Part shown: piece after piece, positions 1 to 64,000 of the stretch
Layout: each line of letters begins with the position of its first letter
Numbering within the stretch: the first letter of the stretch is position 1
Assembly (NCBI GenBank): GCA_051362555.1
Contig: CM120640.1
Coordinates: 39,162,788-39,226,787 of the forward strand
Direction: 5' to 3'
From: Lingula anatina
Lineage: Eukaryota; Animalia; Brachiopoda
DNA: 64,000 nucleotides
Made by a program: the position numbers and the translations under genes
Notes under the pieces: model-generated
What the model was told of the DNA's origin: nothing
The model's database searches: none
What the model saw: only the letters and a program-made list of their open reading frames with translations

Positions 1-62
1 AATCTTTGTCAGTACATTTGAATAGCATTGCAAAATGTAGATGGAAATGGGATTTGAATATT

Positions 63-215
63 CTGGGGTAGCGCTAACACTCGCTAATTTAGCCAAATGC
101 TAAAAGTGACATAAATTGGCTAAACAAAAAAGGCTTTATTTGACTTGTTTTAGTTATAAATTGACAAAAAAGCGGTGATTTGGCTAAGTGAAAAAAGTTG
201 CTAGCGCTACCCCAG
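63..215. mobile_element. Short MITE-like element
   Basis: Perfect 14-bp terminal inverted repeats ctggggtagcgcta (63-76) / tagcgctaccccag (202-215), internal inverted pair ttagccaaat/atttggctaa, flanked by direct repeat atatt (58-62, 216-220). Confidence 0.65.
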
Positions 216-599
216 ATATTACTTTAAAAGAAAAATGTCTGTTGTATTGTAAGCATTGTTATCTTATAAAAATCTCTATTGTTTATTGCTTTGGTAGTGC
301 TACTCATGCTGAGATATATAATATTTTGTAACTCATCATAAAAATAAAAATAGTAATGATAATAATAAAAGAATATGGTTACTGTTAGAATCAAACTCCC
401 ATTTAAGAATTGTTGAAATGAAATCTAAGTAATTGTGTAGAAGGCATTTCTTTGGGGAATAGAACTGAAAAAAGTGTTCAGATTTACAAGAAGACAATTT
501 TCTGTAATGAAAAAAAAAAAAGAGTATCATTAGTGTTCAATACATCATAGTCTGGTCCTCTGTCAAACTTGATGATGATATGTGTGACTTTCTCTCCAG

Positions 600-680
600 C
601 AACCTGTGGTGGTGGATCCTGATAAAGGCCTCAATGGATTTGATCTGCTGTCTGCCAATGAACATCTTCATGATAGTGAG
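600..680 (+). CDS. ADGB: ADGB exon (QPVVVDPDKGLNGFDLLSANEHLHDSE)
   Basis: ctccag acceptor, gtgagt donor, 81 nt, phase 0-0. Confidence 0.93.
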
Positions 681-3600
681 GTGAGTAGCATTTGGAAATG
701 TCTGATGCTTTTCATCATTTTACCCAATAATTGGTTATACCTCATTTCGTAAAATATGAAGCTGCTGTGAGAAAGTAAAAGTGTTTTAAATTGGTGTCTG
801 TGAAACTTTTGAATTTTGAAAAAAAAGAATAAGAAAAAATATGTGGAAGAAGAACTTAATCCTATGAATGCTGTACATATTTTCAATTATGTCCCTTCTC
901 AGAATGTTCAGAAAATGAAAATAATGCCTTTCAAGCACACAAGCCACGTTGTATTGAAAAATGAAAACACAGACATCATGCTTCAGTCATATGAGATTCA
1001 TGTACCTGTGGATTAGCAGCTGGTCCATTGTTTGGGAGGGAGGTTAGGTACTACCTTCAATGTCAAGCATTTCCTTTTATTATACAATAACACAGATTAG
1101 AAAAAAACTGGACTCACACAGCTTGTTGTAAGGCTATACATGTATCCTTTTGTATTGAAAGATCGTGTAGGATTTGACTATTGTCCACTGTGCCATCAGA
1201 TAATCTGCTACAAGTATACCTAGGAAGGTGTTTTAGTCTGTCAGTGGCCTGCCATTGTGTGACAGAAGAAAGAGGTAAAGAATAGATTCCAGTTTATAAC
1301 TGTGGTGGCGTGACTGAGACTCTTGGGCTGTCATGGCCGTGCAGTTTCTAGACTTTGTATGGGTTGGAGACAGGTTGTCACATCATCTTAGGTTTCAATG
1401 CAGCATGTATTTTTGACTAAGCCAGAGGAAATTTATTATATATGTAAGTACTTGGTATGAAGATGTGAAAGCTGGTGATTATATTATTCCAAGAATAAGG
1501 GACCGTGCTGTATTTTATAACTTTGAAACCAGTGGTTTGGAATTGTTCAGAGGATCAAAAGCCTTTTTCACAAGTGCAAGGCAGTATATATATATAGCTA
1601 ATAAGCTTGCATGTATTGGTTATTTTGGGAAAATATCTCTGAAAAGGTTCACTGAAAAGAGCTACAATTAAGGTTCAGGTATGAAGTGATAAAGGTTGGA
1701 CTGATATGGTAGCACATACACCCGCATTTAGTGTGGTGTTCCAAGTGGAATGGAAATGTTCATACAATTATGATCTGAGTATGAACTATTTTTCATCACC
1801 TCTTTGTCAATTTTTGAAACATAATCACTTAGGTGATGCCAAGAAGGCATAGCCGTGATGAGGAATGTATTAAATTTCCACCGCAAATTCTGTTTTCAGT
1901 TAATCCGCTGGATCATTAGTGAGGTGACAGCTTTGTGGCGCATGCACGCGGTGAAGAACCCTCCACCCGAAGATCCTAGTGATGAAACCTACCAAGAGTA
2001 TACGTACAACTGGAAACCCTGGGAGCATATTTTTGCCATTAACAAAGTCACCAAAGGTCCCTATATCCCAGCACATAACCCATACGGGAAGTACGCTGTC
2101 AAGTTGTATTGGATGGTAAGTGAATAGAATTGTTTGTTTTGGATGATGGATTGATGTGATATTTCAGCTGAGAGCTGCTTTGTTTGTGTTTGAGAGGTTA
2201 TTTTTCATTACTTTTGCTGTGGTGTCTTGAGGTAAAAGTGTAGTCTTTTATTTGTAAGACATTGAAAGACTAAAATGTCTAGGATGATTTTTTTTATTAC
2301 AAAGTGTTCATATCCTATTATGTGTAGGAAGCAAATGAGTATATATTAAGTATATGTACATTTAAAATTTTAATTAGATACATGGAAAATATAGATACCG
2401 ATACTTTATATAATTTTACCATCATAAAACTCTTTGAAAATATACTCAGAAGACTTCAAGAGGATTTCTGAAAGGGCATAGAAAAACAATATAGTCATCA
2501 GGGGAAAATAGGCAGTTATGATTACCTAGCTTCTTTAGGCTCCGCAGTAATTAATTAAAAGCAATCACATTATGTCCTGTTGCCAAGGTAACCAATCTCA
2601 CCTGTCTTGTAGATTACCTGTCATTATTATTGTCTCATCTCATCCTATACATCAGCTTAGGTGTCTCTATGATTCATTCTGATTCATTCTGTCACAAAAG
2701 AGAAAAACCCCAATGACATGGCTAATTACTTAGTGGAGTAGATAATCTGGAAAGACAGTCTGGTGCTGGTTAGCATATGCTGCCAGGGAAAGCTAGAGCA
2801 CTGATACTTTCAATGTTAGTGCAAGCAGCTGCACTTATTGTATTATTATGGAAATAACTGTAAATTGGGGTTTATCATGTGGTAGAAATATAAATGGCAA
2901 TATTCAAGACTTGTGTTGGTATAGGGAGATTTTAAAATATGAGAAATGGGTCCTGATTTTTTGTTCAGCATTGGTTTGGTTGAATCAGCTTTGATGTGAA
3001 GTCTGATGAAATTAGCGGAGTAGAGAAATTGTTTTTACTTCATTCCAGGGAAGCTGGCGTAAGATCTTCGTAGATGATTTGTTTCCGTTTGATGAATATG
3101 ACCGTCTTCTCCTGCCAGCCACCAGTATTCAATATGAACTGTGGCCCATGCTTCTCACTAAGGCACTCATAAAAGTGACATCATTAGAGTGAGTATTCTC
3201 AAATCAAAATCAATTTTTAAAATCATGTATACGTATATAACATTTTTGTCAAATGTAACTGATATTCCTCTTAGTTTTATTGTCTTTTGTCTTGTCACAT
3301 CATTTGGATTCATTATGCCTAGTATAATGTGAAGTTTTGTTATATTTTTACAATTTTCCTATTATCTGCTATGCAATGCAATGCAATGCAATGCAATGCA
3401 ATGCAATGCAATGCAATACAATGGATTTGATTTTAAGTGAAGTACAATTGAAATGTTAACATTAGCTTTGCAGGTGTTTGTCAACTGAAGATATATCTAA
3501 GATTCTAATATTCAAGATAATGATAATGACAGAGCATACTACCATCTATTTTTTGTTATTATTAATAAGATATAGGTATCACAAAATATTGATACATCTA

Positions 3601-6600
3601 TACATTTGTTATATTTACATAAGTCAGTGTCATACTCTAAGTTATAACATTTTTTCCCAGTTATGGCAGCACTTCCTCTGAATTTGGTGACACCAGTATA
3701 ATCCAGTGTCTGACAGGGTGGCTTCCAGAAACTATACCTTTACAGTAAGTTTTATACGGAATTCAAGTGTAGCCTCAAGTAATCTTCATTGGTACTTAGA
3801 GGTTTTTTAAAAATTCCTTCTGAAAAAATTTTTTTCAATCTCTCACTTTTAACTGCTCTCACTGATATAACTGCTCTCACTTCACATTTTCTTTTTTCTG
3901 TTTCTATTTGTATTTCTGCTGTCTTCTCTCTATCTCTCCTTTTGCTGCCAGTGCTTTAGTGTATGCTGATCAGCAGGTTTTAGTGGAACATTACAAAAAA
4001 TGTTTGGAGACTGTGCTGGGCCTGTCTGCAGAGCAAGATGAAATTCTTCTTAATGCCAGCTCCCAGCTGTTTGAACTGAACAATCCAGAAAACATTCCTG
4101 GGTAATATAGATGATTCATAATAATTGAAATGTTTTTAGATATATTTGATTTTTATTGTTTTTTTTTTTTTATGTGGTCAGGTAAAATTAAGCTTTTACT
4201 TGCAATTATTTAAACATATTAGACATTCGCGTGACTTTGACATGGTTTTGAAAATGAGAGCGTAAGTGCCACTGAAGACATAAAAGAAAAAACAAATAGC
4301 AGTCATTGCAATTATAACTTAAGGAAGTTTCGTGTCAGACATTGAAGCCAGAATATTATAACATTAACTGCCTGGAGAAAAAAAAAATTCTATTTAGGGA
4401 AAATTTATAAGGCAACCACTGATTGCAGTGTGTGCATGTGCGTGATACAAGTAGGATCCAATATCTATTAAAGCATTTTTTTCTGAAGTCTCATTACTGG
4501 TTAATAAGGTGAGATGCTCAAAACAAGGAAATTAAGACACAAGATGATTGCAAACCGCACACCTCGACTTCCTGGACTAGAAGATTAGGGATAATTTAAT
4601 GAAAAAAGGGTGACGTGACTATCTTCCTTTGGCACATATTAATATATACTGTACATATTTGAAGACTAATAATGGCTTTCCAAGTTGTCTGGGATTAACT
4701 AGAGGTATTGATCGCGAAGGGATTGGCTAACAGCATGGGCATACTGTTAAGATAAGAGTTAAGATAAGAGTTTATTCAGCCATTAATATATAAATATAAA
4801 ATTCATATAAAACGGAAATTGGACTGCTATTCGGGTTACAAATTATAAATAAATAAATTATAAATTTCCATTTTTGTTGTTAAAATAAGACACAGCAGAT
4901 GGGTAAAAACTCTTTAAAAACCTTTTAGATCCCTTAAAAGTTAAAAGCCTGCAGTTGCTCGGTAAAAATTCAAAAAGCCCATGTGAATAATAAATAATAT
5001 TCATTTGTATACATATGTACATGCACATAGCTTAGTTTCTTTTTTCACTACGTGTAACATGTCGTTCTGTCTACTATCACAAATTAATATTTTTCAAATT
5101 TTAAATATCCACATACAAGCAGGGTGGGCTTGAGTCAGGGTTTCTTATTTGGAAAAGTTGTTATTGCAAAAAAAAAAAAGAAAAAATAGCCTATTGATTT
5201 TTACTTATATACATTGCACATTTGCTTCTATGCCTGTTACATTGCCTGTTGATTATTATATGAAATTCTAATACTGTCGTTTATGTCTCCAATTTCATCA
5301 GATATGGCCATGTGGATCAGATATGGAAGTTGTTGAAGGCAGTTCTACCAGAATGGGTTCTCCCTGAGCCAGAACCAGAAAAGATCCCAGAAGTGGAAGC
5401 TCCACCTGATACTGCTGGACAGGTAATGATCTGCTATCAGTGTCAGCTTATTTTCAGAATTTGATAATTGGTCCGGGTAAACCCAGAAATACACATAGAT
5501 GGTTTTTGCATTTGAGACTCCATAGGCATTATACCCAGTTAAGAAATATTTGGCGTCAGATACTGTTTTTTAATTTTTTTGTCCGCAATACATCAGTGTG
5601 GATGAAATCATGGTAAAGTTGCACCCTTGATGCTGTTGCATTTTCAGGACCTGGAGGGGAAGTCTGATAGCTGGGGCACTGTAAGACTTGACATCAATTG
5701 TGTGCATGTTCCTGCAATATAGTGCTTCTAGTGATCAATTTACCAGTTGTCAGTTTTTTTGTTCTCCTTCTATTATTATTTTTTTTATTTCACTTTGAAA
5801 TTTCCCTAAACCTCTGTCATGTTTGTTAAAAAGGAACATGATTGCAAGCTGTCTGCATGCAAACCAAGACTGTCAAGTGTGAAATCCACTGTGACTCGGT
5901 TGAATATTATTTATTATTCATAAAAAATGTTTCCCATACCATTGTCAGATTGTATTGTAATTGTATAATTCTTTCCCCTTTTTGTTTGTTTATCCAAGCT
6001 TTTAAACAAAGAAAACCCCACTTCTTGTTTATCTGATTTCTTCCATTTAAGTTATCCCTCTTGCAAATTTCAAGCAATACTGTGATTTGGGTTGAGAATG
6101 CTTAAAAAAGCTACATGAAGAGAGTGAAGATAGGCAAGCTTATCTATCAACAAGATAGATATTTTTGAGGATTTTTGCTAGAGCTTCAATTGTCATTGTT
6201 TAAGCATAGCATTGTATTTGTTTGAAGTAAAGGTTATGAGCATACATCATTTTTTTTCTACTTTTGACTTTTTAATAATTGTATTTTTTTATTTACTAGG
6301 AGTCTATAAATCCAGAGAAAGCAACAGAGAAATCAGAGATAGACAAAAAGAGTGAGAAAGCAGACCCCAAGGCAGCAGGGAAAGAAAAAGATGCTGGCAA
6401 GGAGAAAGCAAAAGAAGGGAAAGGTTTGTTATCCAATCCCTTGATTTTTCTGGGAATTTTGCAGCACCATTTGTATCCAAAGGTTTAAACTTTGCTGGGA
6501 TTTTTTCAAAATTTATTTTAATTAATAAATTTTTTTGTTTGTGTGAGCACTGTTCTTAATTGCTGATGGTTTGCTTATGATGTATATCAGTCATTGTAAG

Positions 6601-9600
6601 ATGATGACTTCTGACTTATCACAATCTGTGAACATACGTTGATTTAGAGTTTATTTTTTCACAGAGAAGGGTAAAGATGCCAAGGATGACAAGAAAGGAA
6701 AGGACAAAGACAAGGCAGCTCAGCCAAGTAAGTCAACTGTGTTTTCAATCCACAATAATGATTGATACTCAGATTCATATCCATATTGATTTGTATTAAT
6801 TGTTTTGATTTAATTTGATTTGAACAAACAATTTTATTTTATCCTCTGTATAGTGTTAATTAATTTTTATTACTTCAGAGGAAAAACCAGATGAGGTGCC
6901 CATTCCAGAATCTCCGGAACTTGTTGTATTTGCCAGTTATGTGAGCAGTCCTAAGTACCCACCAAAAGTCTCTGTGCTCAGAGAGATGGTGAGGAATAGT
7001 TTTCATACAATATTCCAGCCACTTGGAAAGAGTAAAAAATTGAAATTATTAGAAAATATGTGCTGTTTGAGTTACCTTGAAAGAGAAAGATGGAATTATA
7101 AAAAATATAATACAATTTTAGGCATTATGGCTGGAATGAGTAAAGGATCAAAATTATTTGAAAAGAGATGTGAAAAAGATAACTGCATCTTTCCTAAGAG
7201 GCCGGCTTTTTCATTTATAAATTTCCACATAACTGTACACCTATATAGGTATAAAAATAAAGACCCTGGCTAGTATCAGGTCTGAAGTTTAGGATAAATC
7301 ATACCATGCTATGAATACTCATTATGGTTATAATATGATTATGATAAAATGTTCTCTCACCTACAGGCTGATGCCAGTGAGCGTCTGCGTCAGTCAGGGC
7401 TGTCCCACCTGTTCCCTCACCCAGTGTGGATCACTCAGACCCGCTCCTGCCCCCTAGAACCCCCACCCCCTCCTGAGAAAATACCTGCATGGAAACTAAT
7501 ACGACCAAAGAAAAAGAAAACAACTCCTTTGGATGAGCCAAAAGGTATGCTACATCTGTTCAGTTTTGTTTGGAATTTTTGGAATTTTGAAACTCAGATG
7601 TTGGCTTTTTACACATAGTTCACTTTATTAAGTATGACATAACACCAGCATTCAAGTTCATAGATACCACTGTGTCTACAAAGTGTTAATTAATTCTCAT
7701 GATAGTTCACAGTCATAAAGAAAAGTATGTGACATGTTCTGTTTTGTATTTTTTCCATCAGCTGAGCCTGAGGCTCCCAAACCTATTCAGTGTGTAGAGA
7801 TCACTTCTCCATTTGTCAACTATAAAGTCAGCCCTGTGCCAATCCCCACTGATGTGTAAGTTTTCTAACATAGAAATTGATTTTACAGACTTTTTTGAAT
7901 AAATGAATGGAAGAAAGATTGATTAAATACACAAACAAATAAATGAAAAGATAGATAGATAAAATAGATAAATAAATAACTTGATGAATAAATATAATTT
8001 GTGTGGATAAGTTAAATAGTTGATTAATAAATAAATATATAAATGTTTGTTGTAAAATGCTATTGAATGCGACATATTTGTATTTAGATATATTATGTGA
8101 ATAAAAGTGATTTATTTACTGTAGACATAGACCTAAGTCATCACTAGAGAGAGGTGCCACTAGGCCTCCCACCTCCAATGTTGATGCCATCGAAGAAACA
8201 GATGAGAACATCCCTGAGCCAGAGCCAGTAGAGGCTGCAGCAGCTCCCCCTCCAGAGACCCCCAAACCTGAGGACCTTCCCCGCGTTGAGGTGACTGTAT
8301 GTATCTTCCGTGTCCAGTTAGTTGTACAGTGGTTCATGTTGTTCTCGTCTCCCTAAAATGTGTTGTCCAACAAAGACAGTGTATCTATGACCTCTCTGTA
8401 CTGGTTGAAACTGACTTACTTCAGGTGACATCTATACATGTACATGTTACTAATATATTTCAAATTCAACATGGTTATGTGTAACCAATATATTATAACC
8501 ACTGCATGCCTAACTGTGACATATTTTTACTGTGAGGAGGCCCCATGCTAGAACAAGAATATTTTACTGTGGTATTGTAATCTTGGCTATATATATCGCT
8601 AATCTAAAACAGTACACAAACAGACTGTTGTCGTTTTACATGGGGCATGCTCACAGATATTTATATAGTGGAAAGAAGCTAAGTCAAGACAGATGTATAC
8701 AGCCGTTATTTTTCCAGTATTATAAGGAGATCATGAGTTTTCTGACATTGTCAGTTTACCAACTGCTTGACTAAGCTAAATTCCATTTCATCCTTGAACT
8801 TTTACAAACAGTGCTACTTTTTAAAGTCACTGTTTGTGCTGATATTCTTATATCAGTTATGATTAGTCAGATGATTTATTACACCATAATCATTAAGATA
8901 CTACAGGTTGCTTTCTATATATAATATATATCTGTAGAAAAATAGAGCATTCAAGTAGATTGAATATTTCTCAAGGAAACTTTTAGTTTTATAGATAAGC
9001 AAATATAGATCACTTGACATTGATGTTTCTTTGGTACCCATTATACTAACAATTACATATCATAGTAGTATATAAAAGAAGCATGCATATTTCACCTATA
9101 TCTAATAGATGATAGCATTAAGTATTCCATTTCACATCATTAGTATTTCTTTTCCCACCCTCCCCACACATACAGAAGTCCCGATCAAGGACTGTGAGAA
9201 TTGTAGTAAGTGCTGGGTTATATATGCTTGCCTACAGTACAGTAATGCATGTTGTGCAGAAAAAAACATATATTTCAGTGATGCATGTAGTGTAGGACTT
9301 TTATCCCACTTGAACAGTGCATGTAGTGAATGTCATTTTCTTTCGGTGCAGTTATGCATGTTATGGACAGGTTTATGGTGGTCATGATGAGAGATGTTTG
9401 AATATTACTTTTTTTTCCCAATAGTCAGACTTCACATAAAATTTATATATTAATTTCAGTGCAGTGATGTATGTTGTAAGAAGCAGCTGTCCTGTATATT
9501 TGTATGAGTCTGTATTATATGGCGGTGTCTTGCATAAGGTGTTTTTTGTTGTAAATATAATTGTCCACATGTTTTTTTATTGTTACCCTATAAACACTAA

Positions 9601-12600
9601 GACACATGCTCATGATCAGTGGCTGATTGTAATGTTGTTGTCCCAGTTGCAATTGTAAATTTTATTTTACTTAAGGGTATTAATGTACATGTAGAGTTAA
9701 GTTCAATGTTGTTACATCTACCTTGATATGTTTGGTTTTACTGCACATGCAATGTGCTATGCATGTTTGGATGTAAATGTGGATGAGCATTGTCTGTCAG
9801 GGTACATATGCTGAAATTTAAATATCTATATACAATAATATTTTTATGTCCTTAATTGAAGTATTGTTACAGAGCAAGGAGACTTAATATGGAAATCTTC
9901 ATTTGCTTTGATTAGTTTTCAATGAATTGATGCATATTTTGGAGATAATCAGAGCTCATAGGTATACCATAGAAAGCTAAAAGCAGTCCATAAATCAAAC
10001 TCATTTCACATTTACATCGGGTACAGAATGAGTTAAAACATATCAAGAAAAGTTATTTGAGAGCAGCTTATTCTTTGTGCCCTCCAATATTTCCTCTGCA
10101 ACATGTATCCTGTATATTTATTGCTTTTTTTCCATAGTACACCCCTTAGACACCTCCCTGAGCAATATTACCCATAGCTTTGTACGTCCTTAGTTGTGAC
10201 ACTTGTTTCATATAATCACAATACTCACATGCTATTCTCCTGTGTTATAGCCTGCTGTAGAGACAGCCAGCCTAGCCAGCAAGCCCAGTGGCTCCAAGCC
10301 AGGCACACCTAGTGGGAAGAAAAAGAAAGAAGTGGGATCAGCAGCTAAGAAAGAGGAGGCTGTAAGTTGCTTTTATAACTTGATGATTTTATATTTGAGA
10401 GGGGTCTCAGTTTGATGGACATGCTGACAGCTGAAAATCTTTATTTTGATTTCATGTACATTATACTGTATATATTGCATGTGAGTTATCTCACATTATT
10501 TCAAGGGAAGCGGTAAAAAGACGAGTCAAAAAGCTAGTAGATAACATGAAATTGCTATAAATAAAGAAGAAAAAAAAAATGCCCAGACACAAAAATAAAT
10601 GTAAAGAATTAATTAGTGTTAGGATTATCATTATTGTTAACTTCTCTTCTAGTCTCCCAAACCAGAGCCCAAGAAAGGCCTAGGTTCCCCTGGGAAAGAG
10701 AGGAAGAAGAGTTCAACAGTTAGAGACAGGACAGACTCCATCAAATCTAAAGACTCCAAGATGGAGAAAGACCCCAAAAGTGCAGCATCACTTCCCAGAG
10801 GGGCAGGTGAGAATTCCATTAAATCCACGTATACAGAGACTTTAAGACTTAATATAATTTCTTTGCAGGTCATTGGTATTAATTATGACAATTAAGCCCT
10901 AACCGTAGTCAAACAGCCATAATCCCTTTATCATGCACAGACACTGGCACCCACATTAAGTCAAAAATGGCCTTATTAATTATTTAGAACATTTAATCAA
11001 ATGTGCATCTTCTCACGAATTTCATCATTATACTAACTCATGTTGATAAAAATCAGTCTAGTGAAAAAATCAGATAACATTTGATAAAAAATAATTTTGT
11101 AGGATGCATAGACTTCAGTTATATATATATAGATAATGTTTATAAACAGCCAGTCATAAATTCTGCCCTGTTTCCAGATGCGACACCTTCTGTGGTCTTT
11201 GATCCCAATGCTCCTCATGCAGAAGGAGAGGAGGAGCAGGCGACGGAGCAGACCCCTGAACCACCCAAACCCACCAACCTGTGGATGGACTTTGAGACCT
11301 TTGTCAAGTGCTTCAAGTAAGTCTGAAGACATGTCTTATCAGTTATTATATGTAAAATGTAAACAAAAAATAATCGATAGAGGAACGTGAAACCAGGGAA
11401 CTGAGGAAGGTCTAGGATGATAAAGAATATTAAATGCTGAAACTGATTGAAATATGTTTATGAAAACCTTAAAATTGATTTGAAATTTTTCAAGTTGTAT
11501 TTTTACACAAAGATTTAACAAAATTAAATATTAACAACTTTGTAGATTATATGCTTATATATAAGCATGTTTAACAACTTATACTTAAGAGAAATTTCTT
11601 TTTATTTTTTCAGAACTATTTACATATACCACAAGCCCAATACATATGCATGTAACCACAAGTTTTCTGACCTAAAGGTATGTACACATGCAGTGTTATT
11701 GTAGTTGGCAAGTAGGTTACTGATTAAGCTTAATAGCTCATTTTCTTTTTGTGCATTAAAAAAGAGACAGTTATGTTAGTAAGACAATTTAGTAGTTTTA
11801 AAACTAGATGTGCACTTCATGAGTGAGGCATTACAGATGCCCTTTAGTTCACATTTTAAATTTTGATTAGGTCTTTTGAATTTTTGTCATCAGAAATGAT
11901 AATGTATTTTGTTGTAGAAGTTATAACTTTCAGTTTTAATGATTACACTGCTATGAGTATTTAAAATGACAATACATTTACAAGTGTTTTAAACCCAGAT
12001 GGGATGGTCTGGCCATTATGCATGCAAATTTTCCTGTAGCAAGTAAAAGATGTTATAATAGCTAGTATTGTTTTGGCTTATAGAAACTAGACAGGCTGAC
12101 AGCACAGGTTGGTAGATCGAGGAACTGTGTGATAGTTGTTAGTTGATGATGTGTTTATATTGATTCTTTTCAAACATTTAAAACAGTTTTGAACAGTTGT
12201 GTCTATATGTAACCTACTGACTGCTGTTTTATCTATTCAGCTGACTTCTGGAAATTGTAACATTTAACTGTTTATTGAGATGATTAAAGTGTAATGAGAT
12301 TTTTGATAGTAACCACGGTAATGTTAATTTTATTTCAGTTGATGCATTTTCTTTTTGTTTGATATATGATTTTTGTTTTAAAAAAAGTTATGTTCTAACA
12401 AATAACGGTTGTTCAAAACAGGAGATCTCAAAAGTAACAAATTCAGCAATGTTAAATCAGTTCTCTAATATGCTTTATTTCTGTTGATTAAGTGATTTAC
12501 TTTTTTTTATATTATGTTTTTAACATCATTTGATTAATGAGAGTGCCTTGTTCAATACCACTAATTAACAAATTTTGATGTCTTTAATTACTATTTTTGA

Positions 12601-14646
12601 GTGAAATTATTTATGAAACAAACCATTATACCAACAGTATTGGGAATTGATAAAGTAACCTGTGGATTTGAACTTTAAGAATATTTATTAAATAATTCAA
12701 CTTTGTCATGCAGTTTCCTTTTTCAACTTGCAATTTTAAAGCTGGAAAGGTTTATAGAATGATGTGCATGTAGAGAGTGACGTGTGTGTATTTTCTTAAA
12801 AACCTGCAGTCATTTAATTTTGTTTACAATTTTATTTCAGTCCCTTTCAATGAAATAGATATGTTAATTAATATTTTCCTCAGCATCTGTCTTGATTGAA
12901 AGGAAAAAAGGACACAGAGAAGAAATGCTACTTTTTGTTCAACTCACTAAAAAATCATTTTCTATTTTTCAAGCAAGCTGTCTTCACCTACTGACTGTGT
13001 ATAGTGTCTGATTTGGATTAAAAAGTTGTTTTTTAAATGTTCATTTAACATGTGTCATCACTTTGTTCAGTCCTTAGGGGCTCCAGTGGCTACACCATCT
13101 AAACAAGACAAGAAAGGGACCCCGGTAAATGTCCTAGCTGTGTGCCACGTAGGACATAAACCCACTGTAGACACACCAGCTAATGCCTGGCCTCTCACAC
13201 AATGTTAACATATGTATGGCACTGACACTGATGAGCTGAAAAAGGCACTATTCTTTAAGACCCAGTGTCTGTTATATGATTTTAACAACCATCACAAAAA
13301 GTTGAATTAATAGCAGAAAAAAATAATAAGTAAATAAATGAGTAGATAAATCAAAATCTGAAAAGCCTCATTTCAGCTCAGGCAAAATAATATTTTTACG
13401 TATTGGATAATAGTGATGGTGTGAGCATTTTAACCACTGACAATTTGATTTCAGGCTTGAGCTTACAGATCCATATTTGATATGCAAGTGTCCAACATAT
13501 AACTGACTATGTTTTTATGATAACACTTATAGATATTTATACATCTCTTTAAAGTTTATTTATTTATTTAAATTTATTTATTTATTTTTACACAACAATC
13601 AGAAGCTTCTTTATCATCATCATTATATTATCACTTTATGCACCATTGTGTTCAGTTTGAGTGTTTTGCACGGGTTTGGTTTTTCCTGTGTTTCAGAGTG
13701 TTGCACCAGCCAGCAGCACAAAAGGTGGCACTAAAGCTGCCCCCACCGCCGCCGTCACGGTAAATACTTCTGCTACGTCTCTGGCTAGTCCCGGGCCTAG
13801 GGCTAAGCCTGGGCTCTCTCCACAACCCTATCAAACTGCTAAAGTAGTGAGTAGAACCTCCTCTCTTTGTAGACTTTTTTATTTATTTTGTTTTATTTAT
13901 TTTATTTATTATTATAATTTTTTTATTTTTTACAGACCTGTGTACCAAAGTGCATGCTATACATGGTGCATGGTTTTGTCTTTAAAACTACCACCTGTTT
14001 TAGATTTTTTAAAAAGTTGAAATTTTTTTGGGGAAAATGCTATTGTGAAAAAGGTGGAAACACTAGTTTTGATTCATAACTGAACAGGATTTCAAAAAAG
14101 GTTTGGTTTCTGAAAGTTATCTGGTATATTTCCTATCTCTTTGCCAAATAGCTTATTTCTTTCTTATTTTAGTGAAATGCTATGCTAAAGTTTTCCTTGT
14201 GTCATAGCTGCAGCATTCTACATTAAACCAGTGTCTTATTACAAACTTCTTTGATAAAGTATTATGCTTCATATTAGTTCACTTTTGCTTATGCTTCCGA
14301 TGTTGTTTGCTATACTTTATAGCTATGTTCTGACTCTTTTAAAAGAAATATTTCTTTAAAAAAGAAAACTACTGATTTCTTGATGGTTTTCCTTCTGAGG
14401 TTTCCTTTGTGTAGTTTTTTTAGTGTTTATTACTTTTATTAAATCATAATTAATTTATAGCATTGAACTTAACTTTTTACTTCTCTTTTACAAAAATGAT
14501 GCATGCTATTGTTACCCTTTTTGTATTTATTTCATTTTAACTTACCAAAACAATTGCAATTATTATTATAAGTGTTGTTTTGAGGGAAGGAACATTTTGT
14601 TTGTTTCATTTTTTGTTTTAAAATACATGTACAATGGTGCAATCGT

Positions 14647-14679
<33 letters not shown>

Positions 14680-17600
14680 CACCAGATAATTCAAGCACAT
14701 TTTTAGCACAGTGGATGTTTAAAAAGGTTTTCTGGTGCTCTGGTAATTTGTTTAGATTATTTCAGGAGCAAAAAGAATTGAAAGATCAATGTTCTTGATT
14801 GCAGCAGATTGATATTTTTATGAGTTAATTATAATACTTCATTGTTTTTCATTGTTTCCAGCCTGTATATGATGACAGAGCTCCACACTATATGTGTATC
14901 CTTTTTATACAAACAAATATCTATACTACTTAGATTTTACATACAGGTTTTCATTAACCGCAACAAATCTTGTATTAATTTTCAAATCAAAACAGAAAAA
15001 ATTGCATTATGAAAAACTTCAGTATATTTTTAGGCTAAACAGACTCTTAACTCTTGGGGGGGGGGGGGGGGGGGAGAGAAAAAATTACAATAAGTTAACA
15101 GTGATATAACTGTTGTTTGGTTAAGTTTCACAGTCCTTAACAGTCTCTCAGTTGTTGACAATCTCAAGCCCAGTGAGATAGTGGTGTCCTTCTCCTCGCT
15201 GTCCCGCTGGCATGATGCTCCGCTGGAACCCAAAGAATCCAAGACATCAGTAAAAGGAGGGAAAGGAGATAAAGGAGGAGATGATGGTGCCAGTGTATTA
15301 GATGGTGGGTTGATCACCTGGATACTAAACTGAGAAATTATTTGAAATTATTGATAACATTTCTGTACATTTTGCAGTGGTATACCATTCTTATTCTTTT
15401 TACAGTGATATCAAAACTTGCCTTGTGTTTCTAAACTGAATTATATATGATGATTTCAATCTTATCTGACCAAGTTGCTGTGCTGATTTTGAAGGAATTT
15501 TTTTTTTTCTCAAAAGATAAGTTTATACTGAGTGCAGTGCTTGTTGTTTGAAACTTGCATTTTATTTATATTTTGAACTCTCAGATGACTTTAGTGACCC
15601 GGGTAAGTGATTGGAGGTTATATACATGTTTCCTTTATGTAAGAACTCTTTTGTCCTGGTTCAAACCTCTTAAACATTTGTCTTAGACTACACTAAGCTA
15701 GAAGCACTTGTTTCTGTGACTTAACATTCATTCTTTATTAGTTTAGAATATTTAGAATTCTTTGACTAGTTTTTTCAATTGGAGATATCTTTTGAAAGCT
15801 GATTTACAAGTCTAAGATGTAAAATGTAACCCTTATACACAATTTGTTTAAATGAACATGTCTCAGACCCCCCCCCCCCCAAAAAAAAAAAAAATCTATG
15901 TTTTGCTAATACTAACAGGTTATATGTCCTTTGCAGGTTCCACCCACAAGGAGCCCACCCAGCCCACTCCTGCTCAGCCTGGGCTGCTGGTGGCTGAGCC
16001 CTACTCCTGGAAGAGTCTAGTCACTGGGCAGCCAATCCTGAGGCTCAAGACAACTGCCACTAAGGCTGCTGTGCTCACATTGCCTCCAGGGTAAGGGGAT
16101 AAAAGTTGCCATGATATGTACAAAATGCTATGATAAAACTGTTTACAACAAAATAGATTAATGAAGTGAATGTAAAAATAGTATAAAAGCCAAATCAGAG
16201 ATTGACCTGGTAGATAATGAATACAAGCTTGTTAACCAATGATTTAAATATGAATTTATGAAATAAGACTTCCCCATAACTTGCCATCTTATAACTCAGA
16301 TTATTGTAAGCCTCAAACATATATCAAATGTTTTTGGAATGGATTGTTTCTTTGGTATAAACTTAAGCTCAAGAACCTTATCTAACTGAAATCTTCACGC
16401 AACTCGGACAAAACCTTTTCAGCCCAAGTTATGTGGAGTCTACAGTATTTATCAAGATATATATATATATGTGTGTGTGTGTACATTTCTTATTTTCTAT
16501 TTGTTTTACATTACAGACGCCATGTGTTACGTTTCATGTTGACAGCCCCCCTAGGCTACCACATCCACCTCAGTTCTTCTGTACAGTTTGTGTATGGGGA
16601 CGAGGAGACTGTCATGGAGAAACTGACAGCTGTAAGAACCTCTTGACCATTTTTATAGTCAACTTTGTTTCTTTGAATAATGAGATGTAATCCGTGAATG
16701 AGAGGATGAAGTCACTTGAATAAAAAAAATATGCCACAGATTTTTTAGATACTTGAAATTTATCTGTGGTATTGGACCTGACCTGTAAAAGATTTAAAAC
16801 TATAAGGCTGTGATTTATTTTTAAAATTGAAGATGATTTGTATGTTGAAAAATCTAGACTTGTTCTGTAAAAGAATTATAAACAACTTTGATTTGACATA
16901 TTATTTGAAGCTAACTAGTATGTCCAAAATTTTCCCATTCATAAAGTGTTGACAAATTAGAACAATGACCATTATCCAATTTAAGCAACTGTTCCACTTC
17001 TAAATTGACCTTTGCAGGAGAGTTGCAGGTTTGTGGACAATGCTGTCCAGACAATGCAATTAATAGGCAAGTGCATTAACAATCTGAGTGATCCCTTGGC
17101 CTTTCATCAGAGCTATGAGGAGCTCAGTAACTGTCATTGTCCATACAGGAGTGTCAAGACCATCTCCAAAGTGAATCACTTCAAGGTGAGTCTGTGAGAA
17201 AACTTGCGTATTTATTGTTTGGATAAAAAGTTGGGTTTGTGCTCTGTGGATACTATTGGCATTGCATTACGAGAAATGATGGTGAATTGATGCTGAATGA
17301 GGATCAAGTGGTATTGAACATGTTCATTGTGTGTGTACCTGTGTGTGTTTGTGTTTGTGTTTGTGTGTATGCAGTTAAGAGAAATTAAGTGTAACTTTTT
17401 GTTAACATGTTATGACTACCAATATAGAATGATATAAAAATAATATATATTCAAATATATATTTAAATTTTACTTTTAGTTGTTTAACGAGTCTCTGTAC
17501 TCCATCCTGAGGAAGACTCTGCCAGCTGAACTTTTAACTCCTGAGATGGCTTTTGCTTGGAGGACCTTTAATTTTGATGCTACCACCAAGAATATACTGG

Positions 17601-20600
17601 GTCTTACCACAGGCAGCAGGCCAGGTTAGATATACTGTAGGGTTAATACAGTTGACACTCCATTACAACAATATCATTTCTTTCACACCAAGCACATATT
17701 TATTTCTGTACCACAAACAATTATTGTTATATTTATATTGGTTTCTTTTTTTCACGCGAGCATTTTTTTACCTGACTAGTTTATGTTCAAGCAAAAATAA
17801 ACAAGTAGACTGTCAGTGTAGTGATGCACTTGGTGTAACCTTACATGTCAGCACTGTTTCTGTACAGGTACGAGTGCAACCAGCCACAGGGGCTCTGCCA
17901 AGGAGAAGTCCAAGAAGCGTAAGTAGACACCATGATTGCAGCTTTCCAATTTTTCATTTGTATATCGATATGTATTCAGATAGACAGAATAATAGTGAAT
18001 CTATAGTATGATTTTTTCAGTGATCACTTGCAAATTGTCCAGGAACAGAATTATCTCTGATCTAAATGACATTGTGCAAATTCATTTTTAGTCATATAGA
18101 GTCATATAGTTGAGCTACAACTCCCAGAGTGGTTAAAAAAATAATTTGTGCAATAGTTGAGAGACAATTCCCGTTTGCTTTTAGAAAAAGAGGTGCAGGT
18201 GGAAAAGAACACACCAAGTAAATACCAGCAGATGATGACTACTTATTTTAGAACTTAGAATTGCTTACATAGCCATCGATACTCACAATGTAGTTGTTTT
18301 TTGTAAACATTTTAGTCAATCGCTTATTGATTTTTGCTATTAGTTATGAAGGCAGCGGCAGGTGCCTTTGGGACAAGTGGTGGGGACCCACTTAACGCTT
18401 CGTTAGCAGCTGCTTTATTAGCCAAAGGTTCATTAAGTCTTACTGCATTAGTGCACCGTGTTGTCACTGTTAGTTTGCCGTTACAGTGTTGTGCACTCAT
18501 TTGTGAAAAAACCATAGACTACAGCATAACATATGGTAGAGCCATGCACTAGTATATGTGCAAATGTTGCTGATGTACATGTGTGTGGGGGGAGGAAAGG
18601 GGTATAGTTGGCATATAGTTCAGTTATTAGCCAATATGCTGTGCTGGTGTATGTATTGTTAGGCAAGTGTAGTTAATTGATATTGTGCAGTGCAGTGTGA
18701 CAGGTGTCTTAATTGTTGGTATATAGTTGACATTGTGTGCCTCAAATGGTTGACAGCACTAGGGGTTGGGGGGGGGGAGGTGCTCTTACACATATTGCTG
18801 ATTGAAAGGCAGCATAGTGTCATTGCTTGTTTTTTGTGTCACTGATGTGTGTAATATGGTGTCAAGTGCCATTTGTCCATGTGTGTGATATAACACAGTT
18901 GTTAGTTGTGAATAATATGGTCAAAAAACCTACTAATATTGAGTGATTTCCTTTTGAATGGCAGAAACTGCTGAACTGGGTATGTACTGGGCATATTTCT
19001 ACAGTCTGTCAGTGAAGAGTTTTTGACCCTGCGTTCACTGTTATCAGATCAGACATCTTTGATTAATTACATTTATATTATGAAAATAATTAGTTTTTGT
19101 TTATAAAAAGAAATAAGATGAAGATTTTTTTATGCAAAAGAACTGGTCTGATTTCAGTGTTACATATACCTTACTTTTCTAAAATGGCTAAAAAGCCAAT
19201 TCTGTGGTATTTCTTCTGACTATGAAACATTCCTCACTAACAGAAACAATCTGCACTTCCTTGAAAATGTAAACTCTTCAACTCAGAAAAAATCCTGGAC
19301 CTTATCTCATGAATTTAATATGGTATACCGAGTAAAACTACATCTTGAAGAGCACTCTAGACTTATTATCTGCCTTTGATGGCTTCCATAATGGTTTGTG
19401 AATACAATCCCATTAACCAATCTTCTTCTCTATTGGTGTTATATATTATTTAACCATAATTCAATGCACATTAAAAAGTTTGCCTGAACAACTCAAAGAC
19501 TAGCCTTGTCTTGAGCCATGGTTGCTGTATTGTGTTTGTTGCTGTATGCATGACAAGTCACACTTCTTTGGCCACATTGGCTTCAATGCCATGATGTTTT
19601 ATGCAGTTTGGCACCAATACTAAATATTGTTCTCGAGTCAGTTTTAACCCTTCACCACTTATTCCTTTACAAAATGAAATAGAACTGTTCTGATGAAGAA
19701 AAAATAATGGAAGAGATATGTGGTAAAGGGTTAAAGGGAATGTTGAGTATAAAATGATCATGATGTTAACAAGTATGGTTGTTCATTTTTATTTTACTGC
19801 ATAAATGTAATTTCTGAATGTTGCTTGGGTAAACTATTTATTCTTAAAATGGTTTAGGATTTAATTTTAATTTCCTTTGTTCAATACTTTCTCCTAGCAT
19901 GTCTCTGTTGTGAGGCTTGGGATTATTGTTTAAATTAATTGCTTTAAGTTGAGCATGCTTTGGGATAGGCTTCAGTGGCCTAATGCTTTGGGGATATTAA
20001 CTGGTTGGGGAAAGGGTAAAAATTGGACAATGTGTATCTGTGTATCTGCCTATAAAGATAAGGGATGATATTTTACATTTGCAGGTGAGGTAGACAAGCA
20101 AACTCCAGAAAACTGGCTTAACAGGTGGGTGTGCAATGATTTGATAGATTTGCTATATTGGAAAAGAAGTTTAAAAGGTATTGATTATTAGCCTAATTTT
20201 TGTTTTTTGCTTTTAATATTAAAATATGGAATAATTGATAGAATACATCAATATATATATTCAGAAACTTCATTCTGAACATGTCTTTTGATAGCTCATA
20301 CAATCTGACAAATCTTCTTGGATCATTAAGGCAAAAGAGAAGGTTTGTGCTGGAGATTCTGTTATTGAATGTACAAAATATCTAAATGTTCTCCCCACTT
20401 ATCCCTCAACTATACATTTTCTTGTAATCTATTCACCTTCCAAGTCCATGTTATGGTTTTATATAACTACATTTCAGAGGCCGTAGATTAATATCTATAT
20501 GTATAGCCCATCACTGAGGCATATTATACCCAGATACTTAATATATTTCTGATGTTGTGTTGTAAACGTGTTGGAAATTCATTTGCTGTTGTGCTCTCAT

Positions 20601-22110
20601 GTTTGATAAGGATAAACAGAACCTGTTAGGGAAGACAGACAAAAAAAAGTTCCCCTTAATGATGTCAAATTCAAGCATCTTTATCTTAATGCACATTATG
20701 AATCCTAAAAGCATTTAAAAGAAACACTACTCTAAATTAGTAGCATTCCCACTCAACCCCCTAATAATGTTATGCAAATTTATTCTACAAAAGGATTAAA
20801 TCAGCTTTACTAATGCCTGAAGTAAAGATTAAAAAATTGCCAATTTTATGATACTGATGATTTTCAAATATATTTCCCCTGCAAAATAGCCAATGAAAAT
20901 TGAAAGATGATTTCATATTTATGTGTAGTATTATTTGAATCTGTGATCATCTTTCTTAAGCTTAATGCATCAATTTATGTTATTCTAGAGAGCCTACCCC
21001 AGAGGAGCATGTTGCCACCATAAAGCTCCAGAAAGGTTGGCGAGGGTGTTACGTGAGGAAGATACGGAATGCCAGGATGTCTGGGACAGAAGACCACCAG
21101 AAAGTTCTGGAACAGCTACAGAAGGCTTGGACCATTTTGGAACCCAACATGGAGCAGCATGGTCTTAACTTGTTCAGGTACAAAGACATAATGATAATGA
21201 TATGTTTTCTTATTTGATTTATTTTTCTTTATCCTGTTGTACACTCAGTCTGACATATTCTGCCTAAAACGGTGTTGCATTTATGACAGCAAAATTATAT
21301 GCTGACAGTAATAGTGATTAGCAAATGAGTATAATTTGTATTAAGTTTCTTTAAAGTATTTACTATTTGAGGCAGGAATAAAGCAGGATGCACTTACTCA
21401 TCATGGCTTTTATTCAGAAACATGAGTACTTTCAGTTTAAATCATGGTTTCAATCTGACTCCAGGGCCATGTTCAAAGCAGATCCAGACCTGATGGAGAA
21501 GTACCCCTTCCATAAAGATGAGTGGAATAAGATCTCCTATGCTGACTACCAGGGCAGCTTCCCTGACCAGCCAGCTGGCACTTGGTTTGTGGTGTTCAGG
21601 TAGGAAACAGACAGTTCTAATTCAGATATTTCACTTGTGCATGTGCTGTTGTTTCGTATGTATATTGAAAACTCTTTGTACATATGTATGGTGATTATTT
21701 ACAGGTCCTGTCAGCGAATTCAAATTTTCCCTTCATAATGCCAGAATTTAACGTAAATTTCAACAAAAAATGTGTTCAAGTTTGCTTTGATTGAGACTGA
21801 TAGAGGAAAAGTATGTTGGACTTGAACCTGATAATACAAATAATTGTGTTGTGTAACCCATTTGTGATTGTCATTCCATGGGTATTGTTTATATTTTTTT
21901 TCCAGGGAGGTATTCTATGTGACAGAAGAAATGCTAGTGGTGCCTAAGATGTACTGTACTATACCTAACTGTCTGTTAAGGGTGGTGAACAATGACACAA
22001 GAGAAGAGATCCCCAGGGTGTTCCAGAAAGTGGCACCTTTTGTTTACAAGAGAAACAGGGTGGGTGCAAGTCGTCATATATTGAAGTTACCCCCCCCCTC
22101 TGTCTGTCTC

Positions 22111-22155
<45 letters not shown>

Positions 22156-23794
22156 TGATAAACTGAAAATTAAACTGATTTTCAAAGCCTGATACATCAA
22201 AAATACAATAAAATTATTATTGTTAACATAATTCTCCTATTTATGGCTGTTTTTATATGTTGCAGAGAGGGTATACATTTATAGCGGAGTCCAGAACAAC
22301 AGACCAGCCTCTGCCCAATGGCAAGTGGCGTATGCGTCTGATTGGTTCACTGACTGCCCTGCCTGCTCCAGCCAGGAATGAGGTGAATTGTAGCTTCCAC
22401 ACCAGAGAGATCAGAGACTACTACATCCCCAATGAAAAGTGTATCATATTCAGGTAAATGGCATCACTTATGTTGTTCCTGTTTTTTTGTGACAGAGACT
22501 TGTGCAGGGTGGGGTTAACCAGTCTGCTTAAATCAATTAGGAAAGTAAAACATCTATTTGACATGATGTTTAATAAGTCCCTGGCAAGCACATTTTTGCC
22601 ATCTTCTGGGAGACCATGTATATCAAAGGGTAATGTCATTTTGAAAATCTTGTCCAATAAGAGAATAGTTTGTATAAAGAAGATATTAATATCCCATTTA
22701 GTAGAAACCCAGTATTTTCATTGTGATTATAATTATGGTAGACCTGATCTTTACCCCTTGAGAAAAAAACCAATAGAACAAATATTTCAAAAATATCTTC
22801 AACATTTTTGTTCTTCCCAGATGCAATGTAAGATTTTTAAATACTTTCACTGAATGTGTTTATTTGTTTTGTTTTGTTTTTTATTATTAAAGATATACAG
22901 TGAAGGTGACAGAGGAACATGTGGCCAGCCTCCAGATGTCCACCTCCAAGCCAGATGTCTACATCAAACTGATGGTGCTGGATCATGAGGAGGAGGTGCT
23001 CAGCACAGTGGGCAAGGGCCATGCAGTGCTGCCATCTTTTATCTTCCTCAAGGACCCTGGTAGTGACCAGTCTGTATCAGAAGAGAAGGAGGATATGAAG
23101 AGAGCCAACAGCAGAGCTTGTGAGTATATCACAGCTGTTATATACATATAATCTGTTATTATAAGTCACTAATATATCTGTTTTTTCCACTAGTTAAAAT
23201 GCCATATAATAGTCTGATTAGAAGTATGATATTGTATGTTGAGAAAAAGTCATATTTACATTTATACCTCAAATATTAGAAAGTTTCATATTTGTATGTG
23301 TTAAAAATTCTGTATTTTATTTAATATATAATATCATACTGTGGTTTTCCATTCCAGCCAACAAAGGTGGTGGTAAAGCCCATGCTGCAGCCAGTAAAGA
23401 GAAGGATGCTGGAAAGAGACAGGGCTCAGCCATGAGCAGAGCAGGATCGGTAAGAATTTACATGACAATCTTCTCCTTTCTTCATGATTTGTCTTTTGGT
23501 GTTCTGAAAAAATGTGCCAGTAGAAATGTTAACATATATTCTGTTAGTAAGGGAATTTTAAGTATTGTTAATGCACATGGTTTAACAAAACAGGACTTGG
23601 AAGAAGTAATGCAGAATTATTAATCTCTGTCTGTAAGTGAATAAGGAATATAGCGTTTATAATCCTGATTTTCCTTTTAAGCATGCAGTGATAGAGGTGC
23701 CCCCAGTACAGGTACATACAGGGTGATCACAAAATACACTACCCTGCATGCTGAGTGTCACATTGGGTTAATGCAGTGATATACAAAAATGTAT

Positions 23795-23841
<47 letters not shown>

Positions 23842-26800
23842 TTTGTTGAGTGTGTAATCCTTTTATGTTCCTTATTAAGTGGTGCAGTATTTTTAAAAGC
23901 ATGAACAAAGCACTTGACCCCCTTTGCATGATATTCACACCTGATGATGATGATGATAACTACAGCAATGGTGGCATGAATGATTATGATATACATTATG
24001 AGTGATTATAAGTTGAAGGTGTTAATACAGCACAGATTTGCTTATTACAGGAAGGCAGATTTATACCTTATGTGTGCACTTGTTTGATTTTCCTCCAATT
24101 TTATTGCACAATTAATTCTTCCATTTTCATGCTTTGTATCCAAACCAACATATTTTGAATTAATCAATGTGTACAGCATGGCACTTATGGTGGGTTCTAA
24201 TTAATCATGCTCTTAACCAGATGATTAATCAGCCTTCAAAGATAAACAGCAATAGGTTTAACATTAAGTGAACGGCAGAAGGGTCATTTTAACATACAAG
24301 TAGTTACATATAATACAATATACCGTAACATTTGATATTATAGATCTTTTTCACATAAAGACATAGCTGTTAATCTTAATTTATAAAGTAGAGGGTTTTT
24401 TCATTAATCATTATATTTAATTTGACCATATAGTAAAACATTGTAACAAATTTATCCATTTTATACCATGTTTAGAAAAAAGCTGTTGTCAAGTTAGGTT
24501 TAGCTTTGTTCATTAGTTTCATAGAGTCAGAAATGTGAAATTGCAAAAACACATATTAATATTATATAGCTCACAATTTCATGCTAACCATGTCGGTTAT
24601 ACCAAGGGTCATGATCTTCAGTTAAGATAGATTGTGATTTTTAGCTTTTCTTCTTTTTTTTTTCCAGCGGACTAGCAGCAGACATTCAGATCTGCCACCA
24701 TTAGACCCCGAGGAAGAGGAGAAGGAGAACAGGGTGAGCAAGAGAGACAGAGTGTTATTATGATATTTATTATAGACATCGGTGGTCTGTAATATATTTT
24801 TATGTGCTTATTATTAATTATTCAGATTAAGGAATGCCCTTGCCAAAGTCATAGATGTTTCAGCTTAAAGTTATAAGTCCATGGGTGAAAGTTTTCAGGA
24901 TTATGCCTGATTTCAGGAATATCAGTCTTTATTTTAATCCTTTTTTTCATATGGTCTAAATGCATTGAGAAATTGCAGGATACATACACATGAAAGTACT
25001 ATTAAAAGATACATTGTAATTAGGAATTATTGTTTCATATAGTTATAACCAGTGTGGTTCCTCTCACTATGTCACTATGTCACTTTGTCACTATGTCACT
25101 TTGTATTTCAGCCCCATAAGTACATCATTCAGGCCATGGTGATGAGGAACAGCTGGCCACTGTCTGAAAGTAGCTGGACATTTGTACAGATGCTTAAGGA
25201 TATGGAGAAGAATGAACTGAAAGGTAGTTAATCAGGATATATTTACTTCAGAATCTACTATATTTTATGTCTACATTTAATCCATTGTGGGGATTGTTTG
25301 TGACTTAACATACACCATGATTTATCTATATATAAGAAGTGAAATTATGACTGTTTAGTACATCAGGATTTAAAAGCAGGAATAGGTTTTGTTTCTCTAT
25401 CATTTTGACTGGTTTAGAATTACATCTTTGGTGCTAATAGAAAATATATTAAGAATAACTTGAAGGGAATTGGATGTGAACATTGCATTTTTGTTGAAGA
25501 AAAAAATTATGTCATTATTTTCATGAAAATATATGTAAAAATCCCCTCTTGCAGTTGCTAACAAGGAAGAGCGTCCACCCTCTGCCCCTAAGAATGACAA
25601 GGCCCAGGGCAAGGCTGCCCAGGGGAAGGGCAGCAAAGGGAAGGACAAAGACAAGGGAGCCAAGGACAAGCAAGGCTCCAGACCACCATCACAGCAGTTT
25701 GATACCACCAAGCCTTACTGGACACTGAGGATTGTCAGTGATGGGACTGCTGCAGTAAGTGATTGTTTTCAGTTAGCATACTTACTGTCATTGAAATTAT
25801 TGGTATGGGGATCCAGGTACCCACTGGCCATAATGTTATGATCCCTGTTTGTGATTTCAGTTAATTTTTAAGGGGAAAGACTGAGCATTCAGAAAAAAAT
25901 TATTTGTTTTCCAGTTTGACATATTATTGTAGTCGGCATGTTCATCTTATCAAAGTGGGCAGTGCCAAATCCCCCAGTCCTGACTTCTAGACATATGGAT
26001 GTATAGACTTAAGACTTTTTATGTACAGACACAGATGTGTCTGTACATATAGCCGTCATCTGCGTCTGTCGTCGCCGTCGTTGCCGTCGTCGCCGTCGTT
26101 GCCGTCGCCGTGCACTTTTACCGATAACACGATAAGTGGAAAACTGTTTTTTCTTTTTGTTTGAAACTTACAGAACTGATGAATATTCATAATACGCAGG
26201 TCGAGTTCGAAAATCAGCATGATCGGGTCACTTATATAGAATTTATGCTGTTTTTTCATTTTTTTCAGCATATATGCAGCACCGATAACACGATAAGTGG
26301 AAAACCATTTTACCTTTTGGCTTAAAACTTACAGAACTGATGAATATACATAATACGGAGATCAAGTTCGAAAATCAGCGTGATTTAGTGAATTTAGGCT
26401 ATTTTTTCTCTTTTTTCAGCATATGTGCAGCACCGATAACACAATATAAGAAAAACAGATTGGCCAATTGTCATTATACTCACAGGAGGGGCCAATCTTA
26501 CTAAAACGCAGGTTGAGTTTGAAAATCAGCATAATCAGTTCATTATTTTAGAAGTTATGCTGTTTTTTCACATTTCCTCACATTCAATTCTTAGGCATGT
26601 TAACAATCTCATTATTGAACTAATAAGATACGTAAAAGTGTTTGTTTGACATTTCCTGCATCTTTACAACATTGTTAGTTGATTTTTTTAAAAATGATGG
26701 TAAACTTGTTATCATGTATTGTGTAATAAAGTGTCAAAAATGGAAATAAACTCATATCATTGCAGTTTGTCAGATGCATTCATCCACTATGTTCAGAATC

Positions 26801-28113
26801 TCAGAATGGAGGAAGTTGGACATTTAACACTGTTCTATTGATACTTTTCCCATCTCATCAATTTTCTTCATTGGTCATATAAAAATGGCAGTAAACTGTT
26901 TATTTTGTTTTATGTTAAAAAAGTGTTAAAAATGGAAATAAACCCATTTCAGAACAGTGCTGTCTTGTTTACATTTTGGCATTTTCAATATGTGACTTTG
27001 AAGTTCCATGGGCCTGAAGACTTTTGCTTGTCACATTTTCTGAATAACTATGATGCTAATATTTTATAATTACAAATTGATGGTCATTATGCTGTAAAAC
27101 ATTATGTAATATTCCATCAAAATTTGAAGAAACCCCTATTTTGGGCACTGCTCCCATGATGACCATTTAAGGAAAATCATGTCACTTACTGTTCTCAAAC
27201 TTACAGGAAAGAAACATGGGACTAAAATACAGCTTCAGTAGGCAATGCAGTCTGTTTGGTAAAATTTTCTGGCAATTAAACAGTTTTTTGTGAAAATTTA
27301 ATTTTTCACATATTGGCATTTCCAAGGTGTGACTTAGAACCTCCACGGGCTTGAAGACTTTTTGGCATATTCAATGTGGGACTCGGAGCTCCCATGGACA
27401 TGAAGCCAAATGGTAATCATATTTTCTACATGTCCATCCTATTTATATTCAATAAACAAAAATTGGTGATAATTATTCTCTAATTTATTATGTAATGTTA
27501 CATCAAAATTGACAACAATCTTTTTGCACTGCTACTGCAAACATTATGAAAAGAAAACTGTGCCACTTATTATAATTTTAAACTTACAAGTACGATTTTT
27601 AGGATTGGCCTTCAGCTCATGAGAAAACCAGCTCTATTGGATTATCATGTTTATTGTATTTATGCATTTTTTGTGAAATTTTCATTTTTCTCATTCTGGC
27701 ACTTTCTAAGTATAAACTTGAACTCTGATGGGCCTGGAGCCTTATGCTTTTACTTTCGTCTGTGTGACCTGTTGTGCATAAGTTGATGTTGACTGTGCAG
27801 TTAAACATAATGTATTATTGCATCAGGATTGGTAGTCTCCTATTTTGGGCATTATGGTTTTGTGCTTTTCTTAAGGTGTGACTTATGGGCCTGAAGACCT
27901 TTGAGTGGGTCAGTCTGTAAATTACCCTTGGGTATCACTAGATTAATTTCAGAGTTATAAAGTCATTTGCTTTAATAGGCCATTAAATGAGATTACATAA
28001 AGCACACTTGTTGATATTTCCCTGTAAACTCCCAAAGGTAAAGCTCTCTGCTAGATTAATAATAAGGAAGCAGTGATAATTATGCAGGTAAATTTTGTTT
28101 AATATTGCAAATA

Positions 28114-28178
<65 letters not shown>

Positions 28179-31100
28179 AACTGGAAGATTAAAAGTTTGA
28201 ATAGCATCTTCATTGGAATTATATTTACCTCAAGCTCTGCCAAGGAGGTTATATTTTCACCCCTGTTTGTCTGTCATCCACATAACACAAAAAAGTTATG
28301 GACCGATTTTGCAGAAATTTTCAGGAACTGTCGGAAGTGGGCCAAAGAGGACAATGATTAATTTTTGGTGGTGGTCCGGATCAATAATCAATCAATTATC
28401 AATAATAATCAACAATTGCTGCCTTGGCAGAGGTCTGCACTCTCAAAGTGCTTTTCTAGTTTTGTTGTTTTCCTTTATAATTTTTTCTCAAACACTTGCA
28501 TTTGTGACTTTTAACTCTCATCTGCCTGGGGCTCTGCACATTTTTTGTATTTCAGTAATTGCGGGTATGACCTCCAGCAGCCGCTTGCAGCGCCCTCATC
28601 CTACATGGCATACCCTGTAACACGTTTTGTAGAGTTTGGATGGGGATATCATTCCACACAGTGATATTTGCCTGTCGCAGTTCATCACTATTTACCGGCC
28701 AATGACTATAGCTATTAATTTTGTGAGTTACTTTTGCCCAAAGATTTTCAATTAGGTTCATATCTGGAGAGTTTGTAGGCCAGGGCAGTTGCTGAACCCA
28801 TTGGTTTTGAAGAAAAACAGTGATTCTGCGGCCTCGATGTGGGGTTGCGCAGTCGTCTTGGTACACAAAGTTGTCCTTGAAGATGGCTCTTACCAATCGA
28901 AGCATCGTTTGCCGTAGAATGTCTCTGTAGGAATCCTGGCTGAGGTTGCCTCTTACAAAAACCAACTGGTTCTGGGCACCGACATGAAATTCTCCTCAAA
29001 CAGAGACGTTACAACCCCCTTCTTGCACCCTAGGTAGTACACAACCATCGTTTTATGTCCCTCGTACACGTCGGTGGACACGGATTCGACCATCAACCCT
29101 AAAAGATCCATATGTGGCCTCATTACTGAAAACGACGTGATTCCAGTGTTTTGGCTGCAAACGCACGTGGTCCCCAGCCCATTGCAGGCGTCGCTGTATA
29201 TGACCTGCTGTTAACAGTGGTTTCCCTACTGGCCTTCGTGCAAAATAACCGGCTTGCAGTAATCTCTTGTTCACGATTGACGTTGAAACGGGCGTTTGAA
29301 TGACATTCTGACTCTCTTTTCTGAGGACACTGGTTGCCTTTGTACGACCAGCACGGCGTCCTCTAAGGAGAAGGCGATCCTGTCTTCTTGGTGTGATACG
29401 CGGACACCATGGTCGAGGTATTGGAGTAGGTGCCCCTGTTGCAGCATTTCTTTGGAGGACTTTACAAACGGTTCTTGATAAATGTTGAATTACCTGGCAA
29501 TGGCTGTCCGTTTCTGGACATTTTCTCTGAGAGCAAGAGTCCCATAGTAAGCTGCTTTGCTTAGCTGTCGAACCATATCTTCAATAAGGTACCTGTCAAG
29601 TTTCAGTGCGATCCCTTTGTTGCTTCTCTAAACACACTCCAAAGATTGACCAAACCCATGCGTTTTTATACAAGGGCAGAAATTGCCGAAAAGACCACCC
29701 CTCACATTTCTGACACAGAAAATGCAACTGCATGCATCAATTGTTTCGAGAGTTGTATGGTAATTAGGTAACACACCTGGCTACTCAGGGAGTGACACCT
29801 CAGATTTGGATGTAAAGTAGTTAGAGAGAAAATAAATATTTTGTAGAAAATTTACCCGCCAAAAAATAATATTCCATATTAAGTGGTAACCCTGTATGTA
29901 ATATTATTTTATGCACTGTCATCATTTTTCAAATATTGAGAGTTTCATAATGTGAATTTGAACTCTCATGGTCCTGAAACTGTAATTTTATTGAAGGGGT
30001 GGACCATCTTCTGGGTCTTCCGGAAGACAGTCAGGTTATTAAGTTTATATTGACTGGTATCTATTTTTTTCTGTTGGAAGACCATCAAAATGGAGGATGG
30101 ATCAACATAGATTCTTTGTAATACTGTCAGAAAATATCTCTGGGTCTGCTCCTGTTATTGACCATGTTACCTGTTGTGCAAGATTAAAATTCAGTGTTGA
30201 CTGACAGTGCTATTATAAGCATTATTTATTATTGCATCAAAATTGACAAAATGACCTTTTTTGCATCTTTATTTTCTGTTTTTTGTCTGTACATTTGACA
30301 GCTTTGCTGCCTTGTTTCTTTTGTAGGAAGAGATAGATGTGAAGAAGGATACAGAGAGAGCAGATGAGATTCGTGCCATGAAGAAGGCCTGGGAGGAGGC
30401 TGAGCCAGGGCGTGCTGCCAAGGCACTGCAGTCCCGCCTCCAATATCTCAGCACACATATGATCAAGCTGCAGCCAGAGGGAGAGGAGGGAGCAGAGAAA
30501 GGAGATAGCGCTGCTGCAGCAGCAGCACCCCCACAAGAAGGTGCAGAGCAGATTTTGGCGGCAGCAGTGGCAGAGATGGGTCCACCGCAGACACCCACTT
30601 CTGAGCCTCCAGATACAGAAGAGATTTTAACGCTAGAACCCCCACCACCACCTACACCTAAAGAGATGCTGCAGCCTCTGGACCTCACACCCTACCTGAG
30701 GTATACTGACAGTGTGATACCACAGTCTGATTTGATCTCAGTGTTCAGACATGAAACATACTGACAGATATTTCCTTTTATATATTGACCGTCTTTATAA
30801 CAACTGGGGGTGAACAAGTTCAGATTTAACTTTGAACAACGCTAAAGTAAAATTGCAAACTGGCTCAGTACATCATGAAGTGAACATATCAAAGATTTTT
30901 TTAAAACCAATATTATGGGTAAATTAGTAGTGTCTTGAGAAACAATATATATTTTGTCTTGAGAAACAATATATATCTGTAGAGCTAAATGAGAAGCCAG
31001 TGCTGTATTTTATTATATTTTCAATATTTTTTATTACTTTGCAGGAAATCGGGTGATGGTCCCAGATACCTGGACGAGGCTGAGATCCAGAGACAGATGG

Positions 31101-32575
31101 ACGCCAAGAGGAAGGAGATTGAGGAGTACAAGGCATTCAGGGAGCAGGTAGAACAGTGGAGGGAGGAGGACAGGCAGCTGAGGAATCAGCTGAAGATCAA
31201 ACAGCTGGAGGAGTGCCAGGCTTTGCAGGTATGCTATATTATAACTTTAACAAGCGTTTCTTGACCATGTCTGAATTTTTGAAAAGGGAGGAATTTGTAA
31301 ACGTTTTTATTTAGAATGTTTTTTTTTTAATTCTGTTGTTTCGATATAAATTTTGATATCAAACTTCAATTATATTAATTTTGTTCTGAATTTGAAAGAT
31401 TGTTGCCCCCCCCCCCCCCCCCCCCCCACCTGAAAAAAAATGCTAAGTTTTAAAAGGACAAATGTCTTGCAAACGCAGTATATTCAAAAATTTTTTTTCA
31501 AGAATAAATTTCAAAACTTTATGGATTGAAATACCACTTCTCTTGTAGGGCTTATACATATAAAAAAACAATGTTTTCCAGGAGTTTCAACCATATTATT
31601 TTCCATGTATTCCTGTATTTCTATGAATTTCTTGCTTCCTACTAGCACACACTTCATGCCCAGAGAGCAGCCTATGTGATCATGCACACTGTGTACATAC
31701 AGAAGTGCAGGGAGGCTATGTCTGAGATGGAAGGTGACCACAGAGTTAATACAGCTGCCACTGATACACATGCTGACACTGAAATAACTTTGACTTTATC
31801 TAATCACCTTACTCTGAGAGATGGTGATGAAAATCATAGGAATCAGTCTGATGGGGTGATATGTGGAAAGAGTGAAAGAACTCCTTGTGAGGTGCTGATG
31901 GAAGGTGGCAGAAAATGCTGTAAGCACTGAGAGAGTAACAGCACCAACACTAGTACTTTCCACTTTAATGATTTATCCCAAAACAGGCTACTTTCCCATA
32001 TTCCAGTTTGTTTTCAGTGATGCCCACATTCCAGTAGGAAAGAAGTCAGTGACCCTAAAACACCATTTATCCCAATGCCAGTTGATTTTCCTTCAATTTT
32101 TTTTATTATTCAGGTGAATTACTTGTAAAACCCTTATCCCCAGCAAAGAATCCAGACATCTGAGCACAAAGCACATCAGTCCATCCAAGAATATTTTGCA
32201 CTTAAATTTTACCTATTTATTTCAGGAGTTTCTATCCTTCAAACAGTACACATATTTTATTTTGTTATCTATCCCCTTATATGTACCCATCTCTCTCTCT
32301 CTACTCATATAGTACTAAACACTAGTCTCCCAACTGTTGTTTGACCACCTGCACTCCCTTCCCTTTTATAGGCTGCACTTGACAAGAAACGTAATGAGAT
32401 CAACATTCCTCGTGAAGCCTTCAGACAGAAATACCTGGAGGCAGAGAGGAAACGCCTGGAAGAGCTCGCAGCCCAAGAAGCAGCACTCCGTGCAGAGCAA
32501 GAGAAAGCCCCTTCACCCAAAGGAAGGAAGAGTGCCAAGGGAAAGAAAAGTCCAGCTGGAAAGAAAAAGAAATAG
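600..32575 (+). CDS. ADGB: Androglobin gene span (5'-truncated, spliced): calpain-like domain, permuted globin, IQ motif
   Basis: GT-AG exon chain with consistent phases. Motifs FDLLSANEHL..SELIRWIISE, GKYAVKLYWMGSWRKIFVDD, ELWPMLLTKALIK, LTGWLPE, EIRDYYIPN and KKDTERADEIRAMKKAWE match androglobin as I recall it. Stop TAG at 32573-32575. Confidence 0.97.
1900..2115 (+). CDS. ADGB: ADGB exon (LIRWIISE...GKYAVKLYWM), calpain-like
   Basis: tttcag / gtaagt, 216 nt. Confidence 0.95.
3049..3188 (+). CDS. ADGB: ADGB exon (GSWRKIFVDDLFP...ELWPMLLTKALIK)
   Basis: ttccag / gtgagt; calpain-type W..I.VDD..P and E.W..LL.KA motifs. Confidence 0.95.
3370..3420. repeat. (ATGCA)n pentanucleotide microsatellite
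   Basis: About 9 tandem units read directly. Confidence 0.95.
3661..3744 (+). CDS. ADGB: ADGB exon (YGSTSSEFGDTSIIQCLTGWLPETIPL)
   Basis: tcccag / gtaagt, calpain LTG motif. Confidence 0.95.
3952..4101 (+). CDS. ADGB: Candidate ADGB cassette exon (ALVYADQQVLVEHYKKCLETVLG...NPENIP)
   Basis: Very long pyrimidine tract then cag, 150 nt open in the required phase 2-2, donor gtaata. Confidence 0.55.
5302..5422 (+). CDS. ADGB: ADGB exon (YGHVDQIWKLLKAVLPEW...)
   Basis: catcag / gtaatg, phase 2-0. Confidence 0.92.
6300..6423 (+). CDS. ADGB: ADGB exon, K/E-rich
   Basis: tactag / gtttgt, phase 0-1, open frame. Confidence 0.88.
6665..6727 (+). CDS. ADGB: ADGB exon, K/D-rich
   Basis: cacag / gtaagt, phase 1-1. 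Confidence 0.85.
6879..6988 (+). CDS. ADGB: ADGB exon (...PELVVFASY...VSVLREM)
   Basis: cttcag / gtgagg, phase 1-0. Confidence 0.92.
7367..7544 (+). CDS. ADGB: ADGB exon (ADASERLRQSGLSH...TRSCPL...WKLIRPKK)
   Basis: ctacag / gtatgc, conserved androglobin motif. Confidence 0.95.
7762..7855 (+). CDS. ADGB: ADGB exon (...VEITSPFVNYKVSP...)
   Basis: catcag / gtaagt, phase 1-2. Confidence 0.92.
8125..8290 (+). CDS. ADGB: ADGB exon, P/E-rich (alternative in-frame donor at 8296)
   Basis: ctgtag acceptor; donors gtgact (8291) or gtatgt (8297), both phase 0. Confidence 0.85.
9176..9205 (+). CDS. ADGB: Candidate 30-nt micro-exon (KSRSRTVRIV)
   Basis: tacag / gtaagt, phase 0-0, followed by a TGCATG cluster. 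Confidence 0.6.
10251..10361 (+). CDS. ADGB: ADGB exon, low complexity
   Basis: ttatag / gtaagt, phase 0-0. Confidence 0.85.
10653..10806 (+). CDS. ADGB: ADGB exon, S/K-rich
   Basis: ttctag / gtgaga, phase 0-1. Confidence 0.87.
11178..11316 (+). CDS. ADGB: ADGB exon (...LWMDFETFVKCFK)
   Basis: ttccag / gtaagt, calpain W(M)xFxxF motif. Confidence 0.94.
11614..11677 (+). CDS. ADGB: ADGB exon (TIYIYHKPNTYACNHKFSDLK)
   Basis: tttcag / gtatgt. Confidence 0.93.
12084..12107 (+). CDS. ADGB: Candidate 24-nt micro-exon (KLDRLTAQ)
   Basis: ttatag / gttggt, phase 0-0. Confidence 0.35.
13071..13124 (+). CDS. ADGB: ADGB small exon (SLGAPVATPSKQDKKGTP)
   Basis: gttcag / gtaaat, phase 0-0, GC-rich island in AT-rich intron. 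Confidence 0.75.
13697..13846 (+). CDS. ADGB: ADGB exon, A/T/P-rich, alternative donors at 13759 and 13846
   Basis: tttcag acceptor; donors gtaaat (13760) and gtgagt (13847), both phase 0 with open frame between. Confidence 0.75.
14862..14895 (+). CDS. ADGB: ADGB exon (PVYDDRAPHYM) preceding U12 intron
   Basis: ttccag acceptor, GTATCCTTT donor; joins in frame to give YMFVDNLKP. Confidence 0.9.
14896..15151 (+). other. U12-type (minor spliceosome) GT-AG intron
   Basis: 5' ss GTATCCTTT, branch site TCCTTAAC at 15134-15141 about 10 nt from the AG, no long pyrimidine tract, phase 1. Confidence 0.92.
15152..15304 (+). CDS. ADGB: ADGB exon (FVDNLKPSEIVVSFSSLSRWH...)
   Basis: U12 acceptor / gtgggt, phase 1-1. 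Confidence 0.92.
15585..15602 (+). CDS. ADGB: Candidate 18-nt micro-exon (DDFSDPG)
   Basis: tctcag / gtaagt, phase 1-1. Confidence 0.6.
15937..16090 (+). CDS. ADGB: ADGB exon (...PGLLVAEPYSWKSLVTGQPILRLKTTATKAAVLTLPPG)
   Basis: ttgcag / gtaagg; possible in-frame upstream acceptor at 15919. Confidence 0.95.
16517..16631 (+). CDS. ADGB: ADGB exon (RHVLRF...FVYGDEETVM...)
   Basis: ttacag / gtaaga. Confidence 0.95.
17018..17185 (+). CDS. ADGB: ADGB globin exon, helices E-F-G start (ESCRFVDNAVQ...NCHCPY...NHFK)
   Basis: ttgcag / gtgagt; contains the putative proximal His F8 (17135-17137). Confidence 0.95.
17480..17624 (+). CDS. ADGB: ADGB globin exon, helices G-H (LFNESLYSILRK...TPEMAFAWR...)
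   Basis: ttttag / gttaga; TPE...AW is typical of globin helix H. Confidence 0.94.
17868..17918 (+). CDS. ADGB: ADGB linker exon (TSATSHRGSAKEKSKK)
   Basis: gtacag / gtaagt, phase 1-1. Confidence 0.8.
18185..18217 (+). CDS. ADGB: Candidate 33-nt micro-exon (KEVQVEKNTP)
   Basis: ttttag / gtaaat, phase 1-1, open. Confidence 0.45.
18344..18427 (+). CDS. ADGB: Candidate cassette exon (MKAAAGAFGTSGGDPLNASLAAALLAK)
   Basis: tattag acceptor, GC-rich open frame in phase 1-1, but weak donor gttcat. Confidence 0.35.
18965..18979 (+). CDS. ADGB: Candidate 15-nt micro-exon (TAEL)
   Basis: ggcag / gtatgt, phase 1-1. Confidence 0.4.
20085..20124 (+). CDS. ADGB: ADGB exon (EVDKQTPENWLNR)
   Basis: ttgcag / gtgggt; required to convert phase 1 to phase 2. 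Confidence 0.88.
20989..21177 (+). CDS. ADGB: ADGB exon with IQ motif (LQKGWRGCYVRK) and globin helices A-B
   Basis: ttctag / gtacaa; IQxxxRGxxxR-like motif; LQKAW..L helix A. Confidence 0.95.
21465..21599 (+). CDS. ADGB: ADGB exon (AMFKADPDLMEKYPF...WFVVFR)
   Basis: ctccag / gtagga. Confidence 0.95.
21906..22059 (+). CDS. ADGB: ADGB exon (EVFYV...VVNNDT.EEIPRVFQKVAP...)
   Basis: ttccag / gtgggt. Confidence 0.95.
22100..22150. repeat. (CT)n microsatellite
   Basis: Read directly. Confidence 0.9.
22266..22453 (+). CDS. ADGB: ADGB exon (RGYTFIAE...WRMRLIGS...EIRDYYIPN)
   Basis: ttgcag / gtaaat. Confidence 0.96.
22893..23119 (+). CDS. ADGB: ADGB exon (YTVKV...TSKPDVYIKL...GKGHAVLP...)
   Basis: ttaaag / gtgagt, phase 2-1. 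Confidence 0.94.
23358..23449 (+). CDS. ADGB: ADGB exon, low complexity
   Basis: ttccag / gtaaga, phase 1-0. Confidence 0.88.
23682..23711 (+). CDS. ADGB: Candidate 30-nt micro-exon (HAVIEVPPVQ)
   Basis: ttttaag / gtacat, phase 0-0; TGCATG at 23745. Confidence 0.45.
24668..24733 (+). CDS. ADGB: ADGB exon (RTSSRHSDLPPLDPEEEEKENR)
   Basis: ttccag / gtgagc. Confidence 0.85.
25112..25223 (+). CDS. ADGB: ADGB exon (PHKYIIQA...NSWPL...)
   Basis: tttcag / gtagtt. Confidence 0.93.
25555..25754 (+). CDS. ADGB: ADGB exon (...KPYWTLRIVSD...)
   Basis: ttgcag / gtaagt. Confidence 0.94.
28118..28176. repeat. (TA)n microsatellite
   Basis: About 29 units read directly. Confidence 0.97.
28224..28460 (+). 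mobile_element. Small HINE/Helentron-like non-autonomous element
   Basis: Subterminal inverted repeats ctctgccaagg (28235-28245) / ccttggcagag (28422-28432), 3' hairpin gcact-ctcaa-agtgc and ctagt terminus followed by T-run. Confidence 0.7.
28552..29894 (-). mobile_element. Decayed Tc1/mariner DNA transposon (DD34E transposase pseudogene)
   Basis: Transposase from ATG 29576 to 28552 with stops and frameshifts; motifs KPLLT..H...RLQWA, W.HVVFSNE (first catalytic D changed to N), QDD.A.PH, WP..SPDMNLIENLW (34 residues between D and E), GGHT..Y. One TA-cag terminus at 29894; other end not seen. Confidence 0.93.
30327..30700 (+). CDS. ADGB: ADGB exon (EEIDVKKDTERADEIRAMKKAWEEAEPGRA...LDLTPYLR)
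   Basis: ttgtag / gtatac, highly conserved androglobin C-terminal motif. Confidence 0.96.
31045..31228 (+). CDS. ADGB: ADGB exon, coiled coil
   Basis: ttgcag / gtatgc. Confidence 0.94.
32372..32575 (+). CDS. ADGB: ADGB last coding exon (AALDKKR...REAFRQKYLEAE...GKKKK*)
   Basis: ttatag acceptor, TAG stop, basic NLS-like tail. Confidence 0.94.
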   Translation, partial: AALDKKRNEINIPREAFRQKYLEAERKRLEELAAQEAALRAEQEKAPSPKGRKSAKGKKSPAGKKKK

Positions 32576-33724
32576 ACTTTTCCAATTTATGTTGAAAGCT
32601 TCTGCTCAAGTTGTGAAGTATCTAAATAATAGTCATACTGGCAAGCAGCGACTGTGATATTCAATGTAATTAAATGTGACATGAATTTCAATATAATTAT
32701 GACTTTCCTTATCAAGATTTTTAAAAAGTTCTGTACATAAACTGTACATCTTATAGCTGTATAATTTCTATGCCATCTTGTAAATTTATAGTATACAGTT
32801 TTATTGCTGTAGTTAGGTTTGGCAAGTACAACATGTTTTCAAGGCTTTAAGTCATTAGCTTTTGCTTACTACTAGACTTCCTGCTATATTTTATAGTCTT
32901 ACAAGTTTGAGCTTTAAGTGGAAATGAAGAGAATGTGTGAGACCGAATGCCTGGCTTTCTTATAGTATGTATCATTTACTTTGGTGTTGTGACTTTTTTA
33001 ATATAAAAAGTCAACTTCATGATTTCTCTGTGTTGACAAACAAGAGTTCTTATCAAATTCTGTCCACTTCTCGCTGCTGTTGACCAAGGCAGTGCAGAGA
33101 GCCCTTTGTTTTTGCCGTCCTTTTTTCACTCACACTCCGTCCTTGAGCTCTTAGGCTGCAAACTGTTATTTGCTGAGAGATAACTGTTGCTGAAGATGGT
33201 TTCAATGTTATATTCCCTCGTTTATCAGTGAATTAAATGACCAGATTGTGATGTTGACTGTGACATATAATTAAGACCAAATCTCCTACATTCCACACTT
33301 GTAAGCCAGCTTACCACTCGGCAAATAACCAGCATGATAGAGAGAGCCAACCAACAAAATGGCCCTTCATTTCCGTCCTAGCATGTTCTGAGATGTACTC
33401 TTTTTTTCACTATTTGTAGCACCACTATGCCACTTAATATGTAAACTGTACTGTGTTCACCTGCAGGCCTATACATTTGCAGCAATTTGTATGTAACTGT
33501 TGTACAATTTTTTCTATATAGGTATCTTATTATTCAATTTGTAGTCACCAGGTATATCTGGTGTTTGCACATTCCAAATATGAAACATATCATTTGTACA
33601 GTTAAGAAAGCTCCCGAGCTTTAACCCCACCCTGGTTAATGGGACCAAATTTGTATTATATTTTGTGTACACATACTTAATCTTGTACAGCTGTACTTGG
33701 TATCTTTTTTGCTCTATATCAGAG

Positions 33725-33730
33725 AATAAA
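33725..33730 (+). terminator. Probable ADGB polyadenylation signal
   Basis: AATAAA about 1.15 kb after the stop, preceded by TGTA motifs and followed by a T-rich tract. Confidence 0.6.
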
Positions 33731-36700
33731 CCATTTGAATATATGATATTTCTTTATTGTTATTTTATATTTTTTTTTTAGTTTTTAGGGAACATTAAAC
33801 CAATAAAATATAGTCGTTTGTGTGGCACAGAGAAAAATACACTAATTTATTTTAAGAGCAGTTGTCGGCTAGAATCAAATATATTAAAGACGCTATTCAA
33901 AATCAAGTTCAATAGTTTACTTCCAATTTTGTAAGCCAGAAAACTCTGTTAATGTGACTGTATACCCCTATCCGCAATAAATCCATCAATCTTTGCTGTT
34001 TACATGGCGTTGGACGTGGTAAACTGTCTTGGCCAACTGTTACTTGTAGATCGATTCGGTATAAGATGAGCGTTCAGCAGAGAGAGGTCTGAAGACGCAT
34101 ACTGGTCTGCCTAATGCAGAAGCTTCAGATCATTATAGCTCAAAAAGAATTCTAAAAAGGCGATAACATACGACTCAAAATGTACAATAACGGCATAAAA
34201 CTACTAAGTATGGTAAACTTACGCAAACCTGATAATTTTCTGTTGTACAAAATAAATGTGTACGCTCACCCAAAATGTAAAACGTGTAGTACACTTTACA
34301 TCAACGGAGAAATGCTCATATTCGTCACAGTAATAAACAAACAGAAAACTCCCTCTCAAACAGTGACGCCCCTTACCACGTCCTTCAGAGAAAGGCTTTT
34401 TTTACAAATGCAAAACAAATGACTCATTCAGATCTAAACGTTCTGATTTTTACTCAAGAAATTACCATTAAAATTATAGATTACTACACTTACTGTTAAG
34501 TATATATATTTAAAAAATATTTCTTGTATATATCTTAAGATAATTTCTTTAATGTTAAAGGATTGTAAGTTTGCACAACGACAACAACAACAATAATAAC
34601 AATGATTTTATTTACATTTTAAAATCCATAATGAATATACAAACTGCTTTAAAAGATCGCAATTGCAAATGATTTTTTTTTTTTGGGGGGGGGGGGTAAA
34701 AAGACGTAATGAGCACATGTATAGGTCTTTTATAGGATCTAACAAAATATTTTAGATCCTAGGTCTGTTTAAAAGTATACTTTTTAGAAAACCCGAACTC
34801 CCTTTCCAGGATGGGAATCTACTGTCTTGTCATATAAGAAAAACGTAAGTTTAAACCGAGGCTTGTGGCGGAAAGAGAGTGACCTGCATATTATGATGTA
34901 AATCAGGTGAGCATTTCGGTGAGAGGTGTTCAGATACGACCAAGGACAGTGAAGATGGAGAATGAAGGGGTCGCATGCCATATTTGCTACAATATCTACA
35001 AGCAGGCTGAAGAAATTGGCATTGAAAACGCCAACTCGCTGTCGTAAGTACTATATAGTTGATTTAAAACAAAATTGCTCTTTTTTTGTACTGCCGATGT
35101 TTGACCAAAATGATTAGTTTCACGCTTTAGACATCATGACCACGGGGACATTTTCCTGGCATGAACGATAGTTCCCCTTGAAGTAAACATGAGTTTGGAG
35201 TTAAAATATTCTATTGTTTTTCAAGAGAGAACGCACCTGCCAATAAATAAGCTTGCAGGTAGGGACGTCTCACGTACGTAATAAGAAATGTAAGACGACA
35301 AGGCAGGTTGCAATACTAGCAGTTCCTTAGAGACATTTTTCACTTTGTTGATGCACTGATAAAGGTGATTGATACAATGATTCATTTACTGTAAATAAAA
35401 GTTGAATAGTATATGTAGTAATGAGCACAGCCCCTCCCTTAGCTTCCGAGGCACTCTCCCCAAATCAAACGAAAAATACCAAACCAAATGATATATTTTT
35501 TATCCAAGTGCCCTACATATTACAGTAAAAATGACCTTCTTTTACCGCTTCATAACTTGTCAAAATGAAGTAAAACCGGCGTCTTTATCCTGGTGCTGCA
35601 CTTTATCCCCTAACCTTCAGCAAAATCTGCCGGTGAAAATGTGTCGTGATTACATAGTTTTAAATATTCCTAAAATCTTGTAAATTTATTTAAACTAGAC
35701 CCTTCTGTCAAATAATTTATTTATCATTAATTGAATGTCATTCCTATAAATATCTGCTTAACATATTTTTGTAGCTCTCCTTTCGTATGAATATTTTGTC
35801 GTGCAACTGTGTACCGGACAAAATAGGTACAGTATTGTTGTAAAGCTTGTGATTGCATTGAACACATCGGTTTAATGTACGCATTCGCATGGTTTGAAAT
35901 ATGAATTCCGATTTCTTTAATATCATTTCGCATATCGAAAAACGTTTCTATAGTGATCATTTAAGTAACTTTTTAAAATTAAATCTTTGGCATCGTTTCA
36001 TGAAAGTAAATTATAACATTTGATTTCAGTGACTCTTAATACCGTTTACGAAGAAATTGGATGCGTTTCCCATCAAAGACAGCAGAACGTGTTCGACAAC
36101 ACCCGCACCAATGCCAGGATTATCTCGTTTGTGTAGGTAAGCTTTGTGATTAATTATAATTGCCAGGTTTGACGTTGGAATATAGTGTGTTAATATTCTG
36201 CATCAAAACGTGTATCAAATAGAAATGAAACATTTGAACAGAAAAAGAAAAGAAATGTGCCCAGTGCCATGTAAGCAAGACACCAAAAAAGTTTTCACAA
36301 ATTTTGACGAAGCTTTCAAGATCGGCAGTAATTTACGAAGAAAAACTGATTTCCTTTTCAATCTAATCAGGTATCCCCCATTTAGATACTTCTGTTTATG
36401 ATTTGATTAAAATTTACATATCCTCCTGACGGACGAATGCACTAGCCGGGTACTCTCTAGTTATATATTCACTCTTTTCAGATCAGAATTTTGATATACC
36501 ATGGCAACTTCGACGACAGCATTTTTCCTGTGGCTAGCTGAGCCTAACCTTTGTACACGTAAGTCATTTAGTTATAACCACCCTCTCCTCTGTGGTAAAT
36601 TATACCTTACTCGCATTCTATAGCTGAGAGCTTGTTGGTTTAGTAAAAAATTCTCAAACAATATTTTCTCATTTCAGAAGCCAACCGAGATACTGCACAG

Positions 36701-37780
36701 CATGCGTCTGCAAGCAACCGAGCCTTCAGTTCGCACTCAGGAACCCTAGTCCCATACATCAAAATTGAATAAAATATTTCTCTGTGGTTTCTCATTTTGA
36801 TTATAGTAAAAAAAGGGTGTGTGTGTGTGTGTGTGTGTAAGATTACATAAATATAACCGTTTCAGCACTTACAAATAAATCGGATCAATATAAGTCTTTG
36901 GGATTAACGATTTGCCAACGTACAATCATAAAAATGAAATGATTAAAATGCTTTCTAAATGTGCTTAGTATTGAATTGATTTAAAAAAAAATTGAGCATT
37001 TTAAATTTTCAACCCCTTGGCATAATGTAAAATATTTTGATGTATGGAATTTGATTGACCACGAGTCTTTCAATTCCCGTTTTCGGCACAGTCTAAAAGT
37101 TGATCTTTAAAATGTATCTTCAATTTTATCGTGTATTTGCTGACCAATTTTAAAGTCCACTTGGTCTTAAATGTGCAAAAATAATGAAGTTATTAATTAA
37201 ATAAAGGTATACTATCCGCGATTAAAATGCCCCTAAGCCCTATTACATGACCATATTTCTTGCATAATTCAATCATTGCATAATTCGGCATAATTCTGTT
37301 ATAATTCATAATTCTATAATAATTCGTAGAATAACTTAATTTTAAGCCAATTATCCAATCTTTCTCTGCCTGTAAAATTTAATATTCATCCTCTTCCTAA
37401 TATTTCTAGCGTAATAGCTTTAGGATTGACGCATGTTTCTTTGGATTTCTTAGCTTTCATTTACATTCTAGGATAGTTTCATTTTCATCATCATTGTTAT
37501 GTTTGTTTGTTTGATTCCAATTTTTCATAGCATTTTCATTGTTAATGGCAAAAATTCACTGGATTTCTACGTCTTTTTGTGATGACCGTTTTCGAGAATA
37601 TTTTCTATTTTTTCTACTTTATTTAATGTATTCTGTAAATTTTACACGAGATAAAATTTAATGGATTTGTACTGAGAAGAGTTTATGTATATTCTCAAAT
37701 ATTTGAAAATAAAGTAGAAAATAAATTTTGTTTTTGAAGTAATGATGCACCAAACGTTACATAAATAATGTGCATGCCTA

Positions 37781-38505
37781 CCTATCACCCCTCAATTTGA
37801 AATGGACTCGCCCCACCTTTCACCCCTCAAGTTGGAATGGACTAGCTCCACCTGTCACCCCTCAAGTTGAAATGGACTCGCCCCACCTGTCACCCCTCAA
37901 ATGGAATGGACTCGCCCCACCTGACACCCCTCAAATGGAATGGACTCTCCCCACCTTACACCCCTCAAGTTGAAATGGACTCGCCCCACCTGTCACCCCT
38001 CAAATGGAATGGACTCTCCCCACCTGTCACCCCTCAAGTTAAAATGGACTCGCCCCACCTGACACCCCTCAAATGGAATGGACTCTCCCCACCTGTCACC
38101 CCTCAAGTTAAAATGGACTCACCCCACCTGACACCCCTCAAATGGAATGGACTCTCCCCACCTGTAACCCCTCAAGTTAAAATGGACTCGCCCCACCTGT
38201 CACCCCTCAAGTTGAAATGGACTCGCCCCACCTGACACCCCTCAAATGGAATGGACTCTCCCCACCTGACACCCCTCAAGTTGAAATGGACTCTCCCCAC
38301 CTGTCACCCCTCAAGTTAAAATGGACTCGCCCCACCTGACACCCCTCAAATAGAATGGACTCGCCCCACCTGTCAACCCTCAAGTTGAAATGGACTCGCC
38401 CCACCTGACACCCCTCAAATGGAATGGACTCTCCCCACCTGACACCCCTCAAGTTGAAATAGTCTCTCCCAACCTGACACCCCCTCAAGTTGAAATGGAC
38501 TTGTC
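37781..38505. repeat. Minisatellite of 34/35-bp units, largely alternating as a 69-bp dimer, about 21 units
   Basis: Units ccctcaagttgaaatggactcgccccacctgtcac and ccctcaaatggaatggactctccccacctgacac repeated with no unique spacers. Confidence 0.96.
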
Positions 38506-40080
38506 CCTCCTTTGAACACGCAAAATGGAGTGGGATCAACCCAACCAATACCCCCTAAAATAAAATGTTACTTCAGCAGATGCGATGCGGCATCTCCATC
38601 ATTCGTTTCCAACCATAACTCAAAAACTCGAATTGTATTATTTATTCATGTAATAAAAAAATCTCAGAAAACCATAGTGAACAAAAGCAAGAAAAATATA
38701 TTTAAAATATTCTACTTGACAATCTTTTAAACATAAAATAATAGATACGTGCTTTAGTCATGGCCGTTACTTGACCATTAATTTTATTTTAAAGTTTGCA
38801 TATATCATACATGTCCTTTATTGTTACAATGTAAATTCAACAAATTAGAATTCTCAGACGGTCAGATAGTGTTTACAAAATGTGTAAAATTACACAACAC
38901 TGCTTTAAATACAGTGAAAAAATGAAAGAGAAATGAGACCTGATAATATAATGAAATGTTGTAGAACTGCCAATTTCTGAAAGTATTCCATTTCCATTAT
39001 CCCGGTTTTTGCTTTAAAACCATTATAGTGATAATAACATTTTATTGAAATATCACCTAATAAAGTATATACTTAGTCCAGCATTACAGAAAATTAAGAT
39101 TTTGAAGAAATTGAACTGAATCGTCAGAGCTTGGTTTTGGGTAAATTAAAAAAATGGATTCATAGTTTGCCTAAACATTGAACAAATCTAAATTTCGCCA
39201 TGTAAAAGGCGTACTTAAGGTAGTGTTGAGATCTTTCCACATTCTCATTTTATATTGGAATTCGAAAGATAGCACTTCTATTTTTTTGCAGAAACCAATC
39301 TCTAAAATTGTGCCAAACAAGAACAAAGATGTAAGAAATAAAAAGGTTCTATAGAATCTTGAAAATCGTACAGGATAGACAGGCACAAGGAATATATATA
39401 TACACTTCGAAACTTTTCAAATTTGAAGGGAAATGATACATCTAAGAATTGGCAGTTCGAATTTTGCTTTTCCCGATCTCAATACTGAAACATATATTTT
39501 GTATTAATAACAACTTTTTAAGTTCCAATTTTGTTCCAATTTGACAGAGCAAAGAAATACATTAAGTGCTTATGGATTCCAATATTAGTTTTGCATCTTT
39601 TAAGTCCAAATTATATTTCCCTAAAACGCATTTTATTCAGGCAAAATTGTCTGTCGTTCAGAAGTGTTACAGAACATTTACAAATGATAAACATAACAAT
39701 TGATTTCATTATTGTAAAATATAACAGCAAATGATACGGTAGTTGACCCAACTCAAGAAACTTAATCGAGTTTCAATTGTTGGTATGGTGAAAATGCTTT
39801 TTTACCTTTAAATTTGAAAGCTGTGATAAGCAAACACTATGATAAGTACACTACAGCCTGGTATAAAAATCTAAGGGGAGAAATGTTTGGGTTTTAACAG
39901 AATCAGATACATTCAAACTCCATAAATCCCATAAATCTGAAGGTATAATTTGAAACGGAAAAGTTTGATTTGTAGGGAAAAGGGACATAAGCGATCTTAC
40001 TACAGCATTTCAATATGTAAAATATTTAAAAGGCTATATAGGCCTAAAACGTTTTGAAAATCACAGTCAAAGCTTTACAC

Positions 40081-40148
40081 AGATATTTTTACCATATAAC
40101 GTGTGTGTGTGTGTGTGTGTGTGCGTGTGCGTGTGTGTGTGTGTGTGT
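40081..40148. repeat. (GT)n microsatellite (starts at about 40101)
   Basis: Read directly. Confidence 0.9.
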
Positions 40149-43100
40149 GAGCGTGGCTGTGGCCATAATTCGGCTGAAGACTAGGCAAGCTTCTATCAGT
40201 CGCATGTGCATCTTGCAGTATCTCAGCAAAGAAGATGGCAGTTCTGAAATATGAAAATAACGTTAATGACATAATTCGATATACCAATGCAATGATTCAA
40301 GATTCAAAACTCTTCATTTCAAAACAAATAACAATGAAAGTTAACACAAATTCTTATGACACTAGGAAAGGGATGACAAGTAAAATTACGATCATAGTTA
40401 TCGGATATCGTTTTCAAAGGAAATGTTCAGACGAATAGAGCAATTCCACCGGGGGATAGACTACGCTAACCAATAATGCAAAATTTTAAAAAAGTTCAGA
40501 AGGCAAATGATCTAATGCATATTTCCGTTTTCTCACGAACAGCAAATATTATTTGATGAATGATACAACAGTATGTTTTATGTATGTAAAACTGTTTCAT
40601 TTTATATTACTAAACGGAAAGTATCCTATGAATGCAATTTCTTTTTTAGTGTCATCATGAAAATCTATCAAATTCTCCCTCGCCTATCTGCTTCATTTGA
40701 AAACAAGAAAACGTTTTTTTCTAAGAAGGAAATATCTGCCTTACAGACTAGTTATTAATTTTGGTAGCTGAGAAGATTCACACTGACATATCACAGCCAA
40801 ATACTAAAGAAGTGATTTCAAATTACCAATTTGTTCAGGTGGCACGTTTACGTACACAGAGGTAGGGCCTATCTGAGTGACAGTATCTGGGCACTAAAAA
40901 GTGAAAGCTAAAATATTCCACGCACATTTTCAAAATCCAGTGAACCACCCGGACAAACTGATGGTTTACTACGCGTGGAAATATAAGAACATTATTCCCT
41001 TTGAAATTTGAACTTCCAAAAAGCATGAAAACATCATGTAAGAAAAGCCCTTGATGCAAAGAACATCTCAACCATAAAAGACAGAATCTATTCAATATAA
41101 GTGCAAATCCCAACAAGCTTCTGACAAGCTACGCTCTTAAATTTCAAAGCGCAAAAGCGGAGGAGAATCTCCTTTGTTCTAAGGATACCGTAGCTGTACC
41201 TACCACGACATCGAGTTTTGTACATCAGACGTACCTTCTTTTTTATTTTTATGCGCTTTTGGTCGTTGGACGTAGGATCCATGTAACTCACAAGACATTT
41301 GCTTCAACGGTGAATGAAATAGTCGGCCTTGCCACTTCACCACACCTATCCTGCGTCCTCTTCTTACAGTGTCCAGCTGTCAAGTGACTATTCTGGAAGA
41401 CAGCTCGAACTGCGCTGAGCGACCCATTGTTATGTTAATTACAGCAGGTATGGCAATTTGGTTGAGAAGTTCCTGTTGAAACCATTCTCACAAGAGAGAT
41501 GAATCTGTATGATCTCATGAAAAATTGAGAACATTTTTTTTTTAATCCTGAGCTGTTTTAACACTGATACAGGTTTTTTTTATCAATCGTTCGTCTTAAA
41601 ATCCCTCTTTGCAGAATGCACCAAGACATAATATCCTATGCTCACTCAACACCGTCAGAAGCTGATTGGTTTAGACAGATACAGTTCACTCACCTGTCTA
41701 TTGTCATGTTAATGCAAAGGTGTGGCCCATTTTGAGTAAGGGAACAAACAGTAACTGTCACCAAAGAATATTTGGATAATTGGAAAACTCCTATTGTAAA
41801 GTCCTCTATATACAGGCATACATTTTCAGAGACAATCTATGCACGATACGGGATATTCACAATGTTAGAGGAATTTTTCTTCATTTCACCACGTTCAATC
41901 GAAATTTTATGAATATATTTGATACGTAATTTTGATCAATATTGCATATTGATATATAGTAATCAACTAGAGAGATACGTGTCACTTCAAAGTTGTATTT
42001 TGATTTAACACTCATGTTAACCTAATACAGGCACACTGTACATTTCACATTTCCATTTAAGAGAAATGTTCAACCATTTTCAAATAGGGATTTTCTTTTT
42101 CATCGAATTCAACTTCAAGATATTTCAAATACAAATCAGTAACTCTTACGTTGCAACACATATTTGAGGCAGCTTTTGATAACACTGACAACTGTCAAGC
42201 GGTCCAAATCAAAGTTAGGCCTTTCTTACAACAGATTGGACATTTAGGGAAGTTGGGTTAGGTTAGTGTTATTTTATGCTTAATGTTTGCTTCATTCTAG
42301 TTTAGATCTTCAGTATAAGCCAAGATGTTTTTTTCTAATACTGCAATACATATTTAAGTCCTCACTGACTTTATATCCAATCTTGCGGATTTCCAAAAGG
42401 AAATTTTTAACCAATCAAATCCAATCAGCAAATTAGAAGTTGAGACAAAGACACTGTTTGTCAGGTATGGTGTGAACAGATGTGTTGGACAGTGATAGTA
42501 TGAAAAGACCAGGATACAGAATTAATTTAAACTTAGCATGTTCAAGAAAATGCCAATAAAATAAAATCTTTAAAGATATTTTACATATGCATGCTATTGA
42601 AATCAAGCCATTTGAGAAACAGAGGGCAATATATTTAAACACCACTGTGTATGTAAAAATAATTGCACACCAAATAAATCTTAATAGATGAGATTTATTT
42701 AAATAACATGCATCTGTAATGGAAGATCAAAGTTGGTCTTGTCATTAAGGACTCAGCAAAATTATCTTTCTAACTGTCAATAAACATATCATAGATGAAA
42801 AGTAAAGTCTGTAACTGCAATTTTAAAATCTAAATGTTTCTTTTTTACGAAATATTGTTAAAAATTATTGTGACATAGAATAAACAAATTATAATGCCAA
42901 AATGAAGTGTTCAGTTTTGATTTGGTTACGATATAGAAATTTTGTTGCTTTATTAACTGTGAAAAAACCTTTAACTGATGGCACAAAAATATTACTCCAA
43001 TTATGTGATCCTTTGTAAACAAAAATATTTTGGAACACCACCTGATTCAATGGAATCTAACAAAACGAAACACATAAAAAAATTACAGAAAAAGCTTTTA

Positions 43101-43773
43101 TGAAATTGTTTGATATTTATCTACAATTACTCCCTCCCCCTAACATGGAAATGATTGCGAATTAAATATCAGATTTCTGACATGATAATAAGTAACAAAG
43201 CAACAAAAATATAGCATTTAAGAATCTCAAGTTCGTATGGAAATTATCACAGATTTTGCAGCACTGAGCAAATATGTTGCAGAGGCCCCTCTATAATAGC
43301 TGACATCTCAGAATATCCTCTGCAACATCTGTCAAACTACTTGTATTACACAACACACACTCCATAATACATGGAAAGCTTTACATGAAGTTTTCACTGT
43401 GATAAGGATGGGACCTTTGTAGGTTCAACATTTTGAGAAGCAATACAACATTTCAAATATTCTTTTTATGTCTTCACACAATACAGGTTATGCAGATCAA
43501 GAAAATCTCATTCAATATTTCAAATTCAACTCATCTTCTGTAGGATGTGCTGACATGTTATTATTTTATAACCTGTTTATTTGATATATTATTTCAGCAT
43601 CTTCTGTTGACCGTTTTCACATATTAGTTTATAACAATGGCACCAGCATATATCAAAATACTTGGTACAGGCGTTGATTTGGACAAAGCTCATGTTTTTT
43701 TTCATGCAGAACACACCTGGCAAAAAACCAGACACAGTGTCTGTCCATGACAATACAGTACAGTAACATAAAG

Positions 43774-43909
43774 TTATGATTTTCCCTCCAGAAGCGCTTT
43801 TCTGGCCATCTCAGAGAAGCGAGGGTCTAACTTTGGCACAAAATCTGGGTAAAGTTTGGAAGCCTGGGTCCCATAGATGTCAAGTAGTTTTCTGTTTATC
43901 ATAGCAAAC
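43774..43909 (-). CDS. TMEM135: TMEM135 last coding exon (FAMINRKLLDIYGTQASKLYPDFVPKLDPRF...*)
   Basis: tttcag acceptor, TAA stop. Confidence 0.94.
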
Positions 43910-46886
43910 CTGAAAAGCACAAAACAAACCAAAAAATTTGTTTTTAAATAAATATTAAAAAGGACGAAACTACCACTGATTAACACTTAATAATAACCAC
44001 AATTAAAACAATTAATTAAATAAGAGGCAGATCCTTTTCCAATAAAATAAAAGTTCTGTCACACTGTCCCCCCCCTTTCCAGCAGCAGCACCACCACACA
44101 AACCTTACAGGACAGGGCTCACCATTTTGTATTAGAATTTCCTGCCTAAATCAAATGCTGTAGCCTTTAGCGCTTCATTGTGATGTGAATTTCAAACCAT
44201 GTTTTAAAGAAGACGGCAGACTCGAAGTTGTTTTAAGAGGAAGTTGACTGGGAGAGCCACTTCAAAGAAAGTAAACTGAGAGTGCTATTTTCAAGAGAGC
44301 AGACTGAGAATGCTGTTTTAAAGAGAGTATACTGAGGGTGCTGTTTTAGAGTAGACTGGGAGTGCTATTTTAAGTAAGAGAGTAGACTGGGAGAGCCATT
44401 TGAAAGAGGAGTAGAAGTGCTGTTTACTTACTTTCCTCCTGTAATCTTTAATAGCCACCTCCAATATGCAGGCCTTATGCTGTGGGCTTCAAACACAGTC
44501 TGGAAGAATTTCACAACAGTCATCAAAACCTTCACATTCAGCATAAATCTAGGAATATTACCTCTTGGTACCAACAAATATAAAATATATGATTCCATAT
44601 ACTAACAGTGTAAAAACTTGTGAATTTTTTCAATAAAAATAAATTCGATTTACTAAGTTACTACATCAGGCACTTATAGCATGAAATAATAACTAAATAT
44701 TTTATATGCTCATGGTATACAAAAATGATATTTATTGTTTACATTTTCAGTGGATCACTTATTCAAAATCTTCACCAAGTTGGGCACTTACAGCATGAAA
44801 TAATATTGAAGTGGATATACTGTACAGCAATATATCACCACATTTTATATGAGGGACCCAGCCCTTCTTTATACCTTTGAAATATAAAATCTGAAATAAA
44901 AATTATGGTTTACATTATAAACCTGACGCAATTTGGGAAAACAGTCAACATCAAGAGAGCAATAATCCATTACAGTATATTTTAATGGTCATTTTTGAAT
45001 TATGAATAATTTGAAACGAGGAACAAAGCAACTAAAAGCACTGATATACTCTATTAACAACAGGTGAAAAGATGAACTCACTTAAATTATGTAGTTTCAG
45101 GAAACAATAATTCAGGTAAACCACAAGAACATAAAAAAGTTTACAGCAATTTTGTTTTTCAATTTCGTTTTTACCTCTGTAATTTTGGTTGCTAAATAAA
45201 GAGCCACACTGGTACTCTTATAAAACAACATGGACCACGATGCCAGGAAACCTGCCACAGCTCCATGGATTGCATGGTCTGTGTCCCTCAGCCAGCGAAG
45301 TACACAGTTCACCATCTGTAGTGGGGGGAAAAAAGGTAATAACAAAGACTAAAGAACATAGAAAGTTCATTTACTCATTTACACCCACCTTCACATAAAA
45401 GACAGAAAATAAATGAAATAAATTTTTTATCTTCACAGATAGTTGTATCAGAACCAATTTTCCCTTTTACTTGCAATTCAAAAACAAATCCATTTGTATT
45501 TCATTAGGCAGAAATTCAATTTACAAAATCATTGGCCCAACAAACACAATCACACCAGAAAACTAAACTGAATCAGTGAACATGACTGGAGATACACTGT
45601 ATGAATACCACATAATTCACCGACTTGCTAAACATACCCTGAACACAGCAGTGAAGAGCCCTAGAAATGCCCCCAAGCTGAAGTTATTTCTGTGCTTCAG
45701 AGCCTGGAGAAGGCTGCTCGGTTGCTTGGTTAGTTTGGGAAGTGCAGTGAAGCAGCCGACTGCAGCTTGGACTATGTAACCCATAGTAAATGACCTGAGG
45801 AATCCCTGAAATTAAATAGAGCATGTTTTCAGACCATTCAAGGTCCACAACTGTCCTGAAAAATATAATTGGTCTCCCAGTTTATTTATGTCAGTCTGTC
45901 CAGCACATGTTTTGTAGCTAATCACAATTAAACAAGAAGGTGACACTTCTAAACAAGTCTGTTTAAAATTGTTTGATATGTTGGCATGTTGGGAAAGCAA
46001 TGTCTGACAGGTAAAATATAAGTCTAAATGCTTATCGGCCATGCATGATTTCTAGCTAGTTTTATCTGGAGAGGTTTAGACTTAACACATGTTGTTTGTA
46101 TAAAACGTGGAAACTGCGACAATACTTGAAGGCTGTTAAACATAGTTTTCAGGCGGGATAATAAATCACGAGCTGGCAGAAGGGTGGATGGTGAACCATA
46201 ACAGAGCCTCAACTTGTTTGACACTTAAAAACTCTGTAAATGCATCTTAACGATGGAGGTCTCTAGAAGCCAGCAACCTCCGCCAATATTACCTCCATAT
46301 AGATGCAATGAATTACACCAAAACGCGTTAAGATTCTGAAACCAGATGACTAACCTAGCTTAAATATAACTCGTTGATTTAAATTGCTGAGGTGAGGTTG
46401 TCTCGCTGTCTGAGGACATGACTGTGAAGCCCCCCTGGTGCCTCAGACACCGATATCCCTGTAAAAATTTATTTTATCCGCCAGCACATTTTGAATCCAA
46501 CAAGTGTAACTGAAAAAACCTAACTAGAGATAAGACAATTTTTCTATCCCTCATTCTACATACATGTAGTGTACATGAAAATAAAAGTTCATCTGTATAC
46601 ATACATACATGTATCATCAAGAGGCCCAAACTTTCAAATTCAATAACCAAATTATGGTCAAATTACCTTAAAACCCTTAATTAGTTTAGCAGCTACATTG
46701 CTATATAACACCCACCCCGTCATTTCCAACATAATTCATTATTCGCAGGCTTTATATAAAAAAAAGACTTCTTGGCAAGACTATCATCTGTTACAGTTTA
46801 ACTGTGATAACAGCATTAAAATAAAACACACCATTGTTCTGGTGCCCAACTATGTTTAAACACAATAATTAAATTTTCATCAAATC

Positions 46887-46942
<56 letters not shown>

Positions 46943-48577
46943 CCAGAAATAAATTACTTTTATAGCATTTAGGATAATATGCTAACACAAGTTTTAATAC
47001 TATTTTTCCATTGCCAGTGCCACCATTCTAAGTGCTAAGACGATTTTTGTAGACATATATGATTTAGACTTTCCCAAAGTGGAGAGCACATGGACGTTGA
47101 TCATTCCCTATAGCTGCTCAAGGAGGCATGTCATTTATCTAATCTGACTGCATTAGTGACAATCCCCATCGAGCTGGATAGATCTACGTAGAACGATACT
47201 TTCAATGGAAACGCGCTCTTAGAAGCAGTACAAATGCATCCTTTTCATCACTGTCCCCAGCACACTTACCTCTATACAGTAAGAGTGGCATCCATGCAGG
47301 TGCTTGCATAGATGGTGTCTTGGTCCCTGTCTCCATTTCTGTACTAGCTGTAGCAGCCGCTGCCACACAGCCTCTGGAAGACGGAGGACATTGTGGTATA
47401 CCTGAGATGATGTCGACTTGATTGTTCTGGCCTCAGACAGCAGATCTGGGGATTCCTCTCCACCCAACAGAAGCCTGCAATATCAAAGACACACTTGTCA
47501 GGATTGAGGAGGCTTGCTTTGATGTTCTGCTTTTTTTTTTTTTTTTAGGTAAACCTTTGTAATTCTCTATTTCTCATCACGTCATATTTTTATTGGAAAA
47601 TGTATTGTAATTAAATACATGCACAAACACAATCATGCCTTAACTGATCAAATGAGTATTGGTAAAAGAGATTTTACCATTTTTATTGGTCTTCCAGGTA
47701 TGTACGTAGATTTCAAATTAGCTATAATCCTAAAGGAGAATCATTTGACATCAATAATCAACGGCTCTTAATGCATTCTAGGAATAAATACAAGAGCACA
47801 TTTGCAAATCAAATGACAAAATGACATCAAGGGAAGTGCACAATAATTAGCAAATTCCCAGAATAGACAATACAGGTGAAAACCCCCTTTGATCTTCAAG
47901 CCATTATCATTTACTTTGCCAAGCTCAGATATAAGTATTAGAGATTATAATAATAGTGATGCTGAATATTTCTCTTTCATCTGGGTGGTATTCAAAGAGT
48001 ACAAGTTTTGTCTTTCTGTTAGAGGCACATGTCTGATGATAGTGTCTGGGAGATGCACCAGATGACCCTTCTGGGCAGACTGATAGTTGTCATCTTCTCA
48101 TCTGCTGGGAATGAAGTCATGAGAGAAAACTGTAGTCAAAACTTTGGGTGGCCTGGGGCCAATGTGTGCAGACAAACCAGACACCCAGTTGTGATTCCAG
48201 AATTTTCTTTTCTCAAAAACAAAAAAAAAATTCAATTACACTTCTTTTTCCAATATAAAAAATTCACTATAGGGTGGAGATCATTAAAATGACTAAAGAT
48301 ATGTTTTAAAATGATAATTCATCTTAATTTGTGGCCAAAATTTTTAGAAGTTGATAAGTGAGTATAGAAGCATCTGATTGTATGTAAAGCATTGAACAAC
48401 ATTCCTGCCAACAGCCATCAATCAGGCAACTGACATTGAAACTTGGCAAAAAGATCTGCCAGCTGCTTTTTCCCTTGTATAAATAGACAAGTTTATTCTG
48501 AGGTCAGAGATCAGGCTCATATCCATCACTTTTCAAATTTCTCTTTTCTTGTCTAATGCATGCATGTACACACACTC

Positions 48578-48614
<37 letters not shown>

Positions 48615-48730
48615 GACTCTCTTACTCACTTGCACAAACACACACACTCTCTTTCGCCCTCTTCTTTCTGGATCTTTCACTCTCTCTGTCACACAAACTC
48701 ACTACTACTCTCTCTCTCTGTGCATGTAAG

Positions 48731-48787
<57 letters not shown>

Positions 48788-51700
48788 GTTCATAACGCAG
48801 CTGCTCCTTTGCTAGAATAATACTCCATTAGATGGACAGCATTTGACAAGGGAATGTGGATGCAAGGCATAACTCAATCTGATAAAAATGCCAAGCATAC
48901 CCAGCTTAGGGGAGATACCATCAGGGGAGGAAATGTAGTTGTGTGTCTCTCCATCAAAATGAATATAATAAGCACACACCATCAAACCTGACATTACAGT
49001 AAGTGGATTCTTGGTGACAAATTTTGAACAGAAATTTTGACAGAAAAAAAATTCAGTGGCTAAAAAGTAACCCATTTGAAAAATAAGTTACTCCAATTCT
49101 AGCACACTGAAAATCTGCAGTGTGAGTTGGTAAAAAGCCCAGCTTCTTTCTGTCAGTTTTATCAAGCAAAACAAATTTGATTCTCACAGTGATTTAGCTG
49201 AGTGCCTCCTCCTGTTAGAAATAGCATCTTGTTTTGTTAGAGGCTCTGAACAGATTGAGTTCTCAATACAAATAAACTCTGAGAACAGCAGGTGTAAAGT
49301 ATGGCTGGTTACGCGGCTATATGTGCCAAAATAGAAAAAAATAATCGCTGCCTTAAGCAGAATGGTTGCAGTGTATACACATTATATTCCCTCAAGTCTT
49401 TCTCTTTCATTTCCCATGTACATCACTTCATTTGCCTCCTTTTTTAATTTTTACCAAAATTATGATTTCAATGTTTAAAATCTCAGAACATTCTAAAAGT
49501 TACATATTTAGATCAACAGACTGGGTGATACTTACTTAATGAAATTTAATGTGGACTTCTCTAATCCAGATTTTTGCCTGAAAAATACAAAAAAGCAAAA
49601 AATTAGCATTAATCAAAACACGCATTTTATCATGATATTCATCAAGACAGGTCAGCATGCTATCAAGTGCTGCCACCTGGTGAGCCAGGGCCTTGCAACA
49701 GCATGACAAACATGCAATCCACATTCAGGGCACCCCCACCCCGTGGCTCTCGTATAATGCTGACCAAAACATAGCATTAACCTGGTTGCCCTGCACAGTG
49801 TTGTGGGCAGGTATGAATACAGGGCATAATCATCTCCCTTTGTATTATGACAGCTGTATATTACTCTTATCAATGCAGCACATTATGTGGTGGAGAGAAG
49901 GAAAGGCTGTGTCAGTGAGAGGTGGTGCATAGCTGGCAGAGGGGGTGGGGGATGTTCCATGCTGTAATAATGTTCTATGCTGTAATAACCCTGCCCATTT
50001 TTACACCTGAAGAAATAGGAGAACTCCCATTTGAATACCTGTGAATTTGAGGAACTCTCTTCCATTCATGCTATTGATTTCTAACAAATTTCTTTCAGCT
50101 CAGTTTTGTTACCTTTACAGACTTTACTCTAATTCACCTAGCATGCTACATACTACTAACTTATATCAACACTTTTATATCAAATTAAGCCATGATACAT
50201 ACAAATCCTGGTGAATGAAAGCATTTTTTTTTTTTTTTTTTTTGCAAAAAAAGTTTTGCCTAGCTTCCACTCAAAGTGTTTTATTAAGTCCTCCATTTCT
50301 CTATACATCCGTGTTTAGTTACACACTATGACTTAGTTAAGGTGTAGATTTTCCTTTCACATGAGACTGTTGAGGGGAAAAAAAGCAATTGTTGCATGTC
50401 CTGACCCTACCTCCCGACACCTTTTTTCAATGATTCTGTCAGACAGGAGTGAAAGATTGACTCATAATGGATATCTCTGGGTAAGATCTGGCTTCCAAAC
50501 ATACCGCATAAATAGACTCCTGCTAGCACCCTCTTTCAATCAAATTTTAAAGTCAAATGAAGGCAAGTAACCATAAAATTTGTCATAAAAGAAAACAGAG
50601 ACTTTGGCGTACCAACAAGATAAGCATCGACTCCAACCATGTTACACCTCCTGTGTGAAACCTGCATGGTCGGCATATTTCCTACGTCTGCAGTCACTCC
50701 CCGTGTCCTACGGGTCCTCCCCGAACTTGTGAAAAAATAGGGAATTTCGTGACAAATCAACATCATCTAGAGGAATGTGGATATCTTGAGTTCTTCTGTT
50801 ATTTCTCGCAAGTTCAAAAACCAATAAAGATAAGAAGAGTCAAAGGAATAATCCAACTCAAATTCCAAAACTGAAAAGTAAACTGGGTACAGGTAATACA
50901 CATAGTTAAGAAAAAGCATCACATATGTTCTTTTTGTCATGTTATGCGATGGAAATATATGATAACAGATTAAAAAGTCATTGGTGCTATACACCTGTGG
51001 CATTAGATTTCCACTAAATATAGGTTGTAACAAAAACACAAGCGGCGAAATTAGTCAGAACACCATACATATTTCCCATATTTCTTCTCAAAACCACAAT
51101 AATTTTCAAAGTGATGGCATACACGGACACACCCACGAGAAAAGGGAAAAAAAAGATAGGCTTCCAGAAGGGAACTGAAGATGTGTTGTTAAACTTATCT
51201 TAATTTATTCTACTTTTTATCATAACAAGTTTTAACACAAAGAAATAATTCTATATGATCAGACTAGGCGATCAAAATTATCTTTGATATTAAAATACTT
51301 CACAAGAATGTCCCAGCAAAGAATACCGGGTCAAGGAACAATCCTTAAAACCCTGCCTTTGAGCACTCAAGTAAATATGAAAAACTGCTTTTTCCCTGCA
51401 GCGACATCTTAATGAGCACAAAGAAGTCACCCATCTCCGACTCATCTCAAAGAAGACATCAAAGTCAGGTCATTACAAGAAAGACAAGATAGCACGCAGT
51501 ACCGCCGCTCCTCCCTTTTTGGATAGCAAGCCACTTCAGTGGCGCTGTTGTCAAATTCCTCACCCTCCTCAAAGTTGCTTACAGGTATGACATCTGTACG
51601 TGTGACATAGAAGAAGCAGGGGAATATGTGTTTGATGAAGGATGGAAAATGATGAGCACGGCCAAATTTATGGCCTGCTTCTGGAAATAAAACGGTGTCA

Positions 51701-54700
51701 AGCTTGCCGCCAGTGCCCCAGGCCAACCATCGGTGGCCATGACAAGGTGTTACTGATGAGCTGAACGAACAAAGTTGACTTTTTTTATTACCAGGTGGTA
51801 GAGTTCCCACAACCATGACTAACCTTAGTGAGACCCCTTTCAGGTAATAATTTTTGAAATGATGGGTTTCTCAGCATACTTGGGGAGCCAGTGGGTGGAG
51901 AGAGATTTCGTCATTGATTTCAAGATGTGGGTGACGACACCATGAAATTATGGTTTGACACCAGGAAACAGTTGTGTAATACTTCTCCCACTGGTGGTCA
52001 CTGGTATGGCACGGAAATTATCATAAATCTCCCAACAGCCACAAATTTTCTTTAAAAACAATTTTCATCAAGGTGTATCTTTTATCAGCACAAAATCTTT
52101 TAGCAGTCAAATATTGCCAAATTATTTTCAAGATAACAAGGTAAACACTCCCTTTCTCATGTCTTGGTCAACAAAAATATCTCAAAACAACCCCTGTTAT
52201 CATTACTGAATCAACACAAACATTTGTAAACATAAGCTTGTGAGAAAAATTATAGAAATGCAGTAGAGTAGTACCTCAGCTACAAAAATGCCCAAATAAA
52301 ATAAAACTGACACCTTATTCTATATAACAACTGTCAACACCCCATCCCCCCCCCCCCCTCCACGAGTCTTGTTAAGAAAAAAAATGCTTAATGGTATCAT
52401 TTGCAAATCAGCTCAAACAAATCCCCAAACATCAACTTCTGTGAAAAGTGCAGAGATACACGATAGTGGTACCTTATCTACAAGTCTTCGTATGTATGAG
52501 CAAACATAACTGCAGCCTAAGTCTCCTAAATCCCTCAATTAATTTCACCTGCATCGTCTGATACTAAAAGAAAGAAGAAGACCTTTCCACACCTGACAAA
52601 ACCAATGACTAATCACATCTGGCAAACAATCTGAAGAGGACTTCAAAGTTTTGCATTATCGGAAAATCAATGGGGATAAGAGTGGAAAATTCTCCATAAG
52701 ACTTTGAAGCTGGGAGTTATCAAAGCATTTTGGCTTTTGTCGAGGTTTTTTTGTTATTATCTTCCTGAGATGTTTTTAATGGGTGCATACTTGAGAAACT
52801 ACTTCAGTACTGTTCTTGGAGCTATTTCTACACCATTACCTCTGGCAACCCTGAGATTCACTATCTGCAGTGAAACAAAAATGATTCCATCTCTTCTGAA
52901 GATGTCAAATTTCTACATGTATTTATGAATCAGTTTAAAGTGAAGTGCCTAAGAGAGCATTAGTGCATCCCTTTTAGGTGTAAATACAGAGTAAGAATCA
53001 CTGCATGATTTTATTTCATATTTTCAAAACTCAATTTGTCACAATTCTGTGGAAAAAAAAGTGTGAAATATTTGCATGCAGTGGGATTCCCAGGGTGTCA
53101 TTCACACATCAAACTTGAACTTTTTGGCAATGCAAACCAGTACAAGCTCTCAGACATGACAGTGAACAGAGCCACTGGGGGAAAAGCCGTGACTGTTAAT
53201 GAACTTCAAGTACCAGAGTGGGAGATAAGACAAACCAGAGCCTCCCTATGCCTCAACACGTGGAGCTGCCACTTGGACTTCCCCCAACCCACTAACAAGG
53301 CTGCTGAGGCATTAAAAACATGCCATGAATAGTATCATCTCTGCCCTGCCTTTATCTTCACTTTTGCAGTAGACGACGGATCCAAAAATGGGCAATTTAA
53401 TGCGACTGATATAACTGATACATGCTTCTAAATAAATATCCCATCTGTTTTCCCTGTGTTACAGAAATACGGAGAACTAAAAATTATGAGCAATGGCTTC
53501 AAGACTGAGGCAATAGCATTTTTCTTATTCAAACAACCGCTGAATGTAGTTGAATAATTTGCATGGCCAAATCTATCCTCCATACCACACACTTGTACTA
53601 ACTCCTTCAGTTTCTAATAAAATCTCTGAACATGGTGAATCAATCAAAATCAATAGGCATCCAATTTCCAATTAGCCTGACCACCAGACAGGCCAGGGTT
53701 ATCAATGGCATATCTCCTGAGCTTAACAGTGGCTAATCAGTAGCAGGTTATTAGGAATCATCTTTCACATTAAGCTCCACTACACAGGATTTATCCCCAT
53801 GGTACTGGAGCTTTTAATTGTTTCCTTTCTGTATAAATATACATTTATCAGTTTGACAGTTGCTTGACACTTTATTATTGCATATCATGTTTGCCATTTC
53901 CTACATTTCTATAATTTGAAATATATACCATCACAGTCCTTTTCAAAGTCTAATAACCATCATATTGTGACAATTATGGACTTCAATACTATAAAGACCA
54001 TATATCACAATTAACAATATATTTCATTAACTTCTTTCACTTTGAAAAAAAAAACAAACAAACAAACACCTGATAAAATCTCCATCCATTCATCTCATAA
54101 TATACATAGTACTTTGAAAAACAATCACACACACAAAAAAAAAAAAAAAAGAAAGAAAGAAACAACTCATTTCCCCCTTATTTTTTTCCTGGCCAATAGT
54201 TTAATTACATCCCAACGTATTCATTCCAGCATTGTTTTCCAGCAAATTATGCCGAAGTCTCCTGGTAGTTCTGGCTTGCCATGTGGCACACCAAGGCAGT
54301 GGTCAGACGGAATTAACTGATAGCGTCTTGACATGTCTATTACATGGGATGTCAGGGTCAGAAGGCCACTGATAAACCTGGCAAAATAATTGCTGGGGGA
54401 ATGATGGCACTGATGGATGTATAATCACATGACATTCCTACATACTGTAAACTTTGTGTTGATGATAAAGGACTCTCTGAGTTGACTTATTATTATATAT
54501 ACTTAAAGGATAATGGATTTAAAAAAAAAATCAGCTTTTGTTAGATGTTATGTGTAGAGGGACAGACATTTAGGAAGGGATAATGTGCGTTCTGGAAAAA
54601 TAAGTAAAATCTAGATATCAAAAATGATACCAATTTTTTAAACAGAGCTTATGACTTTTATTATGATGTACATGTCATTTACTGTGATCCTTATCCAGAG

Positions 54701-57700
54701 AAGACAGAAAATTACACCACTAAGATTTCTGAATGAACAGACTGTAAGATAAAAAACAAGATACAAGAAAAGATTGCAGAATTAAGTCCTTCAATACTGA
54801 GAGATTGGGAGAGCAGAAAAACAAAACATACAATCCAACATTCACAATTAGATCAATTTTCAAGAGGACCTCTCTCTTGACCTTCCATATAATTACATGG
54901 TATATATATATCATCTTTGTTTCCTACATCAATCCAGATCTTCAACTCCCCATGTATGTGATTGCATGAAGAGATTGACACTGTTGTAGTTCTATATATC
55001 TCAACCTATGATCTGGCCATAAGGCTTTAACATGCCCATCAGAGCATCCAACTGGTGGCATGAGGAGGGCCTCAGTGGTCATCACGCAAACCGCAAACCC
55101 AGAGTGACCGACTTAATGGTCCACTTTTTCTGTTTACCTGTTTATTTGGGATGATCATGACAAATGCTCATTGCTCCACCCCCCCTCCTCAGCACCCCCT
55201 GCATCCCCCAATGTTTAACCCTGTCCTAAATCTCTGGACCTAGCATGATGAATTCCCATATAGTACAACACCTGGAGTTTGATGAGTTTCAATGTTTTGT
55301 TCACCATCACCTGCCAGTTTGGGTTTAAATGATGGCCGGCAATGAGATAAAATAGTTGCAGTGTTCCACACCCAATTACTTCTGTGAACTGACACACAAA
55401 GTATAGCCTGCCAGCAGATAAGGAATGAAGGACACAGGATAATTGACAACATTTACTCTTGTTTGTTACATGCCACTGTGGAGGCACTGCATTGCACTGT
55501 TTTAAGAGAACTTAACAAACTCACAATACCATAGCATTCCTTTTGTGAAAAAAATTGTATCAAGTAAGGTAATGTATCACAGTTACACAGTGCCCCAAGC
55601 AATACATTACAGTAATGCTTGTGATATTTTATATGACTTGTGGTTCAGTTATGGAAATTGTAATATTGTTCTGTGGTGTACTGGGCAGATATTGCAATAT
55701 ATGTGGTCACCATATGACAGCCCCTTTTTTACAGCAGGCCTAATTACAGTCAACCAAACAAAGCTGGGGCATGGGTGACTTGTTTTATTATTTAGAGTCA
55801 CCTCATTCACATATTCTGAAAAAGGGTAGAATTAATTTAAGGAAAACGAGCAGACACACACACACACACAAACACACATACACAAAGAGAGAGAGAAAGA
55901 GAGAGAGAGATTTGATTGGTTTGACCTTTGACAGAAAGAAAAGAGTTGAACTTTCTTACTATAAGAAAAAAGTTTCTGAAACTGATTATGATTTATTGTG
56001 GTGGGCACATAACATTTGATGAACAAGTCATCATTACTAGTAGTGCCATTTCAAATTGGCACAGTGCATAATCACACAAAACAAAAACTTTATGGTGCGG
56101 CTCTTGGAGAAAATTTAAAAAGTGATACTGGAATGGCTTATTCTTTTTTGTGATAAAATGCCACTGGTTTCCCTTGGCAATAATCTCCCACACCTGAAAA
56201 AATGTGTTGCTTTCAGCCAGACATCTCACACACACCATTAGCGACAGCTCTGCACTTTTTCTTCTTCTTAAGACTCACACTTCTGAGACAACAACACACA
56301 CAGACTGTATTATTTTTCTCTCCAGATCCTCCAAAAAGCACTTACTTCATCAATCAATCACTTTCCCCAAACTCATCTGTGAAGTAGCATGTTTAATGCT
56401 ACAATCCAAGATTTAATTAAGACCACATCCATCAAAATGCCATCAATGACATTTGACAGTAACAAGCCGTCCTCACACAGCGACATGTGACGAGAAATTA
56501 GATTGTCACTAACGCAGGAAACGGTGACAACAAAGCTTTTTAAAGCAGTTTGTGATTAGCAATTCATCTCTGGGCGCCTACATGAAAGAAGCTTGCCTCT
56601 AAAACTGATGGATGGATGGCCTGCAGAGAGAAAACTTAAACCAAATTCTAAGCTTCTTGTTCCTTGCATTTCCAATAGGAACAGAAAATTTATTTCTGGG
56701 GTCTTTTGGTATTTTCTCTCTTGATCTAAAAGATATGGAACAGGAAACTATGCAATTATAAAAGATGGATTGTCTTTTTAATTGGGTACGCCAACATTGA
56801 TTTTAATGTACTATTTTATTGAGGGGACAAATTGTGTGGCACATGCCACCATATACAAAATTTTACCCATCATTCTAAAAGACTGCATTATTGTTTGAAT
56901 AAGAAAGAAGACTTCACCTATCATTTTCAAGGGCTGGCAGTTGCAAATCAGGAAATAAATCAACTAATCTACTACAACTACCACAATATTGTATGTTGCT
57001 TCTTGTGGGCATCATGTAGAAAGGAGCATTCAGTTGTGATTTTTTTCTTGGGGGCTGTTAAAACATTCTTGGACACCTACCCCTATTTTCACAGGTGAAC
57101 TGATATAATATGTCTTTATAATCCAATTTTCCATTCTCCTGTATAAGAACAATAAGAGTTGTTTCTGACAAATTTCATCTGTTTGTAACCAAGAGGCAAA
57201 AGAAGTGCAGAAATGTTCAGGGGGATTACAAGCTTCATATAACACAACAACAACACATCACATGTAATTTCACAAGTTAATTGAGAACTTATTATGTCTA
57301 AAGCCGCTTCTGTTGTGTTAGGAACGGCTTTAATCTGATTGCACTTAGTCGGCACTATGCTGCACAAATAAATAGAATGGGATTCAGAGGAAACTACATC
57401 TTCCATGCATAAACAAACGGAGGAAGACGCTCAGAGGGGCTATCTTCTTACGCCAAACCATACCATTCTTAGTGAAGTGCTCTTCCGATCACATTACATG
57501 CTATTAAGTTGATAAGGCACTTTATAAAAACACTGAGTCGAGAGAAAAAATATCAAAGCTAAACATAACAGTGAAGCACTCATATCCTTTTAATAATAAT
57601 TCTTAATAATGTTTTTGTATTGATAGCTGATCTCAATGCCGAGGTTTAATTGCCAAATATCAAGCTATTTTTTCCCAAAATACAAGATCTATTTCATGCC

Positions 57701-60700
57701 ATTCAGCACATGCAAAATCCTATGATAAGCCATTCTTTTTGTTGTTTGGCATGACACATCCTGATAAAAATGTGCTGTTCATCCCTGGCTTACAACTCAG
57801 CATATCTGATATCCACACATTCATTCAAGGGACATCACACTAGTAGGTAGTTATGCTTAACCCGCAGCCTACAAAAACCTCAAACATGTTCTGTAAATAA
57901 CTGCCACATGCAGAATGAATGTATGAATACGGACAAGGAATTATTTTCTAGTTTAAAAGATTTAACATATTAGAAAACATTGACAGAATCAATATCGGCA
58001 AAGCTATGTATTTGGTTTTCATTAAATTCTAAAGCAATCAGTTTTTATTTCAATCTGCAATGGCTGATATGCCAAGTGTACCAGGCAGACATAAGCTACT
58101 GTCATGAAGTAAGAGGGGTGTTTCCACAGTAAGGGGTAGCTATCTTTTTCATGTAATCCAGACAGCAAGCATTGTGCCGTAGATAAGGCAGACACACCGA
58201 AGCCCCGCAAATCCCTTCATTCAATCCCCCAAACTCAGCTGTCAATCTGAATCTATTTGCCAACTGCAACAAATTGGCGAGCCATTGTAGCAAATTACCA
58301 ATGTGTTTTCAATGCATTTCATTCTAATGTCTTCCACTCCTATCCGATTAAGATCACTGCCTATGCATGCATTAGGTTTAATCCGGGGGTCTGTTTGAGT
58401 TCTATTCTATTTCTATTTTTCATATGAAAACACCCATTATTGTCATATTTTTGCTGTGGGGTATAAATCTATGCAGCGTCAATGGGGCGAGGTCGTGGGA
58501 AGGGGGTTACCCTGTAATGTGACTAATGACCTCATCTGTTAATGCTTTCCCCTCCAGAACAGTGGGGTTAAGTCCCCCAGCTTTTGTGTACGTCTACTTT
58601 TCAATAATAATCAATGTGTGCGCTCGTTAGGACTTAACAAGGGGATTTCAATGCAACTTCAAAGGCTGAAAGTGGGGCAGAATTCAGTGCATTTTTCCTT
58701 TCTTAAAGCTTAATATCTGATTCATTAATGTGAGAAGGCCACCTACATCAAAATTTTAATTATTATCTTAATAATTTTCATATTTCTCTGTGTAATAAAG
58801 GGGTGATAATTCTTTAAGTTTTCATTTTGATTTTTTTTTTAATAAAAAAATAATTGTATAAGACGCTTTGAGAAGTTTGATTCTGTTTTCTGTTTTAAAA
58901 TGCAAGAGTTTTTATCACTTTCTGCCCTTTATTTTCATATGAATATTTTCTCAAATCTAGCGTGAAAAATAGATCATTAACTTGAGCTGAAAAAAATTCA
59001 CTGTAACAGAAATTTTCCAGGTCTAACCTCAGGCAAAAGATATACATATTACACCATGCTGAATTAGGAACAGTTTAATGATCATCACATATCATCATGT
59101 ACTATAACCAGTATATATCTGTCAAAGCTAATGTGACATGGGTAACATCTCTCTGTGCAGCAGTGCAAAATGAACATTACAGGTTCACAAGAATAAAATA
59201 AAACAGGTCCTACTACATAATTTTTTTTCTGAAAAATCAACAGATGACTGAAGTTAGCAGCCTAGCAAAGGCCTGCTAAAGAACAGGAGGACTAATGCTT
59301 GGCTGCAAACTTTTCCACATATTACTCTAATATCCTTGACCGATAGCAAAATATATAATATGCTGCAGACTGTGTTCTGTTTTTGTCTATGAAAGTAATC
59401 TTTTTATTCACTTATAATTTCTGATTTCTTTTGTTTAATGATGGTAAAACAATATTAATAGAAAATATTAATAAATACAGCATATTTATAGTAGGGCAAG
59501 TTTCTTTATATTATGTGGACACCCTTCAAACCTAAATGACATAAAAATAGGAGGGATAATCAGCAGAGGTCATACTATTATACATATTTTACACATTTCA
59601 GATATTTTTTACATAACTACATTATTCTGATAAATTTACAAACTGAGATCTACATGCATATTCTGTTTACCTAAAATATTGAAATTAATGAACTATAAAG
59701 ATTTGATTAAAAGACTGCAAAATCTAGTCATTTCCATCCAATCCTCAAACCAAACAAGATTTTTCTGATTCAAAGTTATTTCATTGTGCAAGTTTCAGCT
59801 CAATCAATTTTTAAAAACTTTTTACTCCGACGAGAAATTAAATATGGCAGCCATTTCAAACTTGCAACCAAGGACAAGTTAAGTTTGAGGACAAGAGCAA
59901 TAGGAAGATTGCTTTTGTTTCATTACCCCAGTCATAAGCCACTGCTGCGCACTGCGGCAGCTTTCACAGATTTCCGCAGTTAAAACTGGATTATGTGGAG
60001 CAAAGGACGTGGGCTGTGGTCGATGCCGACAGTGACAGGCCATGTAATATGTTACTTTGGAAATTACACTTGAAAATCTGAGTGTGTTTCTTGCACCTTT
60101 CCTTGTGCTGCAGGAAGCTGCTCTAAGTGGGCACATGTGATAGCAGATTATTACAAGATGATACCGTGCTGGTGGCAGCCAATCGCAGCAGACGTTTGCT
60201 GCTCTGACAGCTCTTTTGACATCACCTCGGCCTCCCAACTACTGTAACATTCTCATAAAAGCAACCACATTAAATGTACACAAACTTACGCAGGAAAGAA
60301 TAAATCATGCAATTCACTTTTTGAATTGCATTCAGGAAACCTTGGTAACCTGCCTTAACTTAATATTATTTTGCACTACTTTTTTTGCTTCACGTAGAAG
60401 CTCCTCTACCGGTGCAGACTTGTGCCCCATTTTAAACATTTTACATGATAAAGAAATCATCACAGATATATCACACTGCTTTCTGATAATGCAGATTTTT
60501 TTCAGGATCATATCAAGTTTGGCATCTAGCAAACATACATATTATACTGCCACTCTACTGATTTCCATCAAAGCATGCCCTTCCTAAATATATAGGAAAC
60601 TTATGCAGAGGCAGATAATAAGTGATTGACAGCATGCCAACAGAATCTGGCCTTACTTCATGGAGCAATGGTACTATTTCCTGATAGATGGATGTTAATC

Positions 60701-63700
60701 ATGTAAACTGGCATTTCCTTATAGGTACAACAAGTGGTGAACGATTGGGGTCAGAAAAATTAGTTCATGGCATACTTGGGATAATACAATTATGATCTAT
60801 CCTATTTCTAACAATTTGTTTTCTTCTGGATCAGTGGTGAGGATCTTTTTGTATAAAGGAGACTCTGGAAAACCTGTAACCTTATAACTCCAATTGTCAT
60901 TTACCTTGAAGAAATCTTATGGAACAATTTTTTCTATGATGTTAGACGAAACTTTCTGAACATAACCTGACTCAAATCTTCTTGTAACTCAATTTTTCTG
61001 GTTTAACAAATTTTCTAGTCCTACAGCATCCTAGTTATATAAAAACTACTGTATATATCAGGGAAGGTATACTACCACTTTTCAAACAACATTTATCAGT
61101 ACACATATACATTAAGTATTTCTATAGAAACAGAAACTTTTCAGTGTAACATCTTTAATAACCAAAGTAATTTTGAACACAGAGGTTGTCTGCTGATTTT
61201 GTCTCAGTGATTTTAAGTTTGATGAAAAAAACATTTCAGTAAATTATTTTTTGCACTTACCTGTAAAGATACAAGTAGATGGAAGATACTATACTGAACA
61301 GGATCACCTGTGAAAGGAGACAAAAATAAATAAAATATAATTCAACACATTTTTCCAATTTCATCTGAAAAGGTGGGGGGAATGGGGTTTCTTTTCAGTT
61401 TATTTTTATCAATGTTCATAATTAAACACTGATGTAAGTGGTTAGATCACAGTCCTGTGGCTTAATATACCTGGTAAAAACACGTCATCAATTTGTCACC
61501 ATCTCTTGTGTATAATTCACTTATTAAATAATTCATAAAAACAAAGAAGCGTGCATGCAGTCACTGTGACAAAATATCACCTAAGTGAGAGCTATGTTAC
61601 TTTGTCTCGTCTGATTTTTGAGCCACAAAAAGTATATCTGATCCATCTCCCAGGTGCACACGTGTCAATTTTCATGGTAAAAGGTAAAAAAAAAAAGCTC
61701 ACAAAAGCTCATCATTTCATAGAAAATACAGCACTTTGGTCTATCACCACTCCATCACTTTTTGTGTCAAAGCATGTCATATCCATCACAACAACATGAA
61801 AGTTGAGCCGAGGTTTCGAGACAACCAGACCTGTCTACACACGGCCTAGCTGCAGTTCTACATCACATTTGTTGTTACCCTGCCCGTGTTATTTTCAACA
61901 CCTCTGAACTCAATCCCACTGTTTATTTATACAAGATACTCTCTGGGGTTTTTCAGAGGCTTTTAAAAGGTATACATATACACTAATGCACTGAGGACTG
62001 GTTGTAGTGCTAATGCAGGTAGAAGTTGCTGAAACTGATAATGCCATTCCAGTAAAAAAAAATGGGCCTGGATTCTTGCTGCTGTAAAGCAAGACTATCT
62101 TATCTTAAATCAGAAAATGAACTCGATTATTTCAAAATAATAGCATATTGGGAAAATGAATTTTCTTTGAACTCACCTGTCCATTTTTGATCTGTCTAAC
62201 ATAGCCCCTTGCTTCTGCCATTCTGTATAAGGTCTCTATTGCCTAAAGCATAGAATTTTCATTTCATTATATATATATATTGTATATCATTATGGGTAAC
62301 CTTGTTGTAAACTGTGAAGAAGACTGATGAAGATAACCTTATCAATACGGAAAGAATTTATGAACAACAGAAAATAAGATGTCAGCTGTTCTCACCAGTA
62401 TAGTTTGGAAAAAGGACAACATTAGTTAAGAGCTATGAAAGACTTACCAAATTTGAGACATATAGGGCCAGCATTCCTCTCCTGTCAAAATAAGCACAAA
62501 ACTTCTTTAAATAAAAGACAAAACTCTCAAGCTTCATTTTAAATTTTTACTTATATATATAATCAAAATTGAATAAACTGTCCAGAAAATTCCTATCAAT
62601 TTTTTGTGATTAATTAGTAATCAAAATAATAAGGCTTTATTCATAGAATTCATGATTGAAAAATAGCCATAAATTTATAACAGTCTCAAAGCAAGTCCCC
62701 GCAAAATCATATGTACAAGACAACAAAAAGCAATACAATCTTCATAAGCAGAACATGCATAAGCTGTCATCAGACAATTACACTTTCTTTGACATTTCAA
62801 AATACATTTCAACATATCAAAATACTAGTATTTTTTTCAATTCCAATATTAATCCAGACAAATTGACAAAAATTAAGTTGACTGCCAATGCTAATCAATA
62901 AATTGGCTAATATTCAACAAGCCAGAGAAAAAAAAACTTGCTTTTGAGACATTTGATTTCTTTAATAAGTAACATAACCATTATGCAGCTTTACAAAATG
63001 CAAACCATATCCACTCAAAGTGATACCCTGACCACGTTAACTTTTAAATGATACAAGTTTACCAAGATTGGTACAGTTAGTTAATGTTAATACAAAACCA
63101 CACAAAATCATATACAATATCAGTAAGTACTACCACTTGGCTTAACAATTAACACTTTAATCAGTACTTGTTAAACTACAGCTTCACCTCTATTTCATAT
63201 TAAGATAAAGCATCATAATCAATAAACATGTACAGTGTTTTTTATGCCATTCCCAATCAATCCAATTATCTCTCATGCAGAGTGTAAGTTACCATCACGC
63301 CAAAGAAATGGTTACATTCTTTGCCCTCTAATGCCTACCTGCTTTTCCTCTCGAGATTGATGGCGACAATGCAGGCACAAAGTGCAGGTAGAGAACTACT
63401 TATGATATAGAAACGGCCCAGAGCCTTCCTGTTAAATCAAAAGAATATAAGGGGATTTGAGACTGAGAGAAGAAATCACAACTACTAATCCATACGTGGG
63501 TGTCTCAAAAGAGAGAGCTTGAAGCAGGTCTTCTCTTGGATCTATGCCTTGTTCTGCTGCAAATGGAGCGAGCACATCAAATATCACTAAAGAATCACAT
63601 AAAAAAAATAGATATCAAAACAGACTTGTGATGGAGATATTGTGTACGAAAACCTTCAACAGATGAATCCTTTTAAGTTTCCGTTCTAAAAGAATCTAAA

Positions 63701-63964
63701 AAAAAAATTGTCATGGTCTTTTTGTCAATCTGTTTGCTTAGATCAGCATTTCAAAAGGTTAACAAGCTGGGAAGAAAGGTTCTAAAGGGGCAGACAGGGC
63801 CAGGGGACTGTAAGCACCTTCATACACATCACCTTCATCACTACTGTCCTACATGATACAACGTAACACCTTACCTGTCCTTTCTCTCCACCAGCAATGC
63901 TAATGCTGGCGCAGGCATTGCACAGGGAAAAACATTGAAGAAAAAGTAAAACCCTACAATTCTC
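43774..63964 (-). CDS. TMEM135: Transmembrane protein 135 (Tim17-related/PMP52) gene span, 5'-truncated
   Basis: Frame-consistent exon chain with motifs ERKSRRGMLALY, ETLYRM, GPRHHLCKH, LGAFLG, AGFLASWSMLFYKS, YFKGI, RPAYWRWLLKITGGKF, N-R..LD.YGT.AS..Y..F.P.LDPR matching TMEM135 as recalled. Confidence 0.95.
44212..44424. repeat. Degenerate minisatellite of about 29 bp (agagtagactgagagtgctgtttta)
   Basis: About 7 diverged units abutting a TMEM135 donor site. Confidence 0.75.
44432..44499 (-). CDS. TMEM135: TMEM135 exon (TVFEAHSIRPAYWRWLLKITGGK)
   Basis: ttccag / gtaagt, 68 nt. Confidence 0.94.
44792..44890 (-). CDS. TMEM135: TMEM135 exon (ILYFKGIKKGWVPHIKCGDILLYSISTSILFHA)
   Basis: tttcag / gtaagt, 99 nt. 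Confidence 0.94.
45175..45315 (-). CDS. TMEM135: TMEM135 exon (MVNCVLRW...AGFLASWSMLFYKS...ITE)
   Basis: ctacag / gtaaaa, 141 nt. Confidence 0.95.
45638..45805 (-). CDS. TMEM135: TMEM135 exon (GFLRSFTMGY...LGAFLGLFTAVFR)
   Basis: tttcag / gtatgt, 168 nt. Confidence 0.95.
46890..46941. repeat. Poly(A) run of about 52 nt
   Basis: Read directly. Confidence 0.9.
47270..47474 (-). CDS. TMEM135: TMEM135 exon (LLLGGEE...GPRHHLCKHLHGCHSYCIE)
   Basis: ttgcag / gtaagt, 205 nt. Confidence 0.94.
48569..48786. repeat. Compound (CT)n/(CA)n microsatellite region
   Basis: Read directly. Confidence 0.85.
49536..49577 (-). CDS. TMEM135: TMEM135 42-nt exon (QKSGLEKSTLNFIK)
   Basis: tttcag / gtaagt, phase 2-2. 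Confidence 0.85.
   Translation of the reverse strand, partial: AKIWIREVHIKFH
61261..61307 (-). CDS. TMEM135: TMEM135 exon (VILFSIVSSIYLYLYR)
   Basis: tcacag / gtaagt, 47 nt. Confidence 0.92.
62177..62242 (-). CDS. TMEM135: TMEM135 exon (AIETLYRMAEARGYVRQIKNGQ)
   Basis: ctttag / gtgagt, 66 nt. Confidence 0.93.
62448..62481 (-). CDS. TMEM135: TMEM135 exon (RGMLALYVSNL)
   Basis: tgacag / gtaagt, 34 nt. Confidence 0.92.
63339..63428 (-). CDS. TMEM135: TMEM135 90-nt exon variant B (KALGRFYIISSSLPALCACIVAINLERKSR)
   Basis: taacag / gtaggc, phase 2-2, ERKSR motif. Confidence 0.88.
63875..63964 (-). CDS. TMEM135: TMEM135 90-nt exon variant A (RIVGFYFFFNVFPCAMPAPALALLVERKDR)
   Basis: ttgcag / gtaagg, phase 2-2, same length and ERKxR ending as 63339-63428. 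Confidence 0.85.
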
Positions 63965-64000
63965 CTGCAAGAAACATGCCATGGTGTTATTTGGTGCGAA

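What the first reader, a model, noticed from the sequence alone, without database searches (positions are those of the whole stretch)
63339..63964. Tandem duplicated, probably mutually exclusive exons in TMEM135
Seen: two minus-strand exons 446 nt apart, both exactly 90 nt, phase 2-2, stop-free and with good splice sites. They encode RIVGFYFFFNVFPCAMPAPALALLVERKDR and KALGRFYIISSSLPALCACIVAINLERKSR, sharing the pattern basic-hydrophobic-hydrophobic-G, FY, hydrophobic helix, ERKxR. Recalled: vertebrate TMEM135 has one such segment before RGLL. Inference: an old exon duplication, strongly diverged yet intact, gives two isoforms with alternative transmembrane helices in this Tim17-related protein. 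I know of no description of this.
Basis: partly seen in the sequence, partly recalled or inferred. Interest (0 to 1): 0.8.

Follow-up and report, generated by a model that had tools for sequence, protein, structure and literature searches.

The report
Ancient either-or helix exon in TMEM135
A lamp-shell gene for the peroxisome/mitochondrion membrane protein TMEM135 splices in one or the other of two side-by-side copies of an exon predicted to encode a membrane helix; gene models show the same pair in molluscs, annelids and ribbon worms and likely in amphioxus, so this is an old two-version switch, lost in the vertebrates sampled, whose function is untested.

Summary
Confirmed. The window is Lingula TMEM135. 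Exons A (63964-63875) and B (63428-63339) are 90 nt, AG/GT, same phase, 446 nt apart and homologous. Raw RNA reads join upstream exon to A to next exon (3 and 3 reads) and upstream to B to next (19 and 22) in one run; no A-to-B joint was listed in 8 runs; A is minor. RefSeq already models both (X1, X2). Both exon types occur in 17 of 37 lophotrochozoan species examined, from 4 phyla. Amphioxus has a matching pair that groups A with A (96/86), but an independent origin is not rejected (p-AU 0.20-0.28). All 78 vertebrate proteins have one copy. The exon encodes helix 3 of the first Tim17-type repeat; A and B differ in proline position and in the charge of the following turn. Against strict exclusivity: 10 species have A+B gene models, and no enforcing mechanism was found. 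No paper describing it in 9 searches; no earlier scan finding on TMEM135. New member of a known kind.

The parts
63875..63964 (-). Exon A, 90 nt, minor alternative copy (RefSeq isoform X2, residues 91-120)
   Evidence: (3 reads at each junction in run X2)
63429..63874 (-). Intron between A and B, 446 nt, GT-AG, no U12 signature, no duplex better than shuffles
63339..63428 (-). Exon B, 90 nt, major alternative copy (RefSeq isoforms X1 and X3)
62448..62481 (-). First common downstream exon, 34 nt; joined to both A and B
62177..62242 (-). TMEM135 constitutive exon, 66 nt
61261..61307 (-). TMEM135 constitutive exon, 47 nt
49536..49577 (-). TMEM135 constitutive exon, 42 nt
   Evidence: (loose ends)
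47270..47474 (-). TMEM135 exon, 205 nt
45638..45805 (-). TMEM135 exon, 168 nt
45175..45315 (-). TMEM135 exon, 141 nt; holds helix 3 of the second Tim17-type repeat, the internal counterpart of the A/B segment
44792..44890 (-). TMEM135 exon, 99 nt
44432..44499 (-). TMEM135 exon, 68 nt
43774..43909 (-). Coding part of the last TMEM135 exon, ending in the stop codon

Best explanation
Lingula TMEM135 carries two homologous tandem exons and splices one or the other between the same neighbours, giving two 454-residue proteins that are predicted to share one fold and to differ only in helix 3 of the first Tim17-type repeat, which likely tunes how the protein handles its lipid cargo or partners. SHOWN: both exons are spliced alone in Lingula RNA, B far more often than A; protein records show both types in brachiopod, nemertean, annelid and mollusc species, always A before B where both are in one model; both keep the family's invariant Glu and Arg. 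PREDICTED: the exon covers the end of helix 2, the loop, helix 3 and the turn into helix 4; A puts its proline 14 residues from the exon end, B 17, so the helix break moves by about one turn, and A usually puts Asp/Glu where B has Ser in the basic turn. INFERRED: the duplication dates at least from the common ancestor of these four phyla and probably (about 60%) from the protostome-deuterostome ancestor; B is nearer the ancestral sequence; choice is made by regulated splice-site competition with B as default, not by a hard block, so it leaks in molluscs; the functional difference is a change in the shape and charge of one wall of the membrane domain.
For: RNA: run X2 loose ends at A 5' (3 reads) and B 5' (19) have the same consensus, the upstream exon; A 3' (3 reads) and B 3' (22) continue into the 62481 exon, not into B. 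B-to-62481 joint 3, 5, 2, 2 reads in four other runs. A covered in 4 of 8 runs, from all three studies. RefSeq X1 and X2 differ only at residues 91-119. Both types in 17 of 37 species; no B-then-A order in any protein held. Leave-one-taxon-out profile test 40 of 40 correct. Among 10 species with both: A-A 53%, B-B 53%, A-B within a species 31% identity, flanks 53-58%. A Lingula-only duplication is rejected, p-AU 0.022. E116 and R120 are 2 of only 5 invariant columns in 93 and 102 family members and lie in both exons. Pro at -14 in 20 of 20 A, at -17 in 17 of 20 B; acidic second-last residue 15 of 20 A, 0 of 20 B. Models pLDDT 94, pTM 0.89 for both; N and C halves align at 98.8% with the exon opposite the Tim17 helix-3 motif.
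Against: A junctions pass the 3-read listing threshold in only 1 of 8 runs, and an A-to-B joint under 3 reads per run would not be listed; only 6-30% of each run was read. 10 of 37 species have an A+B model and Mytilus galloprovincialis has one with neither exon. No steric, U12/U2, frame or RNA-duplex mechanism was found. The two folds were predicted from largely shared alignments, so their likeness is not independent, and no coordinates were available to say which face of the helix changes. Tissues of the runs are unknown. No functional difference was tested. 20 of 37 species showed only one type, mostly from a single record whose cluster I did not open; true loss and missing annotation are not told apart.
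Confidence: 0.75

Rival explanations
1. The lophotrochozoan pair is real, but the amphioxus pair is a separate, convergent duplication of the same exon, so the event is not of bilaterian age.
For: Holding the two amphioxus exons together is not rejected (p-AU 0.203; 0.284), nor is a clade of all deuterostome exons (0.144). The amphioxus A-like exon has a long branch and lacks the proline; profile scores are modest (25.0 against 17.8). An unnamed distant row fell inside the A group. The gene is prone to duplication: a brittle star has an either-or pair of the preceding exon and Dreissena a third copy. Convergent events in orthologous genes are common (PMC9741552, passages). The amphioxus exons were seen only as protein isoforms, not as DNA.
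Against: In both trees amphioxus X2 falls with lophotrochozoan A (94/90; 96/86) and X1 on the B side; X2 has 5 of 13 A-diagnostic and 2 of 9 B-diagnostic residues, X1 has 1 and 3; the convergent tree is 10.7-11.8 log-likelihood units worse.
Confidence: 0.35
2. A is a cassette exon whose main role is regulatory: adding it to B, or skipping both, makes a protein with one helix too many or too few that is inactive or degraded.
For: A+B models in 10 of 37 species and a skip-both model in one; both exons keep the frame, so such transcripts would be translated.
Against: In Lingula the A 3' reads go to the common exon, not to B. A keeps the family's invariant residues and is as conserved as the flanks, which is expected of a working replacement. 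Whether the A+B models rest on more than a few reads was not checked.
Confidence: 0.12
3. Exon A is a decaying duplicate spliced at noise level.
For: A is about 12-14% of junction reads in the best run and unseen in 4 of 8 runs; the three octopus species listed show B only.
Against: A is conserved at 53% identity across four phyla, 30 residues long in 20 of 20 species.
Confidence: 0.02

Closest known systems
Tandem duplicated exon substitution events (mutually exclusive homologous exons), catalogue of 236 human and 154 Drosophila events (PMC9741552, passages; PMC8373072, supplement table searched)
   Same: Two adjacent homologous exons of equal phase, one used per transcript, replacing a structured segment; old and conserved.
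   Different: TMEM135 is not in the human table (0 hits; control TMEM87 found). Here the pair is kept in lophotrochozoans and probably amphioxus and is absent from the vertebrate proteins sampled. TMEM135 is an organelle membrane protein, not an ion channel or muscle protein.
Ca-alpha1T / cca-1 duplicated exon, conserved across protostomes and lost before chordates (PMC9741552, passage)
   Same: A very old pair in a membrane protein, retained in molluscs and absent in vertebrates.
   Different: The TMEM135 pair was not seen in the one spider and one priapulid record examined and may be retained in a chordate (amphioxus).
Vertebrate TMEM135/PMP52 (PMC8303332 passages; PMC5072337 passages; PMC9813353 abstract; PMC10541902 passages)
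   Same: Orthologous protein, two Tim17-type halves; the review's predicted human membrane segment 96-115 lies within the segment that A and B replace.
   Different: Described human isoforms are a deletion (133-154) and truncations, not a swap; 78 of 78 vertebrate proteins listed carry one copy, which scores as B but has the A-type proline.
Oyster alternative oxidase with a spliced duplicated exon (PMC5589949, search listing only)
   Same: Duplicated exon, alternatively spliced, in a lophotrochozoan organelle membrane protein.
   Different: Different gene; I saw only the listing and the start of the abstract.

Membership tests
Tandem duplicated, mutually exclusive exons | Two adjacent exons of one gene that are homologous | tested here: met
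   43 of 90 nt, 0 of 10,000 shuffles; profile probability 97.7%
Tandem duplicated, mutually exclusive exons | Same phase and similar length, intact splice sites and frame | tested here: met
   90 and 90 nt, AG/GT, same frame
Tandem duplicated, mutually exclusive exons | Each exon spliced alone between the same neighbours | tested here: met
   Run X2: 3 and 3 reads for A, 19 and 22 for B; RefSeq X1/X2
Tandem duplicated, mutually exclusive exons | Not included together | tested here: inconclusive
   No A-to-B joint listed in 8 Lingula runs (threshold 3 reads), but A+B gene models in 10 of 37 species
Tandem duplicated, mutually exclusive exons | A sequence-encoded block (short intron, U12/U2 clash, frameshift on co-inclusion, docking duplex); typical, not required | tested here: inconclusive
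   Intron 446 nt, GT-AG, both exons multiples of 3, best duplex -27.3 against -23.9 to -29.4 kcal/mol in 8 shuffles; protein-regulated choice not testable; the intron upstream of A is almost wholly outside the window
Tandem duplicated, mutually exclusive exons | Tissue- or stage-specific use (common in the class) | not testable with these tools
   Runs are coded, tissues unknown; A seen in 4 of 8 runs at low depth
TMEM135 (Tim17 family) | N-terminal PF15982 plus C-terminal PF02466 | tested here: met
   Both isoforms pass both cut-offs: 153.9 and 161.1 bits; 37.9 and 37.8 bits
TMEM135 (Tim17 family) | Two Tim17-type repeats with a Tim17-like fold | tested here: met
   N half against C half 98.8%; best structural matches Z 8.1-9.3 over 113-135 residues are small complex I membrane chains and chains of the TIM22 and TIM23 complexes, next rows 6.3 or lower. 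Foldseek E-values were all above 0.1, and Z under 13 is weak for helical bundles
TMEM135 (Tim17 family) | Peroxisomal/mitochondrial membrane location | not testable with these tools
   Known for mouse and human from PMC10541902 and PMC5072337 (passages)

The most novel reading that the evidence does not exclude
The exon was duplicated in the last common ancestor of protostomes and deuterostomes. Lophotrochozoans and amphioxus still switch between the two copies; other lineages each kept one, with hemichordates and possibly vertebrates keeping a descendant of the derived A copy (A-type proline; hemichordates join A at 99/88, vertebrates next at 85/75) and echinoderms, ecdysozoans and cephalopods keeping B. 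The A/B swap marks helix 3 and the following charged turn as the part that sets TMEM135's cargo or organelle choice, a natural pair of variants for a protein whose molecular activity is still unknown.
Probability: 0.3. Interest if true: 0.78.

Novelty: new member of a known kind. Interest (0 to 1): 0.6.

Why it matters
Tandem exon swaps that last this long are rare and usually functional (PMC9741552, passages: 236 in human, 21 of them of bilaterian age). TMEM135 controls DHA levels, peroxisome-mitochondrion crosstalk and mitochondrial fission in mice, yet its molecular activity is undefined (PMC9813353 abstract; PMC10541902 passages). A pair of natural isoforms that differ in just one 30-residue helix, kept apart for more than 500 million years (age from my own knowledge of when these phyla split), points to the part of the protein worth mutating and gives a direct test: express A and B in null cells and compare. 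If the amphioxus pair is orthologous, it is also a case of a bilaterian splice switch lost on the way to vertebrates.

Tried and rejected
No whole genome is held for this window, so the upstream exons and intron were seen only through reads and RefSeq proteins. The look-up of sequencing runs listed no indexed RNA holder; nine raw-read runs were added by species label, of which 8 were laid (X3 not). A region search with the A segment found only the Lingula protein among 50 candidates; the full-length search listed 120 of 445 hits, so the taxon sample is the best-scoring part and holds no named cnidarian, insect or nematode. Exon A alone hits no Pfam family, B hits PF15982 below its cut-off. Mechanisms of exclusion tested and not found: short intron, U12 signature, frame shift, long-range duplex. 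Foldseek gave no match at E 0.001 or better; the wide VIA search was not run. The ESM Atlas gave only family-level clusters for one unnamed protein, not used. dN/dS could not be computed: no DNA of other species was to hand. The exon trees have 31 columns and none of the tests on amphioxus or vertebrates reached significance; the 10 unnamed rows were left out; one search used 36 named rows (a subset of 53) and 11 unnamed ones, with 30-residue exons given one gap at a fixed place. Two tandem genes, or A and B as consecutive unrelated segments, were rejected. The idea that the exon holds the PEX19-binding signal could not be checked: the position is in a figure of PMC10541902's supplement that is not held as text. 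Literature: 9 searches gave no paper on this pair; the catfish splicing paper names TMEM135 only as differentially expressed; the supplement of PMC9741552 held as text (15,271 characters) had no hit even for the control term, so its Drosophila table was probably not seen. Subscription journals and bioRxiv supplements were not searched. Earlier scan notes: none on TMEM135.

Full report
Observation. The intron between them is 446 nt, that from B to the next exon 857 nt. They are homologous: 43 of 90 nt identical (0 of 10,000 shuffles), 8 of 30 residues, and 97.7% probability between profiles of 19 A and 19 B exons. No further copy lies in the window.

The gene. A downstream exon found one protein at 96% identity, Lingula anatina TMEM135. 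Its cluster holds RefSeq isoforms X1 and X2, both 454 residues, which differ only at residues 91-119: X2 has A, X1 and the shorter X3 have B. Either exon plus the window's ten downstream exons gives residues 91-454 with one mismatch. Both isoforms pass the Pfam cut-offs for TMEM135_C_rich and Tim17. So the two forms were already in the databases as automatic models.

RNA. Eight of nine listed raw-read runs were laid, 6-30% of each read. In one search the B-to-62481 joint has 3, 5, 2 and 2 reads in X1, X4, X7, X5, loose ends show the upstream exon joined directly to B (3 and 3 reads), and A has low depth in X7 and X5 only. In one search, run X2 shows the same upstream sequence attached to A (3 reads) and to B (19), and the 62481 exon attached to A (3 reads, 14 letters, matching that exon and not B) and to B (22). 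X8 covers A at depth about 2, confined to the exon; X6 and X9 show B only. No A-to-B joint was listed in any of the 8 runs, but the tool lists joints only from 3 reads. A is thus real and minor, about 12-14% in the best run, seen in 4 of 8 runs and in all three studies. The tissues are unknown.

Conservation. Among the 120 listed of 445 relatives and the members of 20 further clusters that I opened, two clear exon types appear. Of 37 named lophotrochozoan species with the region, 17 show both types: Lingula, the nemertean Lineus, the annelids Owenia and Paralvinella, and 13 gastropods and bivalves; 20 show one, mostly from a single record. Wherever both are in one model the order is A then B. 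Profiles built without the tested taxon classify 40 of 40 exons correctly. Across ten species with both, A-A and B-B identity are each 53%, like the flanks (53-58%), while A-B within a species is 31%. The tree splits A from B at 94/90 and rejects a Lingula-only duplication (p-AU 0.022). The three octopus species show B only.

Deuterostomes. Branchiostoma floridae X1 and X2 are both 467 residues and differ only at 99-125, the same segment. X2 scores higher with the A profile (25.0 against 17.8), X1 with B (25.7 against 12.5); X2 shares 5 of 13 A-diagnostic residues and falls inside A in both trees (94/90; 96/86). Holding the two amphioxus exons together costs 11-12 log-likelihood units but is not rejected (p-AU 0.20, 0.28), and one unnamed distant row also fell in A, so I put orthology at about 60%. 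All 78 vertebrate proteins listed have one copy that scores as B yet has the A-type proline; three hemichordates are intermediate and join A at 99/88. Unnamed distant family members mostly have the B pattern, which suggests B is nearer the ancestral exon. Which copy vertebrates kept is open (p-AU 0.31 for the B side).

Protein. Both isoforms fold with pLDDT 94 and pTM 0.89 (alignments largely shared). The exon covers the end of helix 64-93, a loop, a helix (102-115 in B; 98-105 and 107-115 in A) and the start of helix 118-142. The N and C halves align at 98.8%, placing this helix opposite helix 3 of the Tim17 domain, in line with the two-domain description in PMC5072337 (passages); the best structural matches are chains of complex I, TIM22 and TIM23 at Z 8.1-9.3, weak for helical bundles, with no significant Foldseek hit. 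A review places a human membrane segment at 96-115 (PMC8303332, passage). Both types are equally hydrophobic (best 19-residue mean 1.69 and 1.73) and keep E116 and R120, two of five invariant columns in the family. They differ consistently: proline at -14 in 20 of 20 A and at -17 in 17 of 20 B; 2.05 against 0.6 cysteines; always 30 residues in A, mostly 31 in B; Asp or Glu before the last Arg in 15 of 20 A and 0 of 20 B, where 16 have Ser. I infer a helix break shifted by one turn and a less basic turn. What this does to cargo, partners or targeting is untested; that the Asp could mimic a phosphorylated Ser is speculation.

How the choice is made. The 446-nt intron is too long for a steric block, both introns are ordinary GT-AG, both exons keep the frame, and the best RNA duplex in the region is no better than in 8 shuffles. 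Consistent with a soft, regulated choice, 10 of 37 species have an A+B model and one mussel a model with neither; I did not check the read support of those models. This is the main evidence against strict exclusivity.

Comparison and novelty. This is a tandem duplicated exon substitution, a known and mostly functional class (PMC9741552, passages). TMEM135 is absent from the human table of such events (PMC8373072 supplement, control found). Nine searches gave no paper on this pair; most hits were seen as listings only, the Drosophila table of PMC9741552 was probably not visible, and subscription journals are not covered. The scan's own notes hold nothing on TMEM135. Verdict: real, old, apparently undescribed in print; a new member of a known kind, interest 0.6, higher if the amphioxus pair proves orthologous.

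Noticed in passing
P0314 and P0166 (Amphiura filiformis TMEM135 X1, X2), residues 49-92: The two brittle-star isoforms differ over the segment just before the A/B exon, which looks like a second, separate either-or duplication in the same gene. Seen as proteins only.
   Followed up: partly
P0024, P0030, P0034 (Dreissena polymorpha X3, X4, X2): Three versions of the segment: one A and two different B-type, one lengthened by about ten residues.
   Followed up: partly
P0091 (Mytilus galloprovincialis X4): A RefSeq model that skips both exons in frame; the same species has A, B and A+B models.
   Followed up: no
P0037, P0144, P0146 (Octopus) and cluster of P0026: Cephalopod records show only the B type; A may have been lost.
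   Followed up: no
window about 1-32,600, + strand: Exons of an androglobin gene (PF22069 hit at 21868-22155, 80.6 bits; weak IQ motif), tail to tail with TMEM135.
   Followed up: partly
window 28552-29580, - strand: Tc1/mariner-type transposase pieces (PF01498 and PF13358 above cut-off) in two separate open frames inside the androglobin gene.
   Followed up: partly
window 40838-41128, - strand: Weak cytochrome b561 hit (18.6 bits, under the cut-off of 23); possibly an exon of a further gene downstream of TMEM135.
   Followed up: no
window 49577-61261: One 11.7-kb intron in a gene whose other introns in the window are about 0.2-2 kb (exon map).
   Followed up: no
window 63365: G-to-A variant (+ strand) in exon B in runs X7, X8, X9; a third codon position, silent by my reading.
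   Followed up: no
P0200 (unnamed): A 541-residue record that repeats the whole N-terminal part of TMEM135 twice; probably two neighbouring genes fused by gene prediction.
   Followed up: no
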